A stretch of 64,000 nt of DNA from Pseudomonadota bacterium (GCA_018240685.1 JAFEFG010000004.1:10376-74375), one strand, 5' to 3'; numbered from the stretch's first letter, positions 1 to 64,000 are shown. Numbers and translations: made by a program. The notes: a model not told the origin generated them from the sequence alone.

Positions 1-651
1 GGTGGCCCGGTCGCTCCCGTCGGTCGGCCGGTATGTCGTCCGGTAGCCGCCCAGCAGCAACCCGTCGGGCGTCGTCTTGAATGTCGGGACGAGCGTGGAG
101 ATGCCGCTCGGCGTCCTGACCTCGGTCCGGCGGATGACGAGGTCCTTGCCCAGCGCGATCGACATCGCGGTGTCGCCGGCCGCCGACGTGACGAGCCACT
201 GTCCCGGCTGCTCGGCCAGCTTGAACGCCGTCGACGGCGACGGCAGGGGCGAGTCGACGACGAACGTGCCGAAGGCGGCGAAGACGCCCTGCAGCACCTT
301 GTCGAGGCCGGCCGATACGTTCTGCAGCCCCTCGATCTCCCGGGCGTTCTCGGTGCCGAAGGCGCCGTGGGCGACCGTGAGATCGTGCCCTCCCTTCAAC
401 GACAGGGTGAAGCGGACCCGGTTCAGGGCCGCGACCCCGCGATCCGTGCCGGTCGGGTTCTGCTTCCGCTCTTCGGCGAAGATCGTGCCCCAGTCGGGCC
501 GGACCGAGCATTCGAGGCCGGTGAAGCCGCGCGACGCCAGGGAGTAATAGGCCTGCCGCGCCCGGGCGATCGTCTCGTCGCCGGTGTCGGCCCACGCCGG
601 TCCGCCGCACAGGGCAAGCGCGAGGACGGGAAGTACGCTCTTGTGGAACAT
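1..651 (-). CDS. Secreted hypothetical protein, 3' end runs off the window
   Basis: Manual translation from ATG at 651: MFHKSVLPVLALALCGGPAWADTGDETIARARQAYYSL..., open to position 1; signal peptide-like N-terminus (AWA cleavage site). Absent from the ORF track because it has no stop in the window. Confidence 0.7.
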   Translation of the reverse strand, partial: MFHKSVLPVLALALCGGPAWADTGDETIARARQAYYSLASRGFTGLECSVRPDWGTIFAEERKQNPTGTDRGVAALNRVRFTLSLKGGHDLTVAHGAFGTENAREIEGLQNVSAGLDKVLQGVFAAFGTFVVDSPLPSPSTAFKLAEQPGQWLVTSAAGDTAMSIALGKDLVIRRTEVRTPSGISTLVPTFKTTPDGLLLGGYRTTYRPTDGSDRAT

Positions 652-713
652 CGCAGGATCTCGAATGGCCGCCGACGGGCGCCGAGCTTATCCGGCCCCT
701 CGCCGCGGTGCCA

Positions 714-1832
714 TCACGCCCTCATCCGCTGGCCGCCGATGCGATGGGAGGCCAGCACCTCGGGCTTGAAGGCGACGCCGTGGCCCGGCCGCTCGGGCGG
801 GCGCATGGTGCCGTCCCGGGCCGGCAGGATCGGCTCGATCCAGAGATCGTCGTTCCAGTCCATGTATTCGAGGTAGCTGGCGTTGGGGATCGAGGCCAGC
901 AGGTGGACCATCTGCTCGTGGAACAGATGCGGCGCGAGGCGGATGCCCCACGGCTCGCCGGCGGCGGCGATCTTGCGCAGCTCGGTGTAGCCGCCGCGCA
1001 TCGGGTCGGGCTGCAGGATCGGCACGCACGGCGTCTCGAAGAAGGGTCTGAGGTCCTGGCGCGTGAAGTGGCTCTCGCCGCCCACGACGCGGGTCTTGAG
1101 CGCGGCGGCGATGCGGCGGTAGCCGGCGAAGTCCTCGGCGATCACCGGCTCCTCCAGCCAGTAGGGATCGTAGTCGTCGAGGCGGTGGCCGGCCTGGATC
1201 GCGGTGTCGGCGTCCCAGCCCATGTTGACGTCGATCATGATCTCGATGCCGTCGCCCATCGCCTCGCGCATCGCCTTCACGTTCAGCACGTCCTCGCGCC
1301 ACGGCCGGATGTGCGCCACCTGCATCTTGATGGCCTTGAGCCCCAGGGCGGTGAATTCCTGCGCCCGCGCGATCATGCCGTCGCGGCCGAGGCCGCGGAA
1401 GCAGCCCGAGCCGTAGGCCGGCACGCTTTCGCGCGAGGCACCCCAGAGCCGGAACAGCGGCAGGCCGGCATGCTTGCCGACCAGGTCCCACAGCGCCATG
1501 TCGACCGCGCTCTGGGCGAAGACGGTGACGCCCATGCGGCCGAGCCAGAAGTTGGCCTTGTAGAGCTGGGTCCAGATCGCCTCGATCTCGGTGGCGTCGC
1601 GGCCGATGACGTGCGGGGCGACCAGCTCCTTCATCGCCGCGTCGATCGTGTGCAGGCCGCCGCGCAGGGGCTGGAGGTAGCTCATGCCGGTGTGGCCGTC
1701 CGCGGTCTCGACCTCCAGCACGTAGATCTCGCGGAACGGGTCGGAGAGGATGCCCGCGGCCGGCGGCTTGCCGCGCCACGGCACCTGCAGCAGGGTCGAC
1801 CGCAGCTCGACGATGGTGGTGGGCTTGGTCAT
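714..1832 (-). CDS. Mandelate racemase/muconate lactonizing enzyme (enolase superfamily) protein
   Basis: Metal ligands DVN, EEP and GE; LQPD and APH motifs. Start taken at MTKPTT (GGAGAG upstream) rather than the ORF-track start at 2069. Confidence 0.9.
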   Translation of the reverse strand: MTKPTTIVELRSTLLQVPWRGKPPAAGILSDPFREIYVLEVETADGHTGMSYLQPLRGGLHTIDAAMKELVAPHVIGRDATEIEAIWTQLYKANFWLGRMGVTVFAQSAVDMALWDLVGKHAGLPLFRLWGASRESVPAYGSGCFRGLGRDGMIARAQEFTALGLKAIKMQVAHIRPWREDVLNVKAMREAMGDGIEIMIDVNMGWDADTAIQAGHRLDDYDPYWLEEPVIAEDFAGYRRIAAALKTRVVGGESHFTRQDLRPFFETPCVPILQPDPMRGGYTELRKIAAAGEPWGIRLAPHLFHEQMVHLLASIPNASYLEYMDWNDDLWIEPILPARDGTMRPPERPGHGVAFKPEVLASHRIGGQRMRA

Positions 1833-1936
1833 TGCGCTCTCCCCGGTCGCTCCTTCGGACGCCCGCACTATGGGGCGCCGCCGCCGCGCCTCCAATGGCC
1901 GTTCGGCCGCTGTGCAGAAGGGAATGGACGTCGCTG

Positions 1937-1952
1937 TGTGAAGTAGGTCACA
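1937..1952. promoter_or_regulatory. CRP-family binding site TGTGA-N6-TCACA
   Basis: tgtga-agtagg-tcaca is a perfect match to the CRP consensus. Centre at 1944.5. Confidence 0.8.
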
Positions 1953-1973
1953 TACAGCGTTTGCCGACTGTCC

Positions 1974-1979
1974 TATCGT
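1974..1979 (+). promoter_or_regulatory. -10 hexamer of a putative class II Crp-activated promoter
   Basis: TATCGT. With a TSS near 1986 this puts the CRP box centre at -41.5. Confidence 0.55.
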
Positions 1980-2037
1980 GACGGTGTCGCGCTGCGTTGC
2001 GTTCCTGCCTTTCGACGTGTCGAACAGGGAGACAACC

Positions 2038-3213
2038 ATGGACGCCATGCTCAGGGACGACGTGCTCACCCGCGAGATGCTGCAGGGCTTCGCGGGCCGC
2101 GTCGCGCACTACGATCGCGAAAACCGGTTCTTCAGGGAGGATTTCGACGAACTGGCGAGGTCCGGCTATCTCACCATGGCCGTGCCCGAGGAGCTGGGCG
2201 GCCGCGGCCTGACGCTGGCCGAAGTCTGTCGCCAGCAGCGCACGCTCGCCTACCACGCGCCGGCGACGGCGCTCGGCATCAACATGCACGTCTACTGGAC
2301 CGGCGTCGCCGCCGATCTCTGGCGTGCCGGCGACCGGTCGCTGGAGTGGATGCTGCGCGAGGCGATGGCGGGCGAGATCTTCGCCGCCGGCCATTCCGAG
2401 CGCGGCAACGATCTGCCGCTGCTGCTGTCGACCACCAAGGCCCAGCGCGTCGACGGCGGCTTCCGCTTCAGCGGACACAAGATGTTCGGCAGCCTGGCGC
2501 CGGTCTGGACGCGCTACGGCCTGCACGGGCTGTGGGCCGATGCCGAGGGCGGGCCGAAGATCGTGCACGCCTTCCTGTCGCGCGACAGCGCCGGCTACAA
2601 GATCGTCGACACCTGGGACACGATGGGCATGCGCGCCACGCGCAGCGACGACGTCGTGCTCGACGAGACCTTCATCCCCGACCGCTACGTCGCCCGCATC
2701 CTGCCGGCCGGCGGCGCCGATCCCTTCGTGCTCGCCATCTTCGCCTGGGCGGTGCTGGGCTTCGGCAACATCTATTGCGGCATCGCCCGCCGCGCGCTGG
2801 AGCTCGCCACCGAGGGCGTGAAGAAGAAGACGTCGGCCGCGGTCAGCCGGACGATGGCCTATCACCCCGAGGTCCAGCATGCCGTGGCGCAGATGGCGCT
2901 GGCCTTCGATCCGGTGGCGCCGCATCTCGACCAGGTGGCGCGCGACTGGAGCGACGGCGTCGATTACGGCCACGGCTGGCCGGCGAAGATCGTCTCCGCC
3001 AAGCATCACGCCGTCGAGGCGTGCTGGCGGATCGTCGACACCGCGATGGAGGTGTCCGGCGGCGCCGGCATGTTCCGCGGCAACGAGCTGGAGCGGCTGT
3101 TCCGCGACGCCCGCTGCGGCCGCTTCCATCCGGCCAACGCGATGCTGGTGCACGAGATCGTGGCCAAGACCCAGCTCGGCATCGACCTCGGCGAGCAGCC
3201 GCGCTGGGGCTGA
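2038..3213 (+). CDS. Acyl-CoA dehydrogenase-fold protein, likely flavin-dependent monooxygenase type (DszC/YdbM-like)
   Basis: ACAD motifs (VPEELGG, WDTMGMRATRS, LERLFRDAR); FHPAN where dehydrogenases have IYEGT; SD AGGGAG before ATG 2038. Confidence 0.85.
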   Translation: MDAMLRDDVLTREMLQGFAGRVAHYDRENRFFREDFDELARSGYLTMAVPEELGGRGLTLAEVCRQQRTLAYHAPATALGINMHVYWTGVAADLWRAGDRSLEWMLREAMAGEIFAAGHSERGNDLPLLLSTTKAQRVDGGFRFSGHKMFGSLAPVWTRYGLHGLWADAEGGPKIVHAFLSRDSAGYKIVDTWDTMGMRATRSDDVVLDETFIPDRYVARILPAGGADPFVLAIFAWAVLGFGNIYCGIARRALELATEGVKKKTSAAVSRTMAYHPEVQHAVAQMALAFDPVAPHLDQVARDWSDGVDYGHGWPAKIVSAKHHAVEACWRIVDTAMEVSGGAGMFRGNELERLFRDARCGRFHPANAMLVHEIVAKTQLGIDLGEQPRWG

Positions 3214-3247
3214 ACGCCCGGAAGGAGTCGCACCGGAGGGACCGCAC

Positions 3248-6200
3248 ATGGCAGCCGCCGACCAGGATGCCGGACGGGAAGCGCGGGAGGTCACGCGCGA
3301 GGACCTGCGGCGCTGGCTGTCCGCCAACGGCCTCGGCGGCCATGCCGCGAGCTTCGCCGCCAACGGGATCGACTGGGACGTCCTGGTCGATCTGACGGAG
3401 GCGGACCTCCGCGAGCTCGGCCTGTCGCTGGGCGACCGCAAGCGGCTCCTCAAGGCGATCCAGGCGCTCAAGGGCCAGCCGCTCAAAGACCAGGCGCCTG
3501 AGGGCACTCCTCCGGCGGCGCCCGCCGCCGGCAGCGGGATGCCACCGCCCCCGGCTCCGACTTCGGCTCCGACTCAGGCGCCGATCCCGGCGCTGGGGCC
3601 GAACCTGGCCGCCGAGCGGCGCTCCATCACCGTGATGTTCGTCGATCTCGTCGGCTCGACGCCGATGTCCGAGCAGCTCGATCCCGAGGACATGCGCGAG
3701 GTCCTGCGCGCCTTCCACGAGGGCTGCGCCGAGGCCATCGGCGCCGAGGACGGCCATATCGCCCGCTACATGGGCGACGGCATCCTCGTCTATTTCGGCT
3801 ATCCGCACGCGCACGAGGACGACGCCGTCCGCGCGGTGCGCGCCGGCCTCGGCATCATCGCCAGCCTGCGCGGCACCAACCGGACCCTGGCGGTGCAGTA
3901 CGGGGTGCGCCTGCAGGCGCGCATCGGCATCCATACCGGTCTCGTCGTGGTCGGCGATGTCGGCGCCGGCGCGGCGCGCGACCGCGAGGCGATCGTCGGC
4001 GAGACGCCCAACATCGCCGCGCGCCTGCAGGGAGAGGCCCAGCCCGATACCGTCGTCATCAGCGCCGCGACCCGGCGGCTGGTCGAGGGGCACTTCGTGT
4101 TCGAGGACGTCGGCTCGCGGGCGCTGAAGGGCGTGTCGTCCCTCATCCGCATCTTCCGCGTCGCCAGGCAGGCCGAATCGCCGGACCGCTTCGACGCCCG
4201 GGTCGATCGCGGCCTGACGCCGCTGGTCGGCCGCGGCGCCGAGCTCGAGATGCTGCGGCAGCGCTGGGAGCAGGCGCGCGAGGGGGAGATGCGCTGCGTG
4301 CTGCTGGTGGGCGAGGCGGGGATCGGCAAGTCGCGCCTGGTGCGCGCCTGCCGCGAGGCGCTGGCGGAGGAGCCGCACCAGGCCGTGAGCTGGCACTGCT
4401 CCTCCTATCACCGCAGCAGCGCCTTCTATCCGGTCATCGTCTGGCTGCTGCGCAGCCTCGGCATCAACCCGCAGCAGGAGGCGGACCTGTCGAAGCTGGA
4501 GGCGGCGGTCGACAGCCTCGGCATCGCCGACGCCGACGTGGTACCGACCGTGGCGTCGCTGCTGGGTCTGGCGGCCGAGCCCGCCGAGGAGACGTCGGGA
4601 CTGGCCTTCCGGCGGCGGGTGCTCGATGCGCTGTCCGCCACCATCGACGCCATGGCGCGCCGGCAGCCGCTGCTGATGGTGGTCGAGGACGCCCACTGGA
4701 TCGATCCCTCGACCCTCGACCTGCTGCGCGAGCTGCAGGAGCGGCTGACGGCGTCGCGGCTGCTGCTGCTGGTCACGGCGCGTCCGGAGTTCAAGCCGGG
4801 CTGGAGCTATCCGCAGCTCGTGCAGGTGAACCTCGACCGCCTGTCGCGCCGCGAACGCCACGCGATGATCGAGCAGCTCACGGCGGGCAAGGCGCTGCCC
4901 GACTTCGTCCTCGACCAGATCGTCCTGCGCACCGACGGCGTGCCGTTGTTCGTGGAGGAGCTGACTAAGACCGTGCTGGAGGAGAACGTCTGGCGCGACG
5001 CCGGCACCCACTACGAGCTCGAAGGGCCGTTCCAGGGCATCGCCATCCCGGACTCGCTGCAGGGCTCGCTGCTGGCGCGGCTGGACCGCCTCGATCCGTC
5101 GGCGAAGGAGATCGCCCAGATCGGCGCCGCCATCGGCCGCGAGTTCAACCGCGACCTGCTGCACATCGTGGCCCGGCAGGGCGACGAGAGCCTGGAGGCG
5201 GGCCTCGACCAGCTCGTGGCGGCGGAGATCGTGCGGCCGGTGTGGCTGCCGGCGGCCGGCGGCCGGTCCTTCGCCTTCCGCCACGCCCTGATCCAGGACG
5301 CCGCCTACCAGTCGCTGCTGCTGGCGCGCCGCCGCCAGTACCATGCCGCCATCGCGCGGGCCCTGCTGTCGGACTTCCCCGAGATCGCCGCGGCGCAGCC
5401 CGAGGTCGTGGCCCAGCATCTCACCACCGCCGACCAGGTCGATCCCGCGATCGACGCCTGGCTGCGCGCCGCCGAGAGCGCGATGGATCGCGGCGCCTAT
5501 GCCGAGGCCCAGGCGCACGTGTCGCGTGGCCTGGAGCTGATCAAGCGGCTGCCGGGCGAGGAGAAGGGGAGGGCGCGGCGCGCCGTGCCGTTCCTGCTGA
5601 CGCGCGGCCGGCTCGAGATCAAGGAGACGCGGACCCAGGCCCAGGTCACGTTCCACCAGGCCGCGACCATGGCGCGCGCGTGCGGGCTCGTGCGCGAATT
5701 CGCCTTCGCCGCCATCGGCATGTGCCAGGTCGAGCAGTTCGGCTACTCGCCAAGCCCGATGGCGAAGGAACTGATCCGCGAGGCGCTGGACAATCCGGCG
5801 CTCGACGACGCCAACCTGCGGTGCCGGCTGCAGTGCTGGATGGGGCGGGCGCTCTTCCTCAGCGGCGGCGACGTCCAGGGCTGCGCCACCTGCGTCGCCG
5901 AGGCGCGGGCGACCGCGGAACGGCTGGGCGACCGGCGCTGCCTGCACGACATCATGGCCACCGAGATGATGTACTACCCGACGCCCGTCGCGTCGGAGTT
6001 CGACCGCACGGCGCGCTTCGTCCGCGAGTTCTCCGAATCGGCGCGCCTGTTCGCCGATCCCTACGAGGCCATGTACTCGGCCGGCATCACCAGCGCGCGC
6101 TTCCTGGAGATCGGCGACATCGAGGGCTTCCACGAGACGCTGCGGCGCATCGCCGAACTCGCCCGCATGACCCAGGCGCCGGGCGACCGCTGGCTGCATC

Positions 6201-6946
6201 TGACGTTCCAGGCCCTGAGCGCCATGCTCGCCGGCGACTACGCCCTTGCCGAGAGGCGGGCGACGGAGGCCTACGCGGCCGTCACCGATGCGAGCCTGGG
6301 CCCGTATTCCGGCATCTACGGCATGCAGATGTTCGCGATCCGGCGCGACCAGGGCCGGCTCGCCGAGATCGCGCCGCTGGTGAAGCGGTTCGTGAACGAG
6401 AACCCGGACGAGGCGGTGTGGAAGCCGGGCCTGATGCTGATCGCCAGCGATGTCGGGTTCCATGTCCAGGCGCGGCAGCATTTCGAGGACTTCGCCGCGA
6501 CCGGCTTCGCCGTTCCCGAGGACGCCAAGCGCCAGATCACGCTGACCTACTTCGCCGAGGTCTGCGCCGCGCTCGGCGATGCGGCGCGCGCCGAGCGCCT
6601 GCACGAGCTTCTGCTGCCCTACCGGGACGTCACGGTCCTGGCGCCGCCCAACACGCTCTGCAACGGCGCCATGGCCCATTATCTCGGCCTGCTGTCCGCG
6701 ACGATGGCGGACTGGGAGACGGCGGAATCGCATTTCCAGGCCGCGCTCGCGCTCAACGAGCGGCTCGAGGCCTGGCCGCGCCTGGCCTGGACGCAGTTCG
6801 AGTACGCGCGGATGCTATTGGCACGGGGACGGAACGGCGATAGCGTACTCGCAGGTACTCTGCGCAAATCGGCCATGACAGCGGCCGAACGGATGGGCAT
6901 GGGGGCCCTTCTGCAGCGCAGCGCGACACTCGAGGGGCGGGCGTGA
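3248..6946 (+). CDS. SAM domain-class III nucleotide cyclase-STAND (AAA) ATPase-TPR-like protein
   Basis: N-terminal SAM (WLSANGL...LRELGLSLGDRKRLL); cyclase motifs VDLVGST, GDG and NIAARLQ; Walker A GEAGIGKS; Walker B VVEDAHW; helical repeat C-terminus; SD GGAGGG. Confidence 0.9.
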   Translation: MAAADQDAGREAREVTREDLRRWLSANGLGGHAASFAANGIDWDVLVDLTEADLRELGLSLGDRKRLLKAIQALKGQPLKDQAPEGTPPAAPAAGSGMPPPPAPTSAPTQAPIPALGPNLAAERRSITVMFVDLVGSTPMSEQLDPEDMREVLRAFHEGCAEAIGAEDGHIARYMGDGILVYFGYPHAHEDDAVRAVRAGLGIIASLRGTNRTLAVQYGVRLQARIGIHTGLVVVGDVGAGAARDREAIVGETPNIAARLQGEAQPDTVVISAATRRLVEGHFVFEDVGSRALKGVSSLIRIFRVARQAESPDRFDARVDRGLTPLVGRGAELEMLRQRWEQAREGEMRCVLLVGEAGIGKSRLVRACREALAEEPHQAVSWHCSSYHRSSAFYPVIVWLLRSLGINPQQEADLSKLEAAVDSLGIADADVVPTVASLLGLAAEPAEETSGLAFRRRVLDALSATIDAMARRQPLLMVVEDAHWIDPSTLDLLRELQERLTASRLLLLVTARPEFKPGWSYPQLVQVNLDRLSRRERHAMIEQLTAGKALPDFVLDQIVLRTDGVPLFVEELTKTVLEENVWRDAGTHYELEGPFQGIAIPDSLQGSLLARLDRLDPSAKEIAQIGAAIGREFNRDLLHIVARQGDESLEAGLDQLVAAEIVRPVWLPAAGGRSFAFRHALIQDAAYQSLLLARRRQYHAAIARALLSDFPEIAAAQPEVVAQHLTTADQVDPAIDAWLRAAESAMDRGAYAEAQAHVSRGLELIKRLPGEEKGRARRAVPFLLTRGRLEIKETRTQAQVTFHQAATMARACGLVREFAFAAIGMCQVEQFGYSPSPMAKELIREALDNPALDDANLRCRLQCWMGRALFLSGGDVQGCATCVAEARATAERLGDRRCLHDIMATEMMYYPTPVASEFDRTARFVREFSESARLFADPYEAMYSAGITSARFLEIGDIEGFHETLRRIAELARMTQAPGDRWLHLTFQALSAMLAGDYALAERRATEAYAAVTDASLGPYSGIYGMQMFAIRRDQGRLAEIAPLVKRFVNENPDEAVWKPGLMLIASDVGFHVQARQHFEDFAATGFAVPEDAKRQITLTYFAEVCAALGDAARAERLHELLLPYRDVTVLAPPNTLCNGAMAHYLGLLSATMADWETAESHFQAALALNERLEAWPRLAWTQFEYARMLLARGRNGDSVLAGTLRKSAMTAAERMGMGALLQRSATLEGRA
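3553..3588 (+). repeat. Three imperfect 12-bp tandem repeats in the Pro-rich linker of the cyclase
   Basis: ggctccgacttc / ggctccgactca / ggcgccgatccc, encoding APTS-APTQ-APIP. Confidence 0.6.
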
Positions 6947-6964
6947 ACCGCCCGGGAGGGACTC

Positions 6965-7225
6965 ATGCCGCGTTACATGATCGAGAGAAGATTCGCGGAG
7001 CAGGTGGAGGTGTCGAAGACCGACGCCGACAACATCCGGCGGATCAACGACGAGGAAGGCGTCAAGTGGCTGTTCTCCTTCCTCAGCGCCGACAAGCTGA
7101 AGACCTATTGTCTCTATGAGGCGCCGAACGCCGAGGCCATCCGTGCGGCCGCGCGGCGTGCCAACCTCCCGGCCGACATCGTCGTCGAGGTGGGCGGCGA
7201 GCTGCGGCCGGAAATGTTCGCCTGA
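6965..7225 (+). CDS. DUF4242 (SCO4226-like) protein
   Basis: MPRYMIER start, KTYCLYEAPNAEAIRAAARRANLPAD core; SD GGAGGG. Confidence 0.85.
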   Translation: MPRYMIERRFAEQVEVSKTDADNIRRINDEEGVKWLFSFLSADKLKTYCLYEAPNAEAIRAAARRANLPADIVVEVGGELRPEMFA

Positions 7226-7253
7226 GGGCTGCGCCTCGTCCCAGGCACGCGGC

Positions 7254-7940
7254 ATGACCCCCGAGCAGATGTTCCGGCAGCATCCGCTGTTCGGATCGCT
7301 CGATGCTGGCGACCGGCAGGATCTGCTCGAGCATGTGCGGCTGCGGTCGCTGGCGAGCGGCCAGGTCGTCTTCCGCGAGGGCGACGAGGCCGACGGCCTC
7401 TACGGCGTGCTGAGCGGCCGCATCGTCGTGACCGTCGATTCGCCCAACGGCAAGGAGCTGATCCTCAACACCTTCGGGCCGGGGTCGTTCTTCGGGGAGA
7501 TCGCCTTCCTCGACGGTCGCGGGCGGACGGCGACGGCCGTGGCCCGCGAGGCGTCGCGCCTGGTCTTCCTCGGCCGCGCGGCCTTCCTGCCGTTCCTGAG
7601 GGAGCGGCCGGCTGCTGCCATCCGCATGATCGCCTTCCTGTGCGAGCGGCTGCGGCGGACCACGCAGCTCGTGCAGGACTCGGCCTTTCTCGACGTGCCG
7701 ACGCGCCTGGCCAAGCAGATGGCGGTGATGGCCCAGGACTACGGCGAGCGCGGCGCCTCGGAGACGACGCTCACCATCGCCGTGTCGCAGGCCGAGCTCG
7801 CGCACATGCTGGGCGTTTCCCGCGAGGTCGTGAGCCGCCAGCTCGCGCTCTGGCGCCATGCGGGTGCGATCGACATCGGGCGCGGGCGCATCGTCGTGCA
7901 CGACGCCTCGTTTTTCGACCGCATCGTCGCGGGCGGCTGA
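7254..7940 (+). CDS. Crp/Fnr family regulator, CRP-like
   Basis: cNMP pocket FGEIAFLDGRGRTATA; HTH SQAELAHMLGVSREVVSR. Start taken at MTPEQ. Confidence 0.9.
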   Translation: MTPEQMFRQHPLFGSLDAGDRQDLLEHVRLRSLASGQVVFREGDEADGLYGVLSGRIVVTVDSPNGKELILNTFGPGSFFGEIAFLDGRGRTATAVAREASRLVFLGRAAFLPFLRERPAAAIRMIAFLCERLRRTTQLVQDSAFLDVPTRLAKQMAVMAQDYGERGASETTLTIAVSQAELAHMLGVSREVVSRQLALWRHAGAIDIGRGRIVVHDASFFDRIVAGG

Positions 7941-8006
7941 GGTAACATGGCCGCGGACCGCGACCGGGATCGGATGCCGGTCGGGGCGGGGAGAGTCGGG
8001 AGAGCG

Positions 8007-8411
8007 ATGAGGCGGATCTTCTTGTCGGCCGCGGCCGGCGTTGTCGTGTCGGTGTCGGGGGATGCCGTCTTCGCGCAGGACATGCCCTCGGGTTCCTACA
8101 GCTCGTGGTCGGAGGCGCAGAAGCAGCAGGCCGCGACCTTCCTCGGCGCGCATTGCCAGCAGGCGGAGCAATGCGGCGGCTACATCGCCGCCGCCCGCAC
8201 CGGCCTCGCGCGCGCCTCCTACGAGGCCGCGGCCTGCATCGCGGCCTGCTTCGCGAGCAACCTGCCGGCCGACTATCCCGAGCTCGACGAGATCAGGAAG
8301 GTGGCGCACACCAACGCCGAGCAGGCGAAGAAGCTCGGCTCCTCCTACGAACCGCGCTTCGCGCCGGACGTCCCGGCCCCGCCGCCGCCCGCCGCGGCCC
8401 CGTCGAAATAG
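8007..8411 (+). CDS. Small secreted hypothetical protein with 4 Cys
   Basis: Signal peptide MRRIFLSAAAGVVVSVSGDAVFA; Cys spacing CX5C...CX3C; Pro-rich tail. Alternative start at 7947. Confidence 0.65.
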   Translation: MRRIFLSAAAGVVVSVSGDAVFAQDMPSGSYSSWSEAQKQQAATFLGAHCQQAEQCGGYIAAARTGLARASYEAAACIAACFASNLPADYPELDEIRKVAHTNAEQAKKLGSSYEPRFAPDVPAPPPPAAAPSK

Positions 8412-8450
8412 CGCCGGCTCGCCGCCCTATCTTTATCGACGGCGGTCACT

Positions 8451-10082
8451 ATGATGCGCGCCGCCATGACGACCGGAACCCGCCTCTATCTCTTCGACAC
8501 CACCCTTCGCGACGGCGCCCAGACCCAGGGCGTTGACTTCACCGTGGCGGACAAGGTGGCCATTGCGCGCGAACTCGACCGTCTCGGCATCGACTACATC
8601 GAAGGCGGCTGGCCGGGCGCCAATCCGACCGACGACCGCTTCTTCGCCGATCCGCCCGAATTCCAGAATGCGAAGTTCGTCGCCTTCGGCATGACCCGCC
8701 GCGCCGGCCGCTCGGCCGCCAACGATCCGGGGCTGAACGCCATCCTGCAGACCAAGGCGCGCAACGTGTGCATGGTCGGCAAGACCTGGGACTTCCATGT
8801 CGACGTGGCGCTGGAACTCGACCGCGCCGAGTATGTCGAGATGATCGCCGACTCCGTCGCCCATGCGAAGGGCCGCATGGACGAGGTGATGTTCGACGCC
8901 GAGCATTTCTTCGACGGCTACAAGGCCAATCCCGACTATGCGCTCGCCTGCCTGCACGCCGCCGAGAAGGCGGGCGCGCGCTGGCTGGTGCTGTGCGATA
9001 CCAACGGCGGGACGCTGCCGCACGAGGTCGAGCGCATCGTCGGCGAGGTGTGCGCCAGGATCCCCGGCGAGAAGATCGGCATCCACACCCACAACGACAC
9101 CGAGAACGCCGTCGCCAACACGCTGGCCGCCGTGCGGGCGGGCGCGCGCCAGGTGCAGGGCACCATCAACGGGCTGGGCGAGCGCTGCGGCAACGCCAAC
9201 ATGATCTCGCTGATCGCCAACCTGGTGATCAAGATGGGCTACGAGACCGGGCTGAAGGAGGGCGCGCTGCAGCGGCTGACGCACCTGTCGCGCCTGCTCG
9301 ACGACCGCCTCAACGTGCCCACCAACCGCAGCGCGGCCTATGTCGGCACCCGCGCCTTCGCCCACAAGGGCGGGCTGCATGTCTCGGCGGTCGAGAAGGA
9401 CCCCAGGACCTACGAGCATGTCGATCCCGAGACGGTCGGCAACCAGCGCATCATCGTCGTCAGCGACCAGGCCGGCCGCTCCAACATCATGGCGCGCTTC
9501 CGCCAGATCGGGCTCGAGGTCGACCCCAAGGATCCCGCCGTCGCCCGGCTGCTGGAGATCGTCAAGGAGCGCGAGGCCGAGGGTTACGCCTATGACGGCG
9601 CCGACGCGTCGTTCGAGCTGCTGGCGCGGCACGAGCTGCACACCGTGCCCGACTACTTCGCCCTGCAGAGCTTCCGCGTGCTGGTCGAGCGGCGCGTCAA
9701 CGCCCGCGGCCAGCTCATCGCCATGTCGGAGGCGACGGTGAAGCTCGACGTCGCCGGCCATCGCGCGATGGAGGTGGGCGAGGGCAACGGCCCCGTGAAC
9801 GCGCTCGATGCTGCGCTGCGGAAGGCGCTGGTGCCGGTCTATCCCGAACTCGCCGACATGCGGCTGGTCGACTTCAAGGTACGCATCCTCGATTCGGCCG
9901 GCGGCACGGCCGCGACCACGCGCGTGATGATCGAAAGCGGGGACGGCAAGGGGCGGCGCTGGTCGACCATCGGCGTGTCGCCCAACATCGTCGACGCTTC
10001 CTACAATGCGCTCTACGACGCCATCACCTACAAGTTGTTCCGTGACGGAGCGACGCCGGCGGCGGCGAAGGCCGCTTCCTGA
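8451..10082 (+). CDS. cimA: Citramalate synthase
   Basis: DTTLRDGAQ, HTHND, GLGERCGN, AHKGGLH; C-terminal regulatory domain GNGPVNALD. Confidence 0.92.
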   Translation: MMRAAMTTGTRLYLFDTTLRDGAQTQGVDFTVADKVAIARELDRLGIDYIEGGWPGANPTDDRFFADPPEFQNAKFVAFGMTRRAGRSAANDPGLNAILQTKARNVCMVGKTWDFHVDVALELDRAEYVEMIADSVAHAKGRMDEVMFDAEHFFDGYKANPDYALACLHAAEKAGARWLVLCDTNGGTLPHEVERIVGEVCARIPGEKIGIHTHNDTENAVANTLAAVRAGARQVQGTINGLGERCGNANMISLIANLVIKMGYETGLKEGALQRLTHLSRLLDDRLNVPTNRSAAYVGTRAFAHKGGLHVSAVEKDPRTYEHVDPETVGNQRIIVVSDQAGRSNIMARFRQIGLEVDPKDPAVARLLEIVKEREAEGYAYDGADASFELLARHELHTVPDYFALQSFRVLVERRVNARGQLIAMSEATVKLDVAGHRAMEVGEGNGPVNALDAALRKALVPVYPELADMRLVDFKVRILDSAGGTAATTRVMIESGDGKGRRWSTIGVSPNIVDASYNALYDAITYKLFRDGATPAAAKAAS

Positions 10083-10224
10083 CGCGGGTGCAGCGCGAAG
10101 TCGGACGTTGGTACGCTGCGGTGCAGCGAAGAGTCGGTACGGTCGACAGTACCGGTGGTTGAAACTGGCAGCCATGACGCGCCTTTAGTTGACGCTGTTG
10201 GGCGCGGGTAAGACGATAAACACA

Positions 10225-11346
10225 ATGGACGGAGAGCACATACCGGCGCAGGCCTCACCGCCGCCGCCGATCACAGTCAGCCCGCCGCACGTGCCGCGCG
10301 GGACGCGGTCGGGGCGGCGTGTCCTCGCGCGCGGCCTGATGTGGGCCCTGCCTTTCCTCGTCGCCGGCGGCGCGATCTTCGTCTGGCTCACTTCGGGCCG
10401 CTATGTCAGCACCGACAACGCCTATGTGAAGGGCGACCGCGTGATGCTCGCCACCGAGCTGAGCGGCATCATCACCGAAGTGCCGGCGCAGGAGAACGAG
10501 CACGTCTCGCGCGGCCAGCTCCTGTTCCGGCTCGACGACCAGCCCTACCGGCTCGCGCTCGCCAAGATCGACGCCGCGATCGACACCGCCCGCGCCGAGA
10601 TCCGCGCCCTGCGCGCGCAGTGGCGCAGCAAGCGCGAGGAGATCAAGGCCGCGCGCAGCCAGGAGGTCTACGCGCAGGCCGACTACGACCGCCAGAAGGA
10701 CCTCGCCGAGCGCAAGTTCGCCTCCGTGGCCAAGTTCGACGAGGCGCGCATGTCGCTCGACGTGGCGCGCCAGCGCATCTCGACGGCCGAGGAGGACCTG
10801 ACGCGCATCGAGGCGGCGCTGGCCGGCAACCCGAAGATCCCGGTCGACGAGCATCCCAAGGTCAAGGAGCTGCTGGCCCAGCGCCAGGAGGCGCTGCTGA
10901 ACCTGCGCCGCACCATCATCAACGCGCCGCTCGAGGGCATGGTGGCCAAGCGGCCCGTGCCCGGCACCTACGCCACCGCCGGCATGCCGGTGATGGTGGT
11001 GGTGGCCGACAAGGACCTCTGGGTCGAGGCCAATTTCAAGGAGACCGAGCTCACGCGCGTGCGGCCCGGGCAGCCGGCCACGATCCGCATCGACACCTAT
11101 CCCGACATGGAATGCACGGGCCACGTCGAATCGATCGCCCAGGCCACCGGCGCGGAGTTCGCCGTGCTGCCGCCGCAGAACGCCAGCGGCAACTGGGTGA
11201 AGGTCGTGCAGCGCATCCCCGTGCGCATCGCCGTGAAGTGCGCCGACACCGACCCGCCGCTGCGCGTGGGCATGAGCACGCTGGTCGAGATCGACACCGG
11301 CCATCACCGCTCGATCGGCGACCTGCTGGCCGGCATCGGCCTGTGA
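10225..11346 (+). CDS. emrA: HlyD/EmrA family periplasmic adaptor
   Basis: VSTDNAYV, single TM, NFKETEL, LPPQNASGNWVKVVQRIPVRI. Confidence 0.9.
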   Translation: MDGEHIPAQASPPPPITVSPPHVPRGTRSGRRVLARGLMWALPFLVAGGAIFVWLTSGRYVSTDNAYVKGDRVMLATELSGIITEVPAQENEHVSRGQLLFRLDDQPYRLALAKIDAAIDTARAEIRALRAQWRSKREEIKAARSQEVYAQADYDRQKDLAERKFASVAKFDEARMSLDVARQRISTAEEDLTRIEAALAGNPKIPVDEHPKVKELLAQRQEALLNLRRTIINAPLEGMVAKRPVPGTYATAGMPVMVVVADKDLWVEANFKETELTRVRPGQPATIRIDTYPDMECTGHVESIAQATGAEFAVLPPQNASGNWVKVVQRIPVRIAVKCADTDPPLRVGMSTLVEIDTGHHRSIGDLLAGIGL

Positions 11347-12854
11347 CCATCGACCCCGCCGTCCTGCGCCGACGCCGCTGGATCACCGTGGTGGTGATGA
11401 TGGCCACCATCATGCACGCGCTCGACGGCACCATCGCCAACGTGGCGCTGCCGTCGATCCAGGGCTCGCTGTCGGCGACGCAGGAGCAGGTCTCCTGGGT
11501 CATCACCTCCTACATCGTCGCCTCGGCGATCATGACGCCGCTGGCGGGCTACTGCGCCGTGCGCTTCGGCCTGCGCCGCATCCTGGTCGGCGCGGTGATC
11601 GGCTTCACCATCGTCTCCATGCTGTGCGGCGTGGCGCAGTCGCTGGAGGAGCTGGTGCTGTTCCGCGCCCTGCAGGGCGGGTTCGGCGCCTCGCTGGTGC
11701 CGCTCAGCCAGGCGCTGATGATGGACACCTATCCGCGCGAGGAGCAGGGCAAGGCGATGGCCATGTGGGGCGTCGGCACCATGGTCGGCCCCATCACCGG
11801 CCCGACGCTGGGCGGCTGGCTCACGGACCAGTACACGTGGCGCTGGGTCTTCTACATCAACCTGCCGGTCGGCATCCTCTGCGCCACCGGCCTGATGCTG
11901 CTGATCAAGAACCAGGCCAGCGACAAGCCGCGCTCCTTCGACCTGCTGGGCTTCAGCCTGCTGGCGATCGCGATCGGCACCTTCCAGCTCATGCTCGACC
12001 GCGGCCAGCAGCTCGACTGGTTCGAATCGCGCGAGATCATCATCGAGACGCTGGTGGCGGGCGTCGCGGCGACGATGTTCGTGATCCACATGTTGACGGA
12101 CGACCATCCGTTCCTGTCGCGCGACCTGTTCAAGAACCGCAACCTGATGATCGGTCTCGTCTTCACGGCGCTCGCCGGCCTGATCCTGATCGTCACCTCG
12201 ACGCTGATGCCGCCCTTCCTGCAGCAGCTCAAGGGCTATCCGGTCTTCACCACCGGCATCGTCATGGCGCCGCGCGGGGCGGGCATGATGGCGGCGATGA
12301 TGCTGGTGTCGCGCCTGATCGGCCGCATGGACGCGCGCTGGCTGATCGCCGCCGGCCTCGGCCTGTGCGGCCTGTCGCTCTACGAGATGTCGCTGTTCAG
12401 CCTCGATGTCAGCGAGAGCCGCATCGTCTGGAACGGCGTCTATCTCGGCTTCGGGCTCGGGCTCGTCTTCCCGCCGCTCACCACGCTTGCCTTCGCCACC
12501 ATCCCGCAGCGCCTGCGCACCGAGGGCGCGGCGGTCAACGCGCTGCTGCGCAATCTCGGCGCCTCTGTCGGCATCGCCGTGCTGGTGTCGCTGCTCGACC
12601 GCAACACCCAGACCAACCATGCCGAGCTCAGCGAGAAGCTCTCGCCGTTCAATCCTGCCTGGCCGTTCGGCGCCGCCATACCGGGCGCCAACTCGCTGCC
12701 GCTCGCGGTATGGGACGGCGAGATCACGCGCCAGTCGGCGATGATCAGCTACCTCAACGATTTCCGCGTCATGATGATCTGCACCGTGGTGGTGATCCCG
12801 CTGCTGGTCCTCATGCAGCGCCAGGTCATGCTGCCGCGGCCGACGCGGCGCTGA
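11343..12854 (+). CDS. emrB: DHA2/EmrB family MFS efflux permease
   Basis: LDGTIANVALPSIQG, WVITSYIVA, GPTLGGWLTD, WRWVFYINLPVG; GTGA overlap with the emrA stop. Confidence 0.9.
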   Translation: MTIDPAVLRRRRWITVVVMMATIMHALDGTIANVALPSIQGSLSATQEQVSWVITSYIVASAIMTPLAGYCAVRFGLRRILVGAVIGFTIVSMLCGVAQSLEELVLFRALQGGFGASLVPLSQALMMDTYPREEQGKAMAMWGVGTMVGPITGPTLGGWLTDQYTWRWVFYINLPVGILCATGLMLLIKNQASDKPRSFDLLGFSLLAIAIGTFQLMLDRGQQLDWFESREIIIETLVAGVAATMFVIHMLTDDHPFLSRDLFKNRNLMIGLVFTALAGLILIVTSTLMPPFLQQLKGYPVFTTGIVMAPRGAGMMAAMMLVSRLIGRMDARWLIAAGLGLCGLSLYEMSLFSLDVSESRIVWNGVYLGFGLGLVFPPLTTLAFATIPQRLRTEGAAVNALLRNLGASVGIAVLVSLLDRNTQTNHAELSEKLSPFNPAWPFGAAIPGANSLPLAVWDGEITRQSAMISYLNDFRVMMICTVVVIPLLVLMQRQVMLPRPTRR

Positions 12855-12899
12855 TGCGCCCCTGACAACGCACGGCCGAAACGCGCTATAGAGCCCCAC

Positions 12900-13664
12900 A
12901 TGGGACGAGCGTCGAAAGGGCAGGCCACGGCGGCGGCCGGGCCGGTCATCATCATGGTGCGGCCTCAGTTGGGCGAGAATATCGGCATGGCCGCGCGCGC
13001 CATGCTGAATTGCGGGCTGTCGGCGCTGCGGCTGGTGGCGCCGCGCGACGGCTGGCCCAACGAGCGGGCGCAGCGCGCCGCTTCCGGCGCCGACATCGTG
13101 CTGGAGCAGGCCGAGGTGTTCGATACCGTCGCGGAGGCGGTAGCGGATCTGGAGCACGTGGTCGCCACCACGGCGCGCAACCGCGAACTCTCGCAGCGCA
13201 TCGTGACCGCCCGCGCGGCGGCGGCCGAGATGCACGGCTGGATCGGGCAGGGGCTCCGGGTCGGCGTGCTGTTCGGGCCCGAGCGCACGGGCCTCGAGAA
13301 CGACGACATGGTGCATGCCGACACCGCGCTCTCGATCCCGCTCAATCCGCAGTTCTCCTCGCTGAACGTCGCCCAGGCCGTCCTGCTGGTGTCCTACGAA
13401 TGGGCCACCGCCGCCGACGCCACGCCGCCCGAGCGCATGGCCGAGCATGCGACGCGGCCGGCGACCAAGGAGGAGCTGCAGAACCTGTTCGACCATCTCG
13501 AACGCGCGCTCGACCAGTCGGGGTTCCTGCGCCACAAGGACATGCGGCCCTCGATGGTGCTCAATCTGCGCGCGCTCCTGCAGCGCGCCGGGATGACCGA
13601 GCAGGAGGCGCGCACCTTCCACGGCGTCATCAAGTTCCTGTCCAAGCACAAGCACGAGGAATAG
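12900..13664 (+). CDS. trmJ: TrmJ/LasT family SPOUT RNA methyltransferase
   Basis: PQLGENIGMAARAM, FGPERTGL, SSLNVAQAV. CTGACA-N17-GCTATAGA promoter ends just before the ATG, so possibly leaderless. Confidence 0.85.
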   Translation: MGRASKGQATAAAGPVIIMVRPQLGENIGMAARAMLNCGLSALRLVAPRDGWPNERAQRAASGADIVLEQAEVFDTVAEAVADLEHVVATTARNRELSQRIVTARAAAAEMHGWIGQGLRVGVLFGPERTGLENDDMVHADTALSIPLNPQFSSLNVAQAVLLVSYEWATAADATPPERMAEHATRPATKEELQNLFDHLERALDQSGFLRHKDMRPSMVLNLRALLQRAGMTEQEARTFHGVIKFLSKHKHEE

Positions 13665-13666
13665 CC

Positions 13667-14089
13667 ATGTCCACCACCGCCAAGATCGCCTGGGTCGACG
13701 GCATGCTGATGGTCGCCGAGGGCGGCAGCGGCCACACCATCACCATGGACGGCGCGCCCGAGGTCGGCGGACGCAACCTCGCCTCGCGGCCGATGGAGGT
13801 GATGCTGATGGGCATGGGCGGCTGCACGGCGATCGACGTGGTGTCGATGCTGAAGAAGCAGCGCCAGGACATCGAAGGCGTCGAGGTCTCGCTGGTGGCC
13901 GAGCGCGCCGGCGACCATCCCAAGGTCTTCACCTCGGTCAGGCTCGTCTACACGGTCCGCGGCCGCAAGCTGAACAAGGCGCTGGTGGAGCGCGCCGTGA
14001 GCCTCTCCGACGAGAAGTATTGCTCCGCCACCGCGATGATCAAGAAGTCCGCCAACGTCACCCACGAGGTGGTGCTGGTGGAGATGTGA
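13667..14089 (+). CDS. OsmC/YhfA family protein
   Basis: RPMEVMLMGMGGCTAIDVV and KYCSA Cys pair. Confidence 0.9.
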   Translation: MSTTAKIAWVDGMLMVAEGGSGHTITMDGAPEVGGRNLASRPMEVMLMGMGGCTAIDVVSMLKKQRQDIEGVEVSLVAERAGDHPKVFTSVRLVYTVRGRKLNKALVERAVSLSDEKYCSATAMIKKSANVTHEVVLVEM

Positions 14090-14135
14090 AGGCAAGCGAG
14101 GCGGTGGCGATGATTCCGCCTCGTTTGCCGGCCGG

Positions 14136-14705
14136 TCAACGCATAAGCGCTGAAATCGTCGTGCGTTCGAGCGGTAGCTCAAACGGCGGCATTTTCCGCG
14201 TCTCCAGGCCGAACACGTCGCCTGCCGCATGGTCGACGGCCGGGATGTACAACATCGCCGGTTCCAGGCACAGGTTGACGACTTGCCCGACGATTACGTT
14301 CCCATTCTTGTCGAAGCGGGAAAGAGGCATGCAGATGAAGAGCTGCGCCTTCTCCCGTCCCACAGGCGTACGGAGCGAAACAGACCACGTGGCGGTCTCG
14401 ATATGCTTTTCCTTTCCGGTCCAGCCGTACATGACATTCTGCGGCGAGAAATAGAGGACCTGATTACCTCGGCCCGGCGTATGCCGCAGGAATGTCGTGC
14501 CGGAGACATGTTGCCGGATCTGATCTTCTGTCCAGTTGCGAGCTTCGGCCTTTTCCGTCGGTGCCAAAAGTTGGTAGCTCGTTATATTGAACGGTCGGTT
14601 GGCGACCGCTTGCTGTGGCGGGCTGTCCTGGCCCGTTACACAGCCCCCAAGCAATAATGACGACAGCACCAGAGACATCCCTGACAACAACACGCGTACT
14701 TTCAT
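14136..14705 (-). CDS. Uncharacterised lipoprotein with atypical composition
   Basis: MKVRVLLSGMSLVLSSLLLGGC lipobox; SD GGAG before ATG 14705; visibly more AT-rich than its flanks. Confidence 0.7.
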   Translation of the reverse strand: MKVRVLLSGMSLVLSSLLLGGCVTGQDSPPQQAVANRPFNITSYQLLAPTEKAEARNWTEDQIRQHVSGTTFLRHTPGRGNQVLYFSPQNVMYGWTGKEKHIETATWSVSLRTPVGREKAQLFICMPLSRFDKNGNVIVGQVVNLCLEPAMLYIPAVDHAAGDVFGLETRKMPPFELPLERTTISALMR

Positions 14706-14809
14706 AGAAATCAAACTCCCCCGAGTTTCGCCGCAAGGTAGCGACCGGCTTGTCGTTATTCCACCACTGGTTGGCATTAAATGTATGGTTTTTGCGCCAT
14801 ACCCCGCCC

Positions 14810-14837
14810 TTGACTTGACCGTCGCGGACAGTATCTT
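14810..14837 (+). promoter_or_regulatory. Sigma70-type promoter of rpsD
   Basis: TTGACT-N16-TATCTT, about 150 nt upstream of the GTG start. Confidence 0.5.
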
Positions 14838-14990
14838 CCGCGGCTTCTTCCGGAGAACGTGGTTGCAGGCCAATTCGGGCCTCCATCCCGCCCCGAACCG
14901 CCCGCTGGCGACAGCGGAAATTCGGACCAAGGCCTATCCGGACAACACTCGCGGACGCCAACTGGCGCCGCATAACGATGGAGCAGTCGC

Positions 14991-15605
14991 GTGAGCAAGC
15001 GCGAGAATGCAAAGTTCAAGATCGACCGCCGCCTCAGGGTCAACCTGTGGGGCCGCGCCAAGAGCCCGTTCAACAAGCGTGAATATGGCCCCGGCCAGCA
15101 CGGCCAGGGCCGCCAGAAGCCGACCGACTATCGCCTGCAGTTGATGGCGAAGCAGCGGCTCAAGGGCTACTACGGCTCGGTCTCGGAGCGTCAGCTTCGC
15201 CGCTACTACGCCGAAGCCGTGCGCCGCAAGGGCGACACCGGCGAGAACCTGGTCGAGCTGCTGGAGCGCCGGCTGGACGCGGTCATCTACCGCATGAAGT
15301 TCGCCATCAGCCCGTTCGCCTCGCGCCAGCTCGTGAGCCACGGCCACGTCAAGGTGAACGGCCGGCGCGTCAACATCGCGTCCTATCTCGTGAAGGACAA
15401 CGACGTGATCGAGCTCACGTCCAAGGCCAAGGAGATGGTCCGCGTGATCGAGGCCACGCAGAGCCCCGAGCGCGACGTGCCGGACTACGTCACCGCCGAC
15501 CACACGGAAATGAAGGGCACCTTCGTGCGCGGCCCCAAGCTCGCCGACGTGCCCTATCCGGTGCAGATGGAACCGTCGCTGGTGGTCGAGTACTACAGCC
15601 GCTGA
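14991..15605 (+). CDS. rpsD: 30S ribosomal protein S4
   Basis: [32 protein letters not shown]; GTG start. Confidence 0.97.
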
Positions 15606-15634
15606 TCGGGTTTCCTGCCCGCACTTCGAAAGCG

Positions 15635-15661
15635 AAAGCCCGCCCTTGTGGCGGGCTTTTT
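15635..15661 (+). terminator. Intrinsic terminator after rpsD
   Basis: aaagcccgcc-cttgt-ggcgggcttt followed by a T run. Confidence 0.85.
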
Positions 15662-15696
15662 GCGTTGGGGGCATCCTCACGGACGGAAGAGGGGTC

Positions 15697-16878
15697 ATGA
15701 CAGAAGACATCGGTGCATTCGTTCCCGGACCGCGCGTGCGCATCGAGGGCCGGGCCGGCGGGCCGCTCTCGGGCCTGAGCTTTGCCGCCAAGGACCTGTT
15801 CGACGTGGCCGGCGTGCCGACCGGCGGCGGCAACCACGACTGGCCGACCGGGCGCCCCATCCCGACGCGCCATTCCTGGGCGGTGCAGACATTGCTCGAT
15901 GCCGGCGCGACGCTGATCGGCAAGACCGTCACCGACGAGGTCTCGCTCGGCATCCTGGGCGAGAACGCCTTCGACGGCACGCCGGTGAACGTGCGCGCCC
16001 CCGGCCGCGTGCCGGGCGGTTCGTCGTCCGGATCGGCGGCGGCGGTGGCGGCGGGGCTCTGCGATACCGCGCTCGGCACCGACACCGGCGGCTCGGTGCG
16101 CGTGCCGTCGAGCTTCTGCGGCCTCTACGGCATCCGGCCCACGCACGGGCGCATCGACACCACCGGCATGCTGCCCCAGGCACCGACCTCCGACACGACC
16201 GGCTGGTTCGCCCGCGATGCGGAGACCTTCGCGCGCGTCTCGTCGGTGATGCTGGGCGAGGCGATCCCGACCGCGCTGCCGACGAAGCTGATCGTCGCCG
16301 TCGATGCCTTCGGCTTCGCCGATGCCGATGTCGCCGAGGCGCTGCAGCCGATGGTCCGGCAGCTCGCCGCGCGGATCGGCGAGACGCGCGAGGAGATCAT
16401 GGCGCCGCAGGGCCTGTCGGTATGGGCGCGGGCGCAGCGCAGCCTGCAGCCGGTCGAGGCCTACAACACCTTCAGGGACTGGCTCGACAAGGGCAATCCG
16501 CGCTTCGCCTTCTCGGTCGCCAAGGCGCTGGTCATGGGCTCGCTGACGCCGCAGGCCGACCAGAACTGGGCCGCGCTGATGCGCCAGGAAGTGCGCGGGC
16601 GCCTGCGATACCTGCTGCCGCCCGGCACCATCCTGTGCCTGCCGACGACGCCGTTCCCGGCGCCGCTGCGCGGCCAGCCGCTGTCGGTGCTCGATCCGCT
16701 GCGCGACCGCATCACCTGCCTGTGCGCGCAGGGCGGGCTTGCCGGGCATCCGCAGGTGAACCTGCCGGGCGCGACCGTCGACGGCCTGCCGGTGGGGCTG
16801 TCGATCATCGGGGCGCGCGGCAGCGATGCGACGCTGGTCGCGGTGGCGCGGGCGATGGAGCGGACGGCGCGCGCATGA
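15697..16878 (+). CDS. Amidase signature family enzyme
   Basis: KDLFDVAG, GGSSSGS and DTGGSVR (Ser-cisSer-Lys triad). Confidence 0.9.
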   Translation: MTEDIGAFVPGPRVRIEGRAGGPLSGLSFAAKDLFDVAGVPTGGGNHDWPTGRPIPTRHSWAVQTLLDAGATLIGKTVTDEVSLGILGENAFDGTPVNVRAPGRVPGGSSSGSAAAVAAGLCDTALGTDTGGSVRVPSSFCGLYGIRPTHGRIDTTGMLPQAPTSDTTGWFARDAETFARVSSVMLGEAIPTALPTKLIVAVDAFGFADADVAEALQPMVRQLAARIGETREEIMAPQGLSVWARAQRSLQPVEAYNTFRDWLDKGNPRFAFSVAKALVMGSLTPQADQNWAALMRQEVRGRLRYLLPPGTILCLPTTPFPAPLRGQPLSVLDPLRDRITCLCAQGGLAGHPQVNLPGATVDGLPVGLSIIGARGSDATLVAVARAMERTARA

Positions 16879-17279
16879 CCGACCTGACGCCGAACATCCC
16901 CGAGGTCGTCGCCGAGGTGAGCGCGCTGTTCGAGCGCTACGAGCAGGCGCTGATCGACAAGAACGTCGAGGTGCTGGACGCCACCTTCTGGAACAGCCCG
17001 CATGCGATCCGGCTCGCCAACCACGAGCACGGCTACGGCTTCGACCGCATCCATGCCCATCGCGTCGCGCGGCCGCCGGGGCCCGGCCACAAGGAGAGGC
17101 GGCTGCGCCTCGACGTCGTCACGCTGGGGCGCGACTTCGCCACCGTCACGCTCGTCTACAAGGTGCGCGGCAGGGAGATGACCGGACGGCAGATGCAGAC
17201 CTGGGTCCGCTTTCCCGATGTCGGCTGGAAAGTCGTCGCCGCGCACGTCTCGATGATCGCGGAGCAGCCCGTCCTTTAG
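16875..17279 (+). CDS. AtzH-like/HpxZ (DUF3225) NTF2-fold protein
   Basis: PEVVAEV, RYEQAL, GRQMQTWVRF, WKVVAAHVS; ATGA overlap with the amidase. Confidence 0.85.
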   Translation: MTDLTPNIPEVVAEVSALFERYEQALIDKNVEVLDATFWNSPHAIRLANHEHGYGFDRIHAHRVARPPGPGHKERRLRLDVVTLGRDFATVTLVYKVRGREMTGRQMQTWVRFPDVGWKVVAAHVSMIAEQPVL

Positions 17280-17303
17280 AAAGAACCAACAACGGAGGAA
17301 ACG

Positions 17304-18362
17304 ATGGCGGAAAAAGCGAAGGAAGAACGGCCGATGCCCAAGTTCGGCAATGTGCTCGATCCCGATCTCGCCTGGGTCGCCAAGGTGAGGGAACCGGCGC
17401 TCGAGCCCGAGCTGCCGATCGTCGATCCGCACCATCATCTGTGGGACCGGCCCAACAACCGCTACCTGCTGCCCGACCTCCTGGCCGACTGCAACGAGGG
17501 CCACAATGTCGTCGGCACCGTGTTCGTCGAATGCGGCGCCATGTTCCGCGCCACGGGGCCGGAGGAGATGAAGGCGGTGGGCGAGGTCGAGTTCGTGAAC
17601 GGCGTCGCCGCCATGAGCGCGAGCGGCCTCTACGGCAGCACGCACGCCTGCGACGGCATCGTCGGCCATGCCGAGCTGCGCCTCGGCGCGCGCGTGCGCG
17701 ACGTGCTGGAGGCGCAGATGCGCGCTACCGGCCGGCGCTTCTCCGGCATCCGCTTCTCGACCTGCTGGGACGCCGACACCCGCGTGCGGCGGGCGCGTAC
17801 CGATCCGGCCGAGAGGCTGATGTACGACAGGACCTGGCGCGAGGGCTTCGCCCAGATCGGCAGGCTCGGCCTCACCTACGACTGCTGGATGTACCATCCG
17901 CAGATCAGGGAGATGGCCGATCTTGCCGCGGCGTTCCCCGACACGGTCATGGTGCTCGACCATGTCGGCGGGCCACTGGGCTTCGGCCCCTACGAGGATC
18001 ACAAGCAGACCTTCGCTACCTGGAAGGCGGCGATGGCGGAGCTCGCCAGGCGGCCGAACATGAACATCAAGCTCGGCGGGCTGGGCATGCCGCTCGGCCT
18101 CTTCGAATTCTACAAGCAGTCTTCGCCGCCGAGCTCCGAGACGCTGGCCAAGGCCTACAAGCCGTGGATCGAGACCTGCATCGAGCTGTTCGGAGCCGAG
18201 CGCTGCATGTTCGAGAGCAATTTCCCGGTCGACAAGATCACGTCCGGCTTCGGCGTGCTGTGGAATGCCTTCAAGCGGCTGGCGGCCAATGCGTCTGCGT
18301 CGGAGAAGAAGGCGCTCTTCTCCGGCACGGCGACGCGCGTCTACAAACTCGCGCTGGCCTAG
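17304..18362 (+). CDS. Amidohydrolase_2 family metal-dependent hydrolase
   Basis: IVDPHHHLWD, VLDHVGGP, RCMFESNFPVDK. Confidence 0.88.
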   Translation: MAEKAKEERPMPKFGNVLDPDLAWVAKVREPALEPELPIVDPHHHLWDRPNNRYLLPDLLADCNEGHNVVGTVFVECGAMFRATGPEEMKAVGEVEFVNGVAAMSASGLYGSTHACDGIVGHAELRLGARVRDVLEAQMRATGRRFSGIRFSTCWDADTRVRRARTDPAERLMYDRTWREGFAQIGRLGLTYDCWMYHPQIREMADLAAAFPDTVMVLDHVGGPLGFGPYEDHKQTFATWKAAMAELARRPNMNIKLGGLGMPLGLFEFYKQSSPPSSETLAKAYKPWIETCIELFGAERCMFESNFPVDKITSGFGVLWNAFKRLAANASASEKKALFSGTATRVYKLALA

Positions 18363-18384
18363 CAAGAACCGTGTCAGACGCCGG

Positions 18385-18410
18385 GCCGGCGAAGGATATT
18401 TTTCGCCGGC
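18385..18410. other. GC-rich intergenic hairpin
   Basis: gccggcgaa-N8-ttcgccggc with no clear U-tract; may act in mRNA stability or pausing. Confidence 0.45.
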
Positions 18411-18484
18411 GCAAACATCCCTCGCTCGGGCGCGCGACAGCGACGTAAGCTCGATCCTCTTCGCGTAGTCTAGGAGGATAGTGC

Positions 18485-20053
18485 ATGCGTCGTTTCCTGG
18501 TGTCAGTGGTGGTCGCCCTCGCGGCTGCAACCGGCTCGCTTGCCGCCAAGGCCGAGACGGTGATGAAGGTCGTGATGCAGTCGGACGTGAAGGCGATCGA
18601 TCCGATCTGGAGCGGCGCCTATATCACCCGCGGCTTCGGCTACATGATCTACGACACGCTCTTCGCCATGGACGCGAAGTTCCAAGTCCAGCCGCAGATG
18701 GTCGACACCTGGAGCGAGAGCGAGGACGGGCTGACCTGGACCTTCAAGCTGCGCGACGGGCTGGAGTGGCACGACGGCACGCCGGTGACGTCGGAGGATT
18801 GCATTGCCTCCCTCAAGCGCTGGTCGGTGCGCGACGCGATGGGGCAGAAGCTCGCCGCCGTCCTGGCCGAATACAAGGTCGTCGACCCCAAGACCTTCCA
18901 GATCGTGCTCAAGGAGCGGTTCGGGCCGCTGCTGCAGGCGATCGGCAAGCCGTCGGTCGTCGTGCCGTTCATGATGCCGAAGAAGGTGGCGGAGACCGAC
19001 CCCTTCAAGCAGATCGACAGCACCATCGGTTCCGGTCCCTTCATCCTGAAGCGGGATGAATGGAAGCCTGGCGAGAAGATGGTGTTCGTGAAGAACCCGA
19101 AATACAAGCCGCGCGCCGAGCCGATCTCCGGCATGGCCGGCGGCAAGGTGGTCAACCTCGATCGCGTCGAGTGGCTCTGGATTCCCGATGCGGATACGCA
19201 GGTGAACGCCCTCGTGAAGGGCGAGATCGACGCCATCGAAAGCCTCGACTTCGACCATGCGCCCGAACTGGAGAAGACCAAGGGCGTGAAGGTCCTGAAG
19301 AGCGCGGTCGTGAACCAGTACGTATTCCGGCTGAACTGGCTGCAGCCGCCGTTCGACAACGAGAAGATCCGGCAGGCCGTGACCTATGCGCTGAGCCAGC
19401 CGGAATTCCTGGAGGCCAGCGTCGGCGACAAGCGCTACTACCGGGCCTGCAAGGCGATGTTCACCTGCGACTCGCCCTATGCGACGACGGCGGGGATGGA
19501 CGGGCTGATCGAGGGCAACGTGGCCAAGGCCAAGCAGCTCCTCGCGGAGGCGCACTACGACGGCACGCCGGTCGTGATGCCCCAGCCGACCGACCTCGGC
19601 GTGATCAAGCAGCTCGAGCCCGTCGCCAAGGCGCAGCTCGAACGGGCCGGCTTCAAGGTCGATGTCCAGCCGATGGACTGGCAGAGCATGGTGGCACGGC
19701 TCGCCAACAAGGGGCCGGTCTCCAAGGGCGGCTGGAACGCCTTCGGCACGAGCTGGCAGCAGATCGACATCCTCGATCCGCTGATGACGCCTTACCTGGC
19801 GGCAACCTGCGACAAGGCCCGCGCCGGATGGCCGTGCGACGCCGAGGTCGAGAAGATCCGCGACCGGTTCATCCACGCCAAGACCGAAGCCGAGCGCAAG
19901 GCGGCGGCCGATGAGGCGCAGACGCGGGCAATGCAGGTCGTGACGCATATCCCGCTCGGCGAGTGGTATTCGCTGAGCGCCGCGCGCGACAACATCACCT
20001 TCCCCGATCCGCGGCCGCCCATGTTCGTGTTCTGGGGCGTCAGCAAGAAGTAG
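18485..20053 (+). CDS. ABC transporter substrate-binding protein, family 5 (peptide/nickel-like)
   Basis: Signal peptide; FKLRDGLEWHDGTPVTSEDC; IGSGPF. Confidence 0.9.
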   Translation: MRRFLVSVVVALAAATGSLAAKAETVMKVVMQSDVKAIDPIWSGAYITRGFGYMIYDTLFAMDAKFQVQPQMVDTWSESEDGLTWTFKLRDGLEWHDGTPVTSEDCIASLKRWSVRDAMGQKLAAVLAEYKVVDPKTFQIVLKERFGPLLQAIGKPSVVVPFMMPKKVAETDPFKQIDSTIGSGPFILKRDEWKPGEKMVFVKNPKYKPRAEPISGMAGGKVVNLDRVEWLWIPDADTQVNALVKGEIDAIESLDFDHAPELEKTKGVKVLKSAVVNQYVFRLNWLQPPFDNEKIRQAVTYALSQPEFLEASVGDKRYYRACKAMFTCDSPYATTAGMDGLIEGNVAKAKQLLAEAHYDGTPVVMPQPTDLGVIKQLEPVAKAQLERAGFKVDVQPMDWQSMVARLANKGPVSKGGWNAFGTSWQQIDILDPLMTPYLAATCDKARAGWPCDAEVEKIRDRFIHAKTEAERKAAADEAQTRAMQVVTHIPLGEWYSLSAARDNITFPDPRPPMFVFWGVSKK

Positions 20054-20060
20054 CGGGGCC

Positions 20061-20084
20061 GGCGCCGCCTTCGCCGGCGGCGCC
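20061..20084. terminator. Hairpin between convergent genes
   Basis: ggcgccgcc-ttcgcc-ggcggcgcc; weak U-tract. Confidence 0.45.
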
Positions 20085-20461
20085 TACTCGGCAGCCTTGA
20101 GGGTGCGGGCCGCGGCGTCCTCGGCCTGCCAGCGCCTGGCGACCTGCGCGAGCTTGTCGAGCACCTCGTCGAGCTCGTGCGCGCGGTGGGTCAGCGAATA
20201 GGTGACCTTGGGCGGGATGGTCGGCTCGTAGTCGCGCCGCACCAGGCCGGCGCCTTCCAGCGTCCGCAGTCGCTCCGTCAGCATCTTGGCCGAGATGCCG
20301 CCGACGCGGCGCTTCAGTTCGCCGAAGCGCTGCGGCCCGAAGGTCCGCAGGTTGTAGACGATGTACGTCGTCCAGGGACCCATCAGCATGCGCAGGATGT
20401 AGTCCATCGGGCAGACGGCGCCGCCTTCCTTGCCGTGTTCAGGGGAGGTGTGGGGGCTCAT
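20084..20461 (-). CDS. HxlR/DUF24 family winged-HTH regulator
   Basis: CPMDYILRMLMGPWT, RFGELKR, MLTERLRTLE, PPKVTYSLT. Confidence 0.9.
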   Translation of the reverse strand: MSPHTSPEHGKEGGAVCPMDYILRMLMGPWTTYIVYNLRTFGPQRFGELKRRVGGISAKMLTERLRTLEGAGLVRRDYEPTIPPKVTYSLTHRAHELDEVLDKLAQVARRWQAEDAAARTLKAAE

Positions 20462-20608
20462 TGGGAGAATCCGGTTGGTTACGATTTGGTACCTACTGGA
20501 AAAGATATAGTGCGCGGCTTAAATCTTTCCAGTCACTTTACGTAATCAAATTCCATGGAGAAACGGTTCGATCGTTTCTTCAGGAATATCAAAGGATTGG
20601 AGTGGATA

Positions 20609-21193
20609 ATGAGCAACGTCGCGATCATCTTTCATTCGGGCTACGGCCATACGAAGGCGCTGGCCGAGGCTGTCGCCGCCGGGGCGAAGCAGGTCCCCAA
20701 CACCAAGGTCAGCCTGATCCCGGTGGCGGACGCCGAAGCGCACGAGGCCGAACTCGATGCCGCCGACGCCATCATCTTCGGCTCGCCCACCTACATGGGC
20801 GGCGTCAGCGCCGAGTTCGCGAAGTTCAAGGACTGGACGTCCGGGCGCTGGATGAGCCGGGCCTGGCAGGACAAGCTTGCCGCCGGCTTCACCGGCTCGG
20901 CGTCGTGGAACGGCGACAAGCACAACACGCTCTATCAGTTCGTCACGCTCGCTGCGCAGCACGGCATGATCTGGGTCGGCCTCGGCCTGCCGCCGGGCAA
21001 CAACCACTCCAAGGGCTCGATCGAGGACCTCAACCGCACCGGCGCATCGATCGGCGCGATGGCCCAGGCCAACGCCGACCAGGGCGTCGAGGGGATCGCG
21101 CCGAGCGACTTCAGGACGATGAACGAACTCGGCAAGCGCGTGGCGCTGGCGGCGCAGCGCTGGACCGCCGCACCGGTCGCCAAGGCGGCCTGA
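20609..21193 (+). CDS. Flavodoxin-like WrbA family NAD(P)H:quinone oxidoreductase
   Basis: HSGYGHT, FGSPTYMG, GDKHNTL; divergent from the HxlR gene. Confidence 0.88.
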   Translation: MSNVAIIFHSGYGHTKALAEAVAAGAKQVPNTKVSLIPVADAEAHEAELDAADAIIFGSPTYMGGVSAEFAKFKDWTSGRWMSRAWQDKLAAGFTGSASWNGDKHNTLYQFVTLAAQHGMIWVGLGLPPGNNHSKGSIEDLNRTGASIGAMAQANADQGVEGIAPSDFRTMNELGKRVALAAQRWTAAPVAKAA

Positions 21194-21217
21194 CCGGCGG
21201 CGCGTCGTCCGCGCAAG

Positions 21218-21247
21218 AAAAAGGGGTCCTTCCATCGGAAGGACCCC
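21218..21247 (-). terminator. Intrinsic terminator for the minus-strand SBP gene
   Basis: ggggtccttcc-atc-ggaaggacccc preceded by aaaaa, giving a U-tract on the minus strand. Confidence 0.8.
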
Positions 21248-21279
21248 CGCTTCGATGCAGAGGACGGTGCCTTGTCCCG

Positions 21280-22854
21280 TCACTTCTTGCTGATGTTCCA
21301 GAACACCGCCGCCGGCCCGGGCAGCCAGCCCTGGAGCCGGTCCTTGCGGTAGGCGCCGAAGGATTTGTATTGGCCCACGGGAGCGTAATAGGCCTGCTCG
21401 ATCACGCGATCGGAGATGGCGTCACCCAGGGCCTTCTGCTTGGCCGGATCCGTGGCGTGCATGAACTCGTCCCGGAGCTTCTGCATCTCCGGATCGCACG
21501 GCCAGCCGAACCATGCCTTCTCGCAGGCGCCGGAGACGAACGAATTGACGCCGGGATTGTCCGCATCGAGGGTGATCGTCGTGGTGAAGAAGATGTTCCA
21601 GCCACCCTGGCTCGGCGGCTCCTTCTTGGCGCGGCGCGTCACCACGGTCTGCCAGTCCATCGACTGCAGGTCGACCTTGAAGCCGGCCTTCTCGAGCTGC
21701 TGCTTGGCGACCGGCTGCACGTTGTTCGACGACTGCAGGTCGGTCTGGTGAAGCATCACGATCGGCGTGCCGTCGTAGCCCGACTCCTTCAGGAGCTGGC
21801 GAGCCTTCTCGAGGTTCGGCTTGATCAGGAGATCGCCGTACTCCTTGCCGAACTTCGTGCCGCAGATCATGGGCGCATCGCAGACCTTGTAGATCGAGGG
21901 ATCGCCGACCTGGGCGCGCAGCATGTCCTCCTGGGCGATCGCGTACATCGCCGCCTGGCGCGCCTTCACGTTGTTGAAGGGCGGCTGGAGCTGGTTGAAG
22001 CGCATGATGATCTGGCTGCCCTGCTCGTTCCAGGGATAGAGCGCGATGTTCTTGTCCGCCTTCAGGATCGGGAACAGGTCGGGCGGCGGCAGCTCGATGA
22101 GATCGACCTCACCCGCGACCAGCGCATTGACGGCCGTGCTGGGATCGGAGATGGCGAGCCATTCCACGCGGTCGACCTTGACGACCTTGCCGCCGGCCAG
22201 CATCGAGGGCGGCTCGGCGCGCGGCTTGTACTTCGTGTTCTTGACGAACACGATCTTCTCGCCGGGCTTCCACTCGTCCTTCTTGAAGACGAAGGGGCCC
22301 GAGCCGGTGAAGTCGGTGATCTGCTTGAAGGGATCCGTCTCCGCGACGCGCTTGGGCATCATGAACGGGACGTTGGAGGACGGCTTGGCCAGCGCCTCGA
22401 TAACGAAGCCGAACGGCTGCTTGAGGACGATGGCGAAGGTCTTGGGATCGATCACCTTGAGTTCGGCGGTGTCCTTCATCATGAGCTGGCCGTAGCTGTC
22501 GCGGGCGGCCCAGCGCTTGATCGAGGCGACGCAGTCGTCGGCCGTGACCGGGGTGCCGTCGCTCCAGAGCAGCCCGTCGCGCAGCACAATGGTGTAGGTG
22601 AGCTTGTCGTCGGAAACCGTGTAATGATCGGCCATCTGCGGCTGAGTCTGCAGATTGGCGTCCTTGGCGAACAGGACGTCGTAGATCATGTAGCCGAAGT
22701 TGCGCGTGATGTATGCGGTGGTCCAGATCGGATCCAAGACCTTGAGGTCGGCGTGCGGCACCACGCGCAGCGTGGTTTCCGCGGCGGCCGGCTGGCCTAT
22801 GAATCCGCATATGGCGAGGAGAAACAGCGCCCATTTGCTGCGCTTTGCGATCAT
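21280..22854 (-). CDS. ABC transporter substrate-binding protein, family 5 (paralog of 18485-20053)
   Basis: Signal peptide MIAKRSKWALFLLA; LRDGLLWSDGTPVTADDC; GSGPF; SD AAGGA. Confidence 0.9.
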   Translation of the reverse strand: MIAKRSKWALFLLAICGFIGQPAAAETTLRVVPHADLKVLDPIWTTAYITRNFGYMIYDVLFAKDANLQTQPQMADHYTVSDDKLTYTIVLRDGLLWSDGTPVTADDCVASIKRWAARDSYGQLMMKDTAELKVIDPKTFAIVLKQPFGFVIEALAKPSSNVPFMMPKRVAETDPFKQITDFTGSGPFVFKKDEWKPGEKIVFVKNTKYKPRAEPPSMLAGGKVVKVDRVEWLAISDPSTAVNALVAGEVDLIELPPPDLFPILKADKNIALYPWNEQGSQIIMRFNQLQPPFNNVKARQAAMYAIAQEDMLRAQVGDPSIYKVCDAPMICGTKFGKEYGDLLIKPNLEKARQLLKESGYDGTPIVMLHQTDLQSSNNVQPVAKQQLEKAGFKVDLQSMDWQTVVTRRAKKEPPSQGGWNIFFTTTITLDADNPGVNSFVSGACEKAWFGWPCDPEMQKLRDEFMHATDPAKQKALGDAISDRVIEQAYYAPVGQYKSFGAYRKDRLQGWLPGPAAVFWNISKK

Positions 22855-22887
22855 TTCACGTCCTTTCAATTGGCCCGACGGGCTAAT

Positions 22888-22903
22888 TGCACAAAAAGTG
22901 CCA
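22888..22903 (-). promoter_or_regulatory. Sigma54 (-24/-12) promoter of the SBP gene
   Basis: Minus strand TGGCAC-TTTTT-GTGCA, exact GG-N10-GC spacing; predicted TSS about 23 nt before the ATG. Confidence 0.65.
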
Positions 22904-22926
22904 TGTAACCTGCAAGGAATAAAGCA

Positions 22927-23697
22927 ATGCCGATGCCTACTGTCTTCGTGTCGCACGGTGCGCCGACCCTGATCCTGGAGAACGTGCCGGCGCGGGCGTT
23001 TCTTGCTGCACTGGGCACGCTCGTTCCGCCGCCGACGGCGATCATTGCCGTATCGGCGCATTGGACCACCGACGGGCCGGCTGTCTCCACCAATGCACGG
23101 CCGGAAACGATCCACGACTTCTACGGCTTTCCCGAGCCGCTCTACCGCCTGCACTACGATGCTTCCGGCGCGCCGGAACTCGCAGCCCGCGTCGCCGCAC
23201 TCACCGGCGCAGTCGCCGATCCGCGCTACGGGCTCGATCACGGGGCCTGGGTGCCGGCGATGCTGGCCTGGCCCAAGGCCGACATTCCGATCTTCCAGCT
23301 CTCGGTGCAGCCCTACCGCTCGCCGGCGGACCACATCGCACTCGGCCGCAAGCTTGCGCCGCTGCGCGAGGAGGGGGTGCTCGTGATGGGCAGCGGCAGC
23401 GCCACCCACAACCTGCGCCGCCTGATGCGCGGCCAGCCGGGAGCGACGCCGGCGCCGGAGCCCTGGGCGCGTCAGTTCGACGACTGGCTGGCGGAGACGC
23501 TGGAGCGGGGCGACGAGGCTGCCCTGGCCGATTACCGGCAGCAGGCGCCCCATGCGAAGGAGGCGCATCCCACGGACGAACACTTCCTGCCGCTGCACGT
23601 CGCCTACGGAGCGGCAGGGCCCGGCGCGCACGGCAAGGCGCTGCACCGGAGCTTCACGCTGGGGAACCTGTCGATGGCCGCCTACGCGTTCGCATAG
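22927..23697 (+). CDS. DODA/LigB-type class III extradiol dioxygenase
   Basis: FVSHGAP, SAHW, GLDHGAW, GSGSATHN, AHPTDEHFLPL. Confidence 0.9.
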   Translation: MPMPTVFVSHGAPTLILENVPARAFLAALGTLVPPPTAIIAVSAHWTTDGPAVSTNARPETIHDFYGFPEPLYRLHYDASGAPELAARVAALTGAVADPRYGLDHGAWVPAMLAWPKADIPIFQLSVQPYRSPADHIALGRKLAPLREEGVLVMGSGSATHNLRRLMRGQPGATPAPEPWARQFDDWLAETLERGDEAALADYRQQAPHAKEAHPTDEHFLPLHVAYGAAGPGAHGKALHRSFTLGNLSMAAYAFA

Positions 23698-23804
23698 GGG
23701 CGCGTCCGCCGGATTTCCGCGGCACATCGGCGAACATCCGTCGGATGTTCATCCGGGCCGCCATGGGCGCGGGGCGGAGCCCCGCGGTCACGGAAGAGCG
23801 GGGA

Positions 23805-24146
23805 TCAGGCCGCGTCGGCCAGTGCGACGCCCTTTTCCTTGAGCATCTGCTCGAGCTCGCCGGTCTCGAACATCTCGCGGACGATGTCGCAACCGCCGAC
23901 GAATTCCCCCTTCACGTAGAGCTGGGGAATGGTCGGCCACTGGCTGAAGTCCTTGATGCCCTGGCGCAGGTCCTGGTCGGCCAGGATGTTGATGCCGTGG
24001 AACTTCACGCCGAGCTGGCTCAGCACGTCCACGACGGCGGCCGAGAAGCCACACTGCGGGAAGACCGGCGTGCCCTTCATGAAGAGCAGGACGTCGTTCT
24101 TGGCGATCTCGTCGCGGATCCGCTCGAACACCTGGGGTTCGCTCAT
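23805..24146 (-). CDS. grxD: Monothiol glutaredoxin Grx4
   Basis: [24 protein letters not shown]. Confidence 0.95.
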
Positions 24147-24197
24147 GTCTGTCTCCTGAAGCGCAGAAAGGGCCCTATTTTTCAAAATATAGGGTGG

Positions 24198-24434
24198 TCA
24201 GGGGCGCTGCGCCATGGTGGTCAGCTTGAGCGCATGGAGCACGCCCCCCATCCGGCCGCCCAGCGCGCCGTAGACCATCTGGTGCTGCTGCACCTTGGAT
24301 TTGCCGGCAAAGGCCGCGGAAATGACCGTAGCGGCATAGTGGTCGCCGTCGCCGGCCAGATCCTGGATCTCCACCTCGGCGTCGGGGATGCCTTCCTTGA
24401 TCAGGCGGACGATGTCCTCGGCTGCCATCGGCAT
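24198..24434 (-). CDS. bolA: BolA family protein
   Basis: GDGDHY, VQQHQMVY, LHAL; adjacent to grxD. Confidence 0.9.
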   Translation of the reverse strand: MPMAAEDIVRLIKEGIPDAEVEIQDLAGDGDHYAATVISAAFAGKSKVQQHQMVYGALGGRMGGVLHALKLTTMAQRP

Positions 24435-24452
24435 TGGTTTGATTTTCCTCTG

Positions 24453-26693
<2,241 letters not shown>

Positions 26694-26703
26694 GACGATG
26701 TAC

Positions 26704-27393
26704 TCACGAAAGGGCCTCGACGATGCCTTCGAACAGCGCCTTGCCGTCGGTGCCGCCGAACAGGGATTCGATGGCGTTCTCGGGATGGGGCATCAGTCCC
26801 AGCACCGTCTTCGTCTCGTTGAAGATGCCGGCGATGTTGTTGATCGAGCCGTTGGGGTTGCCCGTCCCGTCCACGGTGCCGTCGGGGGCGCAGTAGCGGA
26901 AGGCGATCTGGCCGCGGTCCTCGAGCCGCTTCAGCGTGTCGGCGTCGGCGAAGTAGTTGCCCTCAGCATGGGCCACGGGGACCTTGATCACCTGTCCGGC
27001 CTGATAGCGGTTGGTGAACAGGCTCTGGCTCGTCTCGACCTTGAGATGGACGTCGGTGCAGACGAACTTCAGGTTTTCGTTGCGCATCAGCACGCCCGGC
27101 AGCAGGCCGGCCTCGGCCACGATCTGGAAGCCGTTGCAGATGCCCAGCACGGGCACGCCCTGGGCCGCCCGTCGCTTGACCTCGGCCATCACCGGGGACT
27201 GCGCGGCCATCGCGCCGCAGCGCAGGTAGTCGCCGTAGGAAAAACCGCCCGGGACCACGATCAGGTCGGTCTTCTCGAAATCGCCGTCGCCGTGCCAGAC
27301 CATGGTCGGCTTCTGGCCCGTGACCAGCTCCAGCGCCTGCGCGACGTCGCCTTCACGGTTGGAGCCGGGGAAAACGAGGATCGCCGCCTTCAT
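26704..27393 (-). CDS. purQ: Phosphoribosylformylglycinamidine synthase subunit PurQ
   Basis: [28 protein letters not shown]. Confidence 0.97.
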
Positions 27394-27635
27394 CAGCCGA
27401 CCAGCTCGATCGAGTAGTTCTCGATCACCGTGTTGGCGAGCAGCTTGCGGCACATCTCGTCGACCCGGGCCTTGGCCTTGGCCTTGTCGGTCTCGGCCAG
27501 TTCCAGCTCGATGTACTTGCCCTGGCGGACGTCGCCGACTTCGGGGAAGCCGAGCCGGTTCAGGGAGTGGCCGATGGCCTTGCCCTGGGGGTCGAGCACG
27601 CCGTTCTTGAGGGTTACGTGGACTCTGGCTTTCAT
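27393..27635 (-). CDS. purS: Phosphoribosylformylglycinamidine synthase subunit PurS
   Basis: [21 protein letters not shown]. Confidence 0.97.
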
Positions 27636-27644
27636 CTCGCCTCT

Positions 27645-28409
27645 TTACTGCAGCGTGGTGGGGCCGCGCACGTCGCCGGGGCCCTGATCGATCAGGATGC
27701 CGAGCCGCCGCGCCACCTCCTGGTAGGCCTCCTCGACCTTGCCGAGGTCGCGGCGGAAACGATCCTTGTCCAGCTTCTCGTTCGTCCGCAGATCCCACAG
27801 CCGGCACGAATCCGGGCTGATCTCGTCGGCGAGCACGATGCGGACCATGTCATCCTCATATAGGCGGCCGAACTCGATCTTGAAGTCGACCAGCTTGATG
27901 CCGCAGCCCAGGAACAGGCCGAACAGGAAGTCGTTGATCCTGAGCGTCAGCGCCACGATGTCGTCGAGGTCCTGCGGCGTCGCCCAGCCGAAGGCGGTGA
28001 TGTGCTCCTCGGTCACCATCGGATCGCCGAGCGCATCGTTCTTGTAGAAGAATTCCATGATCGAGCGCGGCAGCTGCGTGCCTTCGTCGAGGCCGAAGCG
28101 CTTGGCGAAGGAGCCGGCTGCGACATTTCGGACCACGACCTCGAGCGGGATGATCTCGACCTGGCGGATCAGCTGCTCGCGCATGTTCAGGCGGCGGATG
28201 AAATGGGTCGGGACCCCGATCTCGCCGAGCTTGGTCATCAGGAACTCGGAGATCCGGTTGTTGATGACACCCTTGCCGGTGATCGTGCCCTTCTTCTGGT
28301 TGTTGAAGGCGGTGGCGTCGTCCTTGAAGTACTGGACGATCGTCCCGGGCTCTGGTCCCTCGAACAGGGTCTTGGCCTTGCCCTCATAGATGCGGCGGCG
28401 GCGGGACAT
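27645..28409 (-). CDS. purC: SAICAR synthetase
   Basis: [34 protein letters not shown]. Confidence 0.97.
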
Positions 28410-28498
28410 TCGTTACTCCTGTGCGGGCAGCCGAAGCTGCCGGCGCTTGGGCCGGAATATGGCGGAAACCCCATGCGCCGGGGTTGGGGAAAAATCCA

Positions 28499-28526
28499 TT
28501 GAAAAAGGTGACGTATCCGTCATATT
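28499..28526 (+). promoter_or_regulatory. Putative promoter with an internal palindromic operator
   Basis: TTGAAA-N16-CATATT; TGACG-tatc-CGTCA (28509-28522) lies between the two hexamers. Confidence 0.45.
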
Positions 28527-28548
28527 GGTTTGCCTCGGGAGGCCTCAC

Positions 28549-29664
28549 ATGGCCCAACAAATCACTTACGACAAGGCCTACGACGCTGTCGCACCCGGCG
28601 ATTTTGCCGCGATGCTGGAAGTACCCCGCTACGGGCGCCGTACCGACGCCTTCGACGGCATCATTTCGGCCACCCACGACCATTTCTGGGACCCTCTGGA
28701 CCGGAATTACATCGATTTCGACCAGCCGTTCGACCTGGCGGCGACGGCGATCATGCCGCTGGACAACATCGTCGAGCTCAAGAGCGCGGTGGCCGACCGG
28801 CTGGACGAGGGGCAGAAAATCCAGCTCGCCAACGACGTGATCCACTGGTCGGTCTCCAACCTGCTCCATGGCGAGCAGGGGGCGTTGTCGCTGTCGGCCA
28901 GCCTCTGCCACGTGCTGCTCGATCCCGGCGCGCAGGAATACGCGGCCAACCAGGCGCGCGAGGAAGCCCGGCACGTGACGGGTTTCACCCGCTACATCGC
29001 CAAGCGCTGGGGCGCGCCGCTGCCGGTGGGCAAGACCATCGCCACGGTGCTGGCCGACCTCGTCTCCACCGGCGAGGTCTACAAGAAGATCGTCGGCATG
29101 CAGATGCTGATCGAGGGGCTCGCCATGGGCTCCTTTGCGACGCTGAATGCCAGGACCAACGACCCCGTTCTGCGCCGCCTGGTGCAGCTCGTGATGAGCG
29201 ATGAGGCGTTCCACCACCGTTTCGGCCGCATCTGGGCGGCCAAGACGATCCGGCACCTGAACGCGGACGAGCATCGCAAGGTCGAGGACTGGTCGGCGCA
29301 GCTGTTCCAGATGCTGCTGTTCAACCTGATCAACGCCGAGCAGAAGCAGGTCATCTACGCCAAGTACGGGCTGGACTGGCAGTGGGTCCGCGACGCGGTG
29401 AAGGAGGTCTTCAGCGACGAGGACCGGCGCGCCCAGCTCAAGGACAGCACCAACATCTTCCGCGTGCTGATCAAGACCCTCCTGCATGCCGGGATCATCA
29501 CCCAGCGCACCGCGCCGCTCTATGCGGTGTGGGTCGACATGAAGGAGCTGGAGGCGGAGGGCGAGGGCATCCCGGGCGACATCGTCGCCGACGAGATGCT
29601 GGTGGTCCTGCGCGAGATCAACGCCGGGCGGCGGCGCATCGGCGCCAAGACCGCGATGGGCTGA
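28549..29664 (+). CDS. Ferritin-like diiron carboxylate protein (AurF-like oxygenase)
   Basis: GEQGAL, EEARH, IEGLA, DEAFHH diiron ligand pattern; SD GGAGG. Confidence 0.8.
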   Translation: MAQQITYDKAYDAVAPGDFAAMLEVPRYGRRTDAFDGIISATHDHFWDPLDRNYIDFDQPFDLAATAIMPLDNIVELKSAVADRLDEGQKIQLANDVIHWSVSNLLHGEQGALSLSASLCHVLLDPGAQEYAANQAREEARHVTGFTRYIAKRWGAPLPVGKTIATVLADLVSTGEVYKKIVGMQMLIEGLAMGSFATLNARTNDPVLRRLVQLVMSDEAFHHRFGRIWAAKTIRHLNADEHRKVEDWSAQLFQMLLFNLINAEQKQVIYAKYGLDWQWVRDAVKEVFSDEDRRAQLKDSTNIFRVLIKTLLHAGIITQRTAPLYAVWVDMKELEAEGEGIPGDIVADEMLVVLREINAGRRRIGAKTAMG

Positions 29665-29697
29665 CCTACCCGGCCAGGAGGCCTGGGGGCCGGCGCG

Positions 29698-30402
29698 TCA
29701 GGGCTTCTGGGCCAGCACGAAGGCAGACAGGCCGGCCAGGCGGTTGATCGGAAAGAGCGGCAGTTCGGCCGCGCAGATTGCCCTCAGGATGGAATTGGTC
29801 AGGGCGCCGTGCCGCGACAGGCTGCTCCGGGGCGTGGTGTCGTGACGCGCGGCGAGGCGCACGGCCGCCGCCAGCGGAAAGATGAAGCCGAAATAATAGG
29901 CGCCGCGCACGACGGTGAGGCCGGCCTTGCGCATGGTCGCCTCGATCTCCTCCAGCCGGTAGCGGCGCTTGTGCTCCAGGAAGACGTCGTGACCGCTCCA
30001 GAGGAACTGGAAGGCGGGCACCGTCACCAGGAAGTGGGATCCGCCCGGCACCTTGGCGGCGTAGTGGCGGACCAGGCCGGCGTCATCGTCCACATGCTCG
30101 AGCACGTCCATCATGAGCACGAGATCGCAGTCGGTCGGCCCGCAGTCGCGGCGGAACAGGATCGGCTTGCCCGCCACCGAATCGTCGCGGTCGGCGGCGT
30201 AGCCGACGTCGACGCAGAGCGCGCTCCGGGCGTCGCCCTCGGTCAGCAGGTGGCGCGAGAAGAAGCCGGAGCCCGCCCCGACATCGAGGATGCGCCGCGG
30301 CTGCAAGCCCTTCACTGCGCGCCGCAACGCCGCCGCCTTGGAACGGTAGTACCAGTGCCGGGCGATGTCTGCGCCGAGGATGTCCTCTTCCTTGAGATCC
30401 AT
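29698..30402 (-). CDS. Class I SAM-dependent methyltransferase
   Basis: HWYYRSK, LDVGAGSG, MDVLEHV, VTVPA, HKRRY; a type often found beside GT2 genes. Confidence 0.88.
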   Translation of the reverse strand: MDLKEEDILGADIARHWYYRSKAAALRRAVKGLQPRRILDVGAGSGFFSRHLLTEGDARSALCVDVGYAADRDDSVAGKPILFRRDCGPTDCDLVLMMDVLEHVDDDAGLVRHYAAKVPGGSHFLVTVPAFQFLWSGHDVFLEHKRRYRLEEIEATMRKAGLTVVRGAYYFGFIFPLAAAVRLAARHDTTPRSSLSRHGALTNSILRAICAAELPLFPINRLAGLSAFVLAQKP

Positions 30403-31439
30403 CAGTCCTGCGGCGGGCGCGGCGCGCCTTCTTCGTAGACACCCTCGATGACGTAGATCGGCCGTCCTTTGACCTCGAGGAAGAGGCGCCCGAGATACTC
30501 GCCGATGATGCCGAGGGAGAGGAGCTGGATCGCGCCCATCAGCAGGACCGCGATCAGAAGCGACGCATAGCCCGGCGTGTCGATGCCGAAGATCAGCACG
30601 CGGGTGACGATGAACAGGGCATAGAGAACGGCGATGGCCGCGATCACCACGCCGACATAGAACCAGGCCCGAAGCGGCACGGTCGAGAAGCTGACGACGC
30701 CGTCGAGCGCGAAATTCCACAGACGCCAGAGGTTGAACTTGGTCGCGCCGGCGACGCGCTGGGGCCGCTCGTAGGGCACGCCGACGGCGTTGAAGCCGAC
30801 CCAGGCGAACAGGCCCTTCATGAAGCGGTTGCGTTCGGGAAGCTGGCGCAGCACCTCGATGGCGCGCCGGTCGACGAGGCGGAAGTCGCCGACATTCTCG
30901 GGGATGCGCACCGGCGACATGGAATTGAACACCCGGTAGAACCAGCCCGCCGACAGGCGCTTGGCGGCCGTGTCCCAGGCGCGCGCCGAGCGCACGCCGT
31001 AGACGATGTCGTAGCCTTCGCGCCAGCGGGCGATGAAGGGCTCGATCAGCTCGGGCGGATCCTGGAGATCGATATCCATGGGGACCAGCACGTCGCCGCG
31101 GGCATGGTCGATGCCGGCGGTGAGCGCGGCCTCCTTGCCGAAGTTGCGCGACAGGTTGACCACGCGGATGCGGCGGTCGCGGGCGCTGCTGTCGAGCAGG
31201 TGCGCGAGGGTGTTGTCGCGCGAGCCGTCGTTCACGAACACGATCTCGAAGCGCAGCCCGTCGCGCTCGAGCAGGGGCACGACGCCGCCGAGGAAGATGT
31301 CGATCGATTCCTCTTCGTTGAAGACCGGCACCACCAGCGACAGGAGCGGGTCGGCCGGCCGCCGCGCTCTCTGCGCGGCGAGCTGGCGTTCCAGCGCACT
31401 CACGGCGGCGGCGGGGACGGGCATGGACTGGTCGGGCAC
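30402..31439 (-). CDS. GT2 glycosyltransferase, GtrB/polyprenyl-phosphate type
   Basis: VVPVFNEE, VNDGSRD, SRNFGKE, DIDLQDPP, two C-terminal TMs. Confidence 0.9.
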   Translation of the reverse strand: MPDQSMPVPAAAVSALERQLAAQRARRPADPLLSLVVPVFNEEESIDIFLGGVVPLLERDGLRFEIVFVNDGSRDNTLAHLLDSSARDRRIRVVNLSRNFGKEAALTAGIDHARGDVLVPMDIDLQDPPELIEPFIARWREGYDIVYGVRSARAWDTAAKRLSAGWFYRVFNSMSPVRIPENVGDFRLVDRRAIEVLRQLPERNRFMKGLFAWVGFNAVGVPYERPQRVAGATKFNLWRLWNFALDGVVSFSTVPLRAWFYVGVVIAAIAVLYALFIVTRVLIFGIDTPGYASLLIAVLLMGAIQLLSLGIIGEYLGRLFLEVKGRPIYVIEGVYEEGAPRPPQD

Positions 31440-31463
31440 ATACCCACTTTACACCAACGGGCT

Positions 31464-31997
31464 TCAGGTCACGACTTCGACCGTTCCGTCGAGCGCCATG
31501 ATCCCCATGTCGACCTTGAGCCCGGGGTAGCGCTGATCGACGTCGGCCTTGAGGGCACGCAGCGCCTCGGTGTGCTTGGCCGTTTCCAGCGCCCGGTCGG
31601 TCCGCAGCGCGTCGCCGTAGGCCACGAAGCTGGCGCCGCAGTCGCGATGGGTGAGAGCCACCACGCGGTTGATGCGGTGGAGCTGGACGGTGATGCCGAG
31701 ATTGTCCCAGAAGGTCTTCTGCCAGGTGGCGAAGGCCGGCGCGACGACGCCGATGGGCCCGCCGGCGATGCTGAACTGGCTGTAATGATCCTTCATGCCG
31801 TTCGCGGCCATATAGACAAAAGAACTGGTCGTGAAGCGCGGATCGATGCAATTCACCAGCATCGCTTCGTAGTTCGGATACTGCGCGAGGGCCGGGAACG
31901 CGGCCGTGATCGCGCCGGCAAAGCCAAGGCCGAGCATGCCGCGTCGCGACAGGCGGGCGGCACAGCCGCAGCCGACGTGATGAACGTGCGCCTTCAT
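31464..31997 (-). CDS. Tat-exported beta-carbonic anhydrase-like protein
   Basis: SRRGMLGLG twin-arginine signal; CIDPR and HRDC Zn-ligand motifs. Confidence 0.75.
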   Translation of the reverse strand: MKAHVHHVGCGCAARLSRRGMLGLGFAGAITAAFPALAQYPNYEAMLVNCIDPRFTTSSFVYMAANGMKDHYSQFSIAGGPIGVVAPAFATWQKTFWDNLGITVQLHRINRVVALTHRDCGASFVAYGDALRTDRALETAKHTEALRALKADVDQRYPGLKVDMGIMALDGTVEVVT

Positions 31998-32842
31998 TTG
32001 AATGTGACCTTTCCTTGTTGGGAAAGACCGCCGCTTGCATTGGCGATCCAGGTTGTTACGGAGCCATCCGCTTCGCGGCGGGCGCCTACGGTGAGGGAGG
32101 TTTCTGCGAATATCGGAGACAACGCGCGGAACTCGAAGCTCGCCGGAACCTTGGCCAAGTTCGAACGTCGTGCCAACTCCAATTGCAGCATACCCAACAG
32201 CGGCCCGTGTACGACGAGGCCCGGATATCCTTCCGTGCCGGTGACATAAGGCTGGTCGTAGTGGATGCGATGGCCGTTGAAGGTGAGAGCGGAGAAGCGG
32301 AACAGCAGGACAGGATCGGCGAAGATGTTCTTCGACCACGTGGCGTCGGTCGGCGCGGGCTTCGCCGCGCGGGGCTTCTCGCCCGGCCCGGGCGCGTCGC
32401 GATAGACGATGTCGTGCTCCTCGACGAAGGCATGGCCGCGCGGGCCGGAGATGGTATGGAGCACGGTGACGAACACCATGTCGCCGCTCGAGCCGGTCTT
32501 GGGTTCGACCGACTTGATCTCCGACTTCCGGACTGCGGTCTCGCCGATCGCAAGCGGCGCGCCGTCGAAGCGGAAGCGGCTGCCGGCCCACATGCGCCGC
32601 GGCAGGGGCACGGGCGGCAGGAAATCCCCACGCTCGGCATGGCCGTCGGGACCGAGCTTCGATTGCGGTGCCGCCTCGAGGAAATAGAGCCAGTGCCAGA
32701 GCGGTGGCAGCGGGTCGCCGGTGCCCGGCGCAGGGTCCTTTTCGTCGAGCGTCGCGATCAGGGCCCGGGCGGGCCAGGGGGCGATCAGATCCTCGGACGA
32801 TTGCGTCCTGCCAACCCAATTCCGCAGCGTTTTCAGCGTCAT
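31994..32842 (-). CDS. Double hot-dog hydratase (HTD2/mesaconyl-CoA hydratase-like, MaoC family)
   Basis: LPPLWHWLYF, RRMWAGS, FSALTFNGHRIHYD, LVVHGPL. Confidence 0.88.
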   Translation of the reverse strand: MTLKTLRNWVGRTQSSEDLIAPWPARALIATLDEKDPAPGTGDPLPPLWHWLYFLEAAPQSKLGPDGHAERGDFLPPVPLPRRMWAGSRFRFDGAPLAIGETAVRKSEIKSVEPKTGSSGDMVFVTVLHTISGPRGHAFVEEHDIVYRDAPGPGEKPRAAKPAPTDATWSKNIFADPVLLFRFSALTFNGHRIHYDQPYVTGTEGYPGLVVHGPLLGMLQLELARRSNLAKVPASFEFRALSPIFAETSLTVGARREADGSVTTWIANASGGLSQQGKVTFK

Positions 32843-32952
32843 GTGCCGTTTTCCTCCGTAGGGGCCGGACTTTGGCACTGCCAACACGGGGTGGAAAGCC
32901 TCGCCGCCCATGGCTATAACCCGGCGCAAATCGGGCTGATGGAGCAGCGGAC

Positions 32953-33282
32953 ATGACGACCTTCGACGGACGGGAAAAGGCTTTCGAGCAGGGCTTCACG
33001 CACGATCAGGAGCTGCAATTCAAGGCGCGGGCGCGGAAGAACAAGCTGCTCGGCCTGTGGGCCGCCGGCCTGATGGGCAAGACCGGAGCGGACGCCGAGA
33101 ACTATGCTCGGGACATCGTCATGGCCGACTTCGAGAAGCCCGGCGACCACGACGTGATCCACACGCTGCTGCACGACCTCACGGCGGCCGGCAAGCCGAT
33201 CGAGGAGCACACGATCCGCCGCCAGGGCGAACGCTTCCTGACCGAAGCGATGAATCAGCTCAGGACCGAAGTGAAGCGCTGA
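32953..33282 (+). CDS. DUF1476 (ATPase inhibitor zeta-like) protein
   Basis: MTTFDGREKAFE, FKARARKNKLLGLWAA. Confidence 0.9.
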   Translation: MTTFDGREKAFEQGFTHDQELQFKARARKNKLLGLWAAGLMGKTGADAENYARDIVMADFEKPGDHDVIHTLLHDLTAAGKPIEEHTIRRQGERFLTEAMNQLRTEVKR

Positions 33283-33333
33283 GGCGCGGACTGGTGCGCA
33301 GGGGCGGGCCGCTGGTCCCGCCGCGGGGGCGCT

Positions 33334-34743
33334 CTACTTCTTCGCAAGCAGGCCGGCGAGGCCTGTGTAGGTCTCGGGTCGAAGTGCCTTGAGGCGGGTC
33401 TTCGTCTCCGGGCCGACATCGAGGCCGTCGATGAAGACGGCGAAGTCTTCCATCGTGACCTGTTTGCCGCGCGTGAGCGCCTTCAGCTTCTCGTACGGCA
33501 TCTCGACTTCGGCCACGCGAAGGACGGTCTGAATCGCTTCGGCGAGGACTTCCGGGTGCGTCGTGAGCGCCTCGCGAAGGGCCGGTCCGTTCACGCTTAT
33601 CTTGCTGAAGCCGCGCAGGAGCGCGTGATAGCCGATGAGCGAATGCGCGAAGGCAGTGCCGAAGGTACGCGCCACGGTGGAGTCCGAGAGATCGCGCTGC
33701 AGACGTGAGACCGGCAGCTTTCTCGACAGATGCTCGAACAGCGCATTGGCGATGCCGAAGTTGCCTTCGGCGTTCTCGAAATCGATCGGGTTCACCTTGT
33801 GCGGCATGGCCGACGAACCGATCTCGCCTTCCTTCGGCTTCTGCGTGACCCACCCGTCCGAGATGTACCGCCACATGTCCTGCGACAGATCGAGAAGGAT
33901 CGTGTTGATGCGGCGGAGATTGTCGAACATCTCCGCGAAGGTGTCGTGCGGCTCGATCTGGGTCGTTACCTCGTTGAGCGCGAGGCGCACGAAATCGGCT
34001 TTGCCGGCGCCTTCCGCGTTCAGCCGGTCCGCGAAGGAACGTGCAAAGGCGAGCCAGTCGACCTGCGGAAGGGCCACCGTCTGGGCGTTGTAGTTGCCCG
34101 ACGGTCCGCCCCATTTCATGAGGACGGAGCTGCTCTTCAGAGTGCCGACCTGCCTCTCGAGACGGGTGGCGAAGACGTTCATCTCCTTGCCGAAGGTCGT
34201 CGGTGTCGCGCTCTGGCCATGGGTGCGGGCGAGCATGGCCGTGTCGGCATGCGCCCGGGCAAGGCCGGCGATCTCGTCGTGGACCTTCCGCAGGGACGGC
34301 AGCATCACCGTTTCCAGCGCTCCGCGAAGGGCGAGGGCATGCGCGGTGCTGTTCACATCCTCCGAGGTGAGCGCGAAATGGACCCACTCGAGCACGTCGG
34401 CAAGGCTCGAGCCCTTGAGCTTGAGCTTGATGAAGTACTCGACCGCCTTCACGTCGTGGTTCGTGGCGGGGACGTCGCCGTAGCCTTCGCGCTCGAATTT
34501 CTTGATGATCTGGGCATCTTCGAGCGAAATCTGCGGCAGCGCGCGAAGCATCGACTTCTCGTCCGCGGTCAGCGGGCGCATGCCGACGCCCTTCGTCTCC
34601 GATAGCGCCGCGAGATATTCACACTCCACGATGACGCGCATCTTCATGAGCGCGTATTCGCTGAAATATTCGGCCAGCGGCTCGGCGGTGGAACGATAAC
34701 GGCCGTCGACGGGGCTTATGGCGGTGAGCGTCTCGAGATGCAT
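33334..34743 (-). CDS. purB: Adenylosuccinate lyase, E. coli-type
   Basis: LTAISPVDGRY, TNHDVKAVEY, RTHGQ, GSSAMPHKVNPIDFEN, SRLQRDLSDS. Confidence 0.95.
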   Translation of the reverse strand: MHLETLTAISPVDGRYRSTAEPLAEYFSEYALMKMRVIVECEYLAALSETKGVGMRPLTADEKSMLRALPQISLEDAQIIKKFEREGYGDVPATNHDVKAVEYFIKLKLKGSSLADVLEWVHFALTSEDVNSTAHALALRGALETVMLPSLRKVHDEIAGLARAHADTAMLARTHGQSATPTTFGKEMNVFATRLERQVGTLKSSSVLMKWGGPSGNYNAQTVALPQVDWLAFARSFADRLNAEGAGKADFVRLALNEVTTQIEPHDTFAEMFDNLRRINTILLDLSQDMWRYISDGWVTQKPKEGEIGSSAMPHKVNPIDFENAEGNFGIANALFEHLSRKLPVSRLQRDLSDSTVARTFGTAFAHSLIGYHALLRGFSKISVNGPALREALTTHPEVLAEAIQTVLRVAEVEMPYEKLKALTRGKQVTMEDFAVFIDGLDVGPETKTRLKALRPETYTGLAGLLAKK

Positions 34744-34901
34744 CGTCGTCAACTATTGCTGTGAACTTGCCCTGGCAACGCACCAGATGCGGAAGGTTGG
34801 CGGAGGCCCGGATGGCCGCGATCCGCAGCCAAGAGGAGCCCGGATCATAGGCGCGCTTTTAGCCCCGATAGCCGGGCGGCGCCATGTTAGAAGTGCCCGC
34901 C

Positions 34902-35711
34902 ATGACCCCCCTGGCTTCCTGCCCCGAGCCGACGCTGGCTGCTGTTCGCGGCGTCTTCACCGATATCGACGAGACCCTGTCCACCCATGGGCGGCTGACG
35001 GCCACCGCCTACGCTGCTCTCGAGAGCCTGAAGGCGGCGGGCCTTCTCGTCGTTCCCGTGACCGGCAGGCCGGCAGGATGGTGCGATCACATCGCCCGTT
35101 TCTGGCCCGTCGATGCGGTCGTGGGCGAGAACGGCGCCTTCTGGATGTGGCACGATGCCCAGGCCGGCAGGCTGCGCACCCGCTTCGTCCAGTCCGAGGC
35201 GGAACGTGCGGAGGGGCGGCGGCGGCTCGAGGCGGTGCGCGCGGAGGTACTGCGCGAGATCGATGGGGCGGGAATCGCCTCCGATCAGCCGTACCGCGTC
35301 GCCGACCTGGCCATCGATTTCTGCGAGGACGTTCCGGCCCTGTCGCGCGGCGACATCGGGCGCATCGTGGCGATCTTCGAGAGGCACGGAGCCCACGCCA
35401 AGGTGAGCTCGATCCACGTCAACGGCTGGTTCGGGGACTACGACAAGCTCACCACCAGCAAGGCCATGATGGCGGAGCTGTTCGGCATCGATCTGGCCGC
35501 CGAGGCCACGCGGTTCGTGTTTTCGGGGGATTCCCCCAACGACGCCCCCATGTTCGGGTTTTTTCCAAATGCCGTCGGCGTCGCCAACGTGCGCGACTTT
35601 GCCGACGCGATGCCGCATCTGCCGCGCTGGGTGACCGTCGCGCGCTCGGGCGCGGGGTTCGTCGAGCTTGCCGAAGCCCTTGTCAGGGCAAGGCGACGCC
35701 CGTCATCGTGA
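34902..35711 (+). CDS. HAD-IIB family phosphatase
   Basis: FTDIDETL, VTGR, SSIHVN, GDSPND. Confidence 0.88.
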   Translation: MTPLASCPEPTLAAVRGVFTDIDETLSTHGRLTATAYAALESLKAAGLLVVPVTGRPAGWCDHIARFWPVDAVVGENGAFWMWHDAQAGRLRTRFVQSEAERAEGRRRLEAVRAEVLREIDGAGIASDQPYRVADLAIDFCEDVPALSRGDIGRIVAIFERHGAHAKVSSIHVNGWFGDYDKLTTSKAMMAELFGIDLAAEATRFVFSGDSPNDAPMFGFFPNAVGVANVRDFADAMPHLPRWVTVARSGAGFVELAEALVRARRRPSS

Positions 35712-35744
35712 CGGCCGTCGGCGGAGCATGAGGAGGGGAGAGCA

Positions 35745-36374
35745 GTGGCAACGGCCTTCAGCAGCAATTTCCTGTACGAGTTCGTCACGCTCTTCGTGAT
35801 TCTCGACCCCGTCGCGACGGTTCCGATCTTCCTGTTCGTCACTGCCGGCCTGCCCCGGCGGCAGGGGCTTCTGGTCGCCGCTTACGCCCTCGTCGTCGCC
35901 TTCCTCGTCCTGCTGTTCTTCATCGCCGCCGGACGGCCTCTGCTCGAAGCCCTGAAGATCCCCATGGCGTCGTTCCAGCTCGCCGGTTCGATCATCCTGC
36001 TGCTGTTCGGCATCAACATGGTCCTGGGCAAGGTCACGAAGGAAGTCGCGAGCCTGCCGTCCGACGCCAGCCTGTTCGAGCGGGCCATCTACCCGCTGGC
36101 CATTCCCGGCATCGCCGGGGCCGGCGCGATCCTCACGGTGGTGCTGCTTACGGACAACAAGGCCCGCACCTTCACCGAACAGGCGCAGACGACCGGCGTC
36201 CTGGCGCTGTGCCTGGCGGGCTTCTTCGTCCTGTTCGCCGTGTCCGGCCTCATCTTCCGCCTGCTCGGCCGGTCCGGCGTCGAGATCGTCAGCCGGGTGT
36301 TCGGCCTCATCCTCGCGAGCATCGCGGTCAACGGCCTGGTCATCGCCCTCAAGCTCAGTTTCCTGTCTCCCTAG
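35745..36374 (+). CDS. MarC family membrane protein
   Basis: LFVILDP, FQLAGSI, YPLAIPGIAGAGA. Confidence 0.9.
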   Translation: MATAFSSNFLYEFVTLFVILDPVATVPIFLFVTAGLPRRQGLLVAAYALVVAFLVLLFFIAAGRPLLEALKIPMASFQLAGSIILLLFGINMVLGKVTKEVASLPSDASLFERAIYPLAIPGIAGAGAILTVVLLTDNKARTFTEQAQTTGVLALCLAGFFVLFAVSGLIFRLLGRSGVEIVSRVFGLILASIAVNGLVIALKLSFLSP

Positions 36375-36993
36375 GACGGGGCGGCGCGACTGCCAGGGCG
36401 CCGAAATGCACGATGCTGTCGGATTGGCTCCAGACGCCGACGGCGCCCGGGACGGGAAGGCTGCTGTCGCTGGCCTTGAAGAGCTCGATCTTGTCGAGCG
36501 AGACGCGAAAGTCGTTGCGGACCAGGACGACCCGGAGTTCGTGCCATCGTCCTGTGGAGATCGGCGTCTCCTTGGCCGCGAGCTGCGCGCGCCGGCCGCC
36601 CTGCATGCGGTAGAGGCGCACCGAGCCGTCGAGGGCGTTGGCGGCGACCACATAGTAGTCGTTCGCATTCTGGGCGCGGAGCACGAGCCCGGCCGTGCGC
36701 GCAACGGTGCCGGAGATCGGCTTGAACCGCAGCGTGGCGTCGATGTCGAGTGCCACCGTCTGCGTGGAGATGCAGAGCGGGAAGTGCAGGTCGGTCGTGT
36801 CGCCGGTCGTCTCCGCGATCGCCCAGCCGCCCAGTGCGTCGGGATCGGCGATCGCCCTCCAGGCCTGGGGGCGTCCGATGCCCGTCAAGCCCTGGACACA
36901 GGCGACGCGACCGTCGATGGCCAGGGGCGCCACCAGCTGGGCAAAGGCCGGGCTGGTCAGCAGGAGAACCGCGAGGAAGGCGAACAGACGCAT
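36355..36993 (-). CDS. Secreted LamG/DUF1080-like beta-jelly-roll protein
   Basis: Signal peptide; AGLVLR, DYYVV, WHELRV, GAVGVWS pattern. Confidence 0.7.
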   Translation of the reverse strand: MRLFAFLAVLLLTSPAFAQLVAPLAIDGRVACVQGLTGIGRPQAWRAIADPDALGGWAIAETTGDTTDLHFPLCISTQTVALDIDATLRFKPISGTVARTAGLVLRAQNANDYYVVAANALDGSVRLYRMQGGRRAQLAAKETPISTGRWHELRVVLVRNDFRVSLDKIELFKASDSSLPVPGAVGVWSQSDSIVHFGALAVAPPRPRETGN

Positions 36994-37092
36994 GCCCGGA
37001 GCCTAGCAAACCGCGTCCTGCTTGACCGCATGGGGCGGACAGAGGAGTTTACGCCACATTCGAGATTCGAGAACCTGAGAGGGGGAGAAGCA

Positions 37093-37965
37093 ATGCGTCT
37101 GTGCACCATCCTGAGCGGCGGCAAGCCTACAGTCGGCGTGAAACTGGGTGACGGCAAGATCGTCGACCTCAGCAAGCAGATGCCGCGCGGGCCGAAGTCG
37201 GTGGTCGAGATCCTGGCCGGCGGCAAGAAGGTGCAGCAGGCGGTGCTCAAGGTCTGTGCCAAGCCCAAGGCCGGCGCCGCCGTGTCGGAGAAGTCGGCGA
37301 AGTATCTCCCGCCGGTCCCCGCTCCGGGCAAGATCCTGTGCATCGGTCTGAACTATCGCAAGCATGCCGAGGAGACCGGCAATCCGATCCCGCCGTATCC
37401 CGTCGTGTTCTGCCGTTTCAACAACACGCTCACGCCGCACAAGGGCAAGATGCCGGTGCCCAGCCACTCGCGCCAGCTCGACTGGGAGGCCGAGCTGACG
37501 GTGGTGATCGGCAAGAAGTGCCGCAACGTGCCGAAGGAGAAGGCGCTCTCGGTGATCGGCGGCTATGCCTGCTTCAACGACGGTTCGGTCCGCGACTGGC
37601 AGTTCAAGTCGGGCGGGCAGTTCACGCTGGGCAAGAATTTCGACGGTACCGGCGGCTTCGGTCCGGACATCGTCACGCCGGACGAACTGCCGCCGGGCGG
37701 CGCGCCGCTGCGCATCATGACCCGCGTCAACGGCAAGGTCATGCAGGACAGCAACACCGACGACCTCATCTTCGACGTGCCGACGCTGGTGCACGAGCTG
37801 TCGAAGGTGATGACGCTCGAACCCGGCGACATCATCATCACCGGCACGCCGTCCGGCGTGGCGGCGGCGCGCAAGCCTCAGCCCTGGCTGAAGGCCGGCG
37901 ACGTGTGCGAGGTCGAGATCGAGAAGATCGGCGTTCTCAGCAACACGGTCGTGAAGGGCGCCTAG
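37093..37965 (+). CDS. Fumarylacetoacetate hydrolase family protein
   Basis: CIGLNYRKH, LDWEAEL, NDGSVRDWQ, GKNFD, TGTPSGV. Confidence 0.92.
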   Translation: MRLCTILSGGKPTVGVKLGDGKIVDLSKQMPRGPKSVVEILAGGKKVQQAVLKVCAKPKAGAAVSEKSAKYLPPVPAPGKILCIGLNYRKHAEETGNPIPPYPVVFCRFNNTLTPHKGKMPVPSHSRQLDWEAELTVVIGKKCRNVPKEKALSVIGGYACFNDGSVRDWQFKSGGQFTLGKNFDGTGGFGPDIVTPDELPPGGAPLRIMTRVNGKVMQDSNTDDLIFDVPTLVHELSKVMTLEPGDIIITGTPSGVAAARKPQPWLKAGDVCEVEIEKIGVLSNTVVKGA

Positions 37966-37974
37966 TCGGCGCTC

Positions 37975-38625
37975 TCACGAGGATGGGTGGCGTCTCGGCA
38001 GGTTGCCGAGGCCGCCCATCATCAGCCGCGTCGCGAACTCGACGGCTTCGGCGGGATTGACGGGATCGCGCGAGACCATGACGACCGAGATCTCGAAGAC
38101 GACGCCCGCGAGCGCGGCGACGAGCAGCTGAATATCGACATCCGGCAGGATGCCGTGGGCGATCGCCGCGCCGACATCGTCATGGAGCTGCCGCGCCATG
38201 CCCTGCAGCTCGGGCTTCTCCATCAGCATGCGGATGGGCGTGACGTTCTGACGGCCGAAGGCGAGGATCTCCGGATCTTCGGCGACGAAGTTCATGTAGA
38301 CGGAAATGTGGTTGCGGAAGAATTCCTCGGCCGTGCGCGCCTTGGCGCGGCCCTCGCGGTGTCGCCTGAGAAGCTCCACGGTCATCTCGGCGACGACCGC
38401 CGCGAAGATTTCGTCCTTGTCCTTGAAGTAGTTGTAGAACGTGCCCGAGGCCAGATCGGTGCGCCTGACGATGTCGCGCACGCCGGCCGCTCCATAACCT
38501 ATTTCGGCAAAGACGGAGCGAGCCGCCTTCAGGAGTGCAGCCCTGTTCTCCGCCTTGTTCTGCTCGCGTCGGCCCGATCGCTCTCGCGTCGCCCGCATCG
38601 GTGGCGCTTCGTCGCCCATGGTCAA
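37975..38625 (-). CDS. TetR family regulator
   Basis: GYGAAGVRDIVRRTDLASGTFYNYFKDK HTH. Confidence 0.9.
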   Translation of the reverse strand: MTMGDEAPPMRATRERSGRREQNKAENRAALLKAARSVFAEIGYGAAGVRDIVRRTDLASGTFYNYFKDKDEIFAAVVAEMTVELLRRHREGRAKARTAEEFFRNHISVYMNFVAEDPEILAFGRQNVTPIRMLMEKPELQGMARQLHDDVGAAIAHGILPDVDIQLLVAALAGVVFEISVVMVSRDPVNPAEAVEFATRLMMGGLGNLPRRHPSS

Positions 38626-39698
38626 TGTCCCAGTCGTGCCAGTTCGTGGCGCAGCCCGGCCACCATATCGTCCATTGCGCGCGCCGCCGCCGGCAATGCG
38701 CCGCGCATGCAGAGAAATCCGTGGATCAGGGAATCGAACTCGCGATGGACGGTTTTGACCCCCGCTTCCGTCAGGCGCTCGGCATAGGCGAGACCTTCAT
38801 CGCGCAGGGAGTCGAAACCGGCGGTGAAGATCAGGGCGGGCGGCAGCCCCGACAGGTCGTGGGCCCGGATCGGCGAGACCCGCGGGTCCGACAGCTGGCC
38901 GAGCCCGTCGAGGTAGAGGGACCGGAACCATTCCAGATCGGATCGCGTGAGCAGGAAATGCTCGCCGCAGCTGATGTGCGAGGGGCGCTCCTGCTCGAGA
39001 TCGGTTGCCGGATAGATGAGCCATTGCAGGCAGGGGGCCTGCGGCGCGTGCCGCGTCTCCTGCGCGACGACGGCGGCGATGGTGCCTCCCGCGGATTCGC
39101 CGGCCAGGACGATGCGCGCCGGATCGAGGCCGAGGTTCGGACCTTCCTCCGCCAGCCAGCGGAACGCGGCCAGGCCGTCCTCGATGGCGGCTGGGAACTT
39201 GTGCTCCGGCGCCAGGCGATAGTCGACGGCAAGCACCGCACAGCCCGAGCGTGCACAGAAATACCGGCACGGCAGGTCGTAGCCTTCGAGGCTGCCGAGA
39301 ACGAAGCCGCCGCCGTGAAAGAACAGGATGGTGGGGAGGAGGCGGGCCACCGAGCCGGCCGGACGGTACAGGCGCACGCGCATGGGTCTCGCCTCTCCGG
39401 AACCCGCCGGCCCGGGGATAGTGCGGTCGACGATCTCGCCAACCGGCGCCGGCCGCCCTCCCATCACCGCCATGAACATGTCGACCTCGGTGCGGGCCTT
39501 CGCCACACCGAGCATGCTGAGCGGCTGCTGACCGCTCAGCGCCAGCAGCTTCAGGAACCATTGGGTCCGGCTGTCGAGCGTGCGTCCGTCCACGACGACT
39601 GGCGGGCCGGCCGCGAGATGAACCCAGGAGATCGGCATGCGCAGGGCGATATTTGCGGCGCGCCCCTGTAATCGGCGCGCGATCTCCTTGAGCTGCAT
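38622..39698 (-). CDS. HSL-family alpha/beta hydrolase (esterase/lipase)
   Basis: HGGG, GESAG nucleophile, GFDSLRDE, HGF. Confidence 0.9.
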   Translation of the reverse strand: MQLKEIARRLQGRAANIALRMPISWVHLAAGPPVVVDGRTLDSRTQWFLKLLALSGQQPLSMLGVAKARTEVDMFMAVMGGRPAPVGEIVDRTIPGPAGSGEARPMRVRLYRPAGSVARLLPTILFFHGGGFVLGSLEGYDLPCRYFCARSGCAVLAVDYRLAPEHKFPAAIEDGLAAFRWLAEEGPNLGLDPARIVLAGESAGGTIAAVVAQETRHAPQAPCLQWLIYPATDLEQERPSHISCGEHFLLTRSDLEWFRSLYLDGLGQLSDPRVSPIRAHDLSGLPPALIFTAGFDSLRDEGLAYAERLTEAGVKTVHREFDSLIHGFLCMRGALPAAARAMDDMVAGLRHELARLGH

Positions 39699-39791
39699 AT
39701 GCGTCTCCTACCACGTCTCCTTCCGGGCGGGCAGGGGGCAAGACTGCGCGTCTCGACGGCCGGGCCGGTCGTGGGTAGCGTGCGGCCCGTC

Positions 39792-41075
39792 ATGACGAAT
39801 GCGATATCGGGCGCCTACGCGCAGGCCCTTCGGCGGGAGATCCTGCGCAGCGAGCAACAGCGGATGCGGGCGCTCGCCATCATCCTGTCGATCCTGCTGG
39901 CGGCGACCCTGATCGGTGCGGCCTTCCTGCCGGACGTGCGCAACCAGCTGTTTCCCCAGGGCATCTCGGTCTGGGTCCCGCTTGCGGGCATCGGGCCGTT
40001 CATCCTGTTCGAACTGGCGGCGCTCCTTGTCCTGCGCTGGCGCATTGCAGCCGGCAAGGATTTCCCCCAGCCGGCGCGGTTTGCCAACGCCTTCATCGAG
40101 ACAAGCCTGCCGGGCGTGGTGATCTTCGTCCTCTCCCGGCACATGGATCCCCCGCTCGTCTTCGGCTTCTGGCCGCCCCTGCTCTATTTCGTGTTCATCG
40201 TGCTGTCGACATTGCGACTCGATTTCTGGCTGTCGCTCTGGACCGGCACCATCGCCGCCGTCGAGCAGTTCGCACTCGCCTGGTGGCTGCTGCCGGTCGG
40301 TCCCGGAGCAACGGGCGCCGATGAGACGATCTACTATCACCTCAGTCGCAGCGTCATGCTCCTGATGGCCGGCGTCGTTGCGGGCGTGGTCGCCCGGAGC
40401 CTGCGACGGCAGTTCGAGAATTCGGTCGTCGCGGCAGCCGCCCGAGACCGCGTGACCAACCTGTTCGGCCAGCATGTTTCGCCGGCGGTGGTCGACCGCC
40501 TGCTGGCCACGCAGACCGATCCGCCGAGCGAGATCCGGCCCGTCTGTGTGCTCTTCCTCGACATTCGCGGTTTTACGGCAATGACGCGCAAGCGCCCGGC
40601 CCGCGAGACGGTCGCGCTGCTGAACGACTTCTTCGCCGCCATGGTCGTCATCGTCGACCGCCACGGCGGCATCGTGAACAAGTTCCTGGGCGACGGCTTC
40701 CTCGCCGTCTTCGGCGCGCCGCTTCCCGATCCGGAGGCGGCGACGCACGCCGTCGCTGCGGGGCGCGAAATGCTGGCCGCCGTCGATGAATGGAACCGGC
40801 AACGGCCCGGTCAGGCGCTACGCGTGGGCATTGGCATCCATGCCGGAGAGGCGGTGACGGGCACCGTCGGGTCGGCCGAGCGCAAGGAATACACCGTCAT
40901 CGGCGACACCGTGAACCTTGCCGCGCGGCTGGAGCAACTCACCAAGGAGACCGGCGCGCGGCTGCTGGTGTCGGACGCCCTGGATGCGCAGGCCCGGGAG
41001 GCGGGCGGCGAGGATCTGGGACCGATGGCGATCCGCGGTTACGGCGAACCGGTGCGGGTGTGGAGGCTGGCATGA
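39792..41075 (+). CDS. Membrane-bound class III adenylate cyclase
   Basis: Multi-TM N-terminus; FLDIRGFT, KFLGDG, YTVIGDTVNLAARLE (canonical Lys/Thr ATP specifiers). Confidence 0.9.
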   Translation: MTNAISGAYAQALRREILRSEQQRMRALAIILSILLAATLIGAAFLPDVRNQLFPQGISVWVPLAGIGPFILFELAALLVLRWRIAAGKDFPQPARFANAFIETSLPGVVIFVLSRHMDPPLVFGFWPPLLYFVFIVLSTLRLDFWLSLWTGTIAAVEQFALAWWLLPVGPGATGADETIYYHLSRSVMLLMAGVVAGVVARSLRRQFENSVVAAAARDRVTNLFGQHVSPAVVDRLLATQTDPPSEIRPVCVLFLDIRGFTAMTRKRPARETVALLNDFFAAMVVIVDRHGGIVNKFLGDGFLAVFGAPLPDPEAATHAVAAGREMLAAVDEWNRQRPGQALRVGIGIHAGEAVTGTVGSAERKEYTVIGDTVNLAARLEQLTKETGARLLVSDALDAQAREAGGEDLGPMAIRGYGEPVRVWRLA

Positions 41076-41548
41076 CCGAGCGGCTCGTATGGTACTTCGC
41101 CTATGGCTCGAACATGGATCCGGCCCGCCTTGCCGAAGACCGGCTGAAGCCCAGGGGCGTAGCCCTGGCTGAACGGATCGGCGGCCGGCTGGAGGGCTGG
41201 CGGCTCGTCTTCAACAAGCGCGCCCGCACGCCGGTCGGCTCGGGCGCCGGCAACATCGTGCCGGCCGGCGGAGCAGCCGTGTACGGAACGCTGAATGCGA
41301 TGCCGGCCGAGGGCATCGACGTGCTCGATGTCTGGGAGGGTGTGGCCGGCGGCCACTATGAGCGGCGACTGCTGCCCGTACTGCGTGCCGACACGGGCGC
41401 CATGGTCGAAGCCGTCACCTACGTCGCGCTGCTGACCGGGGACGATCTTCGTCCCACCCGCGCCTATCTTGGCCATCTCCTGGCGGGTCGCGATCTCCTG
41501 CCGCCGGACTACTGGGAGTGGCTGAAGGCCACCCCCACCGTCGACTGA
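41072..41548 (+). CDS. Gamma-glutamylcyclotransferase family protein
   Basis: YFAYGSNM, LDVWEG; ATGA overlap with the cyclase. Confidence 0.85.
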   Translation: MTERLVWYFAYGSNMDPARLAEDRLKPRGVALAERIGGRLEGWRLVFNKRARTPVGSGAGNIVPAGGAAVYGTLNAMPAEGIDVLDVWEGVAGGHYERRLLPVLRADTGAMVEAVTYVALLTGDDLRPTRAYLGHLLAGRDLLPPDYWEWLKATPTVD

Positions 41549-41551
41549 CCG

Positions 41552-42004
41552 CTACTTGGCGCCGGCCAAGCCCTTTTCCTTGCGTGCGCCCGCCTTGTTG
41601 GTCATGGGATCGAAGCCCTTGAGCTCGGCGACGTCGTCCTCGTTCCAGAAGTTGAGCTCGATCATGACGCCGTCCGGATCGTGCAGGAACACCTGCTGCA
41701 AGGGGCGCGCCGGGACCTTGCGGACTTCGAAGGGCACCTTGCCCTTCTTGATCGCGTCGATCGTCCCGCGGATGTCCGAGCAGTTGATCGCCACATGGTC
41801 GATCGCGCCGCTGCCGTGGTCCTCGCGCCCCGTCTCCGAGACGAGATGCAGGATCGGCTTGTCGCCGGCATAGAGCCAGGCGCCCGGGAACGGGAAGGGC
41901 GGACGGTCGCCGTTGTGAAGACCGACATAGCGCTCGTAGAAGCGCACTGTCGCGTCGAGGTTCTTGCAGTAGACGTTGTAGTGATCGAGGGAGAGAGCGG
42001 GCAT
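41552..42004 (-). CDS. VOC/glyoxalase family protein
   Basis: LDHYNV, GAWLYAG, IDHVA, FLHDPDGVMIELNF. Confidence 0.88.
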   Translation of the reverse strand: MPALSLDHYNVYCKNLDATVRFYERYVGLHNGDRPPFPFPGAWLYAGDKPILHLVSETGREDHGSGAIDHVAINCSDIRGTIDAIKKGKVPFEVRKVPARPLQQVFLHDPDGVMIELNFWNEDDVAELKGFDPMTNKAGARKEKGLAGAK

Positions 42005-42066
42005 GGGATCCTCCTCTGCGGGCCGCACGACTTTACACCCATCCGGGCCGGCCTTGGCAAATCCCC

Positions 42067-42921
42067 TCAGACGGCCTCGGGGCGCCCGAGGACGTGATTG
42101 ACCACCGTCGCCGGCACGGCCAGCCGCGGGTCGCGATAGACCGCCCGCAACTCGTCGAAACGGGCGTCCGGGGTGCGGGTCAGTGCGGCGAGACCGTCGA
42201 TCAGCTCGAGGTCGATCTGCCGGTCGTCGGTGACCATCGCGCCCCAGCCGTCCCACGGCAGCATTTCGCGGTTGTTGAGGGCGGCGAGGTCGCGGATCAC
42301 GTTGGAGGCGATGAACCAGAGCCCGTGCATGTCCAGGATGCCGAATGCGTCGGGATCGGCCTTGCCGGCGCGGCAGAGCGACCAGGCTTCTCCCGCCACC
42401 AGGAACTGCCCGGTTGGAACGTCGAGCGGATCGAAGGCGATCCGGAAGAGCGCGCGCTGGAGCGGATCCATCTGGGCATCGACCGTCACCCAGCGATTCT
42501 CCCGTTCGTTCCAGTACTCGGTGACCCAGTGGTCCACGAACCGGCCCGCCTCGAAGTAGGCGCCGAAGCCGCAGCGGGCCCGGGCGGGCAGGCCCTGGCT
42601 GCGCAGCATCGCCACCTGCAGCAGCGTGAAATGACGGCAGACGCCTGTCTGCCGGGCCGACGGCGGCCGCGGCTCCGCCAGCGGCGCGGGATGCTGCGCG
42701 GCGATGTTCTGCAGCATGGACGAGACCGAGCGCAGATGTGCCTCGGCATGCTGTTCCTGCGTGAGCGTCACGCCGTAGGCCGGCGCGACATGCTCGTGGA
42801 TCAGCAGACCCTGTACCACTTCGGCCGTTGCCGCAGGCCCTCGCGGAAGATTGTCGAAGAGCGGTCCGTATAGCCCCGGATCGCTGAGATCGACGGGCTG
42901 GCGATAGAAATCGAGGCTCAT
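42067..42921 (-). CDS. Transglutaminase-like protein
   Basis: GVCRHF (Cys), DHWV (His) and VDA (Asp) triad motifs. Confidence 0.82.
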   Translation of the reverse strand: MSLDFYRQPVDLSDPGLYGPLFDNLPRGPAATAEVVQGLLIHEHVAPAYGVTLTQEQHAEAHLRSVSSMLQNIAAQHPAPLAEPRPPSARQTGVCRHFTLLQVAMLRSQGLPARARCGFGAYFEAGRFVDHWVTEYWNERENRWVTVDAQMDPLQRALFRIAFDPLDVPTGQFLVAGEAWSLCRAGKADPDAFGILDMHGLWFIASNVIRDLAALNNREMLPWDGWGAMVTDDRQIDLELIDGLAALTRTPDARFDELRAVYRDPRLAVPATVVNHVLGRPEAV

Positions 42922-43349
42922 GCGAACAGCCTTTCCAGGTTGTCGAGCGCATAGGTCCAGCCGATGCCGTGATCGTCGCGCACCTTCTCGTCGATGAAGC
43001 GTTCGTGCGTGAGCGTCAGCAGGCTGCCGTCATTGACCGGCAGGATCTCGATGGTCACCTGGGATTCCCGTTCGGGCGTGCTCTGCCAGGTCCAGGAGAA
43101 GACCAGTTTCCGATTGGGCACGATCTCGCGATAGACACCGCTGACACTGTGGTGCTCGCCGCTCTGGCCCCAGAACTGTACGCGAAAGCGTCCGCCGACG
43201 CGCAGGTCCGTCTCGGCGATGGGCTTGTTCGGGTGGGGCGTGACGCCCCACCAGCGCGTCATCTGCCCGGGCTGCGTCCACGCTTCGAAGACTTTCTCGG
43301 GCGGCGCCTTGAGCCGGCGCTTGAGGACGAGGCTGGGGGCGTTGGCCAT
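42918..43349 (-). CDS. SRPBCC/AHSA1 ligand-binding protein
   Basis: APPEKVFEAWT, DLRVGG, GVYREIVP, GWTYALDNL. Confidence 0.9.
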   Translation of the reverse strand: MANAPSLVLKRRLKAPPEKVFEAWTQPGQMTRWWGVTPHPNKPIAETDLRVGGRFRVQFWGQSGEHHSVSGVYREIVPNRKLVFSWTWQSTPERESQVTIEILPVNDGSLLTLTHERFIDEKVRDDHGIGWTYALDNLERLFA

Positions 43350-43678
43350 TGGTCTTGCTCCAGGAAGGCGGCGAGGCGATCGAGCTGTTCGGTCCAGTAA
43401 CGCTCGTAGTGGGCGAGCCAGTTCATCGCCTGCTCCATCGGCGCCGGATTCAACTGGCACGCAACCGTGCGGCCGGTCTTGGTCCGCACGATCAGACCTG
43501 CGTCGGAGAGCACGTCGAGGTGCTTCATGATCGCGGGCAGGGAGACGGGAAAAGGGCGGGCCAGCTCGCTCACCGACAGGCCGGGCTCTTCGTCGAGTCG
43601 CGCCAGCAGGGCGCGGCGGGTCGGGTCGGCGAGGGCGGCGAAGGTGCGGTCGAGGCCGGCATTCTGATAGTTAACCAT
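43259..43678 (-). CDS. ArsR/SmtB family regulator
   Basis: FAALADPTRRALL, SLPAIMKHLDVL, KTGRTV; 3' end overlaps the SRPBCC gene. Confidence 0.9.
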   Translation of the reverse strand: MVNYQNAGLDRTFAALADPTRRALLARLDEEPGLSVSELARPFPVSLPAIMKHLDVLSDAGLIVRTKTGRTVACQLNPAPMEQAMNWLAHYERYWTEQLDRLAAFLEQDQWPTPPASSSSAGSRRRPRKSSKRGRSPGR

Positions 43679-43716
43679 AATGTTAACTAATGCGGCGCCT
43701 GCCGCGCCTTTGTCAA
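43668..43716 (-). promoter_or_regulatory. ArsR operator over the start codon plus a TTGACA -35 (probable leaderless promoter)
   Basis: Perfect inverted repeat tagttaac-cataat-gttaacta (43668-43689) spans the ATG; TTGACA on the minus strand at 43711-43716. Confidence 0.7.
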
Positions 43717-43723
43717 GGACGCT

Positions 43724-44461
43724 TCAGGCCCTCTCGATCAGCGCCTGCGCCGCAGCGGGATTGCGCACCTTGGCGCCGGAGATGAAGTAGACGAAGGCAT
43801 CGCCCTTCTTCGCCCAGTCCTTGGCGCGCTTGGCCCATTTGTCGAGTTCGGCGGGCTTGTAGCCGGTCTTGACCTTCTCTTCCGTTCCCATGAGGCGGGC
43901 GTAGGAGAAGTCGGCGGTCGGCTCGTCGATCTCGGGGAAGTCCTTGTCGTGGGCGTAGACGATCGCGACCCCGTGCTTGCGGCAGAGGTCGTAGAAGCGT
44001 TCGTCCTTGAAGCTTGGATGGCGCACTTCCACTGCATGACGCAGCGGCAGCTTGCCGACCTCGCGCGGCAGCAGTTTGAGGAACGCCTCGATATCCTCGG
44101 GATCGAACTTCTTCGTCGCCATGAACTGCCAGTTGATCGGGCCCAGGCGGTCGCGCAGCTCGACCAGCCCCTGGTTGACGAACCGGCCAACGGACTCTGC
44201 TGCGTCGGCCAGCACGCGCCGATTGGTGCAGAAGCGTGACGCTTTCATCGCGAACACGAAGCCTTCTGGCGTCTCGTCGCGCCACTTGGCCCAGTTCGCC
44301 GGCTTGAAGCTGGAGTAGTAGGTTCCATTGATCTCGATCGAAGTGAGCTTGCGACTTGCATATTCGAGCTCGCGCTTCTGCGTGAGGTCGTCGGGATAGA
44401 ACACGCCCCGCCAAGGCTCGAAGGTCCAGCCGCCGATGCCGACATAGATTTTGCCTGTCAT
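43724..44461 (-). CDS. DUF72 family protein
   Basis: IGGWTFEPW, IEINGTYY, HAVEVRH, YARLMG. Confidence 0.9.
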   Translation of the reverse strand: MTGKIYVGIGGWTFEPWRGVFYPDDLTQKRELEYASRKLTSIEINGTYYSSFKPANWAKWRDETPEGFVFAMKASRFCTNRRVLADAAESVGRFVNQGLVELRDRLGPINWQFMATKKFDPEDIEAFLKLLPREVGKLPLRHAVEVRHPSFKDERFYDLCRKHGVAIVYAHDKDFPEIDEPTADFSYARLMGTEEKVKTGYKPAELDKWAKRAKDWAKKGDAFVYFISGAKVRNPAAAQALIERA

Positions 44462-45687
44462 GCGGTCTTCTTAGCATGGCAGGGAGGCGGCTGCTCCTGC
44501 GGGTTTGTCTCCGGCATCAGCGCCGCCACCAGCGTCAGGCCGATGAGGGCGATGGACGCGAGGGTGAAGAATGCGGCCGAGCTGCCGAAGGAATCGGTGA
44601 CGTATCCGGCGAGCGGCGTGCTCAGCGAGGCACCGATGCCCATCATCGTGCCGATCAGCCCCTGGGTCAGATTGAAACGTCCGGTTCCGCGGGTCAGGTC
44701 GGCGATCATAAGCGGCACCATGACGCTGAAGACTGCGGCGGTCACGCCGTCCAGGAGTTGCGCCAGAACGAGCAGATAGGGATTCGTCACTGTCGCGAAG
44801 AGCAGGCCACGAAGGGGCAGCGCGGCCAGTCCCACAAGCAGGATTGGCCGCCGCCCCCAACGTTGCGCCTGGCGCCCGGCCCAGGGTGAGCAGAGTGCGA
44901 CGATGATTTGCGGGCCGACCATGCAGGCGGCGATGAGGACGGTGGCCCAGTCGGCGGTGCGCATGGTCAGCATGCTGCCCAGCAGCGGGAGCATGGCCGC
45001 GTTGGCGAGATGGAAGAGGAGGATGCAGCCGGCGAAGACCACGAGCGGCCGCATCGGCAATCGCCGACGGCCGTCGCCCGAAGCGGCGCCCGGGGCTGGC
45101 GTCGGGCTGCCATGGGCCTGCTCCGCATCGACCTCGCCGGGCGCGATGAGTCGCAGCGCCGCCCAGGTCGGCACGAGCAGTGCCGCGGTGACCAGAAAGA
45201 CCGATCGTGTCTCGAAAAGATAGCCGCAGGCCCCCATGACCGCCGCCGACAGGCCGGCGCCGATCGAGGCGAAGCGCGCATTGCGCCCCAGTCGTTCTCC
45301 GATTGCCGCCGGCCCCACCAGGCCGAGGCTCATTGCCACGATCGCGGGGCCGAGCAGGCAGCTCGCGGCGGCATGCAGGCAGGCGGCGGCAAAGACGACG
45401 GGAAAAATCGGCCAGGCGGCATACGCGACGGCGCTGGCACTGATCAGGCCGACCGCGATCGCGGCCACCAGCCGCTCCGATCGGGCGGCGTCGAGCAATG
45501 CGCCTCCCGGAATCTGCCCGATCAGCGACATCACGCCGGACACGGAGAGTACCAGGCCGATATCGACCTGCGTCCATTTCTCGGTCGTGAGGTAGACGGA
45601 AACGAAGGGGCCGAAGCCGGTCTGAACGTCGGCGACGAAGAAGGCGAACCAGTCAAGGCCGCGCAGGCTGCGTTGCGACGCGGCCAT
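44458..45687 (-). CDS. MFS transporter
   Basis: FFVADVQTGFGPF, HLANAAMLPL, GTGRFN; 12-TM pattern. Confidence 0.88.
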   Translation of the reverse strand: MAASQRSLRGLDWFAFFVADVQTGFGPFVSVYLTTEKWTQVDIGLVLSVSGVMSLIGQIPGGALLDAARSERLVAAIAVGLISASAVAYAAWPIFPVVFAAACLHAAASCLLGPAIVAMSLGLVGPAAIGERLGRNARFASIGAGLSAAVMGACGYLFETRSVFLVTAALLVPTWAALRLIAPGEVDAEQAHGSPTPAPGAASGDGRRRLPMRPLVVFAGCILLFHLANAAMLPLLGSMLTMRTADWATVLIAACMVGPQIIVALCSPWAGRQAQRWGRRPILLVGLAALPLRGLLFATVTNPYLLVLAQLLDGVTAAVFSVMVPLMIADLTRGTGRFNLTQGLIGTMMGIGASLSTPLAGYVTDSFGSSAAFFTLASIALIGLTLVAALMPETNPQEQPPPCHAKKTA

Positions 45688-46187
45688 CAGGGCAGGGGCT
45701 CGAGGTTTCCCGAAGCGCCGAGGACGACGATCGGCTGGCCTTCCTTGTATTCGGGAGCCGCCTTGACCTGCTCGCGGCTGAGTTCGAGGACGATGCCGTA
45801 GCGCTTGCTGGCGGCGGGCACGAAGTGCAGCGCCTTCCAGTCGACGGCGATCTTCCGGCTGCCCACGCCAAGGAAGCCGCCAAAGTCGATGATTGCGGCG
45901 CGCGGCCTGCCTTCGCCGTCGACGATGACGTCGACGATCCGGCCCATGCTCTCGTTGGCGATCGTGCGCACCTCTCCGCCGAGGATTCCCTGCACGTCGC
46001 GGCTGCCGAGCACGGTGACCGAAGGTAGGGCGCCGGCTTTTCCCGGCGCGAGCCCGGGCGCCGGCGAATGTCCTGGGGGCGGGGAAGTCGGCACCGTCGT
46101 GGGAGAGGTCTGTGCGGACAGGGATCGACAGCCGAGCACGCCGAACAACGCCGCCAGTATGACACGCCGAAGCATTCCGCCGACCAT
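45687..46187 (-). CDS. Secreted PRC-barrel domain protein
   Basis: GRIVDVIVD, AIIDFGGFLGVGSRKIAVDW; signal peptide with a Pro-rich linker. Confidence 0.85.
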   Translation of the reverse strand: MVGGMLRRVILAALFGVLGCRSLSAQTSPTTVPTSPPPGHSPAPGLAPGKAGALPSVTVLGSRDVQGILGGEVRTIANESMGRIVDVIVDGEGRPRAAIIDFGGFLGVGSRKIAVDWKALHFVPAASKRYGIVLELSREQVKAAPEYKEGQPIVVLGASGNLEPLP

Positions 46188-46249
46188 CGCACCCCCTTTC
46201 CGCCGCCGCAGCCTTAACTCGCGGATGCCGGCAGGGTTCCCGAGCCGCT

Positions 46250-48451
46250 TCAGCGCGAGGAGACGATCGCCACCTGGGCGTTGCCGCGCTGGCGGGCGAT
46301 TTCGATCGAGACGTCGTGGCGATGCCGTCGCACCGTGACGTCGATCGTCGATCCGCCGAGCTGCAGGTTGCGCAACGTCACATCGTCGATGAACGGCGGC
46401 AGGCATGGATTGCGCAACCGGATCTCGTTCCGCTCGGGGTCGAGTTCAAGACCCAGCGCGGCTTCGATCAGCGAGAAGGGCGTCGCACTTGCCCAGGCTT
46501 GCGGCGAGCAGGCGACAGGATACAGGGTCGGCCCGCGGGAGGCTTGCCGGCGAAAGCCGCAGAAGAGTTCGGGCAGGCGGCGCAGGTGCATATAGGACGC
46601 TGCGTCGAACAGGCCTTCGAAGAGCTGGGCAACGGCCTGCTTGAAGCCGTAACGCGCAAGCCCCCGGGCGATCAGGGCATTGTCGTGCGGCCACACCGAG
46701 CCGTTGTGATAGGACATCGGATTGTAGCGCGCTTCGCCTCGCGCGACGGTGCGGATACCCCAGCCCGAGAAGAAGCGCGGCCCGAGCAGGCCGGCGGCGA
46801 CCTTGGCGGCGCGATCCGGTCGGACGATGCCGGTGAAGAGGAGCTGGCCGGCATTCGACGTCGCGATGCGGCACGGCTCCTTGCTGCCGTCGAGCGCCAA
46901 GGCATAGGTCTCGATGTCGGGACACCAGAATGCCGCCTCGAATCGTTCCGCCAGCCGCCGGGCGTCGGCTTCGAGCCTTTCGGCCTGTTCGATCCGGCCC
47001 AACCGGCGCGCGCAGCGCGCGATGGAGCGCTTTGCCGCGAAGACATAGCCCTGCACCTCGGCGAGCGCGATCGGCCCCTCGGCCAGGCGGCCGTCGGCAT
47101 GGAAGACGGCGTCGTACGAGTCCTTCCATCCCTGATTGGCAAGGCCAAGCTCGGTGGCGCGGCAATACTCGATGAAACCGTCCCGATCCGGATCGCCGAG
47201 GCCGTCGATCCAGGCGAGCGCGGCCTCGACGGCAGGCCAGAGCGATTTCGCCGTCTGGAAGTCGCCGGTCCGCTCGGTGTAGAGGCCGGCGAGGAGGACG
47301 AAGAGCGGCGTGGCATCGACGCTGCCGTAGTATTGCGCGAAGGGGACTTCGCCCAGGGCGGCCATCTCGCCGCCGCGCATCTCGTGCAGGATCTTGCCGG
47401 GCTCGGCGTCGGATGCGGGATCGGCGGTCGTGGCTTGATGCGTCGCCAGTCGGCGCAGGACGCCGCGTGCGATGCTCGGCTCGCACCAGAGCATCTGCAG
47501 CGCCGTGATCAGGCCGTCGCGCCCGAATGTGGTCGAATACCAGGGAATACCGGCATAGGGATAGCGCCCTTCGGGTGTCTCGGTCGTCAGCATCCGCAGA
47601 TCGGCCGTCGACTGGCAGAACACTTCGTTGAGGAGTTCGTTGGAAGTCTCGATGGTTGTCGTGTCGCGCGCCCGCGCCCGCAGTTCGCGTCGCGCTTCCA
47701 GGAGCCCTTTGAGGAAGGGCACCGGTCGCTCTGCAACGTTGCAGGCGACGGCCAGATAGATCGGCTGCATCTGCCCGGGTGCGAGGTCGAGACGATAGAC
47801 CGCTTCGCCGACCGTGAGATCCAGGGGAGATGGATCGAAAGTGAGGACGGTCGCGCGCGTCAGATCGTCGAGGCCCTGATAGTCGAGAGAAACGATGTTC
47901 TTTCCGTTCAGATGCCGCTGTGCGCTGCCCCGGCGTCTGCGGCGCATGCCGCGCACTTCGAACAGGTCGGCGAAGTCACTGCCAAAGTGGATCGAGAGCG
48001 ACAGGCTGATCGGCCGGTCGGCATGGTTGGAAACGCCAAGTCTCAGATAAGCCGTGCTGCGCCAGAGGAAGAACGTGCGGCTGATGTGGATCAGGTCCTT
48101 CTGCAGCACGATCTTGCCGTTGGTCACGAAATCGGGGTTGGTGAGATCGACGGTCAGCAGGCTGTTGTCGTCGCGGATGTTCGAGCCCAGCAGGAGCGGC
48201 TGGAGGCCGTTCACACGCAGTTCGAGGCGCGAGAGGAATCGCGTGTCCTTGAAGAAGAGCCCGTTCGGCCCCGCGCTGGCCGCGCCCATGTCGCCCAAGT
48301 CGTCGACCACGGCAAAGGTGTCGTCGTGCTTCAAGGTCCAGTGCGGCCCCGCTGCGGGGCCGGTCGCGGCGATGAAGAAGGGAAGTTCGCCCGCTTCTTC
48401 CTTCGAAGCAGGGCCGTCGCTCGTCGTACCGGTCAAGGTCTGGATCGACAT
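46250..48451 (-). CDS. Amylo-alpha-1,6-glucosidase/glycogen debranching enzyme-like (alpha/alpha)6 glycosidase
   Basis: LKHDDTF, AGIPWYSTTFGRD, YYGSVDATPL, NQGWKDS, YHNGSVWPHD, ACSPQAW. Confidence 0.88.
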   Translation of the reverse strand: MSIQTLTGTTSDGPASKEEAGELPFFIAATGPAAGPHWTLKHDDTFAVVDDLGDMGAASAGPNGLFFKDTRFLSRLELRVNGLQPLLLGSNIRDDNSLLTVDLTNPDFVTNGKIVLQKDLIHISRTFFLWRSTAYLRLGVSNHADRPISLSLSIHFGSDFADLFEVRGMRRRRRGSAQRHLNGKNIVSLDYQGLDDLTRATVLTFDPSPLDLTVGEAVYRLDLAPGQMQPIYLAVACNVAERPVPFLKGLLEARRELRARARDTTTIETSNELLNEVFCQSTADLRMLTTETPEGRYPYAGIPWYSTTFGRDGLITALQMLWCEPSIARGVLRRLATHQATTADPASDAEPGKILHEMRGGEMAALGEVPFAQYYGSVDATPLFVLLAGLYTERTGDFQTAKSLWPAVEAALAWIDGLGDPDRDGFIEYCRATELGLANQGWKDSYDAVFHADGRLAEGPIALAEVQGYVFAAKRSIARCARRLGRIEQAERLEADARRLAERFEAAFWCPDIETYALALDGSKEPCRIATSNAGQLLFTGIVRPDRAAKVAAGLLGPRFFSGWGIRTVARGEARYNPMSYHNGSVWPHDNALIARGLARYGFKQAVAQLFEGLFDAASYMHLRRLPELFCGFRRQASRGPTLYPVACSPQAWASATPFSLIEAALGLELDPERNEIRLRNPCLPPFIDDVTLRNLQLGGSTIDVTVRRHRHDVSIEIARQRGNAQVAIVSSR

Positions 48452-48598
48452 GGCTCCATTACCCGCTTGGTTCGACCTGAAGCCGGAAGGATACGAACTC
48501 GGGTGTCAGGTTCAATCGCGGCGATTCGATCCATCCACCGCTTCGAATTTGGTCTCATTGTGGCGTCGGCCGGCCGCGGGCCGTGCCGCGCACGAGAT

Positions 48599-50179
48599 TC
48601 AGCGCTGCCGGAGGATCATCCCGGCCGCTCGTTCCGCTACCATGATCGTCGGTGCGTTGACGTTGCCGGAAACCATTCGGGGGAATACCGACGCATCCGC
48701 GACATGGAGGCCATCGATTCCGTGCACTTCGAGCGAGGCGGGATCGACGACGGCCATCGCGTCGGTCCCCATGCGGCAGGTACTCGTCGGATGATAGAGC
48801 GTCGTGCAGTGGCCGCGGACGAAGTGTGCGATTTCGGCCGTCGTCTCGCATCCGGCGCTGGGCGGGATTTCGTCTTCGATCAGGGCCGCGAGGGGCGCCT
48901 GCGCCGCGATACGGCGGTTCGTGCGCACCCCTTCGACCAGCGTCGCAAGGTCGGAGCCGCCCGCATCGCTTTCGAAATAGCGCGGATCGATGATCGGGTG
49001 ATCGAGAGGATCCGCCGAGCGCAGTCTGATTTCCCCGCGACTCTCGGGGCGCTGCAGGGTCGAATGCAGCGTGATGCCGGCCCGCGACGACAGATAGCGG
49101 GCATGATCACGATGGGGCGTGATCATGCCGTAGAGCTGCAGGTCCGGTTCCACGTCCGGCCGGCTCCGGACGAAGCCTCCGGCGGCAGCCCAGGGCGAGG
49201 TCCTCGGCCCCGTCCGGCGCGTGCGCCATTCCCGGAGGCTCTTCGCCAGGAACGTATCCGTCCAGCCGCCGATGCCGATCGGCTCGCGGGTATGGAAGGT
49301 GATCGGAACGTTGATGTGGTCCTGGAGGTCCTTGCCGACTCCGGGCAGATGATGCACCGGCTCGACACCGGCCATCCTCAATTCGTCTGCCGGCCCGATG
49401 CCCGAAAGCAGCAGCAGATGGCAGGATCCGATCGCTCCCGCGGAAAGGACGACACGCTCCGCGCGCACCACATGCAGACGGCCGTTGCGAAGATATTCGA
49501 CGCCGGCGGCGCGCCCGTTCTCGAGGAGGATGCGGGTCGTGAAGACGCCGGTCTCGACGGCGAGGTTGGGCCGGTCGAGCGCCGGGCGGAGATAGGCCTT
49601 GCCCGTGCCCCAGCGCTCGCCGTTCCTGACCGTCAGCTGAAAGAAGCCGACACCCGACTGATCGGATCCGTTGAAGTCCGGATTGTGGCGGAAGCCCTCG
49701 GCCTTGCAGGCTTCGAGCCAGGCCAGTTCGGCCGGATCCACGTACGGGACGTTGCCGACATGGAGCGGCCCGCCCTGTCCGTGGAAGGCGTCGTCGATAT
49801 CGGCGTTGTGCTCCGACGCCTTGAAGGCGGGAAAGACGTCGGCCCATGACCAGCCCTTGCAGCCCAGCGCCGCCCAGAGGTCGTAATCGGAGGGCAGGCC
49901 ACGGATGTAGATCATCGCATTGAGCGCGCCGGATCCGCCGACCATCTTGCCGCGCGGCCAGAACAGACGGCGCCCGCGGCAGCCGGCCTGCGGCTCGGTA
50001 TGGTAGCCCCAGTCGACGGCCGTGTTGAACATGGTCGGCCAGTCGGAGGGGATGTCGGAGGCGAGGGGCGGCTGATGCCCGGCCTCCAGCAGCAGCACCT
50101 GGCAGGCAGGATCCACGCTCAGGCGATTGGCCAGGACGCAACCGGCCGAGCCCGCGCCGACAATGACGATATCGACCAA
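48599..50179 (-). CDS. GMC family oxidoreductase (choline/alcohol dehydrogenase-like)
   Basis: GAGSAG, RGKMVGGSGALNAM, YHPTSTCRMG, GNVNAP; TTG start inferred. Confidence 0.9.
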   Translation of the reverse strand: MVDIVIVGAGSAGCVLANRLSVDPACQVLLLEAGHQPPLASDIPSDWPTMFNTAVDWGYHTEPQAGCRGRRLFWPRGKMVGGSGALNAMIYIRGLPSDYDLWAALGCKGWSWADVFPAFKASEHNADIDDAFHGQGGPLHVGNVPYVDPAELAWLEACKAEGFRHNPDFNGSDQSGVGFFQLTVRNGERWGTGKAYLRPALDRPNLAVETGVFTTRILLENGRAAGVEYLRNGRLHVVRAERVVLSAGAIGSCHLLLLSGIGPADELRMAGVEPVHHLPGVGKDLQDHINVPITFHTREPIGIGGWTDTFLAKSLREWRTRRTGPRTSPWAAAGGFVRSRPDVEPDLQLYGMITPHRDHARYLSSRAGITLHSTLQRPESRGEIRLRSADPLDHPIIDPRYFESDAGGSDLATLVEGVRTNRRIAAQAPLAALIEDEIPPSAGCETTAEIAHFVRGHCTTLYHPTSTCRMGTDAMAVVDPASLEVHGIDGLHVADASVFPRMVSGNVNAPTIMVAERAAGMILRQR

Positions 50180-50191
50180 CGGCAGATCCGC

Positions 50192-50494
50192 TCAACTCTG
50201 CTTGGACGAGATCTCCGAGGCGGTGACGAGAGTCACCGGCCCGTCGAGGATCGGTCGCGCGATGTCGAAAAACCGCGCGACGACGGCCGAATTGTTGTGC
50301 CGATCCATGGCCGCACGGTCCTCGAAGCGTTCGTAGGTCGTGAAGACCGCCGGATCGCCTTCGTCCTGGGAGACGAAGAAGCTCAGGGTCTGAGCTTCGT
50401 TCTCCTGGACATGTCTGGCGACATCGAGAAGGGCCTGACGCATTGTCGCCTCAGAGCCCTTCTTCGCCCGGATGACCGCGGTGATCGTGATCAT
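50192..50494 (-). CDS. Antibiotic biosynthesis monooxygenase (ABM)-like protein
   Basis: About 100 aa; ITAVIRAKKG, FTTYERFED, AMDRHN. Confidence 0.85.
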   Translation of the reverse strand: MITITAVIRAKKGSEATMRQALLDVARHVQENEAQTLSFFVSQDEGDPAVFTTYERFEDRAAMDRHNNSAVVARFFDIARPILDGPVTLVTASEISSKQS

Positions 50495-50505
50495 CGCGCC
50501 GGTTC

Positions 50506-52020
50506 TTAGAACGTCTTCCAGTCGCCGGACGCCTCGAAGGCCGCGGCGGCGCGATAGATCGTGCTCTCGTCGTAATCCTTGCCGATGAGCATCAGGCCGA
50601 TCGGAAGGCCGTCGCTCATGCCGCAGGGCATGGACATGGCGGGATGGCCCGTGACGTCGAACTGCGAGGTCGTCCCGATCATCTCGAACGCGCGGCTGAT
50701 ATAGTCGGTCAGCGTGCAGCCCGGAGCCGGCAGCGGTGTCGCCTTCATGGGCAGCGTCGGCGACAGCAGCAGGTCATACTTGGCGAAGGCGGCGTCATAG
50801 GCGGCCTTCATGACGCGGGCGAGGTTCTGGGCCTTGGCATAGTAGCGGCCGCGATAGTGCTTGAGGCCGTACTGGCCGACCAGCATCGATATCTTGAGCG
50901 TGTCGGACAGGTCGTCTGCGCGCTGGCGCCAGGCAGAGTGGGCGTCGATCAGGGCGACGTCGTAATAGCCCTTCCAGTTGAAGCCCATGCCGTTGCCCAG
51001 CATCATCTGCGCCGTCAATCCTTCGAGGCCGATCGGCGCCCAGACCGCGGCGGTCATCGGATGTTCGGGGATCGACACCTCCTCGACGGTCGCGCCGAGC
51101 GACCGGAACCGTTCGGCGCCGGCCATGACCTTTTCGGTGACGTCGGGCTGCGTGCCGGGAACGACGAAGGCTTCCTTCAGGATGCCGATCTTCAGTCCCT
51201 TCACACCCTTGTCGAGCGCCTCCGTGTAGGCCGCGACCTTGGGGGCGTACTGACGCGGATCGAGCCCGTCGGCGCCGGCCAGGACCTCCAGCAGCAGGGC
51301 ATTGTCCTTCACTGTCCCGGTTATCGGTCCGGTGTGGTCGATCGTCGATTCGATCGGCATCACGCCCGTATAGGGCACGAGGCCGTGGGTGGGCTTCATG
51401 CCGTAGGTCCCGCAGAAGGAAGAGGGGATGCGGATCGAGCCACCCTGGTCACCGCCGATCGCCATGTCGACCTCGCCTGCGGCGACCAGCGCGGCGCTGC
51501 CGGATGAGGAACCGCCGGCCGAGTAGCCCATCTTGTGCGGGTTGTGGACGGGGCCGGGATCGGAGGTGTGGCTGCCGCCGGACAGGCAGAAGTGCTCGCA
51601 GACGGCCTTGCCCATGATCGTGGCGCCCGCGTCGAGCATGCGCGTCACGATGGTGGCGTCGGCGACCGGGATGAAGCCTTCGAGCGTCGAGGCGCCGTTC
51701 ATCATCGGCACGCCGGCCAGGCTGACATTGTCCTTGAGCACGACCTTCTTGCCGGCGAGCTTGCCCTGAGCGGCGCCTTTGACCGTGCTCTTGTAATACC
51801 AGGCGCCGTACTTGTTCTCGCCCGGACCGGGCCGATAGCCCGGCGTGCGGGGATATTTGACGGGCGGTACGTTGTCAGGAAGCGCGTCGACGAGGTCGTA
51901 GGCGTCGAAGTTCGGTTGCATGAGGGCGAGAAATTCGGTGGCCTTCTCCTCGGAGAAGTTCATGCCAAGTTCCTTCGCGATCTCGAGGATCTGGGCAACG
52001 TTCGGGCGGCTGATTGGCAT
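50506..52020 (-). CDS. Signature amidase, CX3C subgroup
   Basis: [29 protein letters not shown]; resembles nitrile hydratase-associated amidases. Confidence 0.9.
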
Positions 52021-52088
52021 TGGCTGTCCTTTCTGACTGGTACGGTGAAGATCGGAAAAAGTCCGGGTGCTGCGGCTGCGGGCTGGCG

Positions 52089-52796
52089 TCAGCTCATGGT
52101 CATGCCGACGTATTCGGCGATGGCGGCGGCATCCTTGAGGTCGGCCGGCATGATCTCGCGCGTGATGCGCCCCTTCTGGATGGTGAGAACGCGCTCCGAG
52201 AGGGAGGCGATGAAATCCAGATTCTGCTCGACCAGGATCATGGCGATGCCGTGCTTCTGCTTCAGCCGTAGCAGCGTCTCGATGATCTCGTCGATGATCG
52301 ACGGTTGGATGCCCTCGGTGGGCTCGTCGAGCAGCACGACGCGCGGCCGCGTACAGAGGCAGCGCGCCAGCGCCAGAAGCTGCTGCTCGCCTCCCGAGAG
52401 GGCGCCGCCGCTTCGGTCGAGCAGGCGGACCAGCCGTGGAAACTCGGTCAGCACGTCGTCGATGACCGAAATATCCTCCTTCTTCGCGCTGGCGAGACCC
52501 ATGCGCAGGTTCTCGTGCACGGTGAGCGAGGGGAAGATTTCGCGGCCCTGGGGAACGAGGCCGATGCCGAGCCGCGAGCGTTCGTGGACCGGCAGTCTCG
52601 TGATGTCGCGCCCATCGAAGGAGATGCTGCCGCCGGTCGCCTTGATGTGCCCCATCAGGGTGCGCATCAGGGTCGTCTTGCCCATGCCGTTGTGGCCGAG
52701 GATGCCGAGATACTCGCCCTCGCGAAGGGAGAAATCGACGCCCGTGAGGATGGGGATGCGGCCGTAGGCGGCCTGGAGTCCTTTTACCTCGAGCAT
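52089..52796 (-). CDS. ABC ATPase (UrtE/LivF-like)
   Basis: [27 protein letters not shown]. Confidence 0.92.
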
Positions 52797-53524
52797 CAGG
52801 CGGCCACCTTCTTGCCGAGATAGACGTCGCGCACGCGCTCGTCGTGCATGACGGCGTCGATCTTGTCCTCCATCAGGATCTGTCCCTGATGGAACACGGT
52901 GACGGTCTTGGCGATCATCTTGATGAACTGCATGTCGTGCTCGACGACGATCAGCGCGCGAGTCTGGTTGATCTCGCGGATGATCTCCGCGGTACGCACG
53001 GTTTCCTCGTCCGTCATGCCGGCCGCGGGCTCGTCGAGAAGGATCAGGTCCGGTTCGCCGGCAAGGACGGTGCCGATCTCGACCCACTGCCGCTGACCGT
53101 GGGAGAGCTGGCCGACCAGGTCGTCGGCGCGCGGGGTAAGCGCGATCTTCTCGAGGATCTCGTCGACCAGGCGCTTGGCCTGCACGGGCGTGTTGCGACG
53201 CCGTGCGGCGAGCCAGACGTTCTCGCGTACGGGCAGGCCGTTGAAGACGTTGGGCACCTGCGTCTTGATGCCGATCCCCAGCCGGGCGATCTCGTGTGAG
53301 GCGGCGCCGGCGATCGGCGTGCCGCGAAACGCGATCGTACCGGCACTTGGGGTGAGCTGGCCGGTGAGCATCTTGAAGAAGGTGCTCTTGCCGGCGCCGT
53401 TGGGGCCGATCAGGCAGCGCAGCTCGACCTCGCGCAGGGTGAAGTCGATGTTGTTGACCGCGACCACACCGCCAAAACGCATGGTGAGATTGCGGGCCTC
53501 GAGCAGGGGGACCGGCGGCGTCAT
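52796..53524 (-). CDS. ABC ATPase (UrtD/LivG-like)
   Basis: [27 protein letters not shown]. Confidence 0.92.
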
Positions 53525-54570
53525 TGGCGAGCCTCGGCCGGACGTTCGGCGACGGTTGTCTTCGCCGCCGTACGCGACGGCGCGGCAATTGCCCGGCCGG
53601 CCAGCGTGCGGAGCGTCGGTATCAGCCCTTGCGGCAGCAACAGAACGAAGACGATCAGGATGGCGCCGAGGGCGAGATTCGAGTTGAAGGTCTGCTGCGT
53701 TCCGATCTGGCTGTCGAGATACTGGATCATGAAGCAGCCGACGACGGGGCCGATCAGCGTCCCGAGACCGCCGACCGTGACCCAGATGATGATCTCTGCC
53801 GACAGCGAAAGGGCGAAGATGGTCGGGCTCACGAAGGCGCCCCAGTTCACGTACAGCGCGCCGCCCAGGCCCGCGACCGCGCCGCCGACGACGAAGACGC
53901 CGAGCTTTATCAGGCGCGGGTCGTATCCCAGCAGCGAGGCGCGCACTTCGTTTTCGCGCACAGCGACGGCGATACGGCCGAAGGGGCTGCGCAGTAGCAG
54001 GCGCAGGGCGACATAGACGAAGATCAGTGCGCCGCCCGTGGCGTACCAGCCCTGCGTCGGATCGAGCACCATCGACGGGTTCCCGGGCATGTTGAAGGTG
54101 GGCACCGACGGCATGCCATTGAAGCCGCCAAGTGCCGCCGCTCCGATGCGGTACTCGTCGCCGGCCGTCGCGTTCACGACGTTGAACAGGATCAGGGTGA
54201 CGGTCAGCGTGATCACGCCGAGATAGACGTCGCTGATGCGGCCGTAGAAGACAAAGTAGCCGAGTATCGCCGCGAACACCGCCGGAAGCGCGATGGCGAT
54301 GCCGATGGCGCCGGTCGAATCGCCGAGATTGATCACCGACACGGCGTAGGCGTAGCCGCCCAGGCCGAAGAAGGCTGTCTGACCGAAGGAGAGGATGCCG
54401 CCGTAGCCCCAGATGAATCCCAGGCTGAGCGCCAGCACGCCCATGGCGGCGAACAGCGTGAACTGCATCAGGGTGAAGATTTCGACGAATTCGGGGACGG
54501 CGATCAGTGCCGCAACCGCGGCCGCGAGCGCCGCCCAGTTGAGAAGGGGCCTGCCGGCAAAACGCGTCAT
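53521..54570 (-). CDS. ABC permease (UrtC/LivM-like)
   Basis: WGYGGILSFGQTAFFGLGGY, GGFNG, WVTVGGLGTLIGP. Confidence 0.9.
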   Translation of the reverse strand: MTRFAGRPLLNWAALAAAVAALIAVPEFVEIFTLMQFTLFAAMGVLALSLGFIWGYGGILSFGQTAFFGLGGYAYAVSVINLGDSTGAIGIAIALPAVFAAILGYFVFYGRISDVYLGVITLTVTLILFNVVNATAGDEYRIGAAALGGFNGMPSVPTFNMPGNPSMVLDPTQGWYATGGALIFVYVALRLLLRSPFGRIAVAVRENEVRASLLGYDPRLIKLGVFVVGGAVAGLGGALYVNWGAFVSPTIFALSLSAEIIIWVTVGGLGTLIGPVVGCFMIQYLDSQIGTQQTFNSNLALGAILIVFVLLLPQGLIPTLRTLAGRAIAAPSRTAAKTTVAERPAEARQ

Positions 54571-54571
54571 G

Positions 54572-55438
54572 TCACAGGCTTCCCTTGAAGAAGCGTCCCG
54601 ATATGCCCTGGGGAAGGATGCGGATCAGGATGATGGCGGAGATGAAGAGGATCACTTCGCCGAAGACCGGAGTCGTGAAATAGGAACCGAGCTGGTTGAT
54701 GAGCCCGAAGAGGCCGGAAGCAGAGGCGGTACCGGCGAGGATCGCGGAGCCGCCGCCGACGACCGTGATGAAGGCCTTGGCCACGTAGGCGGCGCCCATC
54801 GTAGGCACCACGCCCGAAACGGGGGCCAGCAGTCCTCCCGCGAGACCGGTGATGGCAGCGCCGATGCCGAACGACATCATGTAGATGCGGCTGGGGTTGA
54901 CGCCCAGCGTCGCCGCCATGCCCGGGTTCTGCATGGTGGCGCGCGCCACGAGGCCGAAGCGCGTGCGACGCATGACGACGTACACCAGCGCCAGCATGAC
55001 CAGCGCGACCGCGGCGAGGAAGAGCGTGTAGTAGCTGGACTTGTAGGCGCCGACCGAAAAGCCGCCGAGCGGCGTCGGCACGCCCTTGATCGTATTGCCG
55101 TAGAGGGTCGTGACGAGGCCGACGATCAGCAGGCTCAGGCCCCAGGTCGCGAGCATGGTGTCGACGAGGCGTCCGTAGAGGAAGCGGATCAGGCAGCGCT
55201 CGATCACGATGCCGACCACACCGACGAAGAGCGGTGCCACGACGAGCATTGCGATCCAGATGTTGAGCCCGGCATTGGCCGAGATGACCGTGGCATAGGC
55301 GCCGAGCATCACGAACTCGCCGTGGGCGAGGTTGATGACGCGCATCATGCCGAAGATGATGGCAAGGCCCAGACACAGCAGCACGAGCGATGCCGCGCCG
55401 TTGAGCACGTCCAGAGCGATGATGAAGGCGAGGTCCAT
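54572..55438 (-). CDS. ABC permease (UrtB/LivH-like)
   Basis: GLAIIFGMMRVINLAHGEF, DTMLATWG, AFITVVGGG. Confidence 0.9.
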   Translation of the reverse strand: MDLAFIIALDVLNGAASLVLLCLGLAIIFGMMRVINLAHGEFVMLGAYATVISANAGLNIWIAMLVVAPLFVGVVGIVIERCLIRFLYGRLVDTMLATWGLSLLIVGLVTTLYGNTIKGVPTPLGGFSVGAYKSSYYTLFLAAVALVMLALVYVVMRRTRFGLVARATMQNPGMAATLGVNPSRIYMMSFGIGAAITGLAGGLLAPVSGVVPTMGAAYVAKAFITVVGGGSAILAGTASASGLFGLINQLGSYFTTPVFGEVILFISAIILIRILPQGISGRFFKGSL

Positions 55439-55558
55439 GAGATCAAGCTCGTTTCCGTCACGGCCGGCCGGCAGGGCGCCGGCCGCCACAAGATCGGGTT
55501 GGGCGCCGGCCCGAACGAACGGGACGCGGCGACCGCTATGCCGAATGAGCCGCGTCGC

Positions 55559-56794
55559 TCAGATCTTGATCACGTACTGCTGGTTGTCGGTCGGCTTCTT
55601 GATCAGGTCGCAGACGCCGGCAGTGTCGAGCGGCTTCTGCTGTTCGTAGGTCTCGATCACCGACCACTTCTTGTCCTTGGCCACGGCGAGGTAGGCGTTG
55701 CGGATCGCATGGTGCGTCGCATGGTCGAGGACGACCTTGCCGCTTGGCCCGTCGTAGGAGATGCCGCCTTCCAGCGCCGCTACGACCTTGTCGCGCTCGA
55801 TGGAGTTCGCCGCCTTCACGCCTGCCGCCCAGAGGTAGAAGCCCTCGTAGGTGGCTGCAGCGAGTTCGCTAATATAGGGAATGTCGGGGAACTTGGCCTT
55901 GAGCTTCTTCACGTAGCTCGTGCTCGCCGGAGTCGTCAGCTCCTCGAAATAGCCGTATGCGCCGATGACGCCGTCGCTCTCCTTCTCGTCGAGGGTCGAC
56001 GGCTCGTTGACGAGCCCGAAGGTCGTCGAGGCGATGGGGATCTGCGCCTTCATTCCGGCCGACGTCCACTGGCGGTAGAACGAGGTGTGGTTGCCGCCGA
56101 CGAGGGCGGAGAGCAGGAGATCCGGCTTGGCTGCCTGGATCTTGCTGATGGTGGGGCCGAAGTTGGTGACGTCGAGCGGGAAGAAGTCGACCGAGAGGAT
56201 CTCGCCGCCATTGTCCTTGACGTACTTGGTCATCCACTTGGCGGTGATCTGGCCGTAATTGTAGTCGGCCGCGATGATGTAGGCCTTCTTGCCCGACTTC
56301 TTCATCGCGTAGGGAACGAGCTTCTCCACCGTCTGGGCCGGCGTCGTGCCGGTGCAGAAGGTGTTGCGGTCGCAGACGCCGCCTTCGTAGAGCGTGTTGT
56401 AGAAGTACAGCACCTTGAAGCGGTCGAAGGTCGGCCGGATCGCCTCGCGCGACGCCGAGGTGATGCCGCCATGGACGACGGCGACCTTGTCCTTGAGCGC
56501 GAGCTGCTGGGCGTACTGGGAGTACATCTGGATGTTCGACTGGGTGTCGTAGTGGACCAGCTTGAGCGGCCGGCCGAGCAGGCCGCCCGCGGCGTTCATC
56601 TCCTCGATGGCGAGGATCAGGCTGTCGACCATGGGCACGCCCGACGCCGCGATCGGTCCCGACTGGTCGTGCAGGCTGCCGACGAGGATCGGCGCGTCGG
56701 CGCCGAAGGCTCGGCTGGTCAGGAGGGCTGGTGAAGCCAGCGCCGCCGATGCGGACAAGGTTGCCTTAAGAACGCTGCGTCGCGGAAGCCGCAT
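55559..56794 (-). CDS. Urea/amide ABC substrate-binding protein (UrtA-like) with Tat signal
   Basis: RRSVLK Tat motif; GGITSASRE, YEGG, DYNYG. Confidence 0.9.
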   Translation of the reverse strand: MRLPRRSVLKATLSASAALASPALLTSRAFGADAPILVGSLHDQSGPIAASGVPMVDSLILAIEEMNAAGGLLGRPLKLVHYDTQSNIQMYSQYAQQLALKDKVAVVHGGITSASREAIRPTFDRFKVLYFYNTLYEGGVCDRNTFCTGTTPAQTVEKLVPYAMKKSGKKAYIIAADYNYGQITAKWMTKYVKDNGGEILSVDFFPLDVTNFGPTISKIQAAKPDLLLSALVGGNHTSFYRQWTSAGMKAQIPIASTTFGLVNEPSTLDEKESDGVIGAYGYFEELTTPASTSYVKKLKAKFPDIPYISELAAATYEGFYLWAAGVKAANSIERDKVVAALEGGISYDGPSGKVVLDHATHHAIRNAYLAVAKDKKWSVIETYEQQKPLDTAGVCDLIKKPTDNQQYVIKI

Positions 56795-56836
56795 GGAAAA
56801 TCCTCTGATCGAAAGCGGCGTCGTCGCCGCGGCAAA

Positions 56837-56881
56837 ATTATATGAAAACGAAACAATCCAAACCGCAAGTAATTTATTGCG
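56837..56881 (-). promoter_or_regulatory. AT-rich promoter region of the UrtA-like gene
   Basis: TATAAT on the minus strand (56837-56842) with no well-spaced -35; CGCAA-N8-TTGCG inverted repeat at 56864-56881. Confidence 0.45.
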
Positions 56882-56933
56882 CCGGTCCTTCGCCAAGTCG
56901 TCGCGGCGTGTAGCGCTTCGGTCGATCGATGCG

Positions 56934-57977
56934 TTATCGCGCGCCGATGACCCGGAAGGCGCAATCCTCGACGGTGGCGAGATGGATCGGCCGGCTGATG
57001 CCCGCGACGGCCGTCACGTCGGTGCCGCGCGCCGTACGGCTTTGCAGCGCGCGGCCGACGCGCCGGCGCAATGCCGGTGGCTGCAGCGCGCCGGCGGCCG
57101 TGACGAGGCTGGCGAGGCAATGGATGCCTTCGTAGCAGGACTGACCGAAGGCGTTGATGGGCGGCGGCGTATCGCCGAACGAGTCATGATAGCGTTCCAG
57201 GAACGCATCGTTGTTGCGCGACCTCAGCGTCGAGAAGTAGGCCGAGGTTGCGTAGAAGTCCTCGGTCGCCTTCGGGCCGATCGCGTAGAGGATCGTCTCG
57301 TCGATCCCCGAGGTGAAGCGCACGCAGTGCCGCGCCAGCCCGGCTTCCGCGAAGGCGCGGTTGAAGCCGATCGCTTCGTAGCCGAGGAGATAGGGCATGA
57401 CGACGTCGGCCCGCGTGCGCCGGATGGCATCGAGGATCGCGTCGTAATCTTCAAAGCCGAACGGCAGTATCGATTCGCCCACCACCAGCCCGCCGGCGTC
57501 GCGGATCATGCGCTTGGCTTTGGCGAAGGTGGCGCGCGGCCAGACATAGTCGTTGCCGACGAGGTAATAGCGCCGCGTGCCCTTGCCGCGGCTCAGCCAT
57601 TCGATTCCCGGTCCCAGCAGCTCGTCCGACGTTTCGCCGACCGTGAGCACGCCCGAGTCGTGCTCGTCGCCCTCGAACTGGGGCGTATAGACAAAGGGCA
57701 CGCGCCCGCGGACGGCCCGTGAGACGGGCTTGCGCGCGTAGCTCGGCACCATGGCCACGATCGCATCGACCCGCTCGATATCCATGGCCGCTTCCGCCGC
57801 TTCGGCGGCGTCGGCGCCGGTACTGCCGGCGTTGCTGATGACGAGATCCAGTTCCTGGCCCAGCAGCCCGCCGGCCGCGTTGATCTCGGCGATCGCCATG
57901 ACGGCACTCGCCTCGGCCGACGGGGCCCAGATCCCCGCGGGTCCTTCGAGTGACGTCAACAGGCCAATCCGGATCAT
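56934..57977 (-). CDS. AmiC-like cytoplasmic amide-sensing protein (periplasmic binding protein fold)
   Basis: No signal peptide (MIRIGLL); PQFEG, GNDYVWPR; AmiC/UrtA family pattern. Confidence 0.82.
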   Translation of the reverse strand: MIRIGLLTSLEGPAGIWAPSAEASAVMAIAEINAAGGLLGQELDLVISNAGSTGADAAEAAEAAMDIERVDAIVAMVPSYARKPVSRAVRGRVPFVYTPQFEGDEHDSGVLTVGETSDELLGPGIEWLSRGKGTRRYYLVGNDYVWPRATFAKAKRMIRDAGGLVVGESILPFGFEDYDAILDAIRRTRADVVMPYLLGYEAIGFNRAFAEAGLARHCVRFTSGIDETILYAIGPKATEDFYATSAYFSTLRSRNNDAFLERYHDSFGDTPPPINAFGQSCYEGIHCLASLVTAAGALQPPALRRRVGRALQSRTARGTDVTAVAGISRPIHLATVEDCAFRVIGAR

Positions 57978-58134
57978 ATGAATGTGCCCCAAGGTGAAGG
58001 CGAACGGGACGCAGACCTGCCCTCGTTCCGCGGGCATCGTCCCTGGGGGCGGCGAGGCGGTCCGGTTGCGGCGATACCGGGATTTCGCGCCATCGCAATC
58101 GTTGCGTGAACGCCTCAAAGGACAAAAAAATCAA

Positions 58135-58150
58135 AGCAGTTATCGTGCCA
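58135..58150 (-). promoter_or_regulatory. Sigma54 (-24/-12) promoter of the AmiC-like gene
   Basis: Minus strand TGGCAC-GATAA-CTGCT, exact GG-N10-GC spacing. Confidence 0.65.
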
Positions 58151-58234
58151 ATTAACCCTCGGATCGGCGGCATTTGTCAAACGCATGGCTAGTTCGCGGT
58201 CGAAGTGCTTGAAGTTGCTGGGCTCGTTCGGCTA

Positions 58235-58256
58235 GATACCTGAAAATTCAAGTATC
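58235..58256. promoter_or_regulatory. Palindromic operator, probably bound by the adjacent MarR
   Basis: GATAC-c-TGAA-aa-TTCA-a-GTATC, ending 18 nt before the MarR start. Confidence 0.65.
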
Positions 58257-58274
58257 AAGGAACGGACCCCGCCC

Positions 58275-58700
58275 GTGCCGCGCTCGGACAGAATGGAAGA
58301 TCAGCTTGCCTACCTTATCGCAAGCGTGAACCGGCAGCTCGAGAACGACCTCGAGGAGAAGCTCAAGGAAGAGGGGGTGGCCCTCGAACATTTCCGGATC
58401 CTGAGCGCGCTATCGTCCCAGAGCGGGCTGGCGATGGGTGAACTCGCCCATCGGGTCCTGGTCGATTCGACCACGCTCACCAAGATCATCGACAAGATGA
58501 CGGCCGAGGCGCTGGTCTACCGTGCGCCCGACCCCGGCGACCGCCGCAAGGTGCTGGTTTTCCTCGCCTCCAAGGGGCTGGCGCTGCACAAGAAGCTGAA
58601 GGGCCTGGCGGTCCAGCAGCAGCGCGACATCCTCGGCACGCTCGATGCGGAGGGGGCCGGCAAGCTCGAAGCCATCCTCCGGGCGATGATGCAGGGATAA
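58275..58700 (+). CDS. MarR family regulator
   Basis: TLTKIIDKM, DPGDRRKV wing motif. Alternative start ATG at 58293. Confidence 0.9.
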   Translation: MPRSDRMEDQLAYLIASVNRQLENDLEEKLKEEGVALEHFRILSALSSQSGLAMGELAHRVLVDSTTLTKIIDKMTAEALVYRAPDPGDRRKVLVFLASKGLALHKKLKGLAVQQQRDILGTLDAEGAGKLEAILRAMMQG

Positions 58701-58853
58701 TCTCGCCCCGCTGCCGATTCTTTCCCCGGTGTCGGGCCTGGTCCGAAGGGCCACGACCGTATGCTCGCCCGTCGACATGAAGATTCGCCGTATTACCGGC
58801 TCGGCCTTTGCCGCTGGCGGTGGCATGATCGGCGACGCTGAATTGGAGAACCC

Positions 58854-59573
58854 ATGACCCTCGACCGCGCCGTCATCGATACCTTGTCCGCCGTGTCCAC
58901 GGCGACGCTCACCACGGTCCTGCTGAAGAAGGGGCTGCGCAATGTCTGGATGCGCGGTACGCGGCCACTCAAGCCCGGCCAGCCGCGCCTCGTCGGCCGC
59001 GCCTTCACGCTGCGCTTCGTGCCGGCGCGCGAGGATCTCGCCACGCCCGAATCCTGGTCCTCGCCGCGGTCGACGCGGGCGGCCATCGAGGACATGCCGG
59101 CGGGCTGCATCGCCGTCGCCGATGCAATGGGCGTCACTGATGCCGGCATCTTCGGCGACATCCTGACGGCGCGCATGAAGAAGCGCGGCGTGGCGGGCCT
59201 CGTCACCGACGGCGTCGTGCGCGATCTCGCCGGCGTGCTCGGCACCGGTCTGCCGGTCTGGTGCCAGGGCGGCGCCGCGCCTCCCTCCGTCGCCGGCCTC
59301 ACCTTCGTCGGCTGGCAGGAGCCGATCGGCTGCGGCGGCGTCGCGGTCTTCCCGAACGATGTCGTGGTCGTCGACGACGACGGGGCAGTGCTGATCCCGC
59401 AGGCGCTGCTGGATGACGTGGTTGCGGTCGCGAGCGAGCAGGAGAAGCTCGAAGCCTGGATCATGAGCGAGGTCGAGAGCGGTGCCGCACTGCCCGGCCT
59501 CTATCCGCCGAATGCAGAGAACAAGGCGCGGTACGAAGCCTGGAAAGCGGCCCGCGACAAGGCGGCGGACTGA
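58854..59573 (+). CDS. RraA-like/HMG aldolase family protein
   Basis: GRAFTLRFVP, GIFGDIL, TDGVVRD, PNDVVVVDDDG. Confidence 0.88.
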   Translation: MTLDRAVIDTLSAVSTATLTTVLLKKGLRNVWMRGTRPLKPGQPRLVGRAFTLRFVPAREDLATPESWSSPRSTRAAIEDMPAGCIAVADAMGVTDAGIFGDILTARMKKRGVAGLVTDGVVRDLAGVLGTGLPVWCQGGAAPPSVAGLTFVGWQEPIGCGGVAVFPNDVVVVDDDGAVLIPQALLDDVVAVASEQEKLEAWIMSEVESGAALPGLYPPNAENKARYEAWKAARDKAAD

Positions 59574-59668
59574 AAGCGGCATCGGCGCGTGGGGCGGGCG
59601 AATGCTTCCCGGAAGCCGCCTGTGCCAACGGCTGCGTTCTGCGCAAAATGGATAGCCTGCCGATGACC

Positions 59669-59688
59669 TATACCCTCTAGTGGGTACA
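59669..59688. promoter_or_regulatory. Palindromic operator-like site upstream of plsB
   Basis: tataccctctagtgggtaca, 8 of 10 positions pair. Confidence 0.5.
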
Positions 59689-59781
59689 GGCTGACCGGAC
59701 AGGCGCAGGGCGCCATATGCCCACTTTCGGTTGGCGTGGCTTCATTGGCGGCCGGCATGAGGTGCGGCTCGGCCGGTCTAG

Positions 59782-61596
59782 GTGCCCGCGACGATGTTCA
59801 GGACCCGCAAGGCCGTCGCACGTGAAGTGCTGAACAGCAAGAATTTCGAGGCTGAGCTTTCGATCGTCGCCCGGAAGGCGGGCAAGACGCAGGCCGAGGC
59901 ACGCCGGAAGGCGCTTGGCGATCTCCTGGCGATGGCTTGCATCCAGGTGCCGTTTTTCGGCTTCCTGCTCGACCGAGGGCTGGGGTCGCTTCACACGCGG
60001 GCCTGGTCCTTCGATGTGGATTGGCCGGCCCTGACGCGGCTGCAGAGCGAGCATGCGGGCAAGCCGCTGGTTTTCCTGCCGACGCACCGGTCGTACGCCG
60101 ACGCTTTCATTCTCATGAGGGTCCTTCTGTCGAACCGGATGCCGCCCACTTACGTGCTCGGCGGCGACAATCTCCGGTTCTTCCCGCTTGGCACGATCGG
60201 CCGCCGGGCAGGTATCGTGTTCATCCGGCGCAGCTTCAAGGACGACGAGATCTACAAGCTGGCGCTGCGCAGATACATGCACTACCTCATCGCGTCTGGC
60301 GCCAATCTCGAATGGTACATGGAAGGCGGCCGCTCCAGGACCGGCAAGCTGCGGCCGCCGAAGTACGGCCTCCTCAGATATCTCGTCGATGCGATGGAGG
60401 GCGGTGCCGTTCGCGATATCCTGCTCGTGCCGGTGTCGATCACTTACGACCAGCTGCAGGAAGTCGGGATGATGGTGGCCGAGGAAGCCGGTGCCGCCAA
60501 GGCGAAGGAGGGCGTGGGCTGGCTTGCCGCCTACGTCCAGGCGCAGAGCCGCAAGCTCGGCAAGGCCTATGTGCGTTTCGGAGAGGCCTTCTCGCTGCGC
60601 GAGGCTCGCCCGACCGGCGACGACCAGCTGCCTCGCTGGACGCTCGACAAGATCGCTTTCGAGGTCTTTCAGCGCATCAATCGGGTAACGCCGGTAACGG
60701 CGCCGGCACTCGCCACTCTGGCCCTGCTCAGCGTCCGCGATCATGCGCTCACCTTGCAGGAGGTGCATGACGTGATCGAGCCCTTGCTGGACTACGCCGC
60801 GGCGCGCAACCTGCCGACCTCCGCACTCGGCGCCCTCCACAGCGTGCGCGGCGTCGAGGAGGTTCTCGATACGCTCGTTCGATCGGGTATCGTCGGCCGT
60901 CACGACGGTGGCTTGGAACCAGTCTTTTATATCGAGCCCGGCAAGCATCCGGTCGCCGCATACTACCGCAACAGCGCGATCCACTGGTTCGTCAATCGGG
61001 CGATCGTTGAACTCGGCATCATGGTCGCCGCGCGCGAGGGCGACGGTAACGCGCTGACCCGCGGGCTGGACGCGGCCTTTGCCTGGCGCGACCTGCTGAA
61101 GTTCGAGTTCTTCTTCAGCGAGAAGCCCGTCTTCCAGGAGGAGATCACTGCGGAGGCGCGCCTGCTCGACCCGAACATTCGCGCGCTCGTGTCCGGGCAG
61201 ACGGTGCCGCTGTCCGTCCTCGAGCGGGCGCCGTTCCTCATTGCCCATCGGGTGCTGCCGGCGTTTCTCGAGGCCTACTTCGTCGTTGCCGACCGCCTGG
61301 CGGCGCATCCGGCAGAACTGCCGGTGGAGGAGCGGAAATTCCTCGCGCAGTGCCTCGCGGTCGGCCGGCAGTATGTCCTGCAGAAGCGGTTGAGAAGCCC
61401 GGAATGCGTCAGCCGCGAGCTCTTCACGAACGCCCTTGCGCTGGCGGCCAATCGCGGCCTGCTGCAACCGGGAGCCGGCGATCTTGCGGAAAGGCGGCGT
61501 CAATTCGCTGCCGAAACGGCTGCCGCCGTGGCCGGCGTGGCTGCGATCGGCGACCTCGACTATCGGCTGCGCCACGGCCGGCGGCACCTGCAATGA
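59782..61596 (+). CDS. plsB: Glycerol-3-phosphate acyltransferase (PlsB-type, short form)
   Basis: HRSYAD (HX4D), FIRR, EGGRSRTGK, PVSITYD. Alternative start ATG at 59794. Confidence 0.85.
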   Translation: MPATMFRTRKAVAREVLNSKNFEAELSIVARKAGKTQAEARRKALGDLLAMACIQVPFFGFLLDRGLGSLHTRAWSFDVDWPALTRLQSEHAGKPLVFLPTHRSYADAFILMRVLLSNRMPPTYVLGGDNLRFFPLGTIGRRAGIVFIRRSFKDDEIYKLALRRYMHYLIASGANLEWYMEGGRSRTGKLRPPKYGLLRYLVDAMEGGAVRDILLVPVSITYDQLQEVGMMVAEEAGAAKAKEGVGWLAAYVQAQSRKLGKAYVRFGEAFSLREARPTGDDQLPRWTLDKIAFEVFQRINRVTPVTAPALATLALLSVRDHALTLQEVHDVIEPLLDYAAARNLPTSALGALHSVRGVEEVLDTLVRSGIVGRHDGGLEPVFYIEPGKHPVAAYYRNSAIHWFVNRAIVELGIMVAAREGDGNALTRGLDAAFAWRDLLKFEFFFSEKPVFQEEITAEARLLDPNIRALVSGQTVPLSVLERAPFLIAHRVLPAFLEAYFVVADRLAAHPAELPVEERKFLAQCLAVGRQYVLQKRLRSPECVSRELFTNALALAANRGLLQPGAGDLAERRRQFAAETAAAVAGVAAIGDLDYRLRHGRRHLQ

Positions 61597-63047
61597 CTGC
61601 CGTCGACACCATGGTCGCCGCCATCGAGGCCGGTGCGAGGGGGCCGGCCGTCGGCGCCTTCTTCGACTTCGACGGCACGCTGATCGACGGCTATTCCGCG
61701 GCCGCCTATTTCGGTGACAGATTCCGCCGTCGCGAGATGACCCTCACGGAGGCCATGGATGTCGCGCATCTGGCGTTGCATCCCGACATGGACGAGGCTG
61801 GGTTCGCCGCCGCCATCGGCAGGAGCCTGGCCCCATGGAGCGGACATTCGGAGCAGGAGATCATCGATCTCTGGCTGCGCCTGTTCAGGAGCAAGATCGG
61901 CACCCGGCTCTTTCCCGAGGCGTGGAAGCTTGTGAAAGCCCACCAGCGAATGGGTCATACGGTGGCGATTGCGTCTTCGGCGATGCGGTACCAGGTAGTG
62001 CCCTTCGCGGAGGAACTCGGCATCGGGCATCTGCTGTGCACGCGCGTGGCGGTACGCGATGGCCGGCTGACGGGCGCGATCGAGGGGCCGACGCTGTGGG
62101 GTAATGGCAAGGCCGAAGCGGTTCGTGCCTTCGCGCAGGATCATGATGTCGACCTGTCGCGAAGCCATGGCTACGCGAACGGCAACGAGGACATCGCCTT
62201 CCTCAGGGTCGTGAGGCAGGCGGTTGCCGTGAACCCCAAGCGGATGCTGGCAGCGACCGCACGGCAGGAAGGCTGGAAGGTCCTGCGCTTTGGGAGGCGC
62301 CGCAAGGCCTCGAACTTGGCGGTCGCGCGCAGCGTCGCGGCCTATGGTGCGCTGGCGGCGACGTCGCTTGGGGGAGTGGCCTATGCCGTCGCAACAGGGA
62401 AGAAACGGCGTGCCGCCGAACTGGTCAGCGCGGTGGGCAGCGACGCGATGCTGGCGGTGAGCGGCATCCGCGTTGACCTCCAGGGCGAAGAGCATTTGTG
62501 GGCGCATCGGCCCTCGGTGTTCCTCTTCAATCACCAGAGCAACGTCGATGCCTATGTCCTGCTCAAGCTGTTGAGGCGCGGCATCGTCGCCGTCGCCAAG
62601 AAGGAGGCGGCCCATTTCCCGCTGCTCGGGCAGATCATGCGGGCGCTCGATTTCGCCTTCATCGACCGCGCCAACACGCGCGACGCCATCGAGGCGTTGC
62701 GACCAGCGGTCGATCGGCTCAGGGCCGGACTAAGCGTCGTGATCGCGCCGGAGGGAACACGCAGCTTCACGCCGAGACTGGGACGTTTCAAGAAAGGCGG
62801 CTTCCACATCGCGATGCAGGCCGGCGCGCCCATCGTGCCGGTGGTCCTGCGCAATACCTACGAGGTCATGCCGCGCGACTCGCTGCTGTTCCGACCCGGT
62901 ACGGTGCAGGTGTGTGCGCTGCCTCCAATCGACGTGACGGCATGGAGGGGCGAGGATCTCGACGATCATGTTGCCGACGTGCGGAGCCTCTTCCAGCGTA
63001 CCCTCGACGACTGGCCCCGATCTCGCACCGATCCGGCCCACGACTGA
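61593..63047 (+). CDS. plsC: HAD-IB phosphatase-1-acylglycerol-3-phosphate acyltransferase fusion
   Basis: DFDGTL at the N-terminus; NHQSNVD, FIDR and PEGTRS in the C-terminal half; ATGA overlap with plsB. Confidence 0.85.
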   Translation: MTAVDTMVAAIEAGARGPAVGAFFDFDGTLIDGYSAAAYFGDRFRRREMTLTEAMDVAHLALHPDMDEAGFAAAIGRSLAPWSGHSEQEIIDLWLRLFRSKIGTRLFPEAWKLVKAHQRMGHTVAIASSAMRYQVVPFAEELGIGHLLCTRVAVRDGRLTGAIEGPTLWGNGKAEAVRAFAQDHDVDLSRSHGYANGNEDIAFLRVVRQAVAVNPKRMLAATARQEGWKVLRFGRRRKASNLAVARSVAAYGALAATSLGGVAYAVATGKKRRAAELVSAVGSDAMLAVSGIRVDLQGEEHLWAHRPSVFLFNHQSNVDAYVLLKLLRRGIVAVAKKEAAHFPLLGQIMRALDFAFIDRANTRDAIEALRPAVDRLRAGLSVVIAPEGTRSFTPRLGRFKKGGFHIAMQAGAPIVPVVLRNTYEVMPRDSLLFRPGTVQVCALPPIDVTAWRGEDLDDHVADVRSLFQRTLDDWPRSRTDPAHD

Positions 63048-63112
63048 CGGCGGGCCTCCGATGTGGCGTCGATGGAAACGACGCTGCGCCCTGGACAGGC
63101 CGACAGTGCATG

Positions 63113-63142
63113 AAAAAAGCCGCCCGCGGCCCGGACGGCTTT
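63113..63142. terminator. Terminator-like hairpin
   Basis: aaaaaagccgcccg-cggcc-cggacggcttt with one mismatch; the longer U-tract is on the minus strand. Confidence 0.6.
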
Positions 63143-63206
63143 CTGTCCCAACCGAACTAGACGAAAAGAAACAGTCTGGCAACGGTCGGCGTGCTGCAAT
63201 AGATGA

Positions 63207-63231
63207 GTCCCCCTTCGCGCCAAAAGGGGAC
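63207..63231 (+). promoter_or_regulatory. Hairpin pairing the Shine-Dalgarno of the Hsp70-like gene
   Basis: gtccccctt-cgcgccaa-aaggggac; the AAGGGGA SD is fully paired. Confidence 0.5.
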
Positions 63232-63235
63232 GACG

Positions 63236-64000
63236 ATGATCGCTTGCGGATTGGACTTCGGGACGTCGAACTCGGCGATCGGCGTCGCTCGCGACGAGAC
63301 GGCTGTGCTGGCGCCGATCGAGGCGAGCAACACGCTGATGCCGAGCGCCGTGTTCTTCGACTACGAGGTCAGAGGCCAGGTCCTGTTCGGCAACGAGGCC
63401 GTCGCGGCCTATGTTGGGCAGACCGAAGGCCGGTTGATGCGGGCGCTCAAGTCGCTGCTGGGCTCTCCCCTGATCAACGAGGAGACCAGCCTGGGAGGCC
63501 GCAAGGTTCCGCTCACGGAAGTCGTCGAGATCTTCGTGCGGCACCTGAAGGGCAAGGCCGAAGCCTTCGCCGGCCGCGAGATCACCACTGTCGTGCATGG
63601 CCGGCCGGTGCGCTTCGTCGATGACGACGACAAGGCCGATGCGCGGGCACAGGAGGTCCTGGAGGCCATTGCCCGACGGGCGGGCTTTCGCGACATCCGG
63701 TTCGTGTACGAGCCCATCGCGGCTGCCCATCACTACGAGCAGACCGTGCAGAGCGAGGAAGTGGTACTCATCGCCGACATCGGCGGCGGCACCAGCGATT
63801 TTTCCATCATCCGCATCGGCCCTCAGCACCGGTCCAGCGCCGACCGCAGCCGGGACGTGCTCGCGAACACCGGCGTGCACATCGGCGGCACGGATTTCGA
63901 CACGGCCCTCAGCCTCGTGGCGATAATGCCGTTGCTGGGCCTCGGAACACAGCTGGTCGAAAAGAACCTGCCGATGCCGAACGCGCCCTATCATGAGCTC
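63236..64000 (+). CDS. yegD: Hsp70-family protein, YegD-like, 3' end runs off the window
   Basis: Manual translation: MIACGLDFGTSNS, GRLMRALKSLLGS, VHGRPVRF, YEPIAAA, DIGGGTSDF; open to the window end. Confidence 0.85.
   Translation, partial: MIACGLDFGTSNSAIGVARDETAVLAPIEASNTLMPSAVFFDYEVRGQVLFGNEAVAAYVGQTEGRLMRALKSLLGSPLINEETSLGGRKVPLTEVVEIFVRHLKGKAEAFAGREITTVVHGRPVRFVDDDDKADARAQEVLEAIARRAGFRDIRFVYEPIAAAHHYEQTVQSEEVVLIADIGGGTSDFSIIRIGPQHRSSADRSRDVLANTGVHIGGTDFDTALSLVAIMPLLGLGTQLVEKNLPMPNAPYHEL

Follow-up and report, generated by a model that had tools for sequence, protein, structure and literature searches.

A conserved CRP box upstream of a putative flavoenzyme, STAND cyclase, DUF4242 and Crp operon in Reyranella may mark a dedicated cyclic-nucleotide relay

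The stretch of DNA analysed here (the window, 64 kb) belongs to the soil bacterium Reyranella and contains, 3' of a perfect CRP box (TGTGAAGTAGGTCACA, positions 1937..1952, no strand assigned), four co-directional genes separated by gaps of 34, 18 and 28 nt. In order, these encode an ACAD-fold flavoenzyme (2038..3213, + strand, 391 aa), a SAM-cyclase-AAA_16-TPR protein that represents a STAND sensor cyclase (3248..6946, + strand, 1232 aa), a small SCO4226-like DUF4242 protein (6965..7225, + strand, 86 aa; PF14026, 4.9e-20) and a CRP-type transcription factor, Crp (7254..7940, + strand, 228 aa). The four genes are probably co-transcribed, and a scan for terminator and promoter consensus sequences did not settle the limits of the operon. 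The anatomy described by an earlier, sequence-only reading, comprising the box, the -10 spacing, the four-gene order, the STAND cyclase and the CRP-type Crp, can all be read in the sequence. Its suggestion that a divergent enolase-superfamily gene shares the site found no backing, as this neighbour is conserved in 0 orthologous loci; no TAnnnT -10 was read on the strand of the enolase gene.

The flavoenzyme is the conserved "cargo" of the module and matches the Pfam families Acyl-CoA_dh_2, _1, _N and _M; PF08028, PF00441 and PF02771 score over their cut-offs and PF02770 below, with Acyl-CoA_dh_2 as the best model, while every NCBIfam match lies far below its cut-off. The closest solved relatives are 5z8t/5gj7 together with the entries 3m9v/4kcf, 4zxv (DnmZ) and 3mxl (Nitrososynthase), the latter entries presumably being sugar N-oxygenases. 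A catalytic glutamate base marks true dehydrogenases of the superfamily, in contrast to its oxygenase and oxidase members. The presumed position of this glutamate, located by eye, displays the motif RCGRFHPAN; the MCAD motif at this position is IYEGT. The function as monooxygenase named in the sequence-only reading is plausible. Orthologs with 63-80% identity occur across phyla, and more than 7800 close relatives carry generic names only. The gene for the DUF4242 protein lies beside the STAND and ACAD genes in types A-D and is a constant companion of the STAND gene. The DUF4242 protein of the window possesses the Pfam domain and zero histidines, the His positions of SCO4226 aligning to Leu and Val, and the Ni-1 ligand His76 of SCO4226 thus has no counterpart. 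The complete Ni-1 ligand set Asp43/Ser46/His76 is accordingly absent from this protein, and involvement with nickel is not to be presumed.

The STAND protein comprises a SAM_1 domain (residues 15-75), a Guanylate_cyc domain (124-296; PF00211, 1.4e-20), an AAA_16 domain (325-507; PF13191, 1.6e-27) and TPR_12 repeats, with Walker A (GEAGIGKS) and Walker B (LLMVVEDAHW) motifs evident in the translation and a partial match to TOMM_kin_cyc. No LuxR/GerE HTH, the C-terminal domain that defines LAL regulators, was matched by Pfam in this protein, and sister type B proteins carry one. The class III cyclase catalytic domain (3617..4135, + strand) was aligned to 2w01, 3r5g and orthologs. The metal-binding residues D133 and D177 and the transition-state residues N255 and R259 are conserved relative to 2w01, 3r5g and type A orthologs; with its catalytic residues intact, the cyclase is predicted to be active. 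The base-specifying pair is canonically Lys/Asp in cyclases that use ATP and Glu/Cys or Glu/Gly in those that use GTP. Here it is non-canonical, Arg173/Ala248 occupying the positions of the Lys/Asp of adenylyl cyclases, so that the product is not predictable; position 173 is Asn in two distant orthologs, L042 and L047.

The TPR sensor region (4778..6943, + strand) spans about 720 aa and is common to LAL-type regulators adjoining ACAD orthologs. It is homologous over its full length to the TPR region of AAA-TPR-LuxR proteins encoded upstream of ACAD, aligning over about 700 aa (28-32% identity, 175-251 bits), the alignment with the L029 protein covering 525 aa only; the best paralog of this region in its own genome aligns over 234 aa only (90 bits). 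In the tree, STAND types A and B are sister clades. Type B comprises AAA-TPR-LuxR regulators located directly upstream of ACAD orthologs, where a different, likewise conserved palindrome, CTCAyCATTCCTGrTGAG, is found in place of the CRP box, and a cyclase-AAA-TPR-LuxR architecture with a canonical Lys/Asp cyclase precedes ACAD in L025, L028 and L034. Across relatives, the output of the sensor is varied, consisting of a LuxR HTH, an OmpR-type wHTH, a kinase with a dead cyclase, or an active cyclase. The occurrence of LuxR-fused sister sensors upstream of the same ACAD gene provides indirect support for a route from sensor to cyclase to Crp to promoter.

Crp comprises a cNMP_binding domain (residues 31-117; PF00027, 1.9e-25) and an HTH_Crp_2 domain (151-218; PF13545, 7.8e-14). 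Its score against the NCBIfam CRP equivalog (97 bits, cut-off 266) indicates that it is not an ortholog of E. coli CRP. The best solved relatives are 7pza (1.6e-32), which we take to be S. meliloti Clr, and 3d0s/3i54, presumably M. tuberculosis CRP, whose aligned recognition helix reads R-E-T-V-N-K. The phosphate-ribose pocket (FFGE...GRTA) and the T-S/T pair of the C-helix (RRTTQ) are intact; the RT of the pocket is also present in CgrA and Rv3676 (PMC10187061). The recognition helix, GVSREVVSRQL, makes this the only R-E-x-x-x-R Crp in the genome, and E. coli CRP reads TGTGA through this pattern (PMC10187061). The residues R190-E191-V-V-S-R195 (codons at 7821..7838, + strand) were compared in an alignment of Crp orthologs and paralogs: R190 and E191 are invariant in all 15, the 12 closest orthologs retain R195 together with the rest of the GV[ST]RE-x-VSRQL motif, and position 195 is M, K or R in three paralogs of ~50% identity. 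The distribution of Crp in the family is patchy, 22 of 121 genomes encoding it, and the gene nearly always adjoins ACAD or the cyclase. In the family sample, 12 orthologs reach an identity of 57% or more. Of these, eight lie in an ACAD-cyclase-DUF4242 locus, one next to ACAD alone and two beside a distant ACAD where a box precedes crp, a placement that fits a local rather than a global regulator.

A distance of 86 nt separates the box from the downstream operon with this sole R-E-x-x-x-R Crp, and the box is the proposed operator of the operon's own Crp. A -10-like hexamer, TATCGT (1974..1979, + strand), is found 21 nt 3' of the box and predicts that transcription starts around 1986. Taking TATCGT as the -10 hexamer would place the centre of the box (1944.5) at -41.5. 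No -35 consensus was found at the operon promoter in the consensus scan, the situation expected of a class II promoter that depends on an activator. The 5.04 Mb genome contains two perfect sites (1.26 expected from composition), the second being inside a long open reading frame, and 11 one-mismatch sites. Of 100 shuffles of the 64 kb window, 53 yielded one or more matches with no more than one mismatch, so a single match there is unremarkable, and the significance of the box comes from its position and its conservation. At the background rate of ~2.6e-6 sites/nt (up to one mismatch), ~6e-4 sites are expected per 250-nt upstream region.

Homologous loci, where the sequence-only reading had proposed to look, display conservation of the box, its spacing and the gene order, as well as co-occurrence of box and Crp gene. 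Ten orthologous loci, otherwise differing in surrounding sequence and upstream neighbours, have a box with 0-2 mismatches 72-108 nt 5' of the ACAD start codon, and in nine of them TAnnGT of the CCTAnnGT type (mostly CCTAGGGT) follows 20-21 nt 3' of the box. A predicted -10 at conserved spacing and no -35 consensus would fit a putative class II promoter, in which a CRP site centred near -41.5 overlaps a poor -35. All eight Crp-linked ACAD loci with upstream DNA available carry the box, and so do L044 and L035, the contig of the latter stopping short of crp. Upstream of ACAD in L022 and in the type B loci, not a single site with up to one mismatch was seen. L022, the closest relative, retains ACAD-cyclase-DUF4242 with neither Crp nor box, and no Crp ortholog was found in its genome. 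The cyclase can therefore exist without Crp, although incompleteness of this MAG is possible. The gene order ACAD-cyclase-DUF4242-crp is conserved in seven loci. In L008 and L011, crp lies 4.6 and 1.9 kb away from DUF4242, respectively, and feedback onto crp itself is thus not universal.

The computed anatomy, the conservation of box and spacing, the co-occurrence of box and Crp, the uniqueness of both Crp type and site in the genome, and the homology of the sensor to LuxR-fused regulators lead us to favour, with somewhat better than even confidence, a dedicated second-messenger relay that controls the conserved module of sensor, flavoenzyme and DUF4242 protein. The TPR region of the STAND protein would sense a ligand, probably one connected with what the ACAD-like enzyme consumes or makes, and nucleotide-dependent oligomerisation, perhaps aided by the SAM domain, would allow the class III cyclase domains to form active dimers. 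The resulting cyclic nucleotide would bind the Crp of the same operon, which, positioned at the box ~41.5 bp upstream of the start, would exert class II activation of the ACAD-cyclase-DUF4242-crp operon. As both cyclase and Crp are among the operon products, the loop would be self-reinforcing, and such a self-activating loop is plausible. Binding of Crp to the box is predicted, and regulation there would probably be positive; the ligand and the identity of the nucleotide are presumptive.

It is presumed above that the operon Crp is fed by the cis-encoded cyclase and not by one of the other 20. The genome contains 21 class III cyclase domains (PF00211), one of them within the same window, and nine cNMP-binding proteins, and the cis-encoded cyclase need not be the source of the ligand. 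Crp might instead activate the operon in response to a general cNMP pool supplied by other cyclases, with no private loop, the operon being one target of a starvation- or catabolite-type signal and the cis cyclase signalling elsewhere or adding to the pool. Besides the abundance of cyclase and cNMP-binding domains, this is favoured by L022, which has the cyclase without Crp, and by CgrA of R. centenum, which has hundreds of binding sites (PMC4681086). The same genome content, the non-canonical Arg/Ala pair of the cyclase and the absence of Crp and box from L022 speak against the earlier description of the module as "self-contained". However, near-perfect sites in Reyranella are very few (two perfect, 11 one-mismatch), Crp occurs in 22 of 121 family genomes and nearly always next to ACAD or the cyclase, and the LuxR-fused sister sensors argue that the sensor itself controls the promoter. 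We regard control by a general pool as unlikely.

Alternatively, the box might serve negative autoregulation or cNMP-independent binding, Crp limiting expression of the operon, which we consider improbable. Self-repression is frequent among regulators, the box overlaps the -35 position, and the cAMP requirement for binding is less strict in Rv3676, the mycobacterial CRP (PMC10187061). Yet the promoter offers no -35 consensus to unaided RNA polymerase, the strict spacing of 20-21 nt fits class II phasing where occlusion would tolerate variable spacing, and the R. centenum homologue is an activator (PMC4681086). That the palindrome arose by chance or is the target of some unrelated factor, with a coincidental link to Crp, is highly improbable: composition leads one to expect ~1.3 perfect sites per genome and the match is not significant within the window alone, but the box recurs in 10 loci with fixed spacing to the predicted -10, is absent exactly where Crp is absent, and is accompanied by a Crp whose helix is one known to read TGTGA.

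The sequence-only reading knew of no description of the module as a unit, but the circuit design, a perfect CRP box followed by cyclase-subunit genes and crp in a feed-forward loop, is published for CgrA of Rhodospirillum centenum (PMC4681086). [quoted passage not shown] Compared by published description, the two alphaproteobacterial systems share a perfect TGTGA-N6-TCACA box, cyclase components, a terminal CRP homologue and a CRP pocket with RT instead of RS, and in R. centenum the CRP, with cNMP bound, switches on the operon that encodes it (PMC4681086; PMC10187061). The cgrA-type arrangement, a near-perfect box upstream of an operon encoding a cyclase and a CRP, is thus found in Reyranella. 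In contrast, gcyB and gcyC encode non-catalytic cyclase subunits annotated as hypothetical, the available description mentions no STAND/TPR sensor, ACAD-like enzyme or DUF4242 in the R. centenum operon, and CgrA, as portrayed there, governs a large developmental (encystment) regulon, whereas near-consensus sites in Reyranella are almost confined to the operon itself.

Fusion of a class III cyclase to an AAA_16 STAND NTPase and TPR is also displayed by M. tuberculosis proteins of the Rv0386/Rv1358/Rv2488c type. The window protein differs from these in that it lacks their LuxR HTH, carries a SAM domain at its N-terminus and has as partners a CRP box and a Crp encoded separately. The substrate-defining residues of Rv0386 are also non-canonical (Gln/Asn). 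With the MalT/LAL family, the STAND protein shares a homologous NTPase and TPR sensor, its closest sister clade, type B, consisting of LAL regulators directly upstream of ACAD, as well as the presumed logic whereby ligand-induced oligomerisation switches on a catabolic gene. The output in Reyranella, however, would be a diffusible nucleotide and a separate receptor rather than a fused DNA-binding domain, and a CRP box takes the place that the CTCA-N10-TGAG palindrome holds as operator in type B. A further comparison is provided by Sinorhizobium meliloti Clr (with CyaD1/CyaD2/CyaK), as 7pza is the closest solved relative of the window Crp; Clr presumably reads TGTT-N8-AACA, and its aligned helix is R-P-K-V-N-R compared with R-E-V-V-S-R here. 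To our knowledge, the Clr cyclases are not STAND proteins and do not share an autoregulated operon with clr. Both cAMP and cGMP activate Clr, which belongs to the alphaproteobacterial CRPs (PMC10127613).

The autoregulated cyclase/crp design was thus known already, while its context of flavoenzyme, DUF4242 and STAND/TPR sensor, which are linked across phyla, is new. Relatives appear to control the same widespread, uncharacterised flavoenzyme via a sensor fused directly to a DNA-binding domain; the Reyranella variant would comprise an active cyclase, a separate Crp and a swapped operator. A bolder and doubtful extension is that a one-component STAND factor became a private channel in the Reyranella lineage, the conserved Arg/Ala pair causing the cyclase to make a non-cAMP nucleotide, for example cGMP or a pyrimidine cNMP, read only by its own Crp, with the substrate of the ACAD-like enzyme as ligand. 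If true, the private nucleotide would shield the circuit from the cell's 20 other cyclases.

The operon lies in a 5.04-Mb, 97%-complete assembly of 67% G+C, in which the window spans positions 10376-74375 of contig C195. A perfect CRP box, TGTGAAGTAGGTCACA, occupies positions 1937-1952 and is separated by 21 nt from the -10-like hexamer TATCGT (1974-1979, plus strand). Four plus-strand genes follow, encoding an acyl-CoA-dehydrogenase-fold flavoenzyme (ACAD; 2038-3213; Acyl-CoA_dh_2, _1 and _N), a STAND cyclase of 1232 residues (3248-6946) that comprises SAM (15-75), class III cyclase (124-296) and AAA_16 (325-507) domains and a long TPR region, an SCO4226-like/DUF4242 protein of 86 residues (6965-7225) and a Crp of 228 residues (7254-7940; cNMP_binding 31-117, HTH_Crp_2 151-218), with successive intergenic gaps of 34, 18 and 28 nt. 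The anatomy described in the sequence-only reading (box, hexamer spacing, four co-directional genes and domains) was accurate when re-read from the sequence. A scan for consensus promoters and terminators revealed no sigma-70 promoter and, between the operon genes, neither a consensus promoter nor a strong terminator; weak terminator-like hairpins were the only signals, one of them at 7892-7905 within the 3' end of crp. An Rfam scan of positions 1-12000 returned zero matches, indicating that this region holds no riboswitch or leader RNA. A small ORF (8007-8411) with a signal-peptide-like N-terminus (MRRIFLSAAAGVVVSVSGDAVFA) begins 66 nt past crp, with an alternative start at an upstream ATG (7947); it displays no match in Pfam or NCBIfam and is not kept downstream of crp in relatives.

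The occurrence of a box with at most one mismatch in the window is not significant, at least one match being found in 53 of 100 shuffles, and the genome contains two perfect boxes against 1.26 expected from composition, together with 11 one-mismatch sites. The second perfect box (G000:C26:201-216) is located close to the end of its contig, where G+C content is lower, inside a long ORF whose N-terminal part has no obvious function, and is probably not regulatory. Orthologous loci were sampled from the same family and through a scan of species-representative genomes, and 10 of them carry, 72-108 nt before the ACAD start, a box (0-2 mismatches): TGTGAAGTAGGTCACA in the window, TGTGACCCACCTCACA in L003/L055, TGTGCGGTTGTTCACA in L004/L027, TGTGTGGTGGTTCACA in L006/L041, TGTGCGGTCGGTCACA in L008 and L104, TGTGCGCTGGTTCATA in L009/L043, TGTGCGGCAGGTCACA in L011/L038, TGTGTGATTGATCACA in L012, TGTGATCCACTTCACA in L035 and TGTGGCGCGGTTCACA in L044. 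A TAnnGT hexamer, mostly CCTAGGGT, lies 20-21 nt past the box in nine of the ten; the remainder of the upstream region varies from locus to locus, as do the neighbouring genes on that side. This conservation is the decisive evidence that the box exceeds chance. The box-to-hexamer phasing is the one that a class II CRP promoter would show: the site overlaps a missing -35 element, and its centre falls at -41.5 relative to a start that is predicted ~7 nt past TAnnGT. It had also been suggested that the divergent enolase-superfamily gene upstream (717-1832, minus strand) may share the box. This could not be upheld, as the neighbour is not conserved and upstream neighbours differ in every ortholog; the MR_MLE genes of L006 and L009 are paralogs, 27% identical, located on the strand of ACAD, and reading the opposite strand by eye revealed no TAnnnT -10 element on the enolase strand.

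The gene order ACAD, cyclase, DUF4242, crp was observed in seven loci, another genus included, with 1.9-4.6 kb inserted ahead of crp in two of them; conservation of box, spacing and order in homologous loci, which the sequence-only reading had named as a check on its proposal, is thus borne out. Two of the genomes that carry the locus, G003 and G030, are single contigs. All eight loci that combine a linked Crp ortholog with available upstream DNA possess the box, and no site with one mismatch or fewer was found upstream of ACAD in loci whose STAND protein bears its own DNA-binding domain or in L022, a Reyranella MAG. The latter retains ACAD (8001-9173), cyclase (9231-12863) and DUF4242 (12883-13140) genes, although a Crp ortholog is absent from its genome. 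Its cyclase is the closest relative of the STAND cyclase of the window (76% identity in the TPR region) and its ACAD upstream region appears rearranged, a state that reflects either recent loss of the relay or incompleteness of the MAG. Crp is patchy in the family, occurring in 22 of 121 genomes (E <= 1e-40), and the ACAD gene adjoins it in 11 of the 12 closest orthologs. Co-occurrence with the box, patchiness and linkage to ACAD are together what one would expect of an accessory regulator that acts locally through an operator of its own. In L010 and L013, whose ACAD is only distantly related, a box lies ~211 nt upstream of crp itself.

Boxes or Crp-family genes were also observed at other loci. 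A perfect box at L019:8439-8454 (G030), TGTGAACTGCTTCACA, lies 77 nt upstream of a second Crp paralog that is 50% identical to the Crp of the window; its sequence is the one reported for the Rhodospirillum centenum gcyB-gcyC-cgrA operon, and L019 is a possible CgrA-type locus of Reyranella. Another, TGTGAAGGGGTTCACA (L020:8401-8416), lies between a divergent pair of Crp paralogs that share 49% and 51% identity with the Crp of the window. Three adjacent one-mismatch CRP-like boxes are located 130-170 nt upstream of the ACAD ortholog of a Chloroflexota MAG (L049:7807-7862). A Crp-family gene (36% identical) is divergent from ACAD in a second chloroflexal locus, at L045:3549-4175. Recruitment of Crp-type control to ACAD may have occurred independently.

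The operon's Crp carries the sole R-E-x-x-x-R helix among the Crp/Fnr-family proteins of the assembly, the rest being FixK/Fnr-like (ETVSR) or unrelated. Its nucleotide pocket (FFGE...GRTA, with RRTTQ in the C-helix) and recognition helix (GVSREVVSRQL) are intact; Arg-190 and Glu-191 are invariant in 15 Crp sequences, and each of the 12 closest orthologs retains the complete helix motif. Among solved structures, 7pza and 3d0s/3i54, which we take to be Sinorhizobium meliloti Clr and Mycobacterium tuberculosis CRP, respectively, are the nearest relatives. Clr responds to both cAMP and cGMP and CgrA, which has an RT pocket, prefers cGMP (PMC10127613, PMC10187061), and the ligand of the window's Crp is therefore not readable from its sequence. 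No convincing promoter-proximal set was recognized among the 11 one-mismatch sites of the genome, and this scarcity of near-consensus sites fits a very small regulon. The most promoter-like of the 11, TGTGAATAATCACACA (G000:C221:20299-20314), is located 82 nt upstream of an ORF taken, by its N-terminus, for a SixA-like phosphohistidine phosphatase; another overlaps the start of an ORF taken for tatA.

In the STAND cyclase, the metal-binding Asp (Asp-133 and Asp-177) and the transition-state Asn/Arg (Asn-255 and Arg-259) are present and conserved, suggesting an enzyme that is probably active, and the NTPase retains Walker A (GEAGIGKS) and Walker B (VVEDAHW) motifs. The base-specifying positions are Arg-173/Ala-248, in contrast with the Lys/Asp of adenylyl cyclases, and Asn replaces the Arg in two distant orthologs; the guanylyl cyclase Cya2 has Glu/Gly at these positions. 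The genome encodes 21 cyclase domains and nine cNMP-binding proteins, and one of the 21, a second class III domain, lies within the window at ~40530-40952 (G000:C195:50905-51327). The circuit had been described as self-contained. On the output side this agrees with the few near-consensus sites, while the input side, given these numbers of cyclases and nucleotide-binding proteins, is not established.

The top-scoring model for the ACAD-like protein is Acyl-CoA_dh_2, and no NCBIfam model came near its cut-off. Its nearest solved relatives are 5z8t/5gj7; the entries also include 3m9v/4kcf, 4zxv (DnmZ) and 3mxl (Nitrososynthase), presumably ACAD-fold sugar N-oxygenases, and the monooxygenase assignment of the sequence-only reading is plausible. 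More than 566 genome hits at 63-80% identity were distributed over Alphaproteobacteria, Acidobacteriota, Chloroflexota, Methylomirabilota and others, and in the protein collection its close relatives, over 7800 in number, bear generic names only ("acyl-CoA dehydrogenase family protein", "AidB-like"). A literature search on DUF4242, STAND/TPR cyclase and Crp feedback, and 5GJ7/5Z8T found no account of the module or the enzyme. A nickel-binding role for the DUF4242 protein, implied by the Pfam name, was rejected because the protein contains no histidine and the nickel ligand of SCO4226, His-76, is missing.

Among the best 80 loci, ~60 have a DUF4242 gene and a STAND gene (AAA_16 plus TPR) no more than 8 kb from ACAD, and the STAND proteins differ in their output domain. 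Type A, from Reyranella, Stellaceae and relatives, displays the order ACAD, SAM-cyclase-AAA-TPR, DUF4242, with or without crp. In type B, from other Alphaproteobacteria, an AAA-TPR-LuxR gene precedes ACAD and is divergent from DUF4242; some of these proteins have an N-terminal canonical Lys/Asp cyclase and thus the architecture of M. tuberculosis Rv0386. In type C, from several phyla, a Ser/Thr kinase-degenerate cyclase-AAA-TPR gene is followed by DUF4242, beside ACAD. In type D, from ~33 acidobacterial loci, an OmpR-type wHTH-AAA-TPR gene is convergent with DUF4242 and divergent from a methyltransferase gene followed by ACAD. The LuxR-bearing gene lies directly upstream of ACAD (~8001 in each), with DUF4242 divergent, in L023-L025, L028-L030, L032-L034, L039 and L046. 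The kinase-bearing arrangement was seen in L056, L072, L076, L083 and L090; the L072 domain has lost both the metal-binding Asp pair and the catalytic Asn, identifying it as a pseudo-cyclase. The acidobacterial loci fall among L052-L100, with the ACAD ortholog downstream of an Rv2258c-like winged-HTH methyltransferase; in L066 (3618-9155) a KatG-like peroxidase gene lies downstream and the STAND gene is split over two adjacent reading frames, through a possible frameshift or as two genes. The conserved core is sensor, flavoenzyme and DUF4242, the proposed cyclic-nucleotide loop being the wiring of one lineage.

The type B regulator-ACAD intergenic region contains a conserved palindrome, CTCAyCATTCCTGrTGAG (variant CTCAACATATCTGTTGAG), followed by a conserved GTTCTGACGATTTATC element; the palindrome occupies the place of the CRP box of type A, and the two elements are a candidate LuxR operator and promoter. 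The 722-residue TPR region of the window aligns with type B sensors over ~700 residues (28-32% identity, 175-251 bits; only 525 residues in L029), and with its best paralog in the same genome over 234 residues only (90 bits). In a midpoint-rooted tree of the NTPase and TPR regions, type A and type B each form a monophyletic group, and the two are sisters (99% SH-aLRT) relative to the paralog and type C; with long outgroup branches in this tree and only ~30% identity between the cyclase domains of types A and B2, the output swap may have run in either direction. TPR homology, sister clades and the swapped operator point to one sensor clade and one target gene joined by two connections, which would be wired either through a fused HTH and its operator or through a cyclase together with a separate Crp and its CRP box. 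This shared sensor and target is the strongest indirect evidence for a cyclase-to-Crp-to-box relay.

In the proposed relay, the STAND cyclase would produce a cyclic nucleotide that acts through the operon's own Crp at the predicted box, leading to operon activation; Crp binding, activation and co-transcription of the operon are what we infer. The original observation is thus confirmed and its interpretation partly supported. STAND-type cyclases bearing LuxR domains are known in mycobacteria (PMC2447327, PMC3466318). In R. centenum, the operon RC1_3785-gcyB-gcyC-cgrA is preceded by a perfect box (TGTGAAGCAGTTCACA) that has been footprinted, and cGMP-CgrA activates that operon, plus a divergent gene, in a feed-forward loop (PMC4681086; review PMC10187061). 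The earlier statement that no description of the unit was known accordingly needs division: the circuit design, a perfect box ahead of a cyclase/crp operon, was already published, while the literature search found no description of a STAND cyclase with a dedicated Crp, of the ACAD/DUF4242/STAND association or of the output swap.

Among STAND-linked cyclases, a class that includes the M. tuberculosis Rv0386 group, that of the window can be linked to a specific predicted promoter, a specific candidate receptor and a conserved enzyme as cargo, such that input and output are both testable by reconstitution. The ACAD-like enzyme and DUF4242 would constitute a regulated pair in soil bacteria, forming with STAND an abundant yet unstudied trio, and the output swap provides a natural experiment on how a second-messenger relay can take the place of a one-component regulator, or the reverse.

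Follow-up and report, generated by a model that had tools for sequence, protein, structure and literature searches.

Gene organization and proposed function

Judged from its genes, the cluster described here is most likely a widespread alphaproteobacterial operon through which a small carboxamide, not urea and not a nitrile, would be taken in and the corresponding acid and ammonia released; that it is an inducible operon scavenging such an amide from outside the cell is, in our view, probable. It is a variant of an already known type of amide utilization operon and does not overturn current knowledge. The cluster lies in a window of 64,000 nucleotides (the whole stretch of DNA that was analyzed, with positions counted from its first letter) from a Pseudomonadota bacterium (GCA_018240685.1 JAFEFG010000004.1:10376-74375). 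At 48599-56794, eight genuine genes are tightly packed on the minus strand, with overlaps of 1-4 nt or gaps of 11-70 nt at their junctions, and the description of these as co-directional genes for a Urt-type importer, an amidase, an ABM protein and a GMC oxidoreductase in an earlier, sequence-only reading was borne out. However, that reading missed two conserved members of the unit, namely an AmiC-like sensor gene and a divergent MarR gene. The features of the unit are:

58275-58700, plus strand: MarR-family regulator, divergent from the operon (Pfam MarR, E 2e-11)
58135-58150, minus strand: sigma-54-type -24/-12 promoter-like site TGGCACGATAACTGCT upstream of the sensor gene (consensus match only)
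56934-57977, minus strand: cytoplasmic AmiC-like amide sensor, 347 aa, no signal peptide (Peripla_BP_6, E 9e-64)
55559-56794, minus strand: Tat-exported periplasmic binding protein, UrtA-derived (Peripla_BP_6/5)
54572-55489, minus strand: UrtB-like permease (BPD_transp_2; top NCBIfam model urea UrtB, below cut-off)
53521-54570, minus strand: UrtC-like permease (BPD_transp_2; top NCBIfam model urea UrtC, below cut-off)
52796-53524, minus strand: UrtD-like ATPase (ABC_tran; TIGR03411, 269 bits vs. 304-bit cut-off)
52089-52796, minus strand: UrtE-like ATPase (ABC_tran; TIGR03410, 268 bits vs. 286-bit cut-off)
50506-52020, minus strand: cytoplasmic signature amidase of the PRK07235 subfamily, 504 aa (NF005565, ~844 bits vs. 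545-bit cut-off)
50192-50494, minus strand: single-domain ABM protein, 100 aa, YgiN-like (Pfam ABM, PF03992, E 6e-15)
48599-50179, minus strand: GMC flavoprotein alcohol dehydrogenase/oxidase, facultative last gene (GMC_oxred_N and GMC_oxred_C)

The binding protein starts at the methionine preceding a Tat-type RRSVLK signal, exactly at the previously given end coordinate 56794. The start of the UrtB-like permease gene is uncertain, with an alternative ATG at 55438, and the start codon of the UrtE-like gene and the stop codon of the UrtD-like gene have one base in common.

We propose that the binding protein would capture R-CONH2, which the UrtBCDE-like translocator would import, and that the amidase would convert R-CONH2 to R-COOH and NH3 for nitrogen assimilation, perhaps providing carbon as well. 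Binding of the amide to the sensor would relieve MarR-dependent repression, in addition to sigma-54/nitrogen control.

The importer and its binding protein

By its sequence, the binding protein is a descendant of UrtA in which the residues that hydrogen-bond urea are exchanged for aliphatic ones, as in AmiC. Urea binding by UrtA involves the conserved residues Trp120, Ser122, Tyr141, Gln144, Glu146, Tyr190, and Asn246, and Trp120, Gln144, and Asn246 were shown by mutation to be essential in P. marinus UrtA (PMC10392092). The binding protein and its permeases and ATPases share the fold and the five-gene architecture of UrtABCDE (P. marinus UrtA, PDB 8HIC), and the equivalents of Ser122, Tyr141, Glu146, and Tyr190 are retained, whereas Trp120, Gln144, and Asn246 correspond to Ile111, Leu135, and Val232, respectively. 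Among 51 orthologues of the binding protein, these sites are occupied by Ile in 49, by Leu in 39 and by Val in all; AmiC has Tyr83, Pro107, and Val206 at the equivalent positions, of which Tyr83 acts as a size gate (PMC13531289). Scores of the binding protein against the UrtA models were low, namely 247 bits for TIGR03407 (cut-off 493 bits) and 348 bits for TIGR03669 (cut-off 495 bits). By comparison, three other genes of the genome pass the UrtA cut-off with 537-581 bits, and the one adjoining urease, a true UrtA, keeps Trp, Gln, and Asn. The ligand assignment rests on the pocket residues, from which the pocket is most likely of the amide type. The earlier proposal that an amide and not urea is the substrate is upheld by the loss of these three essential residues, by scores far under the UrtA cut-off and by the AmiC-like sensor in the unit. 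The exchange of Trp to Ile, Gln to Leu, and Asn to Val offers a simple testable rule for separating true urea binders from UrtA derivatives that bind amides, which would sharpen readings of nitrogen-scavenging capacity.

The amidase and its relatives

The amidase scored 843.7 bits against NF005565 (cut-off 545) with residues 1-503 covered, i.e., as a full-length member of PRK07235, and its residues 5-497, including the N-terminal helical domain, matched the amidase of Rhodococcus sp. N-771 (PDB 3A1K/3A1I) with an E value of 2e-141 for 3A1K. The catalytic triad Lys96-cisSer171-Ser195, the GGSSSGS motif, and Cys141 and Cys145 of the CX3C motif are all in place and do not vary among 81 relatives, and the numbering of the catalytic residues agrees with that of RhAmidase (PMC11732141). 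Residues 141-145 map to 51600-51586, in accordance with the position at which the CEHFC motif had been noticed. Comparison was based on 80 loci with related amidases, and the amidase alignment and tree comprised 81 rows. The tree separates 61 importer-linked from 20 rows linked to nitrile hydratase (NHase), each group with 100% SH-aLRT support, and the amidase of the window is placed in the importer-linked clade. Unlike NHase-coupled PRK07235 amidases, it has an importer as genomic partner. Industry uses members of this family to hydrolyze amides enantioselectively, and the clade linked to importers represents an untapped branch of it.

Alternative routes for urea and nitriles

An improbable alternative is that the transporter is a urea importer, i.e., a UrtABCDE paralogue for the scavenging of urea and nitrogen in general, next to which an unrelated amidase gene has come to lie. 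In its favor, each of the five transport genes has a urea model as its top NCBIfam match, and in 18 of the 80 loci the ABM gene is succeeded by a complete urease cluster; Labrys and Bradyrhizobium carry a full set of urease genes behind this same cluster, in which the Ile/Leu/Val pocket is unchanged, and a tie to urea metabolism is therefore possible. However, all five transport genes fall below the equivalog cut-offs, three of the residues that UrtA cannot lose without losing urea binding are aliphatic here, the genome already possesses three UrtA genes that pass the cut-off, one of them next to urease, an AmiC-like amide sensor belongs to the unit, and importer and amidase occur together in about 50 loci. 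As stated previously, neither a urease nor an NHase gene is present in the window; the window lies on contig C195, and a search of the genome located urease alpha on contig C226 and NHase alpha and beta, including the only NHase alpha match, on contig C224. The sequence-only reading had suggested a nitrile route without NHase, in which the CX3C amidase itself would hydrolyze an imported nitrile. This idea took support from the CX3C motif, from the lack of an NHase gene in the window and from a CX3C subgroup cleaving both amides and nitriles described by Cilia et al. (2005), as cited in PMC8393822. As far as the sequences tell, it does not hold, and we regard it as very improbable: CX3C occurs in 81 of 81 amidases, 19 of which are encoded directly before NHase alpha and beta, and therefore is not a mark of NHase independence, while the genome does encode an NHase. 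Moreover, the binding protein and the sensor have the urea/amide-binding fold with Ser and Tyr residues by which a carboxamide group is held. It also speaks against such a route that the amidase of R. rhodochrous J1 acts on nitriles in a side reaction only, at a rate thousands of times below that with amides. Compatible with amide import, and put forward here only tentatively, is a second function of the amidase, which may additionally complete a nitrile breakdown begun by the distant NHase on C224, where the amide would be formed intracellularly. The contig bearing the NHase genes has no amidase gene, and the amidase of the window is the sole PRK07235 member among the 26 signature amidases of the genome (843 bits, next best 284 bits), from which this function was deduced as possible; in addition, Gamma- and Betaproteobacteria have orthologues of 65-70% identity that are coupled to an NHase. 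By contrast, the two loci are on separate contigs with nothing indicating co-regulation, the amidase belongs to the importer-linked and not to the NHase-linked clade, and the 25 further signature amidases could serve as well.

Regulation and comparison with known amide operons

The sensor preceding the import genes of the amide operon begins with MIRIGLL at the first beta strand without a signal peptide, and it matches P. aeruginosa AmiC (1PEA) with an E value of 2e-15. The equivalents of Ser85, Tyr104, and Tyr150, which hold the ligand in P. aeruginosa AmiC, are kept, and Val occupies the gate position 83; sensor and binding protein are possible parts for amide biosensors. An ANTAR-domain partner of the AmiR type was sought and is absent from the window. 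The only ANTAR gene of the genome, on contig C222, encodes a REC-ANTAR protein beside two NrtA-like genes and therefore appears NasT-like. It is likely that MarR takes the place of AmiR as partner of the sensor. A MarR gene adjoins the cluster in 34 of the 80 related loci, and on the Aureimonas plasmid pAU20a, which carries the same cluster, it is retained, though downstream. The same arrangement of an AmiC-like sensor with a MarR-type regulator is found in Mycobacterium smegmatis, where AmiC and the MarR-like AmiA regulate the acetamidase, although phylum, amidase family and promoter type differ. Of 34 related loci, 9, belonging to Enhydrobacter, Aureimonas, Rhizobium, and Agrobacterium, have a motif of the sigma-54 type, by consensus match only, in the region upstream of the sensor gene. 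The promoter-like site in the window, also a consensus match, fits the suggested role of the substrate as a nitrogen source.

Known amide operons include amiEBCRS of P. aeruginosa, amiE-amiC-amiR-ABC on a Klebsiella plasmid and amiE-fmdA-fmdB-urtABCDE of P. veronii (PMC13209695). With these ami/Fmd systems the unit shares AmiC-fold sensing, Liv/Urt-type ABC uptake and the conversion of an amide to acid and NH3 as nitrogen source. Contrarily, its hydrolase is a Ser-cisSer-Lys signature amidase and not a nitrilase-superfamily AmiE or FmdA, AmiR is missing, and genes for an ABM protein and a GMC enzyme are added.

Distribution and the ABM protein

The genes for MarR, AmiC-like sensor, binding protein, UrtBCDE-like proteins, amidase and ABM protein form a recurrent set in about 40 of the 80 loci, in Alphaproteobacteria, with Labrys, Jiella, Aureimonas, Bradyrhizobium, Rhizobium, Methylobacterium, and Paracoccaceae as carriers. 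Soil and plant-associated Alphaproteobacteria commonly carry this type of cluster, which as a rule is labeled as a urea ABC transporter. The ABM gene follows the amidase gene in 41 of the 80 loci, and the AmiC-like sensor is conserved among the ABM-bearing ones. With a Pfam score of 55.6 bits (gathering score 23.1), the product belongs to PF03992, whose members resemble cofactor-less monooxygenases, and searches of the atlas and the PDB returned solely generic YgiN-like/ABM relatives; by sequence and context, it is a conserved accessory of the operon.

The GMC flavoenzyme

The GMC motifs are intact, namely GAGSAG at residue 8, PS00623 at 77, YHPTSTCRMG at 462 with the catalytic His463, and DASVFP..GNVN at 495, so that the protein qualifies as a GMC oxidoreductase in general. 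Assignment as the choline dehydrogenase BetA was rejected: scores of about 449 bits for TIGR01810 (cut-off 732) and 523 bits for NF002550 (cut-off 605) are below both BetA cut-offs, and the enzyme scores lowest of the seven GMC paralogues of the genome against the BetA model. The lead of the sequence-only reading towards hydroxynitrile lyases was not substantiated either, since the plant FAD-dependent enzymes were remote matches (E 1e-12 to 4e-8), some across a short part of the query, as compared to 5e-106 for the bacterial alcohol oxidase 8RPG. The GMC enzyme, where present, would probably oxidize an alcohol group on the substrate or on the acid product, and the preferred substrate of the strain may therefore be a hydroxy-amide. 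The closest GMC relatives follow a Liv/Urt-type importer together with an amidase or an HDAC-like amidohydrolase in six of seven annotated contexts, some of which also contain an aldehyde dehydrogenase gene, and this repeated position behind amide-type importers likewise makes a hydroxy-amide possible. Of the earlier claim of a functionalized amide, this part stands, supported further by an aldehyde dehydrogenase in eight related loci, whereas the GMC enzyme as a core part does not: it follows ABM in only 14 of the 80 loci and is an optional module of the operon.

It is possible, although doubtful, that the GMC gene is a passenger inserted by chance between the ABM gene and a glycogen-debranching-like gene and functionally unrelated to the amide operon. 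The nearest relative lacks it, and homology there stops precisely at the ABM stop codon and restarts upstream of the next gene; besides the low frequency among the loci, the presence of GMC changes at least five times on the amidase tree, and no orthologue of more than 49% identity was present in the 18 same-genus genomes searched. On the other hand, the GMC gene starts just 12 nt after the ABM stop codon, orthologues of 62-66% identity occupy the same slot after ABM in Jiella, Rhizobium, Methylobacterium, and Aureimonas, and relatives of 69-73% identity recur directly behind other Liv/Urt-type importers carrying amide hydrolases. At the other extreme, we advance as a rather speculative proposal that this GMC orthologue group (63-74% identical, from Rhizobiales and the present genome) marks unrecognized catabolic modules, in which a Liv/Urt-type importer, a hydrolase of amide bonds (either a signature amidase or an HDAC-like amidohydrolase), the GMC enzyme and sometimes an aldehyde dehydrogenase would share a single substrate, a hydroxylated amide or an N-acyl amino alcohol, and that the Ile/Leu/Val pocket reflects a natural change of the UrtA ligand from urea to a carboxamide. 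If so, the substrate here would be a small hydroxy-amide, e.g., lactamide, glycolamide or 3-hydroxypropionamide. The window itself contains no aldehyde dehydrogenase gene, which together with the scores below the BetA cut-offs sets it apart from BetA/BetB systems, but in the eight related loci the GMC gene is followed by a PuuC/BADH-like aldehyde dehydrogenase gene, an order that resembles BetA/BetB in its alcohol to aldehyde to acid logic.

Gene Organization and Distribution of the Proposed Amide Cluster

The operon region has a GC content of approximately 65% and every real gene in it lies on the minus strand. Pfam and NCBIfam assigned the genes as follows.

48599-50179, minus, GMC oxidoreductase
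50192-50494, minus, ABM protein
50506-52020, minus, signature amidase
52089-52796, minus, UrtE-like ATPase
52796-53524, minus, UrtD-like ATPase
53521-54570, minus, UrtC-like permease
54572-55489, minus, UrtB-like permease
55559-56794, minus, periplasmic binding protein

The start Met of the binding protein at 56794 is followed by a Tat-type signal (RRSVLK...AFGADA), and residues 141-145 of the amidase read CEHFC (51600-51586). Since these assignments and the CEHFC position agree with the sequence-only reading, and whole-genome searches placed the nitrile hydratase (NHase) and urease genes on other contigs, its layout of eight genes with CEHFC and neither NHase nor urease in the window is confirmed. 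The unit exceeds the eight genes reported, however: a second Peripla_BP_6 protein (56934-57977) lies directly upstream in the same direction. It starts with MIRIGLL at the first beta strand and therefore has no signal peptide, identifying it as a cytoplasmic sensor resembling AmiC, the amide sensor of P. aeruginosa. A MarR gene (58275-58700) is divergent from the sensor gene. Following the operon is a glycogen-debranching-like gene with GDE_N_bis and MGH1-like GH domains (46250-48451, minus); because such a gene comes after ABM in Enhydrobacter aerosaccus too, it is regarded as a lineage neighbour outside the amide unit.

One genome per species was scanned with the amidase, which yielded more than 579 relatives, and the gene content of the best 80 loci was read by tblastn with the proteins of the window. 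The order MarR | sensor, binding protein, UrtB, UrtC, UrtD, UrtE, amidase and ABM recurred in about 40 of these 80 loci, with carriers in Labrys, Jiella, Aurantimonas, Aureimonas, Bradyrhizobium, Rhizobium, Agrobacterium, Methylobacterium, Paracoccaceae and E. aerosaccus, the amidase of which is 89% identical to that of the window. Plasmid pAU20a of Aureimonas sp. AU20 carries the identical nine-gene set. The same amidase orthologue was present in just one of 40 other genomes of the own genus, thus the cluster is patchy within it. The ABM gene follows the amidase in 41 of the best 80 loci and codes for a generic, YgiN-like single-domain protein, for which PDB and Atlas searches returned generic relatives only. 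The position after ABM varies: it is empty in some loci, a GMC gene occupies it in 14 of the 80 (in eight together with a PuuC/BADH-like aldehyde dehydrogenase), and in 18 Labrys and Bradyrhizobium loci a complete, co-directional urease set follows. The urease genes are arranged unusually, as ureE-ureF-ureAB (fused gamma-beta)-ureC-ureG-ureD, e.g., in Labrys sp. KNU-23 (L004:10900-16031) and in a second locus, L052. The cluster in a record titled Frankia sp. RB7 (L035) groups within Bradyrhizobium on a near-zero branch of the amidase tree, and this contig is probably Bradyrhizobium contamination of the Frankia assembly.

Amide-utilisation operons that carry an AmiC sensor and/or an Urt/Fmd-type importer (PMC13209695) are the closest known kind of system, and the window unit shares their logic. 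In contrast to those operons, its hydrolase is a signature amidase, approximately 55% identical by eye to the Rhodococcus N-771 amidase (RhAmidase), its sensor is probably paired with MarR, there being no AmiR, and ABM and GMC proteins are added. A literature search for a described operon combining MarR, AmiC, signature amidase and ABC transporter found nothing useful. The amide cluster is a widespread, uncharacterised variant of the known amide-utilisation operons.

Amide or Urea as Ligand of the Importer

Urea models of NCBIfam were the best match for all five transport genes, yet all five scored below the equivalog cut-offs. Three UrtA genes of the genome exceed the cut-off, one of them on the urease contig; urease alpha was located on contig C226 by whole-genome search. 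[quoted passage not shown] The pocket of the window binding protein and of 51 orthologues was compared via pairwise alignments to 8HIC and 1PEA and a multiple alignment.

Table. Substituted pocket positions (UrtA; window binding protein; orthologues with the same residue as the window; AmiC)
Trp120; Ile111; 49 of 51; Tyr83
Gln144; Leu135; 39 of 51; Pro107
Asn246; Val232; 51 of 51; Val206

The window binding protein still has the UrtA-type Ser, Tyr, Glu and Tyr, and the UrtA beside the genome's own urease retains Trp, Gln and Asn. Two side chains that form hydrogen bonds to the second NH2 of urea are replaced by aliphatic ones, and from the alignments we infer specifically that such replacements are what an R-CONH2 pocket would need. 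Import of an amide and not of urea, as proposed in the sequence-only reading, is supported at the level of sequence by the Ile/Leu/Val pocket together with the urea-model scores below cut-off. Among known structures, both binding proteins come closest to PDB 8TG1, on which a literature search found nothing useful. One of the genome's three proteins above the UrtA cut-off (L089, contig C122, 53572-54648) carries Phe at the Gln144 site and Val at the Asn246 site; despite a score of 556 bits, above the UrtA cut-off, this amide-like pocket suggests that it may be a mis-named UrtA.

The Signature Amidase and the Nitrile Question

A CX3C amidase acting on both amides and nitriles has been claimed in the literature (Cilia et al., 2005, as related in PMC8393822), and the importer, amidase, ABM and GMC genes had been read as a possible nitrile or amide route without NHase. 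NHase alpha and beta genes come directly after the amidase orthologue (65-70% identity) in 19 of the best 80 loci; all 19 are without the importer, most are from Gamma- or Betaproteobacteria, and some continue with an activator-like gene and the cobalt transporter CbiM. A quick IQ-TREE run with 81 rows set 20 of them (18 NHase-linked) apart from 61 importer-linked rows, with an SH-aLRT of 100% on both sides, and placed the window amidase on the importer side. CX3C, Lys96, Ser171 and Ser195 were invariant in all 81 sequences, and CX3C also occurs in the N-771 amidase, an enzyme from an NHase operon. CX3C is therefore a family trait, uninformative on NHase independence, and was rejected as a discriminator.

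The genome's only NHase alpha (9711-10343) was found by whole-genome search on contig C224 (L002:9058-10987), next to NHase beta (9058-9750), the window lying on contig C195. No signature amidase was found on C224, and the window amidase is the sole member of its subfamily (PRK07235) among the genome's 26 signature amidases, so a nitrile route in this organism would be NHase-based rather than NHase-free, running through the ordinary NHase and possibly ending at the window amidase. The family-wide CX3C and the genome's own NHase speak against the route without NHase. On C224, a SnoaL-like gene lies upstream of the NHase genes and a 126-aa ORF without Pfam match downstream.

Context of the GMC Oxidoreductase

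In the GMC protein, FAD motif, PS00623 signature, catalytic His and C-terminal Asn motif are all intact. Among solved structures it comes closest to a bacterial alcohol oxidase (8RPG, 5e-106) and to the chloramphenicol oxidase CmO (8B7S), whereas plant hydroxynitrile lyases were remote matches only; the earlier suggestion of such a lyase was not borne out and this candidate was rejected. A plain choline dehydrogenase (BetA), an assignment that would have spoken against the sequence-only reading, was rejected as well, the protein scoring below both BetA cut-offs and lowest of the genome's seven paralogues.

In E. aerosaccus, the nearest relative, GMC is absent: homology ends at the ABM stop codon and returns just upstream of the next gene, and the only trace is a single 25-nt match (84% identity, E 0.07, not significant). 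No GMC orthologue above 49% identity was found among 18 same-genus genomes. A class-wide search of 400 genomes at E 1e-215 also returned none but is uninformative, the threshold being probably too strict for 62-74% identity and no more than three candidates being scored per genome. Of the nearest GMC relatives elsewhere, those in Mesorhizobium and Shinella stand behind a different, Liv-type importer and an amidase of 466-477 aa, together with an HDAC-like amidohydrolase and, in some cases, an aldehyde dehydrogenase; one in Bradyrhizobium is accompanied by an HDAC-like enzyme and an aminotransferase, one in a gammaproteobacterial MAG by an HDAC-like enzyme alone, and another stands behind an Urt-like importer and two amidases. 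A transporter is missing from just one of the seven annotated contexts. Some of these contexts came from annotated plasmid records, among which the Rhizobium lusitanum entry carried no gene annotation. Since this company of importer and amide hydrolase recurs, it argues for a real link of GMC to imported alcohol-bearing amide or amine compounds, the substrate not being named thereby. The proposed import and breakdown of a functionalised amide or nitrile is, taken together, partly supported: the evidence favours an amide, not urea and not a nitrile degraded without NHase, and the GMC neighbourhoods make a hydroxy-amide possible. The recurring arrangement of LysR, an amidase of 466-477 aa, a Liv-type importer (binding protein, two ATPases and two permeases), GMC, in some cases an aldehyde dehydrogenase, and a class II HDAC-like amidohydrolase, seen on a Shinella sumterensis plasmid (L141) and in Mesorhizobium (L108) and Bradyrhizobium (L110), is an uncharacterised catabolic module with the orthologue of the window's GMC.

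Sensor and Regulation

Tyr83 of AmiC is a steric gate, and a smaller residue there admits bulkier amides (PMC13531289); the cytoplasmic sensor of the window has Val at this position. Between the MarR and sensor genes, TGGCACGATAACTGCT (58150-58135) matches a sigma-54-type -24/-12 element, and a motif of the same kind precedes the sensor gene in nine of 34 related loci. An AmiR partner elsewhere in the genome was ruled out: the sole ANTAR protein, a REC-ANTAR protein of 198 aa on contig C222 (L144:111-3423), is encoded upstream of two NrtA-like (NMT1_2) genes and for this reason looks like NasT, these genes being a NasT/NasS-type nitrate-assimilation switch. A short stem-loop (56864-56881, minus; CGCAATAAATTACTTGCG followed by GTTTGG) lies between the sensor and binding-protein genes, which are 140 nt apart, and might, as a weak terminator or attenuator, separate expression of the regulator from that of the transporter.
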